NCBI GenBank assembly: GCA_010015805.1
Contig: ML978138.1
Coordinates: forward strand, 62,001 to 126,000
Length of the DNA stretch: 64,000 nucleotides
Direction: 5' to 3'
From: Rhizodiscina lignyota
Lineage: Eukaryota
The position numbers were made by a program, and so were the translations under genes. The notes beneath the pieces are model-generated. The model saw nothing but the letters and a program-made list of their open reading frames with translations, made no database searches and was not told where the DNA came from. This document shows, piece after piece, positions 1 to 64,000 of the stretch (position 1 is the stretch's first letter; each line of letters begins with the position of its first letter).

Positions 1-1406
1 GTCACTGCTTGGTACGGAGATGAGCATGGGTCTCATCGCAGTCATCAATCTCCTCGGCTGCATTATCATCTCATTCATCTTTGGATGGAAGCTAAGCCTC
101 GTTGGTAACCTCACCGCTATGCCCGTTATTCTACTTGCTGGCTGGTATCGTCTAAAACTGGAAAAGCAATTTGCAAACATGAACTCCAAAGTGTTTGCTG
201 AGAGCAGTCAGTTTGGCACCGAGGCTATTGGTGCGTTTCGCACTGTTACGAGCTTGATAATGGAGGACATGGTGATTGACAGATATGCAAAACTCTTGCA
301 GACGCATATCGCAGCCGCAACCAAGAAGGCGCTCCCGAGCACCATCGTGTTTGCTACGAGCGACAGTGTCGACTTACTTTGCCAGGCCCTAGTGTTCTGG
401 TACGGTGGCCGATTCCTGGCAGATCGCGAATACACCATCACCCAATTCTTTGTTATTTACATGGCAGTCATACAAGGCAGTCAAGCTGCAGGTATGTGGT
501 TCAGCTTTGCGCCAAACCTGGCGGAGGCTACCAATGCGTCAAATCGGATCATTAGTATGAGGCCGCCAAAGAACGATGAGAGTCACACGACGAGACCCTT
601 CCAAGCCGATAAGGCGTCTTTGGGCATTGAGTTCAAGGACGTGAACTTTACGTACAAGAGCCGGTCCCTGCCGGTCTTTACAGAGCTCAACCTGAAGATT
701 GAGCCAGGACAATTTGCGGCCCTCGTTGGAGCTTCAGGGGCTGGAAAATCCACCATTGTCAGTTTGTTAGAGCGGTTCTACGATCCAGACTCGGGTGCCA
801 TCTTTTGCGGAGAACAGGACATCACCTCCGTGAGCGCAAAGACATACAGGAGCAATCTCTCGCTGGTTGCACAAGAGTCGACTCTGTACGAAGGGACAAT
901 TAGAGAGAATGTCGTGCTGAGTGTGGAAGAGGCGGATGCGACAGACGAGGCTGTAGAGCAGGCATGCAAGGACGCTCAGATTCACGATTTCATCTCTTCC
1001 CTACCCGACGGATACGCTACCATGCTTGGGCCAAAAGGAGTCCAGCTGAGTGGGGGCCAGCGACAGCGAGTAGCCCTTGCAAGAGCCCTTATTCGCAAAC
1101 CCAAGCTCCTTCTCTTGGATGAGGCGACGTCCAGTTTGGATTCAGAATCGGAAAAGCTAGTGCAGGAAGCAATTGAGCGTGCCGCTGGAGTACGGACCGT
1201 CGTCGCAGTCGCTCATCGACTCGCCACAATTCAGAAGGCCGACATTATCTTTGTAATTGGAAGCGAGAGGGTGCTGGAGCAAGGCACCCATCAGGATCTG
1301 CTGAAGAAGAGGGGCGTGTACTACCAAATGGTAGTTCCCCGCCAGACTTGACATCGTGCATTCTGCTAACTTTACTCAGTGCAAGGCGCAAGCCCTCGAT
1401 CAATGA
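1..1406 (+). CDS. ABCB (MDR-type) ABC transporter, C-terminal TMD2+NBD2, 5'-truncated by the window edge; last intron 1331-1379
   Basis: The frame is open from position 2. It has Walker A GASGAGKST, signature LSGGQ, Walker B LLLLDE and the AHRL H-loop. A GTAGTT donor at 1331, GCTAAC branch and CAG at 1379 give the typical end YYQM-CKAQALDQ* (stop at 1406). Confidence 0.95.
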
Positions 1407-2351
1407 CCATCGATATGTGACGATACCAATGCTGATCTACATCGCAAATTCCAGGAGAACTCCTCTCCTATGATACAACTCTTTTCTCAGCTCTAGCTGA
1501 AATGCATTCATGGCGCATCAACTGCCAGAATCAACATGTAATTCCCCCCTATACTGCTGTATATAAGCATAAACCAACCTCCTTTCTCCCTCCTAAGAGG
1601 GATGCATCTTTATCTCTCTCAACACAAACCATCTTTATCCTCATGACACCTTGCTTATCATGGCCAATACCTTGACCAGCGGAAATCGTTGGGGCTATGA
1701 AGCGAAGAAGGCCATATTGACAGCGATGGAGAGATTTCTACTCTGCATTCGTGACACTCGTGGATGGGATCTTCGGGGAATAGCTTAAGCCATTTAACAG
1801 TTGGACTCTCGAGGGAATTCAAAGGTTCCTCTTTATAATGCAATGCACGTGTAAAAATCGGCACTTCTTTGAAACTAGAAAGTACACCATGGCGTGGGAC
1901 AAATCTGTATGCACACGGGAGACATCGTAGTTGTGTTGTTCATATCATGGATTCATTTGCGGAACTTGGACTCATTGCAATCCAAATTGGGTAATAACCC
2001 CCGCAACCATTCAGCGTCACCTTTTCGACATCTTTGGCCTTGGAGAAATTCAAAAAGATTCGTCGGCGAAGATAGGATGAATTAAGAAGATGTCGGGGTA
2101 ATGTATCGGACAGAAACTTTCAAATATCAGTGCAATGATGTTGGAATCGCCCTGTTGAAATGGCCACCAGATTGTGATATCGGAGCAATGATTAGGAATG
2201 TCTTACATGAGCATATCACGATGCACTACCTCAGATACATTGAACTCATAAATGCGTCTCGGAAACTTACATGTAACAAGTGTATGACGAATTTCCCCGC
2301 TTGATGAACCTGGACTCAACTCTCTACTTCTCGCTTTCCCAACCTTTCAAC

Positions 2352-3344
2352 ATGGCAAATAGAGCAACATCACAAGAAAAGATGACTACGAAAGCAAACG
2401 CTAAAAATACAATCATATTCTGCTGTCTTCTATCTCACGAGATTGTATCCTTCCTCATTGAAACTCTCCGGAAGCGATCATACCATGTATCGCTCCTCGT
2501 AACATGTCCGATGGCATTCAACTACGCCATGAACACTAACGCAATCATGGACATGGGCAAGACCATTGGTGAAGTAGTCGACAAGGTATTCGATCCGCCA
2601 CCAATCTTATCTGTGACATCAACGCGCCAAGTCGAGAAGATCTATGCGGCGCTTGATCCGGACCTGGCGTTGAGCTACTTTTTCGCATATCCGATATCAA
2701 AGAAGATGCTCGCACAGAGAGCACCAATTGTGAATCTCCATCCGGGGAAGCTTCCCAAAGAGCGCGGTCCATTTCCTGGGCTATGGCCAGCTCTACAGCC
2801 TGAGAAGTACACCATGGACGATTTTGCAGCAACATTCCACTACATGAGCGAAGGAGTAGATTGTGGGCCCATCATCAAGGAGATACCTCTCAAACACAGC
2901 TATCCTGCTCGGACAACTGTTGCGACTAGGCTAACTGGCTTATTTGAAGTGGCGAACAATGCATTCTTCGCACATTTGGACGAAGTTCTCGAACTCGTCG
3001 AGAAGGGATACAAGGGCGTGGCTCAACCGCCAGTGGCTGCCGGGGCACCAGCTGGATACGGCGCTCGGAGTCTCACTGATGAAGAGAGGACAATTAAGAC
3101 AGACATGACCAAAGATGAAGTACTTCATCTTCTGAAGGGCATTGTAGAAACGGAAGGGCTCACACCGGCGCTGTTCTGGTGGCAAGGTCGCAGATATACA
3201 GTTGAGCGAGCCGCGGAATGGTCACCATTTCCAGGCTGTAAGGAAGGAGATACGGTTGAAGTTGGTACAGTCAAGAGAGTCGGCTTCGCCCTTGTCGTAA
3301 AGTTCGAGGGTGGAGCTCTTCGATTCGCTGTAAGGACAAGATAA
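2352..3344 (+). CDS. Stand-alone 10-formyl-THF-dependent formyltransferase (FMT/GART-like fold), intronless
   Basis: VNLHPGKLPKERGPFP and TFHYMSEGVDCGPII match the formyltransferase N-x-H-P...LP..RG and H...G.D.G motifs. The start is uncertain (ATG at 2352 or about 2382). Confidence 0.8.
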   Translation: MANRATSQEKMTTKANAKNTIIFCCLLSHEIVSFLIETLRKRSYHVSLLVTCPMAFNYAMNTNAIMDMGKTIGEVVDKVFDPPPILSVTSTRQVEKIYAALDPDLALSYFFAYPISKKMLAQRAPIVNLHPGKLPKERGPFPGLWPALQPEKYTMDDFAATFHYMSEGVDCGPIIKEIPLKHSYPARTTVATRLTGLFEVANNAFFAHLDEVLELVEKGYKGVAQPPVAAGAPAGYGARSLTDEERTIKTDMTKDEVLHLLKGIVETEGLTPALFWWQGRRYTVERAAEWSPFPGCKEGDTVEVGTVKRVGFALVVKFEGGALRFAVRTR

Positions 3345-3872
3345 GATGATTTCACATTTTCAGATCACGACTCGAAAAAACTTCCCAGACCCCACGCCTC
3401 GAGTGAAGCATCAACTACGCATTGATTTCATCAAACCTTCCAAGCCTCCGATTCAGCTTCACTCACGAGCTTATCAGCTGAAATACCCGTCTTGTAGTCT
3501 TTCCTTAGCTTTTTGAGCCTCAGTTGCATCTCCGGCGGGGTGCCCTTAAAACTCCACGGATTGTTTTCCCATTTTCCATTTCCCAAGGATGCTTCAAACA
3601 CTACAGGCATATACCAGCGGTCTTTAGTGAACTTCTCTCAAGCTCATATTCTCCAGTTTCTCAAATGTTGATAGAATGTTAAGTCCTCAAGGCGATGGAC
3701 CGATCCTGATCCCCACCGGGAGTCATGAATGTCCGCCAAATTCTTGGCTTGTCATTTGGTCACAGGAAGACTGATGAATTGCGAATCGAGGCGGGAAGCA
3801 TGAAGTGAGTAAAAAATTCGTTGATTACTCTATGGAGGAAGCAACTTTGATGAATCAAGGTGCCCCACTGAT

Positions 3873-5997
3873 CTATTTGGCCGATGTCATTCCCGCCATG
3901 CGAGGTAATGAGGCCCGGCGATGATTTGATTGAATACTCCTCTTGCTGTTCGACGATGAATCGGATGAATCAGTGGCATTGAAGGGGCAATCCTTCGTCT
4001 GGAAGCAACTGCGATCGAACACTGCATTTGTGGAGCCGCTATTCGCCGTCAAGTTTGCGAATCCGGTGTTGTAAAGTTGGCAGGTCGATGTCGAGTCCGT
4101 CCAGGCGAATGACGCGCAATTAGCATCTGTCATGCAAGACTGTGCGCAAACGGTGCGGCTGTCAACGACATTTGAATCTCCTTCTTCGTATCCAGTCACA
4201 ATGGTGTCCAATGGCATATTGCAGTTGACGCCCTGTCCGACAATGGGAGAAGCGCGAACAGGCTCACTGCAAGCTGGCTGCGTGTATCCGAAGCAGCCTT
4301 GTGCGAGGGGATACGACCAATCGTATAGAGTGTAGTCCCAGGGATCGGACGGATCAGCCTCGGCTTCGATTTCGAGCAAGTTCTCGAAAGTGAGTTGCCA
4401 TGCGACGCCGTAACAGCCGTCATTGAGATCCAGGCCGTTGTTGTCGTCTGCAATAGTTGTACCGTCCACCGTGTTGTATGTGTTATCGTTAATATAAGAC
4501 AAAGAAATAGAGGCTTCGGCATTAATCGAAGGTACATCCTTGAGCTCGAGGTCGGCTGTCCAAAGCCCGTCGAGGACGTCAATCCCGACGCCGATTGCCA
4601 AGGGTAAGCCGAGGGATACACTAACACTGATTTCACCATTCGCCTCGAATTTTTCAGTGAGCTGGGGCTCAAAACCGGATTGGAAAGAGCTTTCGGGATT
4701 AAGAAGATCGAGCGTTGCGCTGAAACCGGGCCAATCGAGTGCACCGCCAACGAGAAGAGTGCCTTCTGCTTTGGCGTCAAACTCTGCTTGTAGGTCCAAC
4801 TCGATGTAAGGTCCGATGTTGATGATCAATGGGATTTCCCATCCAAGGAGGCTACATAGCATGTTAGCAGCGGGTTCTGAGCTGGAACCGAGTCAAATGT
4901 ACTTACTTGGGCTTTGACAACTCTTTCGTAATTTTATTGTCGTACTCCACGGAGGCTTCGAGGCCGAGGTAAAGACCGGCATGCAGGTTTCCATTCAAGT
5001 AAATCTGAGCCAGTGACACGTCGAGTTCCCAAACAGAGTAGTCAACTTCGCCGCCCAGTGTGAACTCTCCGTGGATGCCACAGTCCACGCAATACAGCTT
5101 CAGTGATTTCTCCACTGAAGCCTCTTCTCGTTTCACAAGGTTTGTGAGGGCACGCTTGTCCGTCGCCCCTGATTCCCCATCGTCAGCATTGTATTCCCAG
5201 AGGAGATAGGCATTGTCCCAAGGTGCATCGTCGTCGTCTTCTTGACTGGCGTTCGCTTCCGCATCTGACTCGTCCTCTCCGTTGGCCTCTTCTGCGGCAA
5301 TTTCGGGACTCAGGTTAAAAGAGATGGACTCAGAATCGCACCAATTATCGTCGCAGTCACGTGCGCGAAGTCGTCGTCCATCGGCATCTACAGTGGATCC
5401 TCCACCCCAGACAATGTTCGCAGTGTTGAGGGTGGAGTTCAGCCCCGTAAAGCCGCCTTGAGCGAGAACAGACAGGGAACCGTTGGTAAAGGCAGCGGAT
5501 GTGGCGACGAAGTAACCATTCTGATCATCCGGGCCACAGCCCTGTGTTGAGGTAATAAGCATGAATTTGGATTGCACCGGCCATGTACTCCTGGCGTGGC
5601 TGTAGCTATCAACGTCGGCGAATGTGGCGAGGACAGACTTGTCTGTGCACGAGACGCTGCCGACAAAGTCCGAGTGGTCCAGTGGAACTACTGGGTACTT
5701 GAACCCGAGTGCCACCTGAGCAGCGACTGCGGAACCATCTCTTTTACGAGATGAAGGAGTCGTTTGAAAGAACAAAGTGACATTCTTCGAAGGGTTGAGG
5801 ACTTGGAGGCTGCCGGTATCGACATTAGGAGGGACGACAGGGGCGAGGGTTTGAGTCGGGCCTGATGCAGTCGTGGCCGTCGAATTATCCGAAGATATGT
5901 CCTGTCGCCTTGAGAAGCTTGGTGCAGCTAGTGCTGTATTAGACATTAAGAGGCCGAGAAGGCCGGCAGCCTGGAGTTGGCCCCAGAACGGAACCAT
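3873..5997 (-). CDS. Secreted protein (about 690 aa) with acidic linker and C-terminal Cys-rich PAN/apple-like module; intron 4852-4906
   Basis: Signal-like start MVPFWGQLQAAGLLGLLMSNTALA and KR/RR sites. A GTAAGT..GCTAAC..TAG intron joins ORFs 4903-6027 and 3873-4862 in frame (KPN-LLGW). CAQSCMTDANCASFAW...CQLY is PAN-like. Confidence 0.85.
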
Positions 5998-6948
5998 TTT
6001 GGACAGGAAAAGAGCGTTGTGATGCAAAAATTATGTTAATGAAAGTAGAGAGTACATAGAGTGGTAGATATTATGGGTACAAATGAGGGTGTGATAGAAC
6101 AAAAAGAATGACTGTCGTGAAGAGCACAGGATTATCGAGTGGAAGAGAGCGAGGGAGGCACTCTTGAAGACATAAGAAAGTCCACAGCTTTTTGAATAGC
6201 AACGGCATCTCCGTGAAGTCGCGCTGCTATTGAAGTCAAGCTGCTATCGAAAAGCCGTCGTTCGATACTGAGTCAAGCGCCTTCTGCTCCAGACCGTCTG
6301 TGGCGTCTCGGTTCTGAGTGTCGTGCCGACAAGCATGTCCAGGAAAAGCAAGACGAGCCATGTGGAGGCTTGTTTGTTGTCTGTGCAGTGCCATGTGGAG
6401 AACAGGGAGACAGGAGAGCAGGTCGAATGAGGTTAGACGGCGCCCCTGTCGCCCGATTCGCTTGCGCCATCGGCGCGAAGCCGTCTTGGCAAATCTTAGC
6501 GAAATGCCAATTGCAAGAAGCCCATCTCTAGTCCTCTCTCCTGTCTTGTTGACACCACCTCTCGCGCCGGATCGTGAGATTCCCTGCTGTTAACCGAACT
6601 ATTGCCATGTTTCTGACGATGCCGGCGTCAAACGGAGTCGCCGCGAGGCGTAGGCCAGAACCACCGTACACCACAATATCAGCTCGCGTGCCCCTGGAGC
6701 TTCGACTAACGAATATACCATTGAGTCATGTAATAATGGCTTTGTTCGCCCTTTGTTGATGCCGAGCATTTGTGAGAATTGCATGTTTCGCTGCTACCGC
6801 TCCGGTCCATCATATACAATCCTTTAATCATCTCTTCCGGATTTTTATGTCTGCACTGTCCTGCCCTTCACTGCTCTTTCAGTAGACAACACATTCTTTG
6901 CAACACATTCTTTCTCGTCGCTCCTTGAATACTTTCACTCTTTACATA

Positions 6949-7952
6949 ATGTTTTATACTAATATCCTCACTGTCATCACGCTCCTTGCTGCCTCTGTCT
7001 CCGCCATTCCGGCAGATAGTCTTCAAAAGCGAGAAGACTGCACGTGCGACAAGCTACACACCACTCTTACGAATTCCAAGTACCGCACCGCTGCAAGTGC
7101 TTTCTGCTCTACGTACATCCAGCATACAGTCACAAGCACCTCTACCCATACCGTGTCTCACACGAGCACTGTCACTGTCAAGCCTTCTCCCAAGACCACA
7201 ACCAAGGTCGACACGATGTAAGTTCACTTCGGACGAGCGCTGTGACAGATTAAGGAGCTAACGCGCGGAATGCAGTACCTCGACGAAGGTCGCTTCTTCG
7301 ACATCATCGTACCTCGAGACGACTTCAAACACCATCTACAAGCGCGGCACCACTACGACAAAAAATATTGCCGGCTATCCTACTTTCATCGCTGCATCCT
7401 ATATTGCCAGTCATGTCTCTTCTGCCTGCTCTTGCTTGATCACACCCAGCAAGCTCAAGACCAGCACCGTCCACAGAACCATAACCAAAACGGCAACTGT
7501 GAAACACTCGGTATGTTTCGTTCGTCTTTGCTAATTTTATTCTCCATTCGACAAGCTGACCATTCGGGCAGACGACCCTGAAGCCTTCAACAGTAACAAA
7601 AACATCGAAAACGACAACTATCTTGCCCACAACCACCATAATATCATCCCCCAAAGACATCTACTGCAACGTCTACGGCACAACCAACGGCGCAAATCTC
7701 ATCACTGATGGATGGGACACTGTATCAACCCTACCTGACTGCCTGTCTTGGTGTACGGGTAGCGATGGCTGCGCGATGGTGCACTTTGGATGCGCGGACC
7801 AGTGCTACTGTGGGCTGTACAGCTCGAATGATTTGAGCCAGGAGTATTACATGGGTAGCTCGGATTACGGAAGTGCATATGCGCTTTGGGATGTGGAGTG
7901 CAGCCCTGCAAACGCGACTACATCTGCGAGTCCAGCGACGACAACAATATAA
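6949..7952 (+). CDS. Secreted Ser/Thr-rich protein with C-terminal Cys-rich PAN/apple-like module; exons 6949-7217, 7276-7510, 7572-7952
   Basis: Signal peptide MFYTNILTVITLLAASVSA, Kex2-like QKR, ASAFCSTY and SSACSCL motifs. Both introns (GTAAGT..CAG, GTATGT..CAG) keep the frame. The C-terminal module reads CLSWCTGSDGCAMVHF..CGLY. Confidence 0.85.
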
Positions 7953-8276
7953 GTTGAGTGTATGGTAAATAGACAAGGAAGGACGCACAGATTTCTGTTC
8001 AGAACGACGTCCTGCACATCTTCCACTGCGCTCTTCAATCAGCTAGCCATTGAACAATATGAAATGCAAAGCTGCCGCTGTCGAATGTTTGTCAATAGAG
8101 ACCAGTCTTTCAAGTAACTCTCAGTGTTGGTCTCTAGCTCCAAACCATCCGTTAATCCCGCTGGAAGTTCGAACATATTTATCGGTCATTGGGTTGAAGT
8201 GTCCCCGCCGTCAAAAAGAAGAAATCAACCCGTTGTATGAGACCTTGACTCCAAATGATGACAAGATCAGGCTTCA

Positions 8277-8295
8277 CAGCGTGGCGCTTCGACGC
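8277..8295 (+). repeat. Left terminal inverted repeat CAGCGTGGCGCTTCGACGC
   Basis: 18/19 match to the reverse complement of 11705-11723; starts with CAG as hAT ends commonly do. Confidence 0.9.
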
Positions 8296-9615
8296 ATCCA
8301 AACGCATCTAAACCGCGTCGGCGGGGGTCGCATCTAAATAGCGTCGGCTTATAAATCATCGAATTGCATCGAGATTAATATATATTGAATAGATTTGCTA
8401 CTGATAATAGATTTATATAGTGTTGAGCGCGCTTTGAGCGCGCTAGCGAGCGAAATTCGACGAAATTGCTGTAAATTCACTATAAATCTAAAAGTGAATA
8501 GTTAAGTTTAAATATTATAAATTAGATATTATCTATAGTAATTAGATAGTACGAATTTGCACTGATTAGTATATTAATCCAGGTTATCGCCGTTATCTTC
8601 GCCTTCGCCTTTAGTACTCTCTAATTCTTCTTCCTTCGGATACTAGTTCTTAAAAGGTTTAAGGCTAGCTTGCTCCTAACTTCGAAGGCATTCGATCGCC
8701 TTAACTATATATTGTTTAAGCTTAGATCTCGCCTTAGTTACTATTCTACTAGCTATACTAAAATAACGCTTAATATCTAATAACTATACTAGGATTCTAA
8801 GGTAGTTAACAGCTATTTTGTATAGGATCAGGTATTCGTCCTTATTAGATAGCTACTACTTAAGAATATTAATATTCTTTATAGGAATAAGGCGTTATTT
8901 ATAGCGTTCTAGCTCGCTATAAACGGTAGGTTAATTAGGCGTAAGTATATTAAGATTATCGTACTTTAGCTTAGTATATTTTATAAAGTAGTAACTCTTA
9001 CGCTACTATGTACCTATACTAGCTAGTACTAGAGGAAGTTATAAGTTATTAGTATCGTTAGATACTTAAGACTCTAGCCTAAATACTATATAGTACTTCG
9101 CGTACTCCTTATTAATAAGGCTTCTAATAGTAGTTATCTAGATACTCTTCTCCTTTTAGTACTATTTAAACTACTATATACTAAAGTAAGGGTCTAGGAA
9201 GGTAGTAAGGTAGTATACTAGTATTTAATTAGAGAGAGTATAGTACTTATTAAGTTTCTTTTATATTATCTCTACTACTTTTATAGCGAACTTAGAGCCT
9301 TTATCGCGCTATATCTACTCTTTCTTCTTCTTTAGTCTCTTAAGTATATACTCTATAGTTAGTAGCTACGCTACTAGGCTTATATTAGTATAATTTCCTT
9401 TAGTATATTTAGTAGCGAAGGTAAAGGGTTCTAAAAGGGTTTTAATAATAGTAAAGTCGTACTACTTATCTTATAAGAGTATATTAAGAGTGAGATTATA
9501 CTTATCTTACTTCTTAGACTTATCTTAAAGAGCGTACTAGTAGTAAATATCGATCGTATCGCGAAGTTTAAGGGCTATCTAAAATTAGTAAATAGTTAAA
9601 AAAGGCTTTCTATAC

Positions 9616-9679
9616 AAAGAACTAGCTCTAATATTTTACTATATAAATTTATATAGTAAAATATTAGAGCTAGTTCTTT
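9616..9679. repeat. Perfect 64-bp palindrome inside the transposon
   Basis: AAAGAACTAGCTCTAATATTTTACTATATAAA is followed directly by its exact reverse complement. Confidence 0.95.
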
Positions 9680-11704
9680 AGAGGGACTTTAGAGCGATAA
9701 AGATAAAAACTAATTAAAAAAAAGGGGTCGTTACAACTAATAGCAGCGTTAATATTAACTACTACAGGTAGTATTATATTAATTATATACTAGTAGCCTA
9801 GGAGATATATCTTAGGCTTACTATAAATTAAATATAAAAGCTTCCTATTATTATTATAGTACTATATTAATAAGAGTAATTAGAGGTAATAAATTATAGC
9901 TAGATTAGGCTTGTTTTATAGTAATATTATAGTAATATAAACCTAAAATATATAGTAACTTGTAAAGTAGTAATAAAAGCGAATTATAGAGTATAACTAA
10001 CCTCTTTTAAGTATTAAATACGTACTATTCTAGCGCGTAGCAACCTCTTTTACGACTATTAAAGTCTTATCTAGCTCTACTTCTTTCTCTAGCTAGAGGA
10101 AGGATTTAACGCGTTAACTAGAGGCTATAATATAAGTAAAGATATTTACTACCTTCCTAATCGTATAGAGTTTACGCCTAGCTATAAGGTATTTCGGCTT
10201 ATTAAAGAGTATATTTTACTATACCTATTCTACTAGCTTTTTTAGGTTATTATTATTAATCTCTTCTTAATCTTCCTTCTTATAATTTATAAACAAGCTA
10301 GCCTTAACTACTAGATTAATAATATAGCCTAAATAATATAGTCTCTTTATTATACAATCCCTTAGGCCTTTATAGCGCTTATAAAGCTCTTCTACAGCTA
10401 TATTATTATTACTAGCGTTATTAAGTATATAGTAGCTAAGTATACTAGAGATTCTATAGCGCTTTACGGTTTAGTTAATATACTTAGCGATATTCTCGCC
10501 TAAATACTAGCTAGGAACGTAAAGAAGGCTAATAAGGATACTACGCTATTCGTAGTAAGAAGTTATATAGTAAGTAATAATCCTATATAGAGAAAGGTAA
10601 TTTCTAGAGCTCTATATATTAAAAGCTAGTATAATAAGTCCTTTAGTACTATAGAGCTTAGTTCGAATAAAGCTAGTATATAATACTATAAATAGTAAGA
10701 TAAGCTACTTAGTAATAGTATAGTAGTAACTTAGTATAATCTAAAAGGTATTAAGATTCGTAAGATTTAGAATTAAATAATATAACTAGTATACTAATAC
10801 TCGAAATAAGATATAGTAGAGAATAACCTAGTAGTAGTAGTATATAATATATTACTACTAATTAACTTTAGGATAAGCTATATTAGTTACCTACTTTATT
10901 AGAGCGTTAATCTAGTATATACTTCTTAGGTAATATGCTAAATTCGTAGTACCTTAAAGTAAGAATTTAATAATATTATGTATTTTACGCTTAGGATTAT
11001 AATTAAAATAGTAAGGGTATATCTAGAATCTCTTATAAGATTTACCTAGTAGTAAAAAAGGATCTTAACGCTTTTTACTAATAATACCGTAGCTATAAAT
11101 CTATAAGCGCTACTAGCTACCTTTTACTCCTAGTAGTACTAAAGGAATAAGAATAAAATAGTTAAGGATCTTCTTATTAATTTATACGCTATAAAATAGT
11201 ATAGTCGTTTAAGTATCTACTAAGCTAGCTAGACGCTTAAAAAGTTACTACTTTAAATAACTCGCGTTAGGATTTAACGCTAGAGTTATATTAGTTTAGG
11301 CGCTTAAAAGCTCGCTAGTAGTAGTAATTAACGGTAGTATATTAAAATAATAGAAGTAAGAATAATAGATTAGTAAGAAAATAAAGAGATAATAAGGTAA
11401 AGAGTAAGGTAGTTACTATAAACGAGAGATCCTTTAGGGTACTAAACAAGATATCCGCCCGGAATAAAGTAAATCCAGCCTAAAACCCCCTCCCAAATAC
11501 TCACTAGACCTACCCCTCTAGTTCGGCTCTAGCATCTCCGACGCTATATCTCAGCTAAACAGCTTAGGCGAATAAATTAAAAGAATATACAAAGCGTTTA
11601 GATACATCTAGATATTATCTAAACGTCATTGAAAAGATCAGTCAGCTTCGATGCGAATAGATTCGATGCAAATGGTTCAATATCTGAAGTCTACTCCGAC
11701 CGTC

Positions 11705-11723
11705 GCGTCGGAGCGCCACGCTG
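11705..11723 (-). repeat. Right terminal inverted repeat (reverse complement CAGCGTGGCGCTCCGACGC)
   Basis: Inverted match to 8277-8295. Confidence 0.9.
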
Positions 11724-11727
11724 ACTC

Positions 11728-13151
11728 ATGGAAGAAGTTTACTCTATGCTTGGTTACGGCACACCCTTTACAACCCGTGGTGGGTCCCAGGAATCTACGA
11801 GCGGGTCTGGGACATCACTCAACTTCACCTCTTCGAATGAGAAAGCCGTGGAGACCCAGCGGGCAGGCAGGGCCTCGAATAAACGGGACAAGAGCAATGC
11901 TAGCAACCGCAGTGACGGTCCGAGTAAGCGCGGCACTGTGCCAGGCCACTATGATCTTGCAGAGCGTCGCCTAGCTTGTCCTTACTTCCAGAGAAACCCT
12001 TCGCGCTATATGAGTCGAAGATCATGTCCTGGTCCAGGCTGGAAATCTGTCCATAGGGTTAAGTAAGTCTTGTATGGACTATCCTCCAGAGCGATTTCTA
12101 ACAGCAGAACCAGGGAACATCTTTATCGTAAGCACATGCAGGTACTCCAGTGTCTGCGGTGTTGGGAGGTTATGTGGGATGACGCAGGGTTATATGACCA
12201 TTTGAGAGCAGCACAGACTTGCGTGAAGAGGGATAATGGAGAAGAGGAGGGCGGCAGTAGGGAGCAGAAAGACTCCTTAAAGCCCGTAAACGAAAGGCGC
12301 CGCACCAGTCGGAAGAAGAAGATTGGAGGGCGATGTACCGCATACTCTTCCCAGATGATCTGGAATCGTCTATGCCGTCCCCGCGTAAGTTCACCAATTC
12401 TAAATCCTCTCGCCGCTACTGAATGAAACTATTCGCAGACTATGAATACGATGAAAAGATGAAAACTGACGGCCCGATCAAAGAGTTGGTACAGTGTGAG
12501 GTATTTCTCCAACGAGAAGTTCCGCGCCTCGTAAGGCGACGTCTTGAAGGTATAGTAAATGCCAACGAAGTTATCCGACTTGTGGAGATTGTTCGCGATT
12601 GCCAAGCTGAGGCATTTTGTGACTTTCGCCTGGGAAATAAGCCCCAGCCTGAGCACGCGGAAATGGTGCAAGATGCCATCGAGGACTTTTCTGCGAACCC
12701 AACCACAAAGGGCCTGGCGGCTGTGGAAGGAAACGATCAACCGCCACCCGAAGATCTGTTAGCGCAGTGCTTTATCGATCTAGCTCCCGTGACTAAGGAT
12801 AACCTCTTGAGGGAGGAGAACTCCGAGAGGCAAGAGACATTCGTGAGAGAAAGGAATGACATGAGAAATGAGAACTCCCGGAGAGCTGAAGATTTCACGA
12901 GAAATGAGGATTTCTGGGGGCTTGGTCAAGATGTTACTGATCCTTGGCATCTGCAACAAGCACATGCACAGCAGAAACCAGGAGACATGTTCCCTGGTAT
13001 CTCCGAACTGTCGCCTGCTATCTTTCCCGGGGCGGAACTCACAGGTATTGAAGTTGACTTTATGGGCGCTGCTTTTGATGGTTCTGTCTTTGACTGTGGT
13101 CTCGTTGACACCTCATTCGTTGACGATATCGCACAGCCGATTCCAAAATAG
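11728..13151 (+). pseudogene. C2H2-like zinc-finger domain protein, probably frameshifted and possibly 5'-truncated; introns 12063-12113 and 12385-12438
   Basis: LACPYFQRNP..SCPGPGW..VHRVK/EHLYRKH..CLRC..DHLR is a common fungal motif. The expected continuation SEEEDWRAMYRILFPDD..PSP lies in another frame after about 12283, and only that frame splices in phase into ORF 12423-13151. Confidence 0.7.
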
Positions 13152-13682
13152 CCATCTCGAAGGGCGCCGGGCGGTGTGCGATACGCTCGGAGAGGTCAGA
13201 GGAGACATTTCTGACTTGGTTTAATACCTAGTCTTCGAAGGAGTTTGCGGTATTGCTTTATGTCAGAGGGTCTTAGAGCGCCTTTGTCGTATATGTAGAT
13301 CACCGCTCCCTACATAGAGATTCCTTCAATCAACTCTCTTAAAAATCGGTTTTGCCACTTTCTCAGGATAGTGTGTGGAATGGAAGACTCGAAAAGTTAG
13401 GCCAAAAACATCATAATCTGCCTTTTGAAGCGTTACATCGCCTGCCTGCTCCGTGATTTGAACTTCTGGCATGATATCAAATTAGTACTTCTTTACCACT
13501 AGGATACAGCGTCCGCTGCAAATCCAGCACCTTTTGTCCAGTGCCACTAATATCAGAGCAGAGGCCAAATACGGGCCATTCATTCCTCTCATACAAAAGA
13601 TACAGCTAAGAGGCCAAATCGAATAGTGGGTACGGAGGTTCGAAAGAGCGTCCCAATGCCACAATATGTCAGCCACACAACG

Positions 13683-13988
13683 TCAACCCTCTCTCCCAAG
13701 CCTCTTCCTAAGTTTAGCCTCTTCCAACGCTCTACTCTGTTCATCATCCCTCGCGATACCGTCTGCCGTGGCTCCTGGTGCAGGAGTTCCTTCCACCTTC
13801 TTCCCCTTGATTTGTTCCGCTAGAGCTTCTGTGATCGTCCCCTCTTTCACTTTCTCCTCTTGCCCGTGCCGTCGCCTCGACTCATTCCGCCAGTCTATCT
13901 GCCCGCCATCTGCTTCACGGTGTCGTTGCGCGTTGAGTTTTGCCGCGCGAATGGAGGTGCGGGCGTAGACGAAAAGGAGGCCGGCCAT
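13683..13988 (-). CDS. Small hypothetical protein with hydrophobic N-terminus (5' end may extend upstream)
   Basis: 101-aa ORF MAGLLFVYARTSIRAAKLNAQRHREADGGQIDW, resembling small fungal single-TM proteins. The in-frame upstream TLTAPLAAIV follows an AACAG acceptor-like site. Confidence 0.65.
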   Translation of the reverse strand: MAGLLFVYARTSIRAAKLNAQRHREADGGQIDWRNESRRRHGQEEKVKEGTITEALAEQIKGKKVEGTPAPGATADGIARDDEQSRALEEAKLRKRLGREG

Positions 13989-14800
13989 GACGATGGCGGC
14001 TAGGGGTGCGGTGAGTGTCTGTTTACAAATGTAGTATTAGCATAATTATATTTACACTGCGGCTTCAATGTGGCCGAAATATTCAATGGTGGCAGATGAG
14101 TGGTTTCTGTGAGAATAGCATCGGAGAACCTACGCGTCCATTTATTGGAGAGCGATGCGGCGGACGCGTTGGCCGCGACAATTCATTGGTGCCGTCTGGA
14201 CCCCGAGGCACTGATAAACGTCCTCCCATGCTCGATTGGAGAAGGAAGGAAGGGCATCTGGCGAAATAAGTCACTCTGCGGAGACTTCATGCGCGATATA
14301 AGTACAGATAGTGATGTCACGGAGGAGGGCTAGTGCGACACGGTGGTTATAATGTCACGCCACTACACCAGCCTTGTTGGACTTGTATTCTTTGGGGGGA
14401 ACTTCGAGATTGCTTCTCTTCTAATTGAACGCGTATACTACAGGTCGAGCAGAAGAAATACCTCCCTAAACTCGGCGAAATTATGATACTTGTTGCTTCG
14501 ATAGACTCAAGTACATATCAACCGTCGACTATATTTAATCGGCGCGATCTCGACGTTTTAAGATACTACCAGGAAACGTCCTCATGTTGAATTCCAAAGT
14601 CTCGAGGGTGGTAAAATGGTTAGATTCCATGAAGTTTGAGCAGATACGACATAATCAAATTCAGGTACTCTTCCACGCAAGCGAGGGCATCTCTGGATAT
14701 TAAACATTAGTGCGCGACTAAAAAACTCGTACTCTGTATTGACTCGCAGAACATTGTAAGAGGTCGATGTATTGATTGAATTGTATGGGTATCAAATCTA

Positions 14801-15790
14801 CTATGCCTTTCGGCGCTCCCTCATATCGCTCCACATTCTGTCAATGATCTGAAAGACCAGGGTGACCGACTTCATTGTATCCGCATCAATATCCGTCCCG
14901 CCGAAGCGTTGCTGGATCTTGTCTGGATGCCATCTCACACGTTCCGTCTTGAGAAGTGTGTACAGATCCACATCACCTGGCGCATGAGAGAAAAAGTCTT
15001 CCGTCTCGTCTTTCGACACGTCTCTCCACCTCCCAGTCATCACAGGCCACGGAATCGCCCTGCGCACTGCCTTCACTGTGTCATTCCCACCATCACAAGC
15101 CAAAGAGAAAGTCTTAAGCACTTCCCAGCCGTGGACGTACTTCTCCCATGCCTCTCGCCATCTCTGCCCATTCCTTCTCTCCCCGCCCTTCCGCAGACTC
15201 TCCTCAATCTTTGCCTGCCATCTTTCCTTCTCTTTTTCCATACCCTCACGCTCCCTGTCCATCTTTGCCCGCTCCTCCTTCTGCCTCTTCTTCGCCTCCT
15301 CTCGCCGCTCTCGCTCCTCGATGATGTACTGATGCGTCTTCTCATACATCTTCGCGCGTACATATGCTGCATACTCTTCGTCGGTCATCTGCTCAAGCTC
15401 CCCAGTTGGGCCTCCTATTTCTGGCCGCGCATAGGTATGGATGGGTTGGCCATACACACCTTCCCAGTATTCGGCACCTTCGTCATCGGCAAGCGCGTCG
15501 AAGAGCGACTCGCGGAAGGCTTGCTCGGGATCGAGGTATTGTGAGGAGCGGGAGTTGGGGAGGTATGCATCGTCGTAGAGAGAGGGGTCATCGCGTACGG
15601 GAGAGCGAGAGCGGTGACGCCGTCGGGAATGATGGTGGTGATGTCTCGAAGATGAATGCCCATCTTCGCTTCGTCGCCGCTTTCGGGAGTGTGAATCGTC
15701 GTCTTCGTCATCGTGCTTTCGGCGCTTTGATTTGAGACGGAATTTTGTGGCGCGTGCAGATGCGTAGTCACCAGCTGCTTCCGATGCCAT
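14801..15790 (-). CDS. Fungal NFKBIL1-like protein (basic N-terminus, coiled coil, IPWP and RWHPDK motifs)
   Basis: AFRESLFDALADDEGA, MTDEEYAAYVR, IPWPV and LKTERVRWHPDK. Likely start MASEAAG at 15790. Confidence 0.85.
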   Translation of the reverse strand: MASEAAGDYASARATKFRLKSKRRKHDDEDDDSHSRKRRRSEDGHSSSRHHHHHSRRRHRSRSPVRDDPSLYDDAYLPNSRSSQYLDPEQAFRESLFDALADDEGAEYWEGVYGQPIHTYARPEIGGPTGELEQMTDEEYAAYVRAKMYEKTHQYIIEERERREEAKKRQKEERAKMDREREGMEKEKERWQAKIEESLRKGGERRNGQRWREAWEKYVHGWEVLKTFSLACDGGNDTVKAVRRAIPWPVMTGRWRDVSKDETEDFFSHAPGDVDLYTLLKTERVRWHPDKIQQRFGGTDIDADTMKSVTLVFQIIDRMWSDMRERRKA

Positions 15791-16146
15791 CGCGCTGAGT
15801 GCGCTCGCAAGGGAGTGGGATGCTTTGTTGAATGTGGAGGAGAGAAGGAGTCCTGGTGTGTTTTGGGTGTTATCGATAGCGTGTGTTGGAGCGTCAAAAC
15901 GCGGCTGAAGCCCACCGTAGAACATATCGTACGGAGAAACATAAATTATCAAGTGACACATCGCCCCCGTCATTCCGTATCAATCCTCTCTCAGGCAGCT
16001 GCCACATTTCGTGTTCTCAAAATATCAATTTCTGGACTTTCATTGGGTTCTAAAAAAGTATACTTAATGTTACTCTTTCACACAATCTCAGGAACATCAG
16101 AAGAGTGCGATGTCAGATGATACGTAACCATAGCGACGTCGTCTGA

Positions 16147-18483
16147 ATGTCCACCACTCTGTTCGTGCTCGGCAATAATGTCTTCCAGTGGGCGAGGCAA
16201 ACTTTCCAGAGGGCTCCTTCGGATGTCACAAACGTGACATCTTGGAGATCCTACTTGATCCGATTCTTTGCCCTATGGATATTCTTCAACCTCTTCAGAA
16301 TACATGTAGCGGACTTCTGGTATAGCATCAATTTCCGGGAGCCGTGGACGAGTGCCGACTATCCTCCATTATGCTCCGATAGCAGTGTGAAATTACTGCC
16401 TTGGATGGCGTCTGCATATCCAGCATTAAAGAGTCCGGATAGTAATATCAGACTACTTCGTATCCACCCTTCTCATCCACTACGGGGCATCGAAACATCT
16501 CTCGAGTGCGCATCGTTCCTCGAACGTCCCCAGTATCGTGCTCTATCGTATACGTGGGGAGACTCTAAGAGGACGAAGCCAATCACGGTGAATGGTAAGA
16601 AGATGCTTATCACCGAAAATCTTTGGAAGGCTCTTTTCCATATCAGAGACCGGCAGCAAGCTCAAACACTTTGGGTAGACGCGATCTGTATTGATCAGAG
16701 CAATGATGAAGAGAAGAGCGTCCAGGTGCCCTTGATGTCCTTCATCTATTCGAGAGCAAAAGAGGTTCTTGTTTGGCTGGGAGATCACAAGACTCCCCGA
16801 TGGGTCGAGCAGGGGAGTGGCTCCCAATGGCATGGTGACTGGGCCATCAGCAAAGCCACAGACAACTGGCGAGCCACGAAGTACTGGCTATATCTGTTGG
16901 CGCAGGAGGAGTACTGGAAACGTTGCTGGGTTGTGCGAGAAATTGCAATGGCTTCAACAATTCGAGTGCACTCTGGCTATTCCACATTACCGTGGGCCCA
17001 GCTTGTTAAGCTCATGAGACTTTACAAGTCGAAAGTTCCATTGGATAGCATCGCCATTGACAAGATCCTCAAATTGGAAGCACTGAGAGAAGCCAAATAC
17101 ATTGACGGTGATGCCTACTCCTTGGGTCGTCTCCTGGAAGAGTTCAGTGACTGCTTCTGTTCAGTCACGCTCGATAAAATCTTCGCCTTCGTTGGCATGG
17201 CAAGCGATTGTCTTGAAGGCTGCATTCCAGTAAACTACTCAATGTCGCCATTAGCCGTCTACCAGGAGCTGATATTCTTCTGGAACTCACGCTGTCTTCG
17301 AACAGATGATGAAGCATCTGGCACAGTCCGTTTTGCAGGTCTTGTTCGCTCAATTATCTCTCGGCGATCAGTGTCTGTGCCACGGCTCTTATCTGTACCA
17401 GGCGTTGGAGAAAGCGCAGATTCATTTCTCTACTTCCTCTGCGGTGAAGATAGGGCAGAGCTCTGTGATTTGATCCCAAAGCTTCGGTCTCTCCTTTCTT
17501 ATGTAGATATTGTGAACAGTGTTTCCAATCGTCTCCTCTCGTACATATCTACGAGACAAGCGGACAGACAGTCATTGTGGCTTCCGTCGGCACCGGAAGA
17601 TGTGCGAATGTGGACTGCAAGAACTCCCGCCAATTTCGACGCCAACCGAACGCCTATTTTCATTCGAGGCGCTGTTGCGGGGCTCGTCTGTGAGCTTGGT
17701 CCGATGTATCGAGAGTTCATGGAGAGGCCTGACGTACCAAGGCGGTGGGCAGCACGGGTCGGCACTCTCTGGGGCCTTGCATGCAACGAGACCAGCATGA
17801 GGAGCGCTAAATCGATCAATGAAAGACTTGCAATGCTGCTTGGTGCCGCGGCAGACTACAGGATGAGGAACTTCGTGTCGCTCGATAGTGACACTCCTTA
17901 CTCATTTTACTCGTCACGGCTTTTTATCGCTTTCGGTCCTCGAAGAGAAGTCATTATGGGCTTGGCCCCGTGGGAGACATTACGAGGGGATTTGCTTATT
18001 CAGTTCTGGAATACGGACGCAGCTCTGGTTGCTCGGAATCGAGGACAAGACGACGACACGCTACTTGTGGGACGAGCTGGCATTGTCAAAGATGGAGAAG
18101 TCACCAACTGGGACGTTCCAACTGATGAGAGCGCGTTTACAGCATCATCGGATCTGGCTTTTAACCAACTCGTCACTTTATCTATGCTCACTCGGCTGTC
18201 CTTCGACACCGTTTGTCTGTCAGGAACGAACCTGCAGTATGAGGATACCTGGGAACTACCGAAGCAGACCTGGACTTCGCACGACTTTGAAATGAAAGAT
18301 GTAGAGCTCTTCGCTGATGGCAGAAACTATAGCAATGATTGGGATTCGCAGCGGATGTCCGATCTTGAGGAGGTGGAACCTGGGGATCTCGAGCACTCTT
18401 GTCTCACGACACCTTGTCGCCGATACGTTTCTGAGACGATAGGAGGCTCGCCGGCGCTTGTGGAACTCGAAGATGTGAGATAA
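16147..18483 (+). CDS. HET-domain (heterokaryon incompatibility) protein, 778 aa
   Basis: IRLL, YRALSYTWG, LWVDAICIDQ, EKSVQVPLMSFIYSRA, YWKRCW and DKIFA motifs. Confidence 0.93.
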   Translation: MSTTLFVLGNNVFQWARQTFQRAPSDVTNVTSWRSYLIRFFALWIFFNLFRIHVADFWYSINFREPWTSADYPPLCSDSSVKLLPWMASAYPALKSPDSNIRLLRIHPSHPLRGIETSLECASFLERPQYRALSYTWGDSKRTKPITVNGKKMLITENLWKALFHIRDRQQAQTLWVDAICIDQSNDEEKSVQVPLMSFIYSRAKEVLVWLGDHKTPRWVEQGSGSQWHGDWAISKATDNWRATKYWLYLLAQEEYWKRCWVVREIAMASTIRVHSGYSTLPWAQLVKLMRLYKSKVPLDSIAIDKILKLEALREAKYIDGDAYSLGRLLEEFSDCFCSVTLDKIFAFVGMASDCLEGCIPVNYSMSPLAVYQELIFFWNSRCLRTDDEASGTVRFAGLVRSIISRRSVSVPRLLSVPGVGESADSFLYFLCGEDRAELCDLIPKLRSLLSYVDIVNSVSNRLLSYISTRQADRQSLWLPSAPEDVRMWTARTPANFDANRTPIFIRGAVAGLVCELGPMYREFMERPDVPRRWAARVGTLWGLACNETSMRSAKSINERLAMLLGAAADYRMRNFVSLDSDTPYSFYSSRLFIAFGPRREVIMGLAPWETLRGDLLIQFWNTDAALVARNRGQDDDTLLVGRAGIVKDGEVTNWDVPTDESAFTASSDLAFNQLVTLSMLTRLSFDTVCLSGTNLQYEDTWELPKQTWTSHDFEMKDVELFADGRNYSNDWDSQRMSDLEEVEPGDLEHSCLTTPCRRYVSETIGGSPALVELEDVR

Positions 18484-18814
18484 CTGGATAGAGATTCTTG
18501 TACATGATCCTGCTTGCGACCATCCATCACGTACGGCCCCAGGCACAGTGTATTGCACACGTCAGTGTCAATGGACTTTCAAATACATATTGTGGAGAGC
18601 CTTTTTGGAACATAACTGGTGATGTTTACATTTGCTTTCACAATAGCGCTCCTGCCGCAACACATATCCACCATCTCTACCAAACTCTAATTGAGAAACT
18701 CTGCAATTTACTCTTTTCTCCTCCCCCCAACGTCTTCTTGAGGCTCGTCGCTTACCTCAATGACCACGATCCTTGAACAGGCGACTGTACCCTCTACGTC
18801 GCGAAGTCGAATTC

Positions 18815-19660
18815 CTATTGACCTGGCGTCGTGGAAGACGTGACGAAAGTTTCGATAAATATGGCTGCGGCGCCGTTTGTAGCCGAAGTGAGTAGCGACT
18901 GCGCACCCGCAAATTCCTGATTCGAACTGATCGCCGTGGTAAGCGCGGTGAGCACCGTCTTCCAGTCTGCCGCGCCAAAATCTCTCTGGAATCCAAGTTG
19001 GTTGATGCCCCCGTCGACTATCACGTTCAAGGAGTTGACCGAGTCGATAGCGACTGTGAACGGAGAGAACGAAGGCCCGTTCTGAAGCTTGGTCGCGATA
19101 TCCGACGCGATGGTACCAACGGCGTCGGCGATACTTGCCGTGTCTATCAGGGCGACGGCGCCGTTGAAGGCGTTGCTGAACGTCTGGGCTGCGCCGATTA
19201 CGAACGAGCTCCCCGCTGCTGTCGTAATGGTGTCGCGACGGTCAAGCCGTCTGGGAACGACGGATCGGTTCTTCATGGAGAACTCGGCGCACGCAGCATC
19301 ATTCTCGACTTCCGCCTGCAGGGCAGTTGTGAGTGCATTTGTCACGCATGAAGCGGCCAAATTGAAGTCCATGGCGACCGAAGTGGCCATACTAAGAAGT
19401 CGATTGCTGTCGTCTGTCTGGCAGTTCAAACTCCCCGCCATATCGGAGCAGGCGTTAGGTAGGTCGCCGTTACTGTGTCCGCAAATGGTACTTAGGGACT
19501 GGCTTTGGACGTTGTCGAAAAACAATTCGATGTTGTTATGGGAGCCATCGTTTGCGAATCCAGTGCAGGCGACGAGCCGCGCGCCCTGTGCCACTGTCGA
19601 AGCGCTCCAAAGCGCGAACACGAGGCAGAACGAAGACTTGATATTCTATGTAAGTGCCAT
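18815..19660 (-). pseudogene. Secreted Cys-containing protein with an in-frame TAG at codon 5
   Basis: ATG at 19660 gives MALT*NIKSSFCLVFALWSASTVAQGA, in frame with the 268-aa ORF. The region is signal-peptide-like, with 6 Cys in the N-terminal half and RR sites. Confidence 0.6.
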
Positions 19661-20737
19661 TGAAGTTTGTCTCGTCAAGATTTTGTGTAGATAGGAGACA
19701 AGAAATTGAGAATTGCGGTTGAGTCCATACAGCAGAACGTGTGAGAGAGTAGAAACGTGCCTGAAAACGCTGTAATGGTTATCAATAAGAGTTGCAACTG
19801 AAAATTCCACGAAGCTTTATACCCTTCACTCTCCTTCCTACGAAGCGGAAACGATAGCGGCCGCCGAACTAAAGATAGAGGACAGATAATAGTATAGTTG
19901 GTACGACTGTGTGAACGACGCCGAGAGCTCTCGTTGCTGGTTCAAAACGCGCCGTGTGGAAATTGCGTATTAGCAGCCGCGTGTATCATGCTGCACCTCT
20001 ATTATGAATATTCTAAGAAATAGTTACATGTCGAGAGGTTGCGCGGAGTTCATGGGCGCAGGCGGCCGCAACTTTCTTTGTAAGTGGGTGGTGTCGTGTA
20101 CTCGGCGGATTCGACGTTCTATCAAAAACGATCTTGATTCGGTCAGCTTGATTACGAGCTAGAAGAAATGTTGATACAGAGACATACTTTGCGGGGTCTA
20201 TCCACTTGCTTCATCGCAACTGTGCTGTCCTGTCGTTCAGAGTCAAACCCACCAAGTACTTCATGTTAAGATGCTCACCAAGAACGTCAGCCGTGCATCA
20301 CCACGATCTACAATCTTCGTCTACTGCTTGAAGATGTTCCCTTTTAGACCGCCTCGATTGGCATCGTCCGACGAGGTTGAAACATTGGAAGATTTCGAAC
20401 TTCGTCGGGAAATCGGAAGCGGCGAGATTGGCACCCAGTAACCCTCGCATCATCGCCATTAAATATGGTAAAAGCTACTTTTACTCCCTTTGCGGCATTA
20501 TCCTTATTAATATGTTGACTATTTGCCTCGAATTGCGTTACTTTGACATGTATAGTAGTAGTAGGGCAGCGAGGGAGGTTATAAAATCAAATACATGTCA
20601 AGTAGTTATCTGGTAATAGCTTACGTAAGTTCTGTGAAAGCGACCTTGACTTTCACCTCACCCCAACATTAGCACCTTTCGATCACTCCCCGAGCTTTGT
20701 TCACCCCACAATACCTCCTCATTTCTTATTCGACACA

Positions 20738-21715
20738 ATGGAGCCTCCACGCAAGAAATTCAGACCTGAACAACCCTCGTTCACCTCCTCTCTCGGAAGC
20801 GGCAAAGACTTCCGCAAGCACAAGAAAGACGAGCCGCCCATCGATGAATCCATCTACGACTACGATTCCTTCTTCGACGCCAAGCAAGCCCGCGAGAACG
20901 AACCCAAGAAGAAGAAAGACAATGGCAAGCCAAAGTACATGGCCGACATACTCGCGGCCAACGAGGTGCGCAAGAAAGATCAACTGCGCGCACGCGACAA
21001 GCTCTTGCAGCGCCAGCGCGAGGAGGAAGGCGACCAGTTCATGGACAAGGAGAAGTTCGTGACGGAAGCATACAAGAAGCAGCAGGAGGAGGTGAGGCAG
21101 GCCGAGGAGGAGGAGCGGAGGAAGGAGGAGGCGGAAGCGGCGAAGAAGCAGAAGGGCGAGGTCGGCATGAGGAGCTTCTACAAGGATCTGCTCGGTCGAG
21201 ACGAGGAGAAGCATCGTGCTATTGTAGAGGCGACCGCGGATATCAAGGACAAGAGGAAGCAGCCCGACGAAGAGCAAGAAACGGTCAAGTCCGAAGCGGA
21301 CATTGCGCGGGAGCTGAACAAAAAAGGTGCAAGCATCTACATCAATGATGATGGCCAAGTGTCAGACAAACGTGAGTTGCTTGGTGCAGGCCTGAATGTC
21401 ATGGCGAAACCAAACGCGGCTGCTCCCGCTGCTGCTGCTGTCCAGGCACGAAGTCTTGCTCGTCCGCAAGCGGCGCACGGACGTGGTTCCAGCGATAGAG
21501 AAAGGCGAATGCGCCAGACTCGCATGGTGGAGGCACAGCTCGAAGAGATGCAACGTAAGGCTGCGGAGGCGGAAGAGACAGGGCAGAAGAAGGCAGAGCA
21601 AGAAGCGCAGAGCAAGAAGACGAAGGAGGAGATCAAATCGGCGAGGGAGAGATATCTACAGAGGAAGAAGGAAGCTGCTGCTCAGAAAGAGGCTGCTGCT
21701 CAAAAGGAAGGCTGA
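20738..21715 (+). CDS. NSRP1: Nuclear speckle splicing regulatory protein 1-like (CCDC55 family) coiled-coil protein
   Basis: SIYDYDSF, KPKYM, REEEGDQFMDKEKFVTEAYKKQ and SARERYLQRK motifs. Confidence 0.88.
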   Translation: MEPPRKKFRPEQPSFTSSLGSGKDFRKHKKDEPPIDESIYDYDSFFDAKQARENEPKKKKDNGKPKYMADILAANEVRKKDQLRARDKLLQRQREEEGDQFMDKEKFVTEAYKKQQEEVRQAEEEERRKEEAEAAKKQKGEVGMRSFYKDLLGRDEEKHRAIVEATADIKDKRKQPDEEQETVKSEADIARELNKKGASIYINDDGQVSDKRELLGAGLNVMAKPNAAAPAAAAVQARSLARPQAAHGRGSSDRERRMRQTRMVEAQLEEMQRKAAEAEETGQKKAEQEAQSKKTKEEIKSARERYLQRKKEAAAQKEAAAQKEG

Positions 21716-23034
21716 AAACCTGGCCAGGAGTATGGCGATCTGCTTTGCGAAGGCGCTAGGTTCCAGGGAGCGAACAGTCTGCGGAGCCACGCAATCAAAG
21801 TTGCCCCGGCACTTCTAACAAGCCTACTTGTGTCGGTGAAGTTACATTCGAGCTTATTACGGAGTAGCTCGCTTACCCAGCCTGCCTTAGAAGGGTTCCT
21901 TTTCGATACCACGGAATGGGGATTTTGTTGCAGGTCTCATTCACTCGCCGGAAACTAGCTCCTTGTAGAATAGTGGGGCTTGTTGTGGGAGAATTTGATA
22001 CCCAATGGCAATTTGGAATTATGGGTTCATGATCACAAGACTCTCTCAGGAAGGAAAGCTGTCTACATGGCACGAATCAGCTGCGGGTTAGCAGGTCGGA
22101 TACGCAATACCACTTCAAAATGGACGGTGCACGGTCTTAGGGCTGTCCTCATGTTTCTCTTCAACTTTCTGTGAACAGGCCTTCTACGAACATGGGCTCA
22201 GATCAGGGATGACGCTGTGTCTTGCACATGATGCAGACGTATCAATTCGAGCCCAAGAGTGATGGAGCTGCCACAGTCGCGCTCCGCAGAACCTTTGCTT
22301 CATTGCGTATCACCATCAACGTCACAATTGGTGGTTAGCATAAGAGGGTTATGACATGCTTTGATTCCTTTGATGCTCAATATATCTCTTAAACTCCGTC
22401 AATCATTTATTTCATCGTGACTTGTGAGAGTGTGCCCGTGGACATCTGCTATAGCCGCCTTCTCTATAGCTTCAGCTCTTCACTTGGGTGCCCACAAGAT
22501 AAGCTCTGTCTCTCACAAGTAATTAAGAAACTTATCGCATGGTATCGCCAATTCAGAGCAGTTTTGCTTCTACTTGAAAGTCTTGAACCGTTGCTCAATA
22601 ACGCATGTAAACAAACGAGAAGTCTCCTCGAGGCCAAGTATACACCTAGAAGCCAGAGCTCCGTACTAGTAACTATTCCTAGCCCATCAGCTGCCTTCAT
22701 TGGTGGGTGTAGTTGGCTCGTTCGCGTGGACGCAGTTTGTATTTAAAAGTGCTCATTTCCCTCAAATTCCGTTCCGCAGGATTTGTTGCTGGTTGAAGGA
22801 ACCCCTCGAGAGAGATATATATATCCACCTCGGGGTGAAGCAATGGTCACACATCTTTATTATCATAAACCCCTGCTAGTGAGTGAGAAGCATATTGTCC
22901 CTAATTGGAGAATGTTCAAATTATTTATAATCGGAAAAAATGCAAACTGTCGGGGTATCTAAAACAAATGAAAAGCCCAAAGAATGACCTCGCAATGCTA
23001 TCTATATATGCACAAACTTAAATAAACCTGCTCA

Positions 23035-25545
23035 TCAACCCCCAAGTCCCTCTCTCAGCGCATCTTCATCCAACGCCGCCGGATCAACGTGGACCTTGAA
23101 CGGGGTAGGCGGCGGTAGTCCCAAGCCCAGAATCGCACCTGGTTGGTTCACTCCCGGAGGCCTCCATTCCGCCTTAGCTTTCGGTATGGAGCCAAGAGGT
23201 GGGATGGCGCTGTCACCACTCTCACTAACCGTCGGCAGCGCCGGAGTGGACTTCATAACTTTGAGGCGCGGCCCCTTCGACTGAGTTCGCTGGGGAATCA
23301 GCATCGTCGGATTGGACGTCATCGCAGTGGCTATTGCGATCGGAGGAGGTTTGGCCGAATCGCTAACGGAGCGTGGAGCAGCGGCTGGAGCAGCAGCAGG
23401 AGTATCAACAGCAGTTGATGGAGTTGGCATGAAGCCCCATTTCCCTTTTACCCAACCGCCGACTCTCTGTCCCAAGAACCCGACATAGCCTGGCTTGCTA
23501 TCTACAGGAGCTGCACCGCGTTGCTCACCGACCATGTTGCTGAGCAAGTCTCTGCTGTGAGGAGTGACGCTCCTCCCACTGCCAGGTCTTGACGTCCTAC
23601 CTGTCACTGCTGTCGCTGTAGTCGCTGCAATGACAGGCCGGCTTGATGTTAAAGCAATAGACGGAGCTGCGCGTGCAGATGCTCCTATCAGGAGCTGAGA
23701 GGGCCGAGACTGGAGAGTATGGATGTCCATGCCTGACACTGAAAGCAGCGACTCGTGTGATGCTACTCTTCGCATAGGACGCGAAGGTGTATATAAGTCC
23801 TCATCTTCAGCCTCTCGCAAAGTCGACGCTTCATCTGTCTCGTCGCCCTCTTCGGGAATTGTAGCTTCGGGCGGGGATGGTAGGCCTGGCGATAGATGTA
23901 GATCCGTCACGTCGGCATCTACTTCGGTGCCCATATGGTCCATGTACTCATCAACAGAATACGTCATGAGCTGCGGGGCGACAGAATCAGAAACGCTCCT
24001 TAGCGGACCGTCTCGAAGAGGCAATTTGTTCAGCGGCACAAAAGCAGGTGAGCCAGGATCGCTGCAGTCAGGGCTCGTCGGAGGCGATGAATCGTGTCCA
24101 ACATCGCTAAAGATGCGCTCAAAGACGGAGGACGCTCCGCGAGAGTGAGCGTATGGCGAGCTCGGTACAGATGATGCACCTGATATTGCGGTGCTGTTCG
24201 ACTGCACTGACCAACGATGAGATGCTGACTTTTGAGGGACGGTGACAGAAGTCTGCGATAAGATCGTCGCAGCTGATGATGGAGTCTGAGGGCCCGGCCG
24301 GGCAATGGATCCACGAGGTGGCGTAAAATGCCCGCTGGTGGCCAGATGTCGCTTCCGGCGTACTTTGCGCTGCATCGGTTGCTGGGGCCGCGGCTTGTTT
24401 TCGCCCTTTGGAAGGTCATGGAAGTGATGATGCACATGCAACTCTCGGCTCTGTGGTGTTTCCAGACCCATCTCCTTACTCAACTTCGGTGAAAGTCCAC
24501 CCTCCTCCGTCGCGTCGGTAGGTGGATTCAGCATCAGCTGATCTCTCAATCGCGCCACCTCTTCGTTGGAGTTGAACAACATGTCCCTCAGCTCTACAAT
24601 ACCAAGCTGCAGATTCGCGTTGTCCTGGAGGATATCCTTGACAAAGTGACTGACGACATTGCTGCCATTCTTCTCACTCGATGCCTTTGCTGCAGCCGCA
24701 CCTCTTAGTCTCCCTGCAGCAGTCTCCAGCTCCCGCTCTACAGCTCTCCTCCTATCCATACGTCCGATGACCTCCACGTGTCTCTCTCTCTCTTCTCGCG
24801 CCTCTTGTTCAATCCTTTCGATCTGGTCATGCAGTCCAGCAATCGCTTGCTCCGCCTGCCGTGATCTCAGGACAGCACTCTTCTCATCCTCTTTTGTAGT
24901 CGCAAGCGTCGCTTGTAACTCTGCTTGCTCCCTCTCCAACGTAGCAAGCTGCTTCTCGAGGAATTCGGTGCGAGAAACGAGAGCAGTGACGCGGCGCAGT
25001 TGCTCTTGCGTGGAGTGTAGCGTTGCCGTCAACGACTTGATCTGGGTCTCTGATTCCACGAGGGCATTATTCAGGTTCTCCAGCTGATCGAGGAAGTGGC
25101 GATTCTGCTCAACGAGAGAGGTATTGCTCGCTTCAAGGTCGCGCTTCTCAGTGTCTAACGAATCCAACGTCGTCGACATACGTTTTCGATCCTGTTCCGC
25201 GTCCGCAACGTAGGCTTCGTGCCGCACTAACAGCGCCTGAATGGAAAATGTCAGAGACATGGTCGTTTGCAGTGCGCAAAATACCCAGGCAAGGTGTTCG
25301 AGCCAGTCATGCAATGACGCATGTGAAAGCGCGACAGCGCATCACCGTCAATGAAAAACATGGAGAGTACTCCGTAGATAGGCGAATGTAAAACTCACTT
25401 GGCCCAGCTCCGCAGCCACGCGCGCATCCTTCTCATAATTTTGCAGAACCTCGCAGGAATGCGCGCGAAATGAGCAGTCTGCCCGCCCACAACAACACAT
25501 TCCGATGCTGCCTTCGCACGGCTTGTAGTCCGCCGCGAGATCCAT
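23035..25545 (-). CDS. Conserved fungal coiled-coil protein with N-terminal CCCG motif; intron 25237-25398
   Basis: Exon 1 CCCGRADC..AAELGQ splices (GTGAGT..CAG) to ALLVRHEAY. This is followed by a long heptad region, VVSHFVKDILQDNANLQ and a Ser/Pro-rich tail. Confidence 0.88.
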
Positions 25546-26219
25546 GACTATTGTGTTCCCTCACCATGGCCCGCGAGGTCGAAGTGGTATTGGTATGGTG
25601 CGCCGGTCAAGGTGATCGGGATAGATTTGCGACTAGCATTGTGTGTTAAGAGAGCGAGTGGATAGAAGGTGAGGTGGGGAGTTGAGTGCCGAGCTGGGCT
25701 TGTTCGTCGCGTTCCCGGTTTTGGAGGTGGTGCACAATGATCCATGCGCACGTGACGCGTCGTACAGGGATAGCCTTCCCAGCCTCTCCAATTTTCGGGA
25801 GGACCTGCATCGACGGGGCCAGATGCGACTTGACGACACTCCATGAACGCCGTCGAGATCGCATATCCAATCGCTGATTGTAGTTGATTTGTGGTTGAGG
25901 TCAACTAAGCTGAGGCACCGATGATCAATCTATTCGCCCACGAACGTTGCTTTTGCTGCGCTAAAGTTAGCGACATGTACACACGGCTCGCAATCTCTTT
26001 CCCTCAGCCTCGACCTTCTACCCATCACTGTTTGTGCTCCCAGCAGTAGCAGAGACGCTCTATTAATCCACGTTGGCACGTTCTTTTCGCTCCATTTTCA
26101 TGAACCTGTGAGATTGTTGCCCTGAAGGACGATGTGACGTGAAAGTAGACGACATACCCGATCTTAGTAGCAGCGAATATCATCTCTTCTTCTCTTGAAT
26201 AGTTCACAAAGAAGCCGAA

Positions 26220-28340
26220 ATGTTGTGTGACACATGCAAACGGATCCCTTACGACTTTTTCATCCAACGCGGCTCTTTCGAGCATGGAACGCTGGGAGCC
26301 ATCAAGGAGTCCGCCGAAGCTGGCTGCGGTTTCTGCGGACTCATTAATGACTCCTTCTACCTTCAGATGTGCCGAGGTGCGGTTAGGGAAATAGCATATC
26401 GGACTGTCAATGAAAACGTTACCCTCTATACTGATGGATCCGTGCGTAACGGGACACAACAACTCCAATTAATATATCAAGACGACCTTGGCCCTCATAA
26501 CGGTTCGTCTCTGCACTATGAAGTCGTGGTTGGCAGCAAAGGCGAGTATCGCTGATATCACTTCGTGGAGATGGCAACGCTAGCTAAACATTAAGCAGGG
26601 TATAAGCGGTCACCGCTGCCTGTACCTATGTGGGATTTCCTGCTGGACGTTGCCGAATCTTGGGAGCGAAATTGCCGAGAGAATCATGAAGAGTGTAAAC
26701 GGGACTCGGGTACTACGAAACCGTCCTTACCTAGTCGACTCATCCAATTCGACATCGAACAGGATGACAGTATCCCAAAGCTCGTCTCCACCTCTGAGCT
26801 CGAACAAGACGAGATTAAATATGTGACTTTGAGTCACAGATGGGGCCAGCCGGACTCCATGTCCAGTACAACAGTGTCCAACATCCAAACTCGCTTATCA
26901 GAAATAAGGGACCTACCATTGACGTTTCGACAAGCCGTTTCCATAGCGAGGAAGCTGAAAATAGCGTACCTTTGGATCGATTCTATCTGCATCATACAGG
27001 ATGATCCTTCCGACAAGAGCCGAGAGATCGCAAGGATGGCGAATATTTACAGCAACTCTTTCTGCAACATCGTTGCGTCCACTGCATCAGATCCGACTGA
27101 GGGCTGCTACAACCCAGAGAAAGCACAAAGCGTCGCCGGACACATTCTAGAGTTTCCACGCCAGAACGAGGTGTTCACTCGTAGAGTCTTCTTCGTGCGA
27201 GCGGACCGAGCTGCGGAAGAGCTATCAACAGGCATCGAGAGCGGGGTGCTCCATAGTCGAGGCTGGTTGGTCCAAGAACGTCACCTTCCGAGGCGCGCCG
27301 TTCTCTTCACGCCGCAATGTGTAATGTGGGAATGCCAGAAGTCAAGGATAATCAGAGAGTACCCGGACTCGGAAAGAGTCTTTGCAACGATGGAAAGAGT
27401 TACACAGCAAGAGTCGAGGCACGAGTCCTCTGCAGCTTCGAATTTTTGGAAGATTATGAACTCACCGAACGGCCAGCGAGCTATTTACTGGGAATGGCTG
27501 AAACTGGCTGCGGAGTACTCAGGGAAGCGGCTTACTGTGGCTAGTGACAAGCTTCCGGCGATCGGCGGCCTTGCCAGCAGTATGCAAGAACTCACTGGCG
27601 ATGAGTACGTTGCTGGTCTGTGGAGGCGAGATTTAGTCCGGTCGCTCTGCTGGATGCAACCTATTAAGCAACAACTGGACCATCTGCCAGGTTGCGAAGT
27701 GAATACCGACCGAGGCTGGGAGATGACCACACCGTATCGAGCACCGAGTTGGTCGTGGGCCAACCTCGATCTTGTAGTAACATATCCCGAGTTCGACGAG
27801 TTCGGCGAGTTCATGAGCAAGCTTGAGACCGCGGCCTCTCCGGAAATCCTCGAGGTCACCGCCGAAAGTGCCACGGCCGACAAATTCGGCCAAGTTTCTT
27901 CAGCATCGATCAGACTCAAAGCATTTACCGTAGTCGTGAATCCGTTCAGACCTCTTGAAGGCAGTGTTATTGTATTACCGATAGAGAGCCCGGTATATCA
28001 GCAGGAGGGCCTGAAGCGTGTGCGAATCTACAATCGATATGGCCAGCCCATAGCTAAACTTGTCCTGGAGCGGCAGAATTGGACGCTCGGAATCGTGCCA
28101 GACAAGCATAGCAACATGAGTATAAAATGCGTACTCTTATGGAACTTTGACGACAAACATGTCAATGTCCTGGACGACAACAACCTGACATGGTCATGCA
28201 AGCTTATCGGTCTCGCGTTGAGGCCAGTGCAAGAGGAACCGAAAAAGTATGAGAGAATTGGTATGATGTTTTGGCGTCTGGAAGAGGGAGCCCAGTTGTT
28301 TGAAGATGAAGGGGTGGAAGAAGAGCTGACAATCATTTGA
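26220..28340 (+). CDS. HET-domain protein; GC-AG intron 26542-26598
   Basis: MLCDTC..CGFC N-terminus, LPSRLI, YVTLSHRWG, YLWIDSICIIQDD, SRGWLVQER, DKLPAIGGLA and APSWSWA motifs. Confidence 0.93.
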
Positions 28341-28824
28341 TACACGCTGTAACTCTGCTCGAAAGCGTTTTTCACCAAATGCGCTAAGCCGAGCGCTGCC
28401 TCGCTCAAGGGGCAACAGAGCAAACGGCATGGGAAATGCTCCATGCCCGTTGAATAGCGTGCCATCCCGATTAATTAAACTGCTATAGTAAGAACAAGTT
28501 TTGCTCTTCAGCACGAACGAGAGCATCTCTGAAAGCTCGATTAAACAGACAGGAGAGCGTATTTATCGAAAACACGCAGCTTCATGATGTATAACCTAAC
28601 GAGCATATACATTTATCGCGGTTCGACATTCGACATGTCGTAGCCACGACCCAACTCACTTGGCACAGTTCGTTCAGATTGCGGAGTTCTCGGAGGCTTT
28701 AACTACATTGGGAACCTGGGTCTCTAGTGTATGCTTTCAACACAGTGGCAAGGCATTTCAATCAGAGTTAGCCATAATTGTCTATTTTGACCGTGTCTCA
28801 ACACTTCTACTCTACTCCTAGAGA

Positions 28825-30215
28825 TTAGGCTGATTTGGCAAGCTCCACCGCCTTCTTCGCAGCGTCACCGAAACCAGATTCCGTATGCAGGCCCAGATTT
28901 GCCTTTTCGACCTGTTGGCGGAAGTAAGTATAAACTTAATCAACGCAAGTTCACCTTTACGGCGGTAGTGCTAGACTCACAAGCTTCAGCCCTTCTTCGG
29001 AGTTAGTCCCTTGCAGTCGAACTACCACCGGAACACGAAGCGAGCCCAACTCCTTCGCGGCACCGATGATTGACTCTGCAATCATATCGCATCGGGTGAT
29101 ACCTGAAACATGAATGAGTTTTTATTAGCATGAGAAGTGTGAGATCCTCACTTACCTCCGTAGATATTGACGAGAATTGTTTTCACTCGCTCATCTCTCA
29201 GAATGATCTCAAATGCTTTCATCATTGTCTCCTTTGTTGCTTGGCCACCAGCATCAAGGAAGTTAGCACTCGCACCCCCGGAGTGTGCGATTGCGTCGTT
29301 GGTCGCCATTGCTAGGCCAGCACCGTTCACCACATTCCCAATATTACCATCCATCCTGACGTACACTAGTCCATACTTCTCGGCCTCAAGCTCTTCGCTC
29401 ACTTCATGCTCAACATCGCGGAGGGCGAAAAGATCCTGCTGGCGCTTCTCTGCTGCATTGTCAAAAGAGAACTTAGCGTCGAGACATGTGAATGTTGAGT
29501 CGGAAGAGCGCACAAGCGGATTAATTTCAAGGAGAGTTGCGTCTTTGCTAACAAACAGGCTGTGCATGCGGCTGAGAATTTGTTCGAGGTTCTTGGTTTC
29601 TGCCACTGATGTTCGAAGTGCTCGAGAGATTTCCGAAATAAGTTCTGCCGTGATCCCTTGCGTGAGATTGAAGTGGAATGTCAACAGTTTCTCGGGGCTT
29701 TCCTTTGCCATTGTTTCGATATCAACGCCGCCACTTTTAGAAATGATAATTGCCGGTTTGTACTGCTCGCGGTCGATCGTCATCGCAAGGTACCACTCGT
29801 CGTGGTATTTGATTGTCTCGACGACGTAGAGCTTGTCCACCTTGAGTCCCTTGCTCGGGGTTTGCTTCGTCTTCAATCGATGGCCGAGCATCTTACTGGC
29901 TATCTCCTTTCCGGCCTCAGGAGACTCGACCATTTGGATCCCTCCCTGCAAACCGCTGTCGAAGGTGCCTTTGCCCCGACCACCCCTCAAGATCTGAGAT
30001 TTGACAACGCATCTTCCGCCGAGTTCTTCAATTATTGCACGCACCTCATCCGGGGATTGTGCAACTTTCCCTCGTGGTACTGGAACGCCAAACTGCTTCA
30101 GCAAATCTTGAGACTGATATTCGTGAATGCTCAATTGCCGTATTTGTTGCTTTGAAATTAGGCATCCCGTATGATCACTTCTCAAGAGCCTCAGAGATAT
30201 GTTCTTGCAAGCCAT
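28825..30215 (-). CDS. LSC2: Succinyl-CoA ligase beta-subunit-like protein (divergent paralog); exons 30215-29156, 29102-28981, 28911-28825
   Basis: [68 protein letters not shown] and VVRLQGTN motifs; canonical introns. Confidence 0.93.
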
Positions 30216-30571
30216 TCTCAAAGTACTCTTCTTCTTTACGTTTCTGGGCCTCTGAAGACGGTTTACAAGGCCGAAGACTTTGAAATCCTACCAAAAGATG
30301 AGAGGGAAATTTGGTTGCAAGCAACAATAGAACTCGGGCATGACACCGCACAGAACAACATCCGATGATGACCTTCGTAGCCATGATGATATCTTACCTT
30401 CTTTCATCAACAATGACTCCATGATAGGCGACTTCAATGTAGGTCGGAGAGCATTAAAGATTTCTGTGCCCGAAAGAATTCGGCTATTAACCCCCTGACG
30501 CTCAGGCGTATCCGATTGCGGATGTGGATGATAGGGAGGCCGCGGCCTTTTTAAGGAGCCGCTCTACCCAG

Positions 30572-30586
30572 CCGACGTGTTCTCGG
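30572..30586. promoter_or_regulatory. Candidate Zn2Cys6 site CCG-N9-CGG (also at 33581-33595 and 40264-40278)
   Basis: The same everted CGG spacing occurs in all three divergent promoters of the cluster. Confidence 0.35.
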
Positions 30587-31112
30587 CGTCCACTGTTCAC
30601 ACTACCCACACGAGTTATATTCCAGTTCTGCAAAATTCCATTTGGTGCTCTTACAATTTACAGAAATTATCAGCTTTGCATTATATGGCCCCGCTGTCCG
30701 TCACCCTTTAAAATATGCATTCATGACGCATATGTTTCGCGTTCGACGCGTCAAAAAATTCCAAACGATGACCTAAGAATCCATCCACCAATTTGACGAC
30801 CAAATTCACCTTGTTTTGAGGCCATCAGTAATATCAGTTAGCCAACATAAGCGATAATATGGCCCGAAAATCCTTCACGTTTGAAGCCGGAAACATACCG
30901 TCCCTCATTTCAGCAGTTCCGGGTCATCGGCTTCCGTTATTCCTTTTTCAAATGGGATCTGTATCCCGTCAGTAGAATCCCTCCTCTTCTCGAGTCCTTC
31001 GTGATTGGAATTCTTTCGTATCCTCTTTACCACGTGATCTACTGTGGAAGTCGTAATATCTCCAATATTGTCAAGTTCACTATCTCCTTGAGGACTCAGT
31101 ATACTCAACAAA

Positions 31113-32153
31113 ATGGCGACAGGCTCGAGTTGGAAGATGGCTCAGGAGAATATGGTCGAAGTTTCCATTCCTGAGGCAAAGAAGCTCGCACAAACTGCTC
31201 TCCAAGCAGTAGGCTACACCGAGTACGATGCCAACGCCATCGGCAGCCATGTTATGGATGCTCAGACGCGAGGATACGGCCCAACTGGCCTGGCTAGAAT
31301 ACTCACCATTGCCGAGCGGGTCGGCCCCAAACCGATTGGCAGCGCCGATATGATTATCACACGAGAGACTGTCTCATCGGCGCAGCTCGACGCCAAGGGT
31401 GCTATCGGCTATCTTGCTTCATACCGCGCGACAGAAATGGCCATCAAGAAAGCAAAGGCAGGTGGGATAGGCATCGTTGGAGTGAGCAACACTTTCTACG
31501 CCGGCATGCTGTCCTACTATGCGGAGATGTGTACGAGACAAGACCTGGTTGCTATGATTGCAGGCAGCGCGGCGCCTTGGGTCGCACCACATGGAAGCTC
31601 TACACCTCGTTTTGGGACGAATCCGCTCTGTATCGCATTTCCGTCGGGGAGCAAGCAACCGATCATTTGGGATATTGGGACCTCGAAGATCATCCACGCA
31701 CAAGTGAAGCTTGCGCAACTAATGGGCGAGGAATTACCGGAAGAGACGGCCTATGATGAGGAAGGCGAGGTTACGAAGGACCCGTTTAAAGCGATGCAGG
31801 GAGCGATGGCAGTATGGGGAGGCCATAAAGGCAGTGGACTGGCAGTAGCAATCCAGTTGATGGGTGCACTTGCAGGCGCTCCAGCGCATACGCACGAATC
31901 CGGGGATTGGGGGTTGCTCGTCATTGTCATGGACCCGGAGATGTTCAGGCCGATCGATGACTTCAAGAAGGAGGTCGATTCGTACTCAGAGACGATCAGG
32001 AGCAGCAAGCCATTGAAGGGCCAAGGTCCCGTTCGAATGCCATTCGATCGGAGCTATCAAATTCGCGAGCAAATTAGGGAAGCTGGGTCAGTGCAAGTGG
32101 AATCGTCCGTTATCGAGGGGTTGCACAAGTTTATAGAGAAAGGCAAGAAATAG
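31113..32153 (+). CDS. Ldh_2-family (type-2 malate/L-lactate/sulfolactate dehydrogenase, DpkA/AllD/ComC-like) NAD(P) oxidoreductase, intronless
   Basis: AIKKAKAGGIGIVGV, FGTNPLCIAFP, WDIGTS, GGHKGSGLA and VRMP motifs. Confidence 0.9.
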   Translation: MATGSSWKMAQENMVEVSIPEAKKLAQTALQAVGYTEYDANAIGSHVMDAQTRGYGPTGLARILTIAERVGPKPIGSADMIITRETVSSAQLDAKGAIGYLASYRATEMAIKKAKAGGIGIVGVSNTFYAGMLSYYAEMCTRQDLVAMIAGSAAPWVAPHGSSTPRFGTNPLCIAFPSGSKQPIIWDIGTSKIIHAQVKLAQLMGEELPEETAYDEEGEVTKDPFKAMQGAMAVWGGHKGSGLAVAIQLMGALAGAPAHTHESGDWGLLVIVMDPEMFRPIDDFKKEVDSYSETIRSSKPLKGQGPVRMPFDRSYQIREQIREAGSVQVESSVIEGLHKFIEKGKK

Positions 32154-32380
32154 AAGGAAGCTCTGTCTGTGTTTTAATGTTCCTTGAACATTCGACTTCG
32201 AACTCAGTCTATTTGTGATGCGTGATCCCTCGGCTGACCCTCAATAGTCCTATCAACTGCGCTCTGAGCTGCTTTCTCACTCTCTAAATCGCCTGTTAGA
32301 GTGGGCCATTGAGAGCAATAGGAGACCCAGGTGAAGGCTTGTCTCACATATGAACTCCGACAATTATGAAGATTGGCAAG

Positions 32381-33433
32381 TTACTTTTTCTCGGGGAACT
32401 TCTCTGCCCATTCTTCATCTCCTCCAATCCACCGATATATCACCTTTGAATCCATTCCTGCACAACGTGGATCTTTTCCCGCCTCCACGTACGAGTTCCA
32501 GGTGTGCCGTCCGACACATAGCTTGGCCCCGACCCTATCGCACGCATCTATCGCCAGGCCGATATCCTTCTTCACATACTCGATCTTGAAACCAGGCTTA
32601 TACCCCCTCGATGCGGGAGCTTCGGGGCTCAATCCAGGAACTGGATTTGCCCTCTCCTGGTTCCGATTACAGCCAGTCGATACCTTGAGAATGTTCTGCA
32701 GAATCCTGGGATCCATGCCTGACTTGATAGCAAAGTTGAACATTTCCGCGTTCAAAAGGGTCATCGACGAACTGAGATAGTTGTTGGCGAATTTAGCCGT
32801 CAATCCTAATGCTGGACCGCCGCAGGTGAAGACATTGTGGCCCATCGTTGCTATCACAGCTTTCATGACTGACACGTTTGGATCTTCGTCTGTGGTGCCG
32901 AGCATGAATGTTATTGTGCCTTTAGCAGCGCCTGCAGTGCCTCCAGATACAGGAGTGTCATAGAAAAAGGCTTTGGGATGGCGAGCTTTAGTTTGCTCAC
33001 CGACCTCAAGAGAGGTGGCCGTGTCGATGGTGCTGCTGTCACAAAGGATCTTGCCGCTCAGATCTTTGGCGGCCAGCACGCCATCCTTCTCGTCCAGATA
33101 GACTGCACGAACGTGTTTGCCTTCGGGGACGATGGAAACGACCAAATCCTACTCTTGCATATTTAGTCACCTGAAATAATGGGTTCCCGCAGACTGAGGA
33201 GTACGTACGCTTTTCTCGGCCACCTCCCTCGAGCTACCACAAGGGTCGAGCTTGGCTACCGCACCTGACTCTTTCAAGCCTCTCTGTATTGCATCTGACG
33301 AAACATCGTAGAAGTGCACTGTTGTCGTGCTCGGAAGCTTGCTCACGAGGTTTGAAAACATGGGAAATCCCATATTCCCAAGGCCGATGAAGCCAATGTT
33401 CGAGGGTGGTTGGGCATCTGTTTCGACTGGCAT
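32381..33433 (-). CDS. Beta-hydroxyacid dehydrogenase (3-hydroxyisobutyrate/tartronate-semialdehyde/GHB reductase family); intron 33149-33208
   Basis: IGFIGLGNMG, DSSTID, DTPVSGG, catalytic AKFANN and GF..KD motifs; in-frame GTACGT..TAG intron. Confidence 0.92.
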
Positions 33434-33747
33434 GTTGATTATAACTGTGCTTCAATTACGATTTTTAGATCTTAATGTCAGAGTGGAAAATCAAAGTTCA
33501 AATTAATCAATTTAAACACAGAGATTATGGGAATCTCGTGACCCCTTATTACCCCGACCATATGAAGGTTTGCCAGATATCCGTCCTATCCTCGGACCCT
33601 CCCACTCCGTGCGCATGCTCATCTACGTGAAAGGCAATATTTCACAGTGTGTTTCCAGAAAGCTTCATTATCAATATTTTCAGATCTGAATCTTGCACAA
33701 AACTCGACAGTTATCTATTTTAGCGTCTAACCACCAGGGCATCAGCT

Positions 33748-34716
33748 ATGGCCAGTTCAGGGAACTCTCCACCGCGTTTACCACCACCCTCTCCCAATCA
33801 AGTCTACGTAAAGATGGCAGCATTGAACGGAGGGTTTATAACACTACCTGAGAGGAATTTCGTGACAAACGCTGATCCAAAATGGGCTACAACGACACCG
33901 TCGATGTGCTTTTTAATCGAACATCCCACAGGATCTGGCAAACCAGATCGAATCGTTTTCGACTTGGGCATCAAACGAGACCTGACCAAATACCTGCCTG
34001 CGACGCGCAAACACATCACGGAACGACAGCCGGTCTATTCTACACCTGATGCAAGAGCTAGTCTTCTGGCTGGAGGCTTTGATCCTGCCAAAGATATCGA
34101 CTACGTGTGCCTAAGTCACGTTCACTGGGACCACGTCGGGGAACCACTCGACTATCCCAATTCAAAGTTCATCGTTGGTTCAGGCACTCTTTACATTCTC
34201 GAAAATGGCGCGCCCAACTATCCTCCTGAGAGGATAATTGAGGAGGGCGTTCTGCCGCCTGACCGAACAGTCGAACTCCCTCCAACACCAGGATCTGAGA
34301 GAAAGCATTTTGCTCACTCTGGAAAGTCGAATCATCAATGGCAATCCCTCTCTACACTTCCGAATGTCGTCGATTACTTTGGTGACGGGAGTGTGTATGT
34401 TGTCGATGCTCCTGGCCATATACACGGACACGTGAACGCCCTTCTTCGTGTTGGACCGGAGAAGTGGGTATATCTTGGTGGCGACTGCTGTCACGACCGA
34501 AGGATTATGACCGGCGAGAGAGGGATCGCAGAGTACGATGACGGACACGGTAAATTGAAAAGCGTTCATGCCGAGCTACCGATAGCAAGGAACACCATCC
34601 AGAACATCCAGAAGCTTATTGAAGTGAACGGAGACACTGTTGAATGGGTAATTGCTCATGATACGAAATGGGCGTGTGAGAACCAAGCTCGGTTCCTGCC
34701 AGGCTGGATGTACTAA
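33748..34716 (+). CDS. Metallo-beta-lactamase-fold hydrolase, AHL-lactonase (AiiA/AttM)-like
   Basis: FDLG, SHVHWDH (HxHxDH), APGHIHGH, GGDCCH and AHD metal-ligand motifs. Confidence 0.9.
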   Translation: MASSGNSPPRLPPPSPNQVYVKMAALNGGFITLPERNFVTNADPKWATTTPSMCFLIEHPTGSGKPDRIVFDLGIKRDLTKYLPATRKHITERQPVYSTPDARASLLAGGFDPAKDIDYVCLSHVHWDHVGEPLDYPNSKFIVGSGTLYILENGAPNYPPERIIEEGVLPPDRTVELPPTPGSERKHFAHSGKSNHQWQSLSTLPNVVDYFGDGSVYVVDAPGHIHGHVNALLRVGPEKWVYLGGDCCHDRRIMTGERGIAEYDDGHGKLKSVHAELPIARNTIQNIQKLIEVNGDTVEWVIAHDTKWACENQARFLPGWMY

Positions 34717-35414
34717 TGATAGCCGAATCAAGGACAAATTCGAAGGGCAAAGTGTCGTATCCAATCTCACTTTAGAATGATTCATGACCTGAATCTGGAC
34801 CAGTAATTGACCACAATCCAGTTTTATTGACTAAGTATGTCTCCACCTCTATCCTTCTCTTCTGATGCTTTCCGCTCTCATCCGTTTCGGCGATATCTAT
34901 TTCACTATCAGTGCCTTTTCGCTGATGGCGCCGTGCATTTGGACGCTTGCTTTGAGGCTCTTCGCTGGACGTTGATATTATTTTACAGCGCTATTTCCTA
35001 TATGGTTGTGAGCTTGAAAACTTCAGTACTGTTGTTAACGTTGCCGCGTGGAACAATACCTCAACTCTTAGCTCTTTTCTTGTATCAGGTATCTGATCAT
35101 TGCCGCGCGGCGTTTTGATACCCATGTTACTCCGTACCTCCAAATTATCGCCGTCCTATGACAGCGGCTATGGCTGGACCACCGGATCTCGAACATGCTG
35201 CCCAACCACCCACGATCCCCACACATGGGATGAGAGAACAGGCACATCTGTACGCGCGCGTTCATGAGACCAAAGGGAGATGAGGACCGTCGTCTCCCGC
35301 CCGGAAAGCCAGTCTCCGCGGTGTCTGCCTCCAACCGCGAGAACAGGTGTCGGTGGTTCTCCGCATTGTTGATCACTCTCGGGGGGTTTGAATAGAGCTG
35401 TTCTCGATTCGGAT

Positions 35415-35438
35415 GATGCGGGGATGCGGGGATGCGGG
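35415..35438 (+). repeat. (GATGCGGG)x3 tandem containing two SYGGRG (CreA-type) sites
   Basis: GCGGGG at 35418 and 35426, about 580 bp upstream of the MFS start. The repeat is certain; its regulatory role is inferred. Confidence 0.45.
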
Positions 35439-36008
35439 TTATGTCGCGTAATAGATCCTCCCTAGTATGCTAATAGGTTTAGTGTTGGCCATTTTCATCT
35501 TTATTTACCATATAACGAAAGATTACTAACTACTTTTAGTGATGATATGCAAGCCTGACTCGCACCCCCCTTTAATTAAGTCTGGGCTCTCACAGCCAAG
35601 GGCTTGACCATATCCTTTCGCCTTTCTCCGACCACCCTCGTTGGGAGGATTAAGCTTACAGGTCTGGTCCAAGGAATGGCTTTCGCTCCGACACGCCCGT
35701 TCAGGGTGCAGTCTTCCATGTTCCCATGTCGTGAAGACCCACCGTTATGCCGTTGTTGGATGGCCTGATGGGCAAGGACTTGCATCCCCAGTTTTGCGTA
35801 CCCCAGTCTATCTCCCCAGGATTCCCTTCCCCAGTTTATATTCCCCCGGATCATTCGTTTCCTTCTGCGGGCTGTTTGCATACATCCCGAGTTCTCGGTG
35901 CCTCTAGCTCTCTTTTAGCTGTGTCACCTCGTCCTAATCTTTCCTCTTGCATCAGTTCACGTCGTCAAGTTGTTTTAACGATAACTCGATCAATCTCAAT
36001 CTTTCACA

Positions 36009-37725
36009 ATGGCTGATACACCACCGAGCAAAGATTACGCAGTAGATCATGTCGAGAACGCTGATAAGCGTGGCTCACTTGAGCAAGAAATCCACATGGC
36101 CGAGAAACGCGATGCCGAAGCGATCGAAACTAAATATCACATCCCCATGAGAGAGGCCTTAGAGTCTCATCTCGATGAGGATGCGGCGAGAGTCAGAAGA
36201 ATTCTGTGGAAAGTCGATTTGCGACTTGTTCCAATGTTGTCCCTCTTGTACATGTGGGCATTCATCGACAGATCGAACTTGGGAAATGTACGGAACCTCC
36301 GGAAATCAAATCGAGCACACAGTGACTATGATCTGACTGCGAGCACAGGCAAACATCGCTGGAATGAGTGAAGATCTCAAGACCAACGTAGGCAATCGCT
36401 ACTCGGTCCTCGCTATGATCTTCTTCATCGGGTACTGCCTTATCGACATTCCAGCCGCATTCATCGCCCGCAAAGTCGGCCCTGCTCTATGGATTGGTGT
36501 GGTCGGCACCCTATGGGGAATCATCACGCTTGCTCAAGGGTTTGTCAAGACCTGGGGCCAGCTTGCCGTATGTCGTGCTCTCCTTGGATTCCTTGAGGGC
36601 GGCTTGGTACCTGCCGCTATGTACCTGTTGTCTGTTTGGTATCCGCGTTACAACATCCACGTGCGCATCGCCGGTTTCTATGTCATTGGAAATTTTTCTA
36701 GTGGTCTGTCCGGTTTACTTGCCTATGGGATCGAGAAGATGGCTGGCGATTCTGGGTATAATGGATGGAGCTGGATTTTCATCATCGTAAGTCGCGCCCC
36801 GCGCCGTTATCAAAGGACTTTCTAATCATTTTGAATGCAGGAGGGCATTGTCAGCACAGTCGTCGGCATCGCCTCCTTCTTCATCCTCGTTGATTTCCCC
36901 GAAAAAGCTGCGGTCAAAAACTCTCTCGGTCTGCCTGGTTTCCTTACTCCAGAAGAAGCCGCCATTATCCTGGCTCGTATTGAGCACGATCGCGGTGACG
37001 CCGTAGAAGACAAGATGAACTTCAGGATCGCGATGAAGCATTTCCGAGACTGGAAGCTGTGGGAGTTCAGCGCCTACCTCACACTCAACAACACCGCTCT
37101 CTACGCTTTTTCGTACTTCCTGCCAGTCATCTTGAAGGACGGCTTCGGCTATTCCACCGGAAAAGCCCAGGTGATGACCTTCCCACCATATTGTGTCGGT
37201 GCCTGCTGGATCATGGCAGTCTCTTTCATCGGGGACCATTACAAGATCCGCGGGCCAATTCTAGCCTTTAATTGCCTTCTTTACATAATCGGGGTCTCCA
37301 TGACCGGTTATGCAACGAATGTTCATACTCGGTACGCCGGAGTGTTCCTTGGTGTTATAGGCATTATTGGCAACGTACCTACCCAGTGGGCCTACCAGCA
37401 CAACAATATGGTTGGGCAAAATAAGAAAGCGCTCACCATGGCCTGCATGGTCATGGGAGGTGCTTTCGGTGGCATCATCTCCGGCAACATTTTCCAAGCA
37501 AAGGATGCGCCGGGCTATCGGTCGGGACTCTGGATCTGCATTGCTTTCCAGGTAAGGCGATAATGAAGTACTCTTCCTTGCAATGCTCTTTCTCTAACAA
37601 ATATACAGATCGTGTACTTCTTCCTCGTTTGCAAGAACTTTGTGATCTTTTACATTCAAAACAAGCGAGCAGATCGTGGTGAGATCATAATCGAAGGTCA
37701 ACCAGGTTTCAGACACACATACTAG
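36009..37725 (+). CDS. MFS transporter, anion:cation symporter (Dal5/Tna1-like) family; introns 36288-36348, 36787-36840, 37552-37608
   Basis: KVDLRLVP, FIDRSNLGNA, RALLGFLEGG, WY, GWSWIFIIEG, DFPEKA and the terminal GFRHTY*; all three introns keep the frame. Confidence 0.93.
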
Positions 37726-37851
37726 GCTGGACCTCATATAGGCAAGGGCAGGGACGCATGGAAGCCAATTCCTCAAGAGATCGCGTCTTGCGAAAGACAA
37801 GAAAGCTTAGTCTATATAGTTTTGAACATATGACGCTTCCGTAATCTGTCG

Positions 37852-39948
37852 CTACGGAAGCATGTTACCAAACGTGTCTTCTGGGCTCCAGTTCAGGATG
37901 CCATTGCCTCCTTCTCCGAATGCAAAGTCATTTTCAATCTGTGAAAACAAGAATTGGTTCGCCTCTTCGGTTGACCATGACCACGGAGAATCCGACGCCA
38001 ATGCTGCGTCCAGCACATTACCAGTGGGATGAGATTGGGGTATTATGTTATGATTTTGTTCCGCTAGCGAGGCGCCGCCAGGCGTCGGTGGGTTCGTGTC
38101 CTTGCCTTCATCCTGCATCCTCAGTTGAGCTGCAGTCGAGCGGTCAAGGTACTGGAAGAACAGCTGCAGAACCCCATTCTTGACCTCCCAGGTCTTCTGT
38201 AACTCTTGCAGGCCCAAGAGACAGAGCTTCGCTCGGTGCTCTGCAATTGCCCGAGCTGGACCACTTGATCGCCGCAGACTGATCGTGTGAATGCAGAGAG
38301 TGTTGAAGAGGTTGGTTATGACGTGAATCTGTGCATGTCGTAGTTTTCCCTCAGGGAGCATATCCTCGATGATCCGAGAGTTCCGGATAGCTGCTTGAAG
38401 AGCTATGTTTCCATCACCATCTTGCTTTTCTCTTTCGTTGCTGATGTAGTCAGATCTATAGAGGAGTATGAGCAGATTGTTGTACGCTAAGTGCAGCATG
38501 TTCGTATGGAAGCCTGGCTGTTCATCGAAATCGGTAGGTAGTACCATCATTTTCGGCAATGATTGTTTCCACTCGATCAGCTCGCCTTGAATTAGTGATC
38601 TCTGAGACGCAGTGAGGCTCCTGCCGGGCAGGTATCCATAATGGATGATGTCACCCAGAATCTTTGACAGTCCAACCATGCTTGTCTGGTATAGAATACC
38701 CGAATACTTATCTTGATGTGAAGTCCACGCTGGGAATGCCGCCTGGAAGTCATATGTGTCCAACACCTCGATATCACAATCTTCGTCTCTTATTCTGTTC
38801 GGCAAGCCCAAAGCCGCAGCACATTGCCGTTCGCGGACATATATGGACCACCAGAGCCGCTTCTTTAGCTTCGCCGTCCACGCTTCGGGTGTCCACGCTT
38901 CGGGCGTGCCTACAGACCGATGTAGTGCTTTGGATTGAGCTAAACTGATAGCTGCGCTTAACCAATGTCGCGTATCCTTGTAGAATAAAGGTCCCTCTCT
39001 CCAGAAACTCATCAAGAACAATGCTCGGATGACCGTGAGATTGTCGTCTTCAATATCCGCGTCATATATGTCTTTGGCACGATGGTAGAAGAGGAATTTA
39101 GCTTGATGTCGATTGCCCTGATCGAGCAGCCGTAGATCATCATCATCACAATGAATGACACCGATGAATAGTATTGCATTCAGAAGCAAGGGCGATAACA
39201 GTCCTTTGAGAAGCAGAGTCCTAGTATTTGGCTCATCCACGATCGCAAAGCAGGGATGGAACCATTGAAAATAGTGGCGCACTAATCTTCTAACGACTTC
39301 ATCTTCTGGGAATGAGAACACTCCTTCCTCCTGCAGAGAGTTGATCCTTGCTTCTCTGCGGCCCGCTTCCCATGCTGGAATGGAGTTGTCGTTTTTGACG
39401 GCGTTTGGGACAGAGTGGCGAAGTCGCAAGCTCTCTGGAGAAGGAGGTCCTGGTTGCTGTGATGCCGAAGTTCGATCTTCAAGAGCTTCGACATATCTGA
39501 TTGACGTAGACTCCCCGAGGAAGACGGCACCATCATCTTCTGGCCTAGAGCTGTCAAGGGGTGCTTTAGGAGACTGTGCCGTAGCTGTATCGTCTGAAGG
39601 AACTTCGCTGCTTCTACTGTTCTGTGACAATGCTGGTAGCGCGTGTGAACTCGCCGCTCCGGAGTCAGCTCTCAAGTGGGTGAGCACATTGGCAGCATCG
39701 TGGTCGGCAGTCTGCTGGAGATCACTGTCTCTCGAAATGGAGGCTCGCGATTGACGAGGATGCCTTCCACGACGTGACTCCCGTATTTCACACGAGATGC
39801 CGGCGGCAGCGCAGTTGTCGCAAGGCAAAGACTCAATGACATTGCATTTGACGCGCCTAGCATTGCAAGCATGACATGCCTGTCTCGCGCGTTTTCGTGG
39901 TGGCTGTCCATCTGAGCGAGTCATCGTAGAGGGACTTTCCCGTCTCAT
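37852..39948 (-). CDS. Zn(II)2Cys6 transcription factor with fungal-specific TF domain
   Basis: ACHACNARRVKC..PCDNC..C binuclear cluster, YFQWFHP and KKRLWWSIYVRER. Confidence 0.95.
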   Translation of the reverse strand: MRRESPSTMTRSDGQPPRKRARQACHACNARRVKCNVIESLPCDNCAAAGISCEIRESRRGRHPRQSRASISRDSDLQQTADHDAANVLTHLRADSGAASSHALPALSQNSRSSEVPSDDTATAQSPKAPLDSSRPEDDGAVFLGESTSIRYVEALEDRTSASQQPGPPSPESLRLRHSVPNAVKNDNSIPAWEAGRREARINSLQEEGVFSFPEDEVVRRLVRHYFQWFHPCFAIVDEPNTRTLLLKGLLSPLLLNAILFIGVIHCDDDDLRLLDQGNRHQAKFLFYHRAKDIYDADIEDDNLTVIRALFLMSFWREGPLFYKDTRHWLSAAISLAQSKALHRSVGTPEAWTPEAWTAKLKKRLWWSIYVRERQCAAALGLPNRIRDEDCDIEVLDTYDFQAAFPAWTSHQDKYSGILYQTSMVGLSKILGDIIHYGYLPGRSLTASQRSLIQGELIEWKQSLPKMMVLPTDFDEQPGFHTNMLHLAYNNLLILLYRSDYISNEREKQDGDGNIALQAAIRNSRIIEDMLPEGKLRHAQIHVITNLFNTLCIHTISLRRSSGPARAIAEHRAKLCLLGLQELQKTWEVKNGVLQLFFQYLDRSTAAQLRMQDEGKDTNPPTPGGASLAEQNHNIIPQSHPTGNVLDAALASDSPWSWSTEEANQFLFSQIENDFAFGEGGNGILNWSPEDTFGNMLP

Positions 39949-40457
39949 TTTGTGGTCTTCTTCGTCTGTACGCTAGGCAATTGGTACGAGAGCTCTCGAG
40001 CAATGTGTCCTGCTGGCGACCGAGTGGAGTTGTATAGGCGAGGTTTGAGTTTGCCGAAAGCCGACTTCAAAGGATGGAGAGCCGGTGACGGAAGCGCTCT
40101 CCTGCGGATGGCGCACTCATCGCTGTGCATCAATTCAACAACATCTGCATTCTCCTCAATCTTTCCGTTCCCATCCGCAGGCTCATCTCTTCATTCCTAT
40201 TTGCTTCTAAACAATTATGTTACCCCTCCTCCGAAAGTATGAGTCCGGAGTCCAGTTCTGAGTCCGCCCTCCGAGCGGCGAGCACTTTGCATTTGAGATT
40301 TGGTATAGCCGAGTCATCTACTAATGAGAGACCATGGTGATACCTGATGGAAGTGATGACGGTGTGTAGCTACAACAACGGATAGAGTTAAAAATTATTT
40401 GGAGCGGACATCTCAGCGCCCTCTCTCACTCCTTCATGAAATTATATTCGCTACATC

Positions 40458-41586
40458 ATGACTGCGCGGCATATTCGTATAATTGGCAATATACTCACGA
40501 AATCGCTCAGTGGACACTCAAGGCGAACTTTCTCTTCTACAAGGCCGTCAATTGCTTCGTATGAAGAAGATACACTCCCGAACCTACGGATAGACCAAAA
40601 CACAAGGGTCATATATCAAGGATTCACGGGCAAGGCAGTAAGTTCTCAGAGCCTCAATTGAGTGTCGAACACTATTCTGACGCGCGGCAGGCAACAAAAA
40701 ATGCTAAGGATACCATAGAATATGGAACTAATATTGTCGGTGGAGTGTCGCCTGGAAAGGGTGGACAAGAACATCTCGGATTACCAGTATTTAATACTGT
40801 ACGAGAGGTGAGACCATCGTCTCCCGAAACCACTTCAGTGCTGTGAACTAGGCTAATCCACCCCCTCAGGCAATGGAGCAAGTCAAACCCCAAGCCAGCT
40901 CCGTCTTCGTCCCCGCCCAATTCGCCGCAAAAGCCATCATCGAGTCCATCGAAGCAGAAGTCCCACTGGTCGTCGCAGTAGCAGAGCACATTCCGGTGCA
41001 AGACATGCTACGAGTCCAAGAAGTCCTGCGAACGCAAAGTAGAACACGTCTTGTTGGGCCAAACTGCCCTGGCATCATCGCGCCTGAGCAGTGCCGAATT
41101 GGCATCATGCCGTACAAACAATACGCAAAAGGTGTCGTCGGAATCGTTTCCAAGAGCGGTACGCTTAGCTACGAAGCCGTTGGCGCGACTACTAAAGCAG
41201 GGCTTGGTCAGAGTATCGTTGTTGGCATGGGCGGTGACATGTTGCCGGGAACTACTCTTGCTGACGGACTGAAGCTGTTCTTCGACCATGCGGATACCAA
41301 GGGTATTATCGTCATCGGCGAGATTGGCGGCGAGGCCGAACTGAACGCTGCCGAGGTGATCAGGGAGTACAAACGCACCACTCCGAACCCAAAGCCCATC
41401 ATTGCGATGGTAGCAGGGAGGACAGCGCCGGAAGGTAAGACCATGGGCCATGCGGGTGCACTTTTGTCTCCAAGAGATGCTTCCGCGGAAGCAAAAGCTA
41501 AAGCACTCGAGGCTGCAGGAGCAGTCGTTGTACCGCATCCAGGTTTGATGGGCAGTGAGATGAAGAGACTCATGGCTGTAGATTGA
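40458..41586 (+). CDS. LSC1: Succinyl-CoA ligase alpha-subunit-like protein (divergent paralog); introns 40638-40690, 40808-40869
   Basis: IYQGFTGK, YGTNIVGGVSPGK, LVGPNCPGII, SKSGTLSYE, IGEIGG and the phospho-His motif MGHAGA; presequence-like N-terminus. Confidence 0.94.
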
Positions 41587-41611
41587 ACTGTAATGCATAA
41601 TCTGCTGCCGC

Positions 41612-43126
41612 TCACTCTTGCCTCGCCTTCTTTTCATTAATATCTACAAGCCCACTTCCTGCTGGTATTTGACCTTTCAGCCGCTCTATCTTCCCCATCC
41701 TCTCCATCACATACGTGTCTTCGTCTCTTCCCGGCCAGAGAATCTTTCGCCTCCACACCGCGAGCACATGATGAACGAGCACAAAGATGTACATCGCCAC
41801 AAGGAAGATGGTCATGATGGACCCCACCCAAAGTATGCCCTGCGAATCAAGCTCTCTCCCAATCGTGATCGTTGCGATAGTAAAACCGACATTCGGAAAG
41901 ATAAACGCCCACCAGTTGAGCGAGAAATGGATCGCTTTCTCCTTTGTAATGAAAGGCCATGAAACCAAAAGATTTGCAATGACCGAGATGCAGAAGAACC
42001 AAAACGCCAGGCTCCAGATGAACACAGACACGACCGTAGCGAGTGTCAGCAGCACCATTCTCGCAGCTTCGCCCTCGGAGCCTCCAAAATACGACTGCTT
42101 CCCAGTAGGCCAAGCATTTGCGAGCCCAATGATAGCAAGGGACGTAAAGCTGGGCGGTCCGACGGCGATGAACATGCCCGGCCTTGACTGCGGCGACGGA
42201 AGACCATAATTGATCATGCGCCGCAAATAACTCGCGTACATGAGCATGCTAACCATCATGCCCAAGCCCTGCGACAGCAAGCCGCATATGATCATGGGGA
42301 TCTTCTTTTCCATGGGTTGAAAGGGTGCTCCGATAGCCGCAATTGTGCCTGAAAGCATGACAGGAAAGATCGGTAGGTCCCACGCGGGCGTCATGTCTTG
42401 AATCTTTAGCCGCGGAGATGTGAAGAGGAGAACGTATTGCCCCACGCTGTTGCAGAATGTGATGGCGAAGTAGATCCAGAATAGCACACGATAAACCACG
42501 ACCAGCCACTCGCCTGCAGCAGGAACGCCGTAGCGCCCAATGCAGCCTATGATGCTTGCCAAGGCCAGGTGGCTCGTGGCGAAGAAGAGGGACTCAGTCG
42601 GGTGCGTGAGGCTTGATTTGAGACGTCCAGGATAGCGAATAAAACGGTAAGTGATAGCGGCAGTGATGAGACTGAAAATGACGAGGTCGAAGATATAAAC
42701 GATTTTGCCGATAACTTCGAGGCCGTCAAAGCTATGGGGTTGCGTGTCTGGGTTTAAGAGTAGAGCGAGGCCGCCAGTAGCCATCGGGAATGTGTAATTC
42801 GCCTGGAAGAAGAGTTAGCCATAGATCAATCAGATAGAAGAAATAAAGCCTATGCTTGAAGCACAAGATTATAATCTACATTCTGATCCTATCATGGATT
42901 GATATCCTTGATAGCATTGACTTGACTCGTTATTTTCTTGCCAAATTGATATTGAACGTTGAAATTAAAGAAAACACCATACCCATGTAAAGTGCTGCAA
43001 TCGATCAATCCATCTACGAGGCTCTTTGATCTGGAAGGCCCGAGCTTGCTCTTCAATGTCACCACGCGTCGGTGGCATCGCCTCTGCCCCTATTTTGCCA
43101 GCGTCGTCATCGTGATGCTGCTCCAT
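41612..43126 (-). CDS. mae1: Mae1-like malic acid/C4-dicarboxylate transporter (TDT/SLAC1 family); intron 42803-42982
   Basis: RLQHFTW/ANYTFPMATGG, HPTESLF, PAWDLPIFP, RPGMFIAVGPPSFT and WWAFIFPNVG motifs. Confidence 0.92.
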
Positions 43127-43915
43127 AACGGCTCTCGCTTCCTCTTGTTACAACATTGAATGACCTGACTCGCATGATCAGTAAACGGAAATTGGCCCGA
43201 ACCGGGCTACAAAGCGCTTTTGATAGTTTTCACGAGATGTTGGATTTTGTTGAAGTTAATCAAGTTATGCAACCATGACAAAACTAGGCCAGTGCACTCG
43301 GCATACCGAGATTGATTCCAAATATGGCACTCGGGCCGAAGTCAAGAGTTCTCTTCAAGTTACGAATTAGACTAAAATTGAAAGGAGAACTAACAAGTAT
43401 CTTTCAGGGCGTGTCGTCATCAGAGACTTCGGGCTGCTGTGTTGAGCTGGCCCGGAGGACTTGTCAGGGTTGGGGTAGGGGCTGGTCCAGAGCAGAGAGA
43501 AAGTTGGACAATGAGAAGAGAAGAAGTTTCTTCTTGCATTGGAGTATTGTATAGTGGTATATCTAATTTAAACTTAAAAAGCAAGCGTATCTTAGTTCCG
43601 ATCATCGACAGCCCGTGCATGTCTGTTCATCCGATGAGGTCTGACAACATCTAAAAGGGAAGGTACAGGGCTCAGTAGCGTGCACATTGAAAGCTCAGAA
43701 AACAGAATTAGCGCACAACTCCATTAATTAACGAGCGCTATGTCAACTACTTCCAGCGTAGTTCCACGAGTTCGATTTCGTCTCGCTTCGTGTTCTCGTC
43801 GCTGCATTATCCAACGCCGAGCAACCGTCCGTTTATGGTACCATAATTCCCATGGATATCCTGTCAACAATTTCAAAACCAAAAACGCCATGCCTCATGC
43901 CAACCAAACTCAAAA

Positions 43916-45774
43916 TCACCGAATCGTCCTAGCAGCAGCCATGCCATCAACCTTCTTGCTCACTCCCGCAGCTGCGCTTGAGCTGCCCGAGCCAGCCTTT
44001 TTCTCAAACACCTTCCAGAACTTCAAGCTCTCGTCCGCTGCAGCAGTCGCAAGGGTCTGACCATCGGGGCTGAGACAGGAGTGCAGCACTCTGCTCTCAT
44101 GTGCCGGGATCTCAATGTTCTTCACCAAGCTCGGGTAGCTCCAGATGCTGATGCTGTTGTCTGGGAAACCGCTCGTCGACGCAAGCTCCTTGTATTGGGT
44201 GCTCCACCTCAGCGATGTGACTTGTGAGCCGGTATCGATGGAGTTGACCCTGGCGCCTGACGTGCTGTTCCAGAAGTGGATGTGCCTGTCGTGGCTGCCA
44301 CCTCCGGTTGCGAGGAGGTTGAGCTGCCATGGGCACCAAGCGAGAGCCTTGACGGCGGCATTGTGGTTTGTCTTCTGGAACTTTGGAGTGTTGAGTGCAC
44401 GGGAGTCCCAGATGCAGACGAGGTTGTCGTTGCCTCCTGATGCGAGCTGGGCACCATCCTGACGCCATTCTAGTCCACATACTTCGCCAGTGTGAGCGGT
44501 GAGAGTGTTTGTGTGGTGCTGTGCTATGCGGACGTCGTGAGAGTGGAGTGCGCCAGTGCGGGAGCCGGTTGTGAGTGTATGCTTGTTCCAGCCTGCCGGT
44601 AGAAGTGAGTAACTGTTATTGTTGGAGATGGACAAGGAGAAGACGTACTCATGGCGCTGACTCGGCTGTCGTGGCCGAACATGCTTCTTAGCTTCGTACC
44701 CTCTTCAACATCCCAGATCTGAACCTCGCCAGAGCCCAAGCCTACAGACACATATGCACCATCACCACTCCACTTAAGAGAAGAGATGTATGTCTCTGGG
44801 ATGTCCTCGATTAACGGCGAGACAGTACCTGAATCTGCCGACCAGACGTAGACACTCTGACCAAGACCGATTGCAACCTGATTGTTACAGCTCCAGTCCA
44901 ACAAGTTGAGGTAGTAGTCGTCAACAATATTGGGAGCATCGAGGACGCGCTCTGGGCTGGTGAGGATCCGACGCCTCAGCTGTGCTGACAGTGCATTGGC
45001 GGGCTTGAGAGGACGGTTGTACTGTGATCGAAGGTCAATTGGCTTCGAAGATTCGGGCGGTGCGGGCTTGAATGCCAATATCCTGGTGTTCAAGCTGACG
45101 CCACATGCATTCGCGATAGAAGACTCGTAAGCTACAGTATTAGGCGAAGGCTTGCTGTAATTCTTGTCGTCATCCTCGTCGTCGGCAGTCCGATCATTGA
45201 GACTGAGTCCTTCCAAGCTCAGCGTGGCAGTCTCATCATCAGCACCGCGGCCACCAATGGTCTCGAATGCACCGGCGGTGGCAGCGCTTGAAGAAAGCAC
45301 TGCCGAACCATCCTGTGCAGACCTGGGGCGTCGCTTCGGCGTCGTGGTATCGAGCTTTGCGGTGCCTGCGTTAGAGATTGCTTCGCTTGCGGAGCGGTTA
45401 GGAATGAAGCGGTCAGCAGCATTGTACGCGATGCGCACGCTCGACTTGGGCCGCGGTCTGCTAGACTGTGTAGCTGTGCTTACACCGGCCTGAGTCGAGC
45501 GTGGCTTTGATGGGGTGCCTGTGCCGGTGAGTGTCCAATCAGACAGACCTAGTTCAAGCCTTCGTGGCGAATCCCGTGCAATGTTTGACTTGGCAGACTT
45601 GCGGACCCCCGAACGAGAGAGAGCTTGAGCAAACGTAGGAGTGGAGTGAATGGAGGGAGGAGTAGGTTGGTAGTTGGAGGTTTTCGGGGAGGGTGTGAGG
45701 GGCATTCGACCGCCGGCAGTCTTGGTGGTGAAGAGGCGGCCCTTGGTGGGCGTGCAAACGTCGACGGTTGCCAT
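43916..45774 (-). CDS. CDC20: APC/C activator Cdc20/Slp1 (WD40); intron 44593-44648
   Basis: C-box DRFIPNR, RILAF, PERVLDAP..DDYYLNLLDWS, WD repeats and C-terminal IR tail. Confidence 0.97.
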
Positions 45775-46269
45775 TGCTGAACAAGAACAACTGAAAACAA
45801 GTGCAATGGGATATTGTTTTGTATTATGTATGCAGAGCAGAGCAGTTTTGAAGGGATTTTGTGGTTTTGTGGTGAGGAAGAAAAGAGGTTGCAGCAGCGG
45901 GAGAGTCGAGGTTTTATTTACATACAATGGTTGCCAGGTGAACGCACCGCACAGATGAAAACCTCTTTAAAAGCCGACCTCCGGCGCCAACGTCATAGGT
46001 TGGCCATGGCTTCTAATTTCAATTGAAAGTTTGAAACACCGAAAGGGTTTGAACTCGTGTGCTTAATGATCGCTGTGAGATTTAAAGCTGGCTCGACACT
46101 GACGACATAGACAGCCGAAAGCATCGCCGAAAGCTCAATTCAATATGCTTTGGAGCGTATCTATCAAGATTGGACAGTTTGACATTCATAGTCTGTATTA
46201 ACCTCAAAGACTATATACCGTCATGGCTCGTTATCTTAGAGTGTAGAGTTGTACTCTATCTGCAAGTGC

Positions 46270-48957
46270 CTACCGCTGCACTCGCCCATCCAAGTCCTCA
46301 ACGACCAACCACACCATCCATCCACTCCCGGTCTTCCCCGCGGGGATTGAACGAATCAGACCCGCGATTTCCTTAGTCTGTGCGTTCCTGTCGTGCTTCC
46401 AATCCTTTATAGAGTCCTTATATCTTTGCACCTCCTGCTTTAACTGGTCCTTACCCTCCTTCTGCCTCCTCCTGAACTCCTCTTGCGCGTGCTTCATCTC
46501 TCTCCTCCCGACATTATGGTTTCCATGCTTCCACTCCCTCTTGCCACGATTGTACTCCTTCTTCATCGCCCTACACGCGCGCCTGGCATCCTTTTTGTAC
46601 ATCTTGAAGCTGTACTTCCCCTCCGCTTTGAGCTTATCGGTCTGCGCCTTTGCCAGATCGTTCGCTTTCTTCTGCTGGATCTTCACCACGTCGCGCTCCT
46701 TGGCCTTCTCTCCGAGTGACAGGGTATCATCACGCGCCTTGCGTTCAATGCTGTCAACACGGCGGAGATACTCCCGCTCTGCATCGAAACGCTCGGTTTC
46801 GGCCTCATCTGCGGAGCTCTCGCTATCTGAATCGGAGTCCGAGTCGGACGATGAGCTGGACGATGAGCTGGACGAAGAGTCGTCATCCCGATCATGTCGT
46901 CGGCGATGACGGCCACCATGACGACCACCTCGCCGGCCACCGCGTCGACCATCACTACGACATCCGCCACGACCACCGTCCAAAGCCTCCTCTTGTTCGA
47001 ATGGATCAGCAGGGGAACCAAAAAAGCCGCGTCGTCCGAGAGGGCCATAAGGCCCAAAGGGACCATTAGGACCAAGCGGTCCATGACCAAGGGGCCCATG
47101 GGGATGAGGAGCTTGCTGTCCGTTCAGACCAACACCATACTGAAAATGTGGAACATATGGACCATGTGGATGTCGGAATGGCGCGCCCGGACCACGATGG
47201 GGCCCTAAGCCTGTAAGGCCATGCGGATGGAATGGCATAGGACCATGTGCACCAAGTCCTGGAGGGACATGTGCACCATAACCGGGAGGCGGTCCACGGC
47301 CACATCTCGAACCACCCATTCCGGCCCCTCCTCTTGTCCATGGACCTCCACCTCTTCGTCCGTCTCTCCCTCTCCTCCCAATCCTACCACGGCCCAGTCG
47401 CCTCTCCTCCACCTCTTCGTCGCCAGCCTCATCATCCTCATCCTGCCATTCACGTTCATTGCCGTTCTCTCTCGCTTCTCTCGCTTCCCTCTCTTCCCTG
47501 TCCCAACTCGAATCGCCCGTAAACCTTCTCTCTAGTCTCCTCCCCACATTCTCTCCCCACGTCTCCGCCCTGCGGCCTAGATTCTCGCCTCTCTCGCCCC
47601 ATTTCCGACCAAAATCCTCGCCCCACTTGCCCCACTTGCGGCCTTGGGTTTCGCCCCAGCGGTCCCATCTGTTGCCCTGGTCTTCGCCCCAGCGACTCCA
47701 GTACCGATTGATATTATCTCCCCAATCGGCCCAGGATTGAGCGTATGGATCTACAGCCCCTTGCTGTCCTTGCTGTCCTGGGTTATAGCCATCTTGCGAA
47801 CCCTCCTCGACAGTGTCGAGTGGAGGTGCTGTGGCTGCTGTGGTTGGTTGTGCCCTGGCGGGATCGATTGTGTGGTATGAGGGGAGGGAGCTGTTAGTGA
47901 AGACGGTATCTCTGTTTCCAGGCTGTGTGGGGATTGTGCCAGTCTGTTGCTCTGGGCCAGCAGAGTTGCCCACTGGACGCCTCTGCAGCTCTGCATGATC
48001 AGGGCTGGCAGCGAATACATTGCTCGTCGGGCTTGCGGGAGCGGGAACATCCCAGCTCAGCGTTTCGGTGTACGGCTCCAAGGCTTTGCTGGCCACTTTG
48101 GCATCTTCGGCTTTCCAGACTGCCTTTCGAAGCTTATTTATGATCTGTCGCTCCGATCGATCTCTCGGAAGTGGAAGGAGGTATATGAGTTGTGGTAGCG
48201 TCCGAAGTGTTGCTTGTAGCTTGCGTGGAGCGAAGAAAGTGGCGTTTGCGCGATCGAAATATCTCTGAAGGATATCCGACGCAGGTGGTGGGGTTTCGCC
48301 TACTGGATCCGCAAGGTGCAGAAGCGCTTGCTGTGCCTCGATTGGGCTCGGAGCAGATGAGAGGAGCGTGTTGATACCATCGATGAACATCATGAATTCG
48401 CCGGGATTTATGCTGTGAGAATGGAGGCCCTTGCAATATGCGCGTGCAAAGCCGGTTGTCTCTGGAGAATAGGCTGGTGGAATGACGATTCTGCGGGCAA
48501 GCTGCCCTGCGTAGCGAATATCAGCATCTGGTCGGTTTCGTGAAAACGAGAGAATATCGCTAAGTAGTGCATTGATGCGGTTCGCCTCGGCGCTGCCAGT
48601 CGTCGCTCCCCTGGCTGGTGTAGGGAAGCCATTTTGTGTATTTCCTTGCGGATGGTTGTTTGTGCTCTGACTAGGTTCGAGAACTAGTCGCCGTATCTCC
48701 AGGTCGTTTGGATTCGGGCTAGCTGGGCTTCGGTCGCCGGTGCTTGCGTGCGAGAGCGCCTCCGCTTGTGCTTCCTCGTACGTGGGAGGAAGGTCGTCGT
48801 CGCCGTCTAGGTGGCGTGAGCTCGAAGGGGTGAGGATTTGATTGCCATCATGCTGCTCGAAATCCGAGTCGTCGAAGTCTTCGGGGACAGTCGTAGCGCG
48901 GGGTTGGAAGGGTCGATTCGTTAGTATCGGGGGAGGAGTTGACGGAGCCTTCTCCAT
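46270..48957 (-). CDS. Hypothetical 895-aa low-complexity protein (PY motifs, Trp-Gly 11-mer repeats, Gly/Pro/His region, basic coiled tail)
   Basis: Long uninterrupted ORF with FARAY..L..FIDG.N, N..FFAPR and C-terminal WLVV segments that recall an uncharacterised fungal family. Confidence 0.8.
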   Translation of the reverse strand: MEKAPSTPPPILTNRPFQPRATTVPEDFDDSDFEQHDGNQILTPSSSRHLDGDDDLPPTYEEAQAEALSHASTGDRSPASPNPNDLEIRRLVLEPSQSTNNHPQGNTQNGFPTPARGATTGSAEANRINALLSDILSFSRNRPDADIRYAGQLARRIVIPPAYSPETTGFARAYCKGLHSHSINPGEFMMFIDGINTLLSSAPSPIEAQQALLHLADPVGETPPPASDILQRYFDRANATFFAPRKLQATLRTLPQLIYLLPLPRDRSERQIINKLRKAVWKAEDAKVASKALEPYTETLSWDVPAPASPTSNVFAASPDHAELQRRPVGNSAGPEQQTGTIPTQPGNRDTVFTNSSLPSYHTIDPARAQPTTAATAPPLDTVEEGSQDGYNPGQQGQQGAVDPYAQSWADWGDNINRYWSRWGEDQGNRWDRWGETQGRKWGKWGEDFGRKWGERGENLGRRAETWGENVGRRLERRFTGDSSWDREEREAREARENGNEREWQDEDDEAGDEEVEERRLGRGRIGRRGRDGRRGGGPWTRGGAGMGGSRCGRGPPPGYGAHVPPGLGAHGPMPFHPHGLTGLGPHRGPGAPFRHPHGPYVPHFQYGVGLNGQQAPHPHGPLGHGPLGPNGPFGPYGPLGRRGFFGSPADPFEQEEALDGGRGGCRSDGRRGGRRGGRHGGRHRRRHDRDDDSSSSSSSSSSSDSDSDSDSESSADEAETERFDAEREYLRRVDSIERKARDDTLSLGEKAKERDVVKIQQKKANDLAKAQTDKLKAEGKYSFKMYKKDARRACRAMKKEYNRGKREWKHGNHNVGRREMKHAQEEFRRRQKEGKDQLKQEVQRYKDSIKDWKHDRNAQTKEIAGLIRSIPAGKTGSGWMVWLVVEDLDGRVQR

Positions 48958-50540
48958 CGTGTCCAGGGAGACTCAATTCCGATGGTAGGTTATTCTCAAT
49001 ATTGTAGGAAAGGAATTGCAAACTTGAGAGGATGGAAAAGATAACGCAGTCGAAGTTGAGAGAGCTGTACTTATCAGACAGAAAGGGAATACGAAGTAAA
49101 AAGGGTGGAGTGAGGCTTAGCACGTTTAGTACCCGACACTCCACGAACCCAAGCTTCGATTAAAAGCCTCACAGCAACGAGTGTTGCACTTTCTCTTGGC
49201 TTCTGTGAGTCTTCGTTGCCTGCCAGCGAGCTACTGTTAGCTGCAACGGTGGTTGGTTTGCAGTGCATAATCCGCGTCATCAGACGCCCTGCTTGTGCCT
49301 GATGGCTCTGGGGTGACGCAGCTCTCGCTGCCGGTGAACACCAGGGATGCGGAGTCTCTGCGCGCCCATTGGATGAGGCGCCCGTCTCTACGCGTCGTCG
49401 GCCGCGTGTTTAACGCCGACGCGACGGAGATGGATGAAAGTGCACTGAGCAGAGGGGACTCGTACGTATGCTTTAACTCTCTAAGTAATGGTAAGGAAGC
49501 TTGATCAGCTCAAGCTCATAGTGAACAGATTTCACTTGCTTCTTTCACATTGCTCACTCGCTCGACAAACAGCAAAGTTAATGTTCAGGGGATGTCGCAA
49601 GAGCCGGGGGAACAATTTGAAGGCTGCACGAAGCAGCGAAGGGCATTCTCCTCTGAAGGCTAGCATTGTTAAGAGCTGAAGAGAGAGATGTGGACAGAGT
49701 CGTCTACCGGATCACAAAGGTTAGGGAGGCTTAAAATTATATTGACCTCACAGCTATGAACAGGTTCGCTGTCTCCCGGAGAGTCCTTTGTACCGGCGAC
49801 ACTGTAAATCAACCCAGTCCTTTGAAATCTCTGGAAAACCAGCGTTTCGCGTGCCACAAACCGGATACTCCAATAGTCGAGGACTTTCAATGAAAGGTGT
49901 CCTCTGGTCTGACGCCGCTCTCGTCAACAAGAATGCACTTTTAAGGGAAATTCGGGCGTGAACAGCTCCGAGGATATTTTCAAAGCTGTTCTGGTAAGAT
50001 TTGTGGCGCTCGCATACTTCCTACAGCCCAGCAAAGCTTTTGTATAAACTTGTACCATCGGCCTGCTCGATACGTGTAACGATACCTTTCACGATGGCGA
50101 GAATAGCTGTGATAGCATTGCGTGGAGACATTAGAAAAGAGTACGTCGTCCAGCCACAGGCCTTGTATCATATGATATATCAGCACTAAGCATACACTTC
50201 TTGCTCTGTATATGGCCTCGAAAGCAAATCACGATACGAGATCAGGGCAGGGCTAGGGGAACTTCCTTTATCCCTTAACTCGAAAGCTCAAGCCGTGTTA
50301 GATCGCCTACTGCGCCGCTGCCTGGGTCGATTTCTGCGTAGTACGGATTTCACCGATGAGATCAAGCGGTTCGGTCATTCGCCTGGCGACTCATGATATG
50401 TAGCACACATACTGTTGATCGGATTCCTGCAATGAAGACAGCATTTTTCATATGTGCGGCCTTAACTAGCGTTCATCCTACCCTTCAAGTTTGTAAACAA
50501 GTATGATAAACCCTCCGCTAGTATTCTTATTGTACACCTA

Positions 50541-51122
50541 CTACGCTCCTTCGCTCTTAACCCTTTCTTTCACCTTCGCCAACCTTTCCAAATTCTCCTT
50601 CGACCAAACCTCCTTCACATCGTACTGTTCCTTCACCGATCTAGCTCCCTCAGGTATAGCGTACCAAGGCAACTTCGTGCTCGTGAAGATGTGCATATCT
50701 GGCGTGAGCCATTCTGGATACTTGTCCAGTGTCCCAGTCCTCACGAAACGCATATGCCGTCCGAAGTTTGGGTAGTGCGAGAAGATGGCGATATAGCACG
50801 ACCCGCATCTTGCACTTGGAGACGTCAATTGAGCCTCATTTTATCGCACGCTCGCGGAATTGGATTTAAAAGCTCACATCTTCTGCGCTCTGCCACTCGC
50901 GCCGGGCGTGTCGACAAGTAGCATCTCACCCTCTCCCGCTGTGATGGTGACATTCTCCGTCTCGATGGCATAATTCGTCGCATGAGCAGTGCCAGTCTCG
51001 CGCTGGCAGTAAGTACAGTGGCAGGCATTGACGGCCATCGGTGGAGCTTCAAGTCTGCATCGAAGCTTACCGCACGCACAGCCGCCTTCGAGTGGAGTAA
51101 ATGGGGTTGGCGCTTCAGGCAT
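50541..51122 (-). CDS. GFA/CENP-V (glutathione-dependent formaldehyde-activating) family protein; intron 50815-50877
   Basis: LEGGCACG, CHCTYCQR, RCGSC, GTLD and PDMHIFTSTKLPW motifs. Confidence 0.92.
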
Positions 51123-53135
51123 ACCGAAATCGTTGAATTGGGGAGAAATTGATATGAATTGAGACGGCTGCTATCAGCGAATGTGAAAGGTTTGGTGGGA
51201 ACAAAGTACAGTGGAGAGGAGAATTGCGAGATGCCATTTCGAAGGACCTCGGAGACTTAGAAGATCTACGGATATACGGTGAGCACGCAACGCTGTCTCT
51301 TGAGGTTTCTTGAGTCACAGCTGTTCACGATGGTAACTGCAAATTCTTGGCTCCAAATGAAAACGCTCGTTTGTGACATACAATGGTCCAAGCAAAAGCA
51401 GGTCGGAGTTGAGGAAATGGAGTGTATCGCAACCGGCCAATCGCTCGTTGCTGGAGCCTGGTGTGCCGTGCCTTCCTTATGGATGTCTCCGAATGCAGAC
51501 GTCGAACTCCGATTCACGCCCTGCCGAAGTACAAAAGCGCGCAAACAAGCCTCGACGGCGCCGTTTTCAAGGTCTGGCATGCAAGCGATGACTCCTTTCG
51601 ACTTGCCGCTTCTTGTAAACTTGGTAGGGCGTCACTGACCCTGCATCAAAGAGTGACATTGGTAAGCAGCAATTCAAGCCCCCGCCCATCGCGAACCACT
51701 TCGAGATTATTGTTCGGCAGCAATTCATGTCCTTGCAAGCCGCTTTATTGGTTTATTATGTCTGGGGAAGGAATACTTGTTCCACTGTTCAATTGATCAT
51801 CAAAGTTGCGTTGAGTGGTCCCAGGTCGATTTCAAATATCGTATGGACGAACAATGCAGTTACGAAAGTGTCTCGTGCTAAATATGTTCTTGGGTGCATT
51901 TCTTCTGCTAAGAGCGAATAATAGACAAGGTTCCTGAGAGCTTACACAGCACTTTTCGGAGTCCAGTACCGTCACGGCCGTCGTGATCACCAGTCAGGCT
52001 GACAGGCATATGATGGCGGAACAGCTGCGTCGATGGTTACGGAAAAGTTGAGCCATGAAGAGTCACGTTCAAGCATCAATACCCGGGCCTTCTAGGTTGT
52101 CTACGCCCCTCAGTCAAGACAGTTCAGGGCCGTGGAAGCTGTACACTTCTAACACATGGCGTCGAAAGCATACCAAATCAAGCCTCCAGAGGTGCTCTTG
52201 CTGGCGCTGAAGAAGGAATATCATTTCTGCAATGTTCATTCGAGTTTCGGGCGAGTCGACTTTTCCTCACCCCTGAGCCAGCATACCGCGACTCCTTATT
52301 GGCGTGACTGTGCGGACGTACTGAAAGCCATCGTCTTACAACCGAAATGAGGCATTAGGATCGGAGCTTAACGATTCAAAGTTTGATCGCCGATTTGTGA
52401 CCAGACGGAACTTCTCGAACTCCACGTGCCTGCGAGGACTTCGCTCGATTTTCGCCCAGCAGGGCCAGTCCCACAATAATGGCGGAAATCCCACTAAAGC
52501 TAATGAGGAAATGTTTAGAGCGACATCTTCAGCGTCAAACTCCTCGCCGTCCTGACCGGTCTTGAATATATTGCGCCATGTTCAGCATCCATCATCTCAC
52601 CGTCATGATGTTCGCCATCTCAAAGCACTCAAACGCCATTGGTAATTGTCTCAAGCCGGTGATTGTTAATCGGCCTCTTGCAAGCATTTGTATGTAAGTC
52701 GCCCAGAGAGGCAAATCTTATACCGATGGGCACCAAGTGGGGTCTGAGCGTTCCCCGGGTGTGTGCATGTTCGTTCTCCTTGCCGTGCAGATGGTGTGAA
52801 GGTGACTCAGGCAGAATCTTGCTCACAGAACATGAAAAGGGCGCGAGCCCTGGACATGTATGCCTGCTTTCGCAATGGTCATCTACATCCACGGGTCCTC
52901 TTTCAAGTCGTGTGATACTCGTTCTCTTTTTACTCAGTCAATTTCTCATTGCAGGTTGTCTTCATTGACGTGACGTGCCCTTGATATCAGCGCGCATCCC
53001 CCGCAATCGAAGCAATTCCCTGTCCCGATCTAGCGCAAACCACCTGTATCAAAGATAAAGAGCTGTGCGGGGAGAGGGCCACACAGGTGGACGAAGCTTT
53101 CACAAGACTGCAAGCGGTCACACGTGCCTCTCGCC

Positions 53136-54902
53136 ATGACTTCACCAGTCACCTTCCCACCTGCCTCGATGCCCGCCATCTCCTTTCAATCGCCGCGACC
53201 TCTCGCGCTGGACTTGAAGATGAGGAACATATCACTGCTCAATAAGCCGCATATCGACGTCCAATTGAATCGCACGGAAGGCATCTATGGCGAGTACATT
53301 ACATCCTTTGTCACACTGGACCAGATCGAGGGCATGGTACATATCTCGGCGAAGCATGATACCAAATTCGATGATATCGAGATTGCCTTTGTCGGTGAGT
53401 CTCAATCCTTCAATTAATTGCTATCTCAATCCATTACCAGCTCCCACATTATATGAAATCCATGAAATCTAACCCCCCCCCTAGGCATAACAAAGACCTT
53501 CGTCGACCGCCTCTCCGCTGCCCCAACCCTCTCCGGCCGCGCAGAAGCAACGCACCGCTTCCTCCGCCTCATCCAACCCATGAACCCCGACCTCTTCCCC
53601 ACCCCTCGAATCCTCGAAGCAGGTCGCACCTACTCCTTCCCCTTCACCTTCGTCGTGCCCGACCGGCTCCTCCCACGCGCCTGCCCGCACCGCGTGCGCA
53701 ACGACCACATCCGGGAGCAGCACCTACAACTCCCCCCATCGCTAGGTGAGGCCGAGCTGTCAGGCTACGGTGGGAAGCTGCTCGACGACTTGGCGCCAGA
53801 GATGGCGAAAATCACATACGCAGTGCGGGTGACGATCTCGCGAACAAAGGAGCGCGAGGACGACGACATCGAGACCATCATCGCGGAGAAGAGCCGCAAG
53901 ATACGCATCAAGCCGTCCTTCGACGAGCACCCTCCTCTCTCGATCAACCCCGCCGAAGACGAGTACTCCCTCCGCACAGAGAAGTCCGTCCGCCGCGGGC
54001 TGCTACGTCCCAAGACCGGGCGCCTGGTCATGGAGTCCGCGCAGCCCCGCGCACTCATGCTGCCCCACCGCAACCCCGACCCCATGGTGACCACGATGCT
54101 GCGCGTGAACCTACGCTTCGACCCCGTCGACGAGGCTCAAGAGCCGCCGAAGCTGTGCAACCTCGTCAGCAAGATGAAGGTGACGACGTTCTTCGCGTCC
54201 GCGCCTCGGCATGTCGTGCCAGTGCGCGCGAATACGCAGATGGACTTCTCCCAGGGCTTCCACGCGCAGACAGTGCCGCTCGCGCAGCGCTGCGTGTCGA
54301 ACATCGCATGGATGCGGCACACGCCGTCGTCGCGCAACTCGTCGACTTCGACAACGCCCGAGCCATCGAGCCCAATCGAGCGTCGGGATTCGGCGTTGAG
54401 CAATGGGTCGGCGTCGCTGGATCTGACGCACCAGGCGTCTGCAAGTAGCGCGTACAGCGAGGACCGCTGCGCGACATACCACACTGCGCACGTCCTGGTC
54501 CCGATCTCCCTCCCGCCAACGAAGAACTTCGTCCCCACCTTCCACACCTGCCTGATCTCGCGCGTCTACGCCATCTCGCTCCACCTCTCCCTCGCCAGCT
54601 CAAAAGCGTCTCCCTCACAAACGTTATCCCTCCGCGTACCCATCCAAATCGCGCAGGAGGGCAGTCCCGCGCACGAACACGCGCGGCGGATGAGCATGCG
54701 CATGGAGGAGGCGGGGTGGGAGGTCGACGAAGTGTTTGAGCCGCGGCGGATGACGGTGGTGGGAGAGGAGGTGCTGGGCAGAAATGAGGCGCTTGGTGGT
54801 AGCGGTGGGGAGCAGCCGCCAGGGTATGAGGTTTTCGGTGGTGCGGCTGGGGTGCCGGGGTATACGAGGAATGTGGGGTTTGGGGTTATGGTTGTGGGAT
54901 GA
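53136..54902 (+). CDS. Arrestin-like (arrestin N-domain/Bul1-like) adaptor protein; intron 53395-53484
   Basis: DQIEGMV..I.FVG/ITKT, YSFPFTFVVP, LPPSLG, DDLAPEMAKITY, PTFHTCLISRVY and a C-terminal PPGY motif. Confidence 0.88.
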
Positions 54903-54939
54903 GGGCGCGATGATGCAGTGTTGGATAGGAGATGGAGGA

Positions 54940-55240
54940 TCCGATTTTGAAGACTTGATGAAGAGGTCATGTTTCATGCAGAGGCTCCTCAGGTGACTGG
55001 GCGGTTGTGGCCAAGGCTGGGGCAGCTTGCTTTGAAGGCCATCGAAGGTATTGAGGGTAAAGGGGAATGCATCGAAGTCAAAATCAGGGGTATTTCTCTT
55101 GTACAGTTTTCCATGCCTGGCAGGCATGGAGGTCTTCGGATGATGGCGTCAGATGGGTTGCTTGGGTTTCTTTCGGAGTTTGTTGGGAACGGTCTGGGAT
55201 TTTCACGATGGAACGGGATACGACGAGGATTTCGAGATAC
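54940..55240 (-). repeat. Decayed inverted copy of the 5' region (about 57790-58250) of the gene at 58038
   Basis: The reverse complement of 55083-55137 matches 58049-58103 at 46/55 positions, and gapped similarity continues on both sides. Translations: MPARHGKLYKRN vs MPATHGKLHKRN. Confidence 0.85.
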
Positions 55241-55495
55241 CCAAAATGATCTAGCCTACGATGATAGGCTCGGTCAGCAGTAACAGTTCGGCAGAAAATA
55301 CCCTAAAATGGCGCCTGGGTTGGGGTTTACGATGGGTCTCGGGTTGATAAATTGCAGACTGATAATTTTTGTAATTCTTGGTTCAACACTAGTACATAAT
55401 TCGATTAGTATGAATGGGAGGCGCTCTTAATACATCTGATCCACCTTGAATTGGCCCTTGCGATTTAGAATGGCGGAATGATAAATGGTGAGTCG

Positions 55496-56171
55496 TTAAG
55501 CTGCAGCTTTCGTCCAGAGATTGACCAGTGGACCGTCGGAACCATAGAGTGGATCGCACTGCGGTATCGGGACAGATCTTGCGTTCTGGGCTTTGGATTC
55601 CGTCTCTTCTGGGCCGGCCTTGCACCAGTTGTTGTCCCATTTTGGACTGCCCTGGAAGTGTGTCAGTTCGACTTACAACTGAGGTGCTGCCAGAGAATGT
55701 GATTGAAAGAGCTTCGCAGTTGGGTTTGAGAGTTGACATTTTAAGCACAGGAGGCAGAATGAGTGCCGAATGATGTGAATTGGAACAGACCTTCGGATAC
55801 AACCCCATATACTCATACCCGCCATCACTGCTTAGCGAGCAATGCGCCGTCCCAGCCGGAAGGACAATAACATCTCCCTTCGCAACATCAACCTCGACGC
55901 CACCCTTCCCGTCTAGCGGGCCTTTTCCTAGCTGTAGTCGACTAGATCCTTGGTAGATGGCATAGCACTCGTGCGTGACCGAGTGGAAGTGAGAGTTCTT
56001 GTACGGTCCCCATGTCCCGCCGGTGAGCCAATCGTTCTTCTCAATGGATTCTTGGATACTGTCTGGTGTGGGGTCGGAGAAAACGTTGCGATACACGAGG
56101 ACGGGGAATTTGGAGTTTGGGACGTGGGGGGTTGGGGAGATGTAGAATGTTTCAGGATTGGTTTGGGGCAT
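55496..56171 (-). CDS. Cupin-domain protein (YjlB-like); intron 55652-55790
   Basis: PNSKFPVLVYR, HFHSVTHE and GDVIVLPAGTAH; the spliced exon GSPKWDNNWC..DPLYGSDGPL..W ends at TAA 55496. Confidence 0.92.
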
Positions 56172-58037
56172 TTTGTGCCCGTTTCAGATGTATTGGAGGG
56201 ATATGAAAGTGATGATAGAACAGACACGTATAGGGTTGAAGGATTGAAGGTGAATTAAAGATAAGAAAAGAAGCATGTCTATCATAAAACAGTTGGAGTT
56301 ACGAGCGGAGTAGAAGGTGACGCCATGGCCGGAACAAGATAAGCGATCCGATATTCCAGAAGATATGCAGTACGCCGAGATATTCAGGGAGCATAGGACT
56401 CGAGAGCTGTGAAAACGGATTCAATTGTTGGATTGCTACACTGTCGACATACTGAGGATCTTGTGTAGAGTTTGTTTTGGCATTTCCAAATCCGCGGCGA
56501 CTTATCTTTAGATAGTTTCGGGCGGAGCAAGCTCTTGGCTCTTCTCATATTCAGGCACAGGTACCTCTATTTCGGCTGTTGCCAGGTTTCAGTTAAATAT
56601 GTACCACCAGGCTTTGAAGAGCACTTTGACACGCGAGATTGAAGAGACAATCTGGGGTTCCGTGGCACGGGATTTTATCCGACGTCTGATCAAGAATTGG
56701 GCAGTCTGAGGGACGCGCACGCAACGCACGAACCCGGTAATCTTTGTAGGGCGGTGGTGTGGTGGTCCTTGACAATGTGATCTGCCGGGATGGGTTGTAA
56801 GGGCCAGGTGCTGAGCGATATAATATATCTCTCTCGCGGAATGTTTCCAAGTTGTTTCGACGACCCGCTCGGCTGGAGATAAAGGCGCGGAGGCTTGACC
56901 GTGTAGTGAATCCGCGATGATTGCGAATGCTGATACGAAGGTGCCGTGCTTCGCCATGCTCGCATCGCCACCAGGATATCGATCCGCTTTGGTTGCGTTG
57001 GTCAGCTTAGATAGCCGCCCCGACGGTGAGGAATAGCTAGAAATACCCAATCCAGGCGCGGCGCAGGTTGTTTCTGGCAGCGCGCCGAGCTCAGCTGGAT
57101 GCAGTTAGCAGTGGACATGCGCGGTGCTGGGGATTCCCCACAGCGCCCGGTATCGCATCCAGTCGCGTTGATTTGCGGACAGACGAGCGACATGGCCGGA
57201 TGGTTCGCTGTGGATGGGTGGGAAGGGGGCAGTGGAGGGCCAGATCAGATCATGCAGCTCCGGCAACGGAACGATGTGTTACCCGGCTGCACGAGCATGC
57301 GCGCCACGCAGCTGCAGCTCTGCAGCCGGATGTTTGCTCGCTGGACGGTGAAGATGTTGGCAGGCTGCGAGGCACAGACGGCGACATGTGGTGAGCAGCG
57401 GCGGGCGGGCGGGAGAGCAGGCGGACAGTGCCCGGGCGGGAGATGAGGCTCGGCGAGCAATTAATAGAGAGCAGCGCTGGGGAGATGAGGATTGGCGTTC
57501 CATGAATCATCATGTTGTCGAGATGGATATTCGAGGAGCGGTGCAGGGATTGGGCGTGGTGGGAGTGGAGTGGGTGCTGCTAGCAGCTGTCACCCACACA
57601 AGTGCCTCGCTTTGCACAGATACGAGACCTTCGACCTGACAGACCACCTGAACCCGCTGCGAGCAACTACAAGACCCAGGAACCGCCCCTCACCCTCTTT
57701 CTTTCGCATCTTGCTCTTCCAGCGTGCCCTCTGCCTCGCCGCCACGGCAGCGTACGCAGCCAACACGCCTGCGCCTCTGCACCCAGCGTCGAAGCCTCGT
57801 CTGCGTTTCGAAACACCATCCGCAACGATCCGCTGCCCGCAGGAATGCCCTTCAAACCCAGCTGACACGGTGCTAAACATTACGCACGCCGCTGGAAACA
57901 CTTGATACCGAAAGAGTTCCCATACCAGCAAACGTCAGACGCTGTTCGCTTCCGGTTCCTGCATCTTACGCACACAATGTCCAGCCCTGCACATATAACA
58001 CCACTCGACTTATAGAGCTCCTACACCCTCCGCCGTC

Positions 58038-59375
58038 ATGGCGACCGCGAAGACCGCCATGCCTGCCACGCATGGCAAGCTACACAAGAGAAATATCTCG
58101 GATACTTCCACTTCGATGCACTCGCCCTCGCCCTCGATGCCCTCCACAGCCTTCATGGCCAGCCGCCCCAGCCTCGACTACAAGCGCAAGGTCACATACG
58201 AGCAACCTGAGGACATGTCGACCTCTTCATCGAGCATGAAAATCAAGCCATACTTCCGCAAGCTAAGCGCCAAGGACAGTGGCATCGTCGACCTCTCACG
58301 GCCGGCCGCGGAAAATGAAGGGTTGGCAGGGCTAGGACTGGGTATAAATGACGGCCTTGGATATGGCTTCACGAGCAAGAGCGTCAGTGACGTGTCATTC
58401 GTGCCGATGGGAAGCTATTCCAAGAACCGGCACATCCGCTCGCCCTCCAATACCTCGCAGTATTCCACGGCGACAGCGAACTCACTTCAGCGACCCAACG
58501 CGCCCTACGCCCATCCTATGCGTCAAACGCCGCGACCCTACACCCCTCCCATATCCAAATCGTATACCACTTCTCTGAGCGGGCGAAACAGTGAAGACTA
58601 TGACACGATCAACGAGGCACGCCTCCCTGAAGAGGAATTGACGTTTCGGCGTCTTACGACAGCTTCAACTGATCCACAAGGCCGCGACTCGATCTCCAGC
58701 GTACCTACAAACATTGCAACGCCACAACCGCTTCACGTTCGCACTTCTGACTCTCTCACGCGATTCACTTCACCATCACAGACCTCGCTAAACATTGGAG
58801 GAAGATCACGCGGTGCTACGCTTCAGTCAGTCGACACACTCTCACCGTCTTCACGACCGAGCATGGATAAAGGCTTTGGTTTCTTCCGCGCCCATCGTGC
58901 CGATACCAACGAGTCTCTCGACCCCGATGAGAGCCGAGCGGCCAGCATCAGGGCAGCCCGCAAGGCATTCGAGGAGCGTGAGGAGGCAAAAGCAAGGAAG
59001 CTAGAGAAGGAGGAGAGTCGGCAGATGGAGCGCGAGCAGAAGAAACAGCAAAAGAAGAGTATTGATCAAAAGCGAAGAAAGTCCGAGGGCGAGGAAGGAA
59101 GGAGAAGCAGGCTGAGGAGTGACAGCAGCAACGAGAAGGTAGATGACGCTGCTGTTGCGGGCAGAGAGTATGCTACACTGAAGCCAGTCAATAGTCGCAC
59201 CCTTCCCAACCGCGTGGAACGAATTAGCCCCGGTAGGAGGTCTGACACTACGAGGAGCGAGAGGGAGAGGAACCGTGAGAGGCAGAAGCACGGCGCGAAG
59301 AGGAATTGGTTCGGCTTCCTGGCGTGGTTCAGGACTCGCCTGCTCCGGCTGGGAAGGAGGATGGGCATGTCATGA
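58038..59375 (+). CDS. Hypothetical fungal protein, Ser/Thr/Pro-rich with coiled coil and amphipathic C-terminus
   Basis: 445-aa ORF with KIKPYFRKLS, HPMRQTPRPYTPP, IRAARKAFEERE and WFGFLAWFRTRL segments. Confidence 0.85.
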   Translation: MATAKTAMPATHGKLHKRNISDTSTSMHSPSPSMPSTAFMASRPSLDYKRKVTYEQPEDMSTSSSSMKIKPYFRKLSAKDSGIVDLSRPAAENEGLAGLGLGINDGLGYGFTSKSVSDVSFVPMGSYSKNRHIRSPSNTSQYSTATANSLQRPNAPYAHPMRQTPRPYTPPISKSYTTSLSGRNSEDYDTINEARLPEEELTFRRLTTASTDPQGRDSISSVPTNIATPQPLHVRTSDSLTRFTSPSQTSLNIGGRSRGATLQSVDTLSPSSRPSMDKGFGFFRAHRADTNESLDPDESRAASIRAARKAFEEREEAKARKLEKEESRQMEREQKKQQKKSIDQKRRKSEGEEGRRSRLRSDSSNEKVDDAAVAGREYATLKPVNSRTLPNRVERISPGRRSDTTRSERERNRERQKHGAKRNWFGFLAWFRTRLLRLGRRMGMS

Positions 59376-60100
59376 TTCTCAGCTCCACGACACGCATCTC
59401 CAACGACATGCCCTCTCTGAGGGAGAGACCACGATGCGAACCACGAACCCGTATCAACGATACACGATGAAACGAACTACACATATGTACCGTGCTCATT
59501 ATTTGCATGCATTCGCACTCGCATTCATCCGTCCATCGACGGATTCATTGGCGTTCATTGGGGCATGTTACGCTCTGCATTGCCTTTTGACTTCTTTCTG
59601 CATTCACTGGGAAGCAAGGGATTGGATGGCAGATTGATATCCACGCTTCGCACACAACCGGCTGCGTTAGACAGCATAGGGTGGAGTCGTGATATGCAGG
59701 CCTTCGCATCGTCGTCGAGGCCTGCTAGGACTTTTGACGGACATTGGAGTCAGGCGTTGGTTATACCATGAGCTCGAGCCTCTCGCTCTGATTGTTTTTG
59801 GCCGCTTTAGCGGTGTTGGCTGATCATTTTTGAAATAGCGATGAATGCAAAGCATTTTCTATCATTTGAGTGCGGTTTGGCTTGGATTACTTCCAATTGA
59901 TGAGTGATGATTCACGGATCACGTGACTTTGGTACGAGCCTAAAGAGCATCTAGGTAGGTACGTCTCAGCACTGGATGCATTGATCAACTGGGCAATCAT
60001 TACAGGCCATCGTCACGGTATTCTCCATCTCCTGATATTCTAGAGTATCGCACTAGGTAGTCCCTGATTCCAGATCCCAAATATCCTTCCATCCCTCGTC

Positions 60101-61627
60101 TCACTTCCCACCAGCATAATTCTCCACTTCAATATGCTCCACGACCTTCGGCTTCAGCACGGTATCATGCGCAATCTCTTCTAATGATCTTCCTCTCGTC
60201 TCCTTCAGGAAGCAGAACGTGAACACTGCGATCACGGCGTCAAACAGCCCCCATAGCAGGAAGGTGCCCCAACCCATGTTCGTGATCATGTACGGCGTTG
60301 TGAGGCTGAAGACGAAGTTGAACAGCCATTGCGAGGAGACTCCGATTGCGATGCCGGGCTCGCGGATGCGGGTGGGGAAGATTCTGATGCTATTAGTGTC
60401 GTGAAGGTTGGATAGAACACTGGAGGGTTGATGAGCGACTTACTCGGAAACGTAGGGCCATGGTAGCGGTCCCCAGGAGAAGTTATACGCGATGACGAAT
60501 AGGTATATCAGCGCCACCGTCGCGATGCCACTGCTTGTCACTTTTCCTTGCCCTGGCGATGGCTTCTCTTTCACCACCACCGCACAAGTGATCTGGCACG
60601 CGGCCATGAACGCGGCGCCCGCTATGAGCACCCATCGTCTGTCGACTCTATCCGCGAGGAATAAGACGAACAGTCCGCACGCAGCAACTTTGATGGCGCC
60701 AAAGATGGCTGTTAGTAGCAGGTCTTTCGATCCTCCACCAACAAGCAACTTAAAGTACTGCGGCCCAAAGTATGCAAATGCCGTTGCACCAGTCGCCTGC
60801 TGCGCAACGAAGACCCAGAAGGCAAGATTACAGCGCTTAAAGTTATCTTTCTCGAAGAGTTCCTTAATCTGAAATCCCTCCGTCTCGCGTCTTTCAATTT
60901 CCAAACCCGTTCTTATTTCCATAAACTCTTCTTCCACCTCCGCTGTATCCCCACCCCTAATCCAAACCAAACTCTTTCTCGCCTCTTCCTCCCGTCCCTT
61001 CTTCATCAGCCACCTAACACTCTCCTTCACCGTGATCATCCCCAACCCCAGAAATCCCGCGGGCAGCAACTGCAGTCCAATCGGGATCTGCCACTGCCTC
61101 GCCTCACCCCCTTTAATCCTCTGCTGCACCCCATAGTCGATCCAATAACTCGTAAATATCCCGAGCGTATAGAAAAGCTGGAAGAAACTCCCAATCTGCC
61201 CCCTCAACTCCTTCGGACTCATCTCACTACTGAACATAGGCACCACCACGCTCGCCGCGCCTAACCCCAGCCCCGCAATCACCCGCGCGACGTAAAACGC
61301 TGCCAGACTTCCCGTGTTGATCGTCTGGATCAGCGCGCCGATGCAGAACACCACACTGCTCAGCATCAGCGCCTTGCGTCGCCCGAGGATGTTGGTGATC
61401 GGCCAGATGAAGAAGCACGCGACGAAGGCACCGAGTTGTTGGAGGCCGACGGCGAGGGAGTTTGTGCGTGTGCTGTGCGCGGCGGGCGCGTGGTAGTCGG
61501 ATAGGAAGGAGGGAAGCGTGAGCACGCCGCCGACGATGCCGCTGTCGTAGCCGAAGAGGAAACCGCCCATACAGACGACGCTGCCGAGATAGTAGGCGCG
61601 GAGGTTGCCCAGGAGATGCGGTTTCAT
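60101..61627 (-). CDS. Sugar-porter family MFS transporter (quinate-permease-like); intron 60384-60443
   Basis: GGFLFGYDSG, LGRR, SEMSPKELRG, ESVRWL, QQATG, SWGPLPWPYVSE/IFP and ETRGRSLEE motifs. Confidence 0.95.
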
Positions 61628-62610
61628 GATGGGTGGGTGGGGGTTGCGAGGATGGGAGGTGTGCGCTTTTGGAGGGAGGAGGAGGAGAGTGGAGATATCA
61701 AGTTCCTAGAGTTCAGACAAATGGAGAGGGTGATTCGATCTCCAGGTTGAAAGTAGAAGGGAGTAAAGATATCAAACTACTAAGAGAATATCGAGAAAGA
61801 GAGAGGTCGTTGGAAGGGTGAACTCTCCAAGTCTTGTACATAGGAAACCGCTTCGATCGCGCGCGACTGCGTTTCGATTGACTGAAATAAAGAGTGAGAG
61901 ATTTAATGATGGAAATAACGATCAGTATTGAGGTTTTGTATGAGTCTACAAGCAGAAGAAGGAAACCCAATACTCTACGATTGAACCAATTGAACCAACC
62001 CAAACATACTACTTACTACTATCAAACCCCAGATATGTATGGCGGAATATTTTCCCCACATGACGAGCATTAGCTATCCTACAATTGGGCATTCCTGGCC
62101 TTATGGTGCGGATGAAGGAAGCCATCTGCACGCTGAATTTGCGGGGAGAGGTTGTCGTCGACTCGTGGTTGGAAAGATGACGTCGATCCATCCTGTTTCG
62201 GCGTCGTCTCCGGGCCTTGACCGAAGGCCACCGTTGCAACCTTGATGAATGCACCGTGCAACACAGTTCTTTTGCTCTCTTGGCAGTAAGCACTTGGGCG
62301 GAAGAACCTCCGCTCGGAAAGGCCGAGTACCTTCGAAGTGCTGTGTTCACTGTTGGACAGGATGAGATGAACCCTCGGTCACAGACAACCCGAACGGTTG
62401 TCGGTACGGAAGTCGTGCCAATTGATACTGAATAGGAAAGACTTTCCATCTACTAGTTGCTTTCTTTATCAAACTTTACGAGGAGTTTCATTAAGAGTCA
62501 TTCGCGTCGTTCCTTGGTTCAGTTGCGCTTGCTTCCTGCGCTCCACGACAACTTGTCGACTCTTATCAAATCTCTTACCCTTCTTACTGTCATTTCAGAT
62601 CAAGCCATAG

Positions 62611-64000
<1,390 letters not shown>

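Follow-up and report, generated by a model that had tools for sequence, protein, structure and literature searches.

A candidate composite catabolic cluster in Rhizodiscina lignyota: a lactonase/dehydrogenase module bracketed by an accessory succinyl-CoA synthetase-like gene pair

Do eight neighbouring genes of Rhizodiscina lignyota, among them those for the alpha and beta subunits of a succinyl-CoA synthetase (SCS)-like ligase, serve one catabolic pathway, or have independent gene sets come to lie side by side? The genes occupy positions 28825-43126 of the 64,000-nucleotide stretch analysed here (contig ML978138.1, positions 62,001 to 126,000; hereafter the window), from the final base of the SCS-beta stop codon to the ATG of the TDT-family carrier gene (Table 1). 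A first-pass annotation had described eight gene families in three divergent pairs between unrelated flanks, and this layout is borne out: Pfam and the gene models agree on all eight families and their location, Pfam places a HET gene on one side and a CDC20 gene on the other, and the positions and strands of the start codons give the pairs SCSb/Ldh_2, HIBADH/MBL and TF/SCSa. Three deposited sequences are reproduced by the exon models at 100% identity: P0001 with 422 aa, P0121 with 346 aa and P0241 with 322 aa. With the possible exception of SCS-beta, no enzyme of the cluster reaches the curated cut-off of a named NCBIfam equivalog. No further metabolic enzyme, lyase or hydratase was found among the 29 open reading frames of at least 110 aa scanned outside the cluster, and neither the cluster nor its flanks contain a CoA-ester-processing enzyme (hydratase, lyase or dehydrogenase).

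Table 1. Genes and divergent promoter regions of the cluster and its flanks, in window coordinates; E-values follow the Pfam domain names.
Feature	Position	Strand	Start codon	Product and details	Pfam domains (extent, strand)	Basis
HET gene, left flank	26595-28340	+				Pfam
SCS-beta-like (SCSb), ADP-forming acid-CoA ligase beta subunit	28825..30215	-	30215	422 aa, 3 exons: 30215-29154, 29100-28978, 28908-28825 (boundaries to nearest codon)	ATP-grasp_2 1.8e-63, Ligase_CoA (29148-30287, -)	Pfam; = P0001
Divergent promoter region SCSb/Ldh_2	30216..31112			897 bp; one CCG-N9-CGG at 30572, alone not significant		
Ldh_2-family NAD(P)-dependent oxidoreductase	31113..32153	+	31113	346 aa, single exon, no presequence	Ldh_2 9.5e-82 (31092-32153, +)	Pfam; = P0121
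Beta-hydroxyacid dehydrogenase (HIBADH family)	32381..33433	-	33433	330 aa, 2 exons: 33433-33209, 33148-32381	NAD_binding_2, NAD_binding_11 (32381-33451, -)	Pfam, gene model
Divergent promoter region HIBADH/MBL	33434..33747			314 bp; one CCG-N9-CGG at 33581		
Metallo-beta-lactamase-fold hydrolase (MBL), lactonase type	33748..34716	+	33748	322 aa, single exon	Lactamase_B, weak, 5.9e-5 (33724-34716, +)	Pfam, fold; = P0241
ACS-type (Dal5-like) MFS anion:cation symporter	36009..37725	+	36009	predicted 514 aa, 4 exons: 36009-36287, 36349-36786, 36841-37551, 37609-37725 (splice sites predicted)	MFS_1 (36337-36825, +)	Pfam, gene model
Zn2Cys6 transcription factor (TF)	37852..39948	-	39948	~698 aa, open from ATG 39948 to stop 37852	Zn_clus 8.3e-6, Fungal_trans 4.3e-27 (37852-39972, -)	Pfam
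Divergent promoter region TF/SCSa	39949..40457			509 bp; one CCG-N9-CGG at 40264		
SCS-alpha-like (SCSa)	40458..41586	+	40458	predicted 337 aa, 3 exons: 40458-40637, 40691-40807, 40870-41586	CoA_binding, Ligase_CoA (40565-41586, +); Succ_CoA_lig	Gene model
TDT/SLAC1-family (Mae1/Ssu1-type) anion transporter	41612..43126	-	43126	predicted 444 aa, 2 exons: 43126-42983, 42802-41612	SLAC1/TDT 7.8e-90 (41612-42814, -)	Pfam, gene model
CDC20/Fizzy WD40 gene, right flank	43916-45966	-				Pfam

The comparisons do not support the eight genes as one conserved unit: they are not co-conserved but appear as two gene sets, each conserved separately, that have been combined in R. lignyota. Among the matches listed, the best for Ldh_2 and for MBL come from shared fungi (Xylogone, Pseudogymnoascus, Fonsecaea, Exophiala, Cladophialophora), and the locus tags of the two genes differ by 2 in Fonsecaea multimorphosa (Z520_03107/03109) and in F. 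erecta (AYL99_08385/08383), and by 4 in Hypocenomyce (MMC08_004606/004610). When the best 120 matches each to SCSb, Ldh_2 and MBL were compared, counting homologues on contigs of identical length as sharing a contig, at least 10 pairs of Ldh_2 and MBL homologues emerged, while none of the 119 non-self SCSb matches listed shared a contig with a listed homologue of either gene, the cluster's own contig being the only one to combine them. The alpha and beta genes themselves adjoin in three metagenomic fungal contigs (L001, L006 and L008), and neither the 10 kb around the SCS pair in L001 nor any of 13 metagenome loci contains one of the other six cluster genes.

The loci of the closest bacterial Ldh_2 relatives give a similar picture. 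A lactonase-type MBL gene lies near Ldh_2 in 24 of 80 such loci and directly adjacent to it in 10, compared with a background density, taken from five of the genomes, of about 0.07 Lactamase_B genes for every 20 kb; HIBADH-family genes are near in 19 of the 80 and both families in 12, and an SCS-like gene (E<=1e-8) in 0 of 80. The Ldh_2, HIBADH and MBL families recur together in an Arthrobacter operon (MFS-MBL-SDR-HIBADH-CMD-HIBADH-GntR-CMD-ALDH-Ldh_2) and in Amycolatopsis (HIBADH-CMD-MBL-Ldh_2). However, the fungal cluster lacks the CMD-family and SDR genes, and the occasional ALDH gene, that usually complete the bacterial operons. Identity between the fungal HIBADH and MBL and the bacterial Ldh_2 neighbours is no more than 25-33%, so that the parallel is one of families and not of orthologues. 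We consider it quite probable that Ldh_2, HIBADH and MBL function together. A functional tie between these three and the SCS pair is a more tentative proposal, to which we give somewhat less than an even chance; with no co-conservation outside the window, this link rests on adjacency in one genome.

Could chance or rearrangement alone have brought the genes together? The lactonase/dehydrogenase module, with the MFS and TF genes, and the SCS-like pair would then be independent and belong to different pathways, and the TDT carrier to either unit or to neither. Besides the separate conservation of the two sets, never found together outside the window among the matches and loci examined, this agrees with the company that SCS pairs keep elsewhere (ferric reductase, Vgb-lyase-like and Ldi-like genes in L001, FAD_binding_2 and ALDH in L008, and a fused SDR in Ilyonectria gene models). 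Nor was a shared motif detected in the cluster promoters by k-mer and 48-pattern searches: no 8-10-mer is common to them, and CCG-N9-CGG, which occurs once in each divergent promoter region (3 of the window's 12 sites), is one among the 48 patterns tried. On the other hand, three features resemble cluster assembly more than random placement: five genes are nested exactly between two SCS genes that adjoin in other genomes, the SCSb/Ldh_2 and TF/SCSa promoters are bidirectional, and the genes are tightly packed within unrelated flanks. The chemistry would fit as well, a lactone giving a hydroxy-dicarboxylate and this in turn a CoA ester. On balance we regard fortuitous juxtaposition as unlikely, though a serious contender.

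The designation of MBL as a lactonase, at first a guess from the sequence, agrees with its predicted fold: an AlphaFold model (pLDDT 88.3) retrieves lactonases throughout its top Foldseek matches (4-pyridoxolactonase and the AHL lactonases AiiA, AhlX, GcL and AiiB; E 1e-14 to 1e-11). Among NCBIfam families AttM lactonase scores highest (54 bits against a cut-off of 390). The HxHxDH motif is formed by H124-H126-D128-H129, and the alignment invariants comprise H124, H126, D128, H129, H304 and D305. MBL thus appears lactonase-like by fold, with its metal ligands present and a substrate that we infer. The fold favours lactone or hydroxy-dicarboxylic acids, two of the options put forward initially, and assigns no particular substrate.

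Ldh_2 belongs to an orthologue group of 37 sequences (support 0.995) whose named members are all fungal. Its top PDB match (2x06, 2.5e-42) and its best NCBIfam match (183 bits, cut-off 500) are L-sulfolactate dehydrogenases, and it falls far under the cut-offs of all NCBIfam equivalogs. L-sulfolactate dehydrogenase also acts on malate/oxaloacetate and 2-oxoglutarate, which fits an Ldh_2 substrate bearing two anionic groups; such a substrate would in turn suit a TDT carrier and an SCS ligase. The top PDB matches of HIBADH are true 3-hydroxyisobutyrate dehydrogenases (1.3e-33; 168 bits against TIGR01692, cut-off 292), and the protein has no presequence, since its Rossmann motif begins at residue 13.

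Two other chemistries have been weighed for these enzymes. If Ldh_2 were an imino-acid reductase of the delta1-pyrroline- or piperideine-2-carboxylate type and MBL opened a lactam or cyclic amide, the module would degrade a cyclic amino-acid derivative. Many close Ldh_2 homologues are indeed named delta1-piperideine-2-carboxylate reductase by JGI, but these names are automatic; DpkA (1wtj) is among the PDB matches, but at 1.5e-26 it is much weaker than the sulfolactate/malate-type matches (2.5e-42, 2.5e-31); and a proline-racemase-family gene lies 1.5 kb from Ldh_2 in one bacterial locus (L028), but in only 1 of the 22 scanned with Pfam. The MBL fold, moreover, matches lactonases. We think this reading improbable.

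Slightly less probable still is an organosulfonate route, in which Ldh_2 (ComC-like) and HIBADH (YihU/SlcC-like) would oxidise sulfolactate or sulfolactaldehyde-type C3 sulfonates, the SCS-like ligase would handle sulfoacetate or 3-sulfinopropionate, and the TDT protein (Ssu1-like) would export sulfite. This option, also raised by the first-pass annotation, draws on the sulfolactate dehydrogenase matches of Ldh_2 and finds a sulfolactaldehyde reductase among the HIBADH matches; yet the scores are far under the equivalog cut-offs (183 against 500, 72.5 against 348), no desulfonating enzyme is present, SuyAB, Xsc or a desulfinase being found neither in the cluster nor in its flanks, and we know of no role for a lactonase in sulfonate routes. 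Ssu1 is a member of the TDT family, but the Atlas neighbours of the cluster's TDT protein carry the automatic name 'C4-dicarboxylate transporter/malic acid transport protein' (score 0.96). The protein scores 164 bits against TIGR00816 tdt (cut-off 237), and by this automatic name Mae1 is not told apart from other TDT members. The MFS carrier matches the D-galactonate-transporter subfamily TIGR00893 at 2.3e-18.

The remaining question is what the SCS-like pair is. Both subunits have kept their catalytic motifs in alignment (GHAGA; the VNGAGLAM and GG loops): the catalytic His of SCSa lies within GHAGA, and MGHAGA is conserved when SCSa is aligned with mitochondrial SCS alpha from the PDB (1.4e-73), while the top PDB match of SCSb is mitochondrial ADP-SCS beta (1.7e-85). 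Arg-rich N-terminal extensions with few or no acidic residues occur only in these two proteins of the cluster: that of SCSb has 27 residues ahead of LSIHEYQ, the start of the ATP-grasp domain, and that of SCSa lacks acidic residues and resembles a mitochondrial targeting sequence. Relatives of SCSb are nevertheless patchily distributed. A Dothideomycete housekeeping protein should have many close orthologues in its class, but the best non-self SCSb match listed is 74-79% identical, identities among the 119 non-self matches listed range from 51 to 79%, and only four named Dothideomycetes are among the best 120, mixed with Sordariomycetes and Eurotiomycetes. Species carry several copies, with at least 9 distinct Fusarium oxysporum entries among the matches listed. 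The SCSb family, 70 sequences on a long branch (support 0.997), separates as a clade from 118 other SCS-beta representatives, and near the loops it has fixed Y352 for F, N294 for C, N306 for M, S316 for P and Q/K325 for G/S, substitutions at positions 76-91% conserved in 125 other sequences. In Aspergillus niger the annotated TCA-cycle SCS alpha and beta loci are An17g01670 and An14g00310 and thus unlinked (PMC6862759). That the pair is this fungus's own TCA-cycle SCS, flanking a small catabolic module by chance, is therefore very improbable, although the main exon of SCSb reaches 369.6 bits, a fraction under the cut-off of 370 for the ADP-forming SCS-beta equivalog, and although mitochondrial-type N-termini and intact motifs would suit it. 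As the first-pass annotation held, the genes are not typical housekeeping orthologues; on sequence they represent a patchy, multi-copy accessory clade of Pezizomycotina.

Taken together, the earlier interpretation is partly supported, and we put at about even probability that these genes make up a genuine metabolic cluster of composite build. A cytosolic module, comprising an MBL-fold lactonase, a HIBADH beta-hydroxyacid dehydrogenase and an Ldh_2 2-hydroxyacid (or imino-acid) oxidoreductase and accompanied here by an MFS importer of the ACS type and by a Zn2Cys6 regulator, would be combined with an accessory, mitochondrially targeted dicarboxylate-CoA ligase pair, head-to-head, whose genes bracket the module, and a TDT dicarboxylate-type carrier would stand at the cluster edge. 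We suggest that the MFS protein imports an anionic lactone or hydroxy acid, that MBL, judging from its fold and metal ligands, opens the lactone ring, and that the two dehydrogenases, going by their families, oxidise 2-hydroxy and 3-hydroxy or hydroxymethyl groups. The resulting C4-C6 dicarboxylate would enter the mitochondria, where the SCS-like ligase, whose catalytic apparatus is intact, may convert it with ATP to a CoA thioester. The substrates of such a pathway would most likely be carboxy-gamma-lactones or hydroxy-dicarboxylates, for example compounds of the paraconate/itamalate, 2-hydroxyparaconate/itatartarate or 2-hydroxyglutarate-lactone type.

The cluster is best read as a fungal catabolic gene cluster, and a composite one, which includes members of an undescribed accessory family of SCS-like ligases. 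The deposited R. lignyota proteins P0001, P0121 and P0241 match the window with 100% identity. All eight gene families that the first-pass annotation had read from the sequence are borne out by database searches and gene models (see table). Start codons and exon models place the genes in three divergent pairs (SCSb/Ldh_2, HIBADH/MBL and TF/SCSa), Pfam identifies the flanking genes as HET and CDC20, and 29 additional ORFs elsewhere in the window add no further enzyme that fits the cluster, so that the observation stands in full. The two halves of the SCS-like pair exactly enclose the five genes Ldh_2, HIBADH, MBL, MFS and TF, with SCSb and Ldh_2 on one promoter region and SCSa and TF on another. 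No enzymes that would process the CoA ester after the ligase step were found in the cluster by the ORF scan of the window.

Features of the window and of bacterial Ldh_2 loci
Feature	Sequence	Position	Strand	Identified by
Low-G+C block	window	8001-12000		
HET-domain gene	window	16147-18480	+	
HET-domain gene	window	26595-28340	+	
SCS-beta-like gene (SCSb)	window	in 28825-43126	-	Pfam, NCBIfam, PDB sequence searches
Ldh_2 oxidoreductase (Ldh_2)	window	in 28825-43126	+	Pfam, NCBIfam, PDB sequence searches
HIBADH-type beta-hydroxyacid dehydrogenase (HIBADH)	window	in 28825-43126	-	Pfam, NCBIfam, PDB sequence searches
MBL-fold hydrolase (MBL)	window	in 28825-43126	+	Pfam, NCBIfam, PDB sequence searches
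ACS-type MFS carrier (MFS)	window	in 28825-43126	+	Pfam, NCBIfam, PDB sequence searches
Zn2Cys6 factor (TF)	window	in 28825-43126	-	Pfam, NCBIfam, PDB sequence searches
SCS-alpha-like gene (SCSa)	window	in 28825-43126	+	Pfam, NCBIfam, PDB sequence searches
TDT/SLAC1 carrier (TDT)	window	in 28825-43126	-	Pfam, NCBIfam, PDB sequence searches
CCG-N9-CGG	window	30572		
CCG-N9-CGG	window	33581		
CCG-N9-CGG	window	40264		
Sugar-transporter-family MFS	window	60443-61705	-	
Sulfatase	window	62611-63999	+	
Recurrent actinobacterial operon	L034 (Arthrobacter)	1148-10937		
Recurrent actinobacterial operon	L020 (Amycolatopsis)	3295-10981		
Recurrent actinobacterial operon	L036	3440-10960		
Recurrent actinobacterial operon	L038			
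Proline-racemase-family gene	L028 (actinobacterial MAG)	12451-13461	-	

Three features of the surroundings deserve mention. A 4-kb block with a G+C content of 0.32-0.34, as compared to about 0.50 elsewhere, has no long ORF with a Pfam match and resembles a repeat or transposon relic degraded by RIP. Two genes with HET (heterokaryon incompatibility) domains lie less than 12 kb apart upstream of the cluster, and the right window end carries genes for an MFS of the sugar-transporter family and for a sulfatase in divergent arrangement, a pair which, 17 kb off the cluster, is not considered part of it.

SCSa is an alpha subunit of the SCS family. It matches the Pfam domains CoA_binding, Ligase_CoA and Succ_CoA_lig and has the phosphorylated His in GHAGA, its MGHAGA phosphohistidine motif aligning with human and pig mitochondrial SCS alpha, and on the NCBIfam model NF004230 its last exon by itself reaches 276 bits (cut-off 336). 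SCSb combines ATP-grasp_2 with Ligase_CoA (Pfam), and its main exon alone (379 of 422 amino acids) reaches 369.6 bits on the NCBIfam equivalog for ADP-forming SCS-beta, the cut-off of which is 370. Alignment shows that SCSb keeps the VNGAGLAM and N-I-x-G-G-I loops, and by sequence the catalytic apparatus of the pair is intact. The VNGAGLAM and GG loops are those which we take to line the succinate site of SCS. Fixed in the SCSb family are N294, N306, S316, Q/K325 and Y352, the last directly preceding the GG loop, at positions where the other 125 sequences have C, M, P, G/S and F with 54-91% conservation. Mitochondrial ADP-forming SCS is the best solved relative of both subunits in the PDB sequence search, and on inspection each subunit has a basic N-terminal extension of the mitochondrial type. 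With ADP-forming SCS (SucCD, LSC1-LSC2, SUCLG1-SUCLA2) the pair has in common the two-subunit architecture, the GHAGA motif in alpha, ATP-grasp_2 in beta and the core loops, but it differs by its separate fungal clade and by the fixed substitutions beside the conserved loops. Promiscuous or specialised relatives of SCS include malate thiokinase (MtkAB), a SucCD that activates 3-sulfinopropionate and the sulfoacetate-CoA ligase SqwKL. The pair does not qualify as malate thiokinase, with 279 bits on the malate-CoA ligase model NF010647 (cut-off 604) and the lack of any HpcH/citrate-lyase-type gene for the malyl-CoA lyase partner in the cluster or its flanks.

But could the pair simply be the housekeeping SCS of the TCA cycle? 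From the sequences of its relatives, it does not behave like it. The 119 listed non-self relatives of SCSb, 51-79% identical, are scattered over Dothideomycetes, Sordariomycetes, Eurotiomycetes, Leotiomycetes and lichen fungi, and several distinct copies are found per species, with at least nine Fusarium oxysporum entries among the matches listed. A tree was built from 57 full-length named relatives, together with 6 intermediate sequences and 125 further 50%-cluster representatives. In it the fungal SCSb family forms a clade with a support of 0.87, or of 0.997 together with four more representatives (70 sequences), and is split at the midpoint root from all 118 remaining sequences, among which canonical fungal LSC2 is not labelled; N-terminal extensions occur in 15 of these 118. 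Patchy, multi-copy, divergent to this degree and in a separate clade, the SCS-like relatives do not have the profile expected of TCA LSC1/LSC2 orthologues, namely single-copy, near-universal and highly conserved within the class. These same properties favour the earlier proposal of a non-housekeeping pair, but its co-conservation with the other six genes does not hold in the data examined.

What does recur is the linkage of alpha and beta, which adjoin one another on three metagenomic fungal contigs: L001 (beta 65% and alpha 75% identical), L006 (64% and 70-85%) and L008 (50% and 67%), the last with the head-to-head arrangement of the window. Metagenome loci L002-L012 include no clear case of a canonical LSC2. 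The annotated TCA SCS genes of A. niger, according to a table in PMC6862759, are unlinked (An17g01670 and An14g00310), whereas the window pair is linked both mutually and to catabolic genes. In Ilyonectria sp. (P0041, 644 aa) and I. robusta (P0052, 614 aa) the deposited models have an SDR domain joined N-terminally to an SCSb-like protein; these are either true fusions or merged neighbouring genes, and in both cases those fungi have an SDR gene immediately upstream of their SCS-like gene. Our searches of open-access papers and bioRxiv found no published description of a fungal accessory SCS pair.

Three enzymes enclosed by the pair, Ldh_2, HIBADH and MBL, we refer to as module A. The metal ligands of MBL (H124, H126, D128, H129, H304 and D305) are invariant in an alignment of 30 sequences, and the top PDB matches of its AlphaFold model (pLDDT 88.3) in Foldseek are all lactonases, namely 4-pyridoxolactonase, AiiA, AhlX, GcL and AiiB (E 1.6e-14 and weaker, TM(target) 0.7-0.8). 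With HxHxDH, the distal His/Asp and a predicted fold closest to lactonases, MBL belongs to the MBL-fold lactonase group (AiiA/AttM/4-pyridoxolactonase), as the first-pass annotation had assumed; since it scores below every named NCBIfam equivalog, it can be placed in that group but in no named subfamily. Ldh_2 matches PF02615 over its full length (9.5e-82, profile positions 2-332 of 333). Its closest solved relative in the PDB sequence search is L-sulfolactate dehydrogenase, and it reaches no NCBIfam equivalog, the best being sulfolactate dehydrogenase with 183 versus 500 bits. HIBADH belongs to the beta-hydroxyacid dehydrogenase family in the wider sense (Pfam), and both dehydrogenases stay far below any NCBIfam equivalog cut-off. 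The closest PDB matches of HIBADH are true 3-hydroxyisobutyrate dehydrogenases, which in eukaryotes carry a mitochondrial presequence. HIBADH itself does not qualify as such an enzyme of valine catabolism, as its main exon scores 168 bits on TIGR01692 (cut-off 292) and it lacks a presequence, the Rossmann motif starting from residue 13; a presequence is likewise absent from Ldh_2 and MBL. R. lignyota encodes another Ldh_2 (P0185, 50% identical; contig of 1,995,651 bp) and another MBL of the same type (P0351, 51% identical; contig of 4,063,048 bp), which, being on different contigs, are not clustered with each other. An FDB-type xenobiotic lactamase cluster was considered and discarded, there being no Fusarium protein among the 120 best MBL matches.

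Among the matches listed, Ldh_2 (70-82% identity) and MBL (64-83%) have their best relatives in one and the same set of fungi, that is Xylogone, Pseudogymnoascus, Fonsecaea, Exophiala and Cladophialophora. Their locus tags are two apart in F. multimorphosa (Z520_03107/03109) and in F. erecta (AYL99_08385/08383) and four apart in Hypocenomyce (MMC08_004606/004610), and homologues of both genes lie on equal-sized contigs in at least ten cases among the matches listed. Judged by equal size, none of ten such contigs recurs among the SCSb matches listed. Nor are the eight genes linked as a set in other taxa, as far as the listed relatives of SCSb, Ldh_2 and MBL, the 13 metagenome loci and the 80 bacterial loci are concerned. 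The expectation of one co-conserved eight-gene cluster is thus not borne out, and only the sub-sets Ldh_2 plus MBL and SCS alpha plus beta recur. Open-access papers and bioRxiv yielded no publication describing the fungal gene set.

A parallel to module A is found in bacteria. We examined 80 loci around the closest bacterial relatives of Ldh_2, which are 42-50% identical to the fungal protein. With bacterial queries, a lactonase-type MBL was found in the flanks of 24 of them; 19 loci have a HIBADH-family gene, 20 have one of the CMD family, and 12 have MBL and HIBADH together. In 10 loci, from Burkholderia (L015), Amycolatopsis and Bryobacterales (L037) among their sources, MBL directly adjoins Ldh_2. 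Five of these genomes have 139 Lactamase_B matches in 37.4 Mb, which is about 0.07 per 20 kb and puts the association of MBL with Ldh_2 several-fold above background. The operon reads MFS-MBL-SDR-HIBADH-CMD-HIBADH-GntR-CMD-ALDH-Ldh_2 in Arthrobacter and HIBADH-CMD-MBL-Ldh_2 in Amycolatopsis. Using the fungal proteins as queries, HIBADH has matches in 18 of the 80 loci (25-33% identity), MBL in 3 (27%), and the SCS proteins, MFS, TF and TDT in none, and the parallel, as read from these comparisons, is one at the family level only. Like the R. lignyota cluster, the bacterial operons bring together families of carboxylate MFS, lactonase-type MBL, HIBADH and Ldh_2; unlike it, they usually add CMD (PcaC-like), SDR and sometimes SSADH-like genes, and the SCS pair is found in none of the 80. 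A recent transfer of Ldh_2 between the domains is not indicated, as the 37 sequences of the fungal orthologue group and the 44 of the named bacteria fall into separate, well-supported clades (support 0.995 and 0.999, respectively).

The actinobacterial operon is itself recurrent, with an MHS-type MFS, a lactonase-type MBL, an SDR, two HIBADH-family and two CMD-family genes, a GntR/FCD regulator, an SSADH-like ALDH and Ldh_2; one of its CMD-family genes lies just below the PcaC cut-off (153 versus 155.7 bits). No published function of the bacterial MBL-HIBADH-CMD-Ldh_2 operon was found in open-access papers or bioRxiv. In one actinobacterial MAG a proline-racemase-family gene, with a GntR regulator, lies just downstream of the Ldh_2 relative, a context as would be expected for a delta1-pyrroline-2-carboxylate reductase, and so substrates may differ within the Ldh_2 group.

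The cluster promoters contain no robust shared regulator motif, and no 8-10-mer is common to three or more of the five. CCG-N9-CGG occurs once in each divergent promoter, out of 12 occurrences in the whole 64-kb window; as the pattern was picked from 48 spacing patterns tried and the inner sequences differ among the three sites, we regard this distribution as not significant, and CCG-N9-CGG could at best be a candidate Zn2Cys6 site.

Of the known systems, the gamma-butyrolactone operon blcABC/attKLM of Agrobacterium uses the MBL lactonase AttM/BlcC and then dehydrogenases to arrive at succinate. The window cluster resembles it in having an MBL of the AttM/AiiB kind (AttM is the best NCBIfam match and AiiB is among the Foldseek matches) and in the proposed dehydrogenase steps toward a C4-dicarboxylate after the lactonase. 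It differs in that its dehydrogenases are of the Ldh_2 and HIBADH types instead of iron-ADH and SSADH, that its MBL scores 54 bits on the AttM model (cut-off 390), and that it additionally includes a CoA ligase and two carriers. Itaconate/2-hydroxyparaconate metabolism (Ustilago Cyp3/Rdo1; Pseudomonas PA0878-0886) likewise involves a carboxy-gamma-lactone (2-hydroxyparaconate) and a ring-opened hydroxy-dicarboxylate (itatartarate), but its CoA transferase, hydratase and lyase are all absent from the window cluster, and any link would be a chemical analogy only. According to PMC9875883, PA0880/Rdo, the bacterial lactonase known to act on 2-hydroxyparaconate, is small, carries the annotation of a putative ring-cleaving dioxygenase and is not an MBL but of another fold class; the Pseudomonas engineered in that study failed to assimilate 2-HP or ITT.

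How, then, might the two gene sets belong together? The sequence comparisons suggest that module A and the SCS pair are each conserved separately and, in the data examined, are joined only in R. lignyota. That Ldh_2, HIBADH and MBL function together we consider quite likely. The tie of the SCS pair to module A comes from one genome and has, in our view, somewhat less than even odds; the nested layout and a compatible chemistry speak for a functional link. In the proposed route a lactone would be opened to a hydroxy-dicarboxylate, oxidised to a further dicarboxylate and converted in the mitochondria to a CoA ester, with a dicarboxylate-type TDT carrier alongside. On chemical reasoning, which is not evidence, carboxy-gamma-lactones fit best as substrates, because a HIBADH-type enzyme would take 2-(hydroxymethyl)succinate, to which paraconate opens, in place of the analogous 3-hydroxyisobutyrate, and because the nearest characterised relative of Ldh_2 presumably acts on 2-hydroxy-dicarboxylates. 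They also fit because SucCD-type ligases are reported to accept itaconate, on which SucCD moonlights according to PMC9875883. The catabolic interpretation of the first-pass annotation is supported in part; eight-gene co-conservation and a convincing shared motif were not found in the data examined. Taken as a whole, the fullest reading would be that an undescribed Pezizomycotina clade of mitochondrial, gene-linked SCS-like ligases with a new specificity (for a hydroxy- or branched dicarboxylate and not succinate) was recruited in R. lignyota as the last step of an undescribed lactone catabolic pathway, whose core of lactonase-type MBL, HIBADH and Ldh_2 is common to fungi and many soil bacteria; that all of this holds jointly strikes us as rather unlikely.

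If the modules are unrelated, the locus would come down to a catabolic cluster of an ordinary, uncharacterised kind next to an accessory SCS paralogue. If the joint reading is true, fungal mitochondria would have, as a second ADP-forming acid-CoA ligase, a specialised one and with it a new entry of organic acids into CoA metabolism, and such a ligase would be of interest to itaconate-type and hydroxy-acid biotechnology. The trio of lactonase-type MBL, HIBADH and Ldh_2, present in fungi, Actinobacteria, Proteobacteria and Acidobacteria, would then mark a widespread catabolic route without an assigned substrate, and the substrate should be easy to approach genetically through the bacterial operons.
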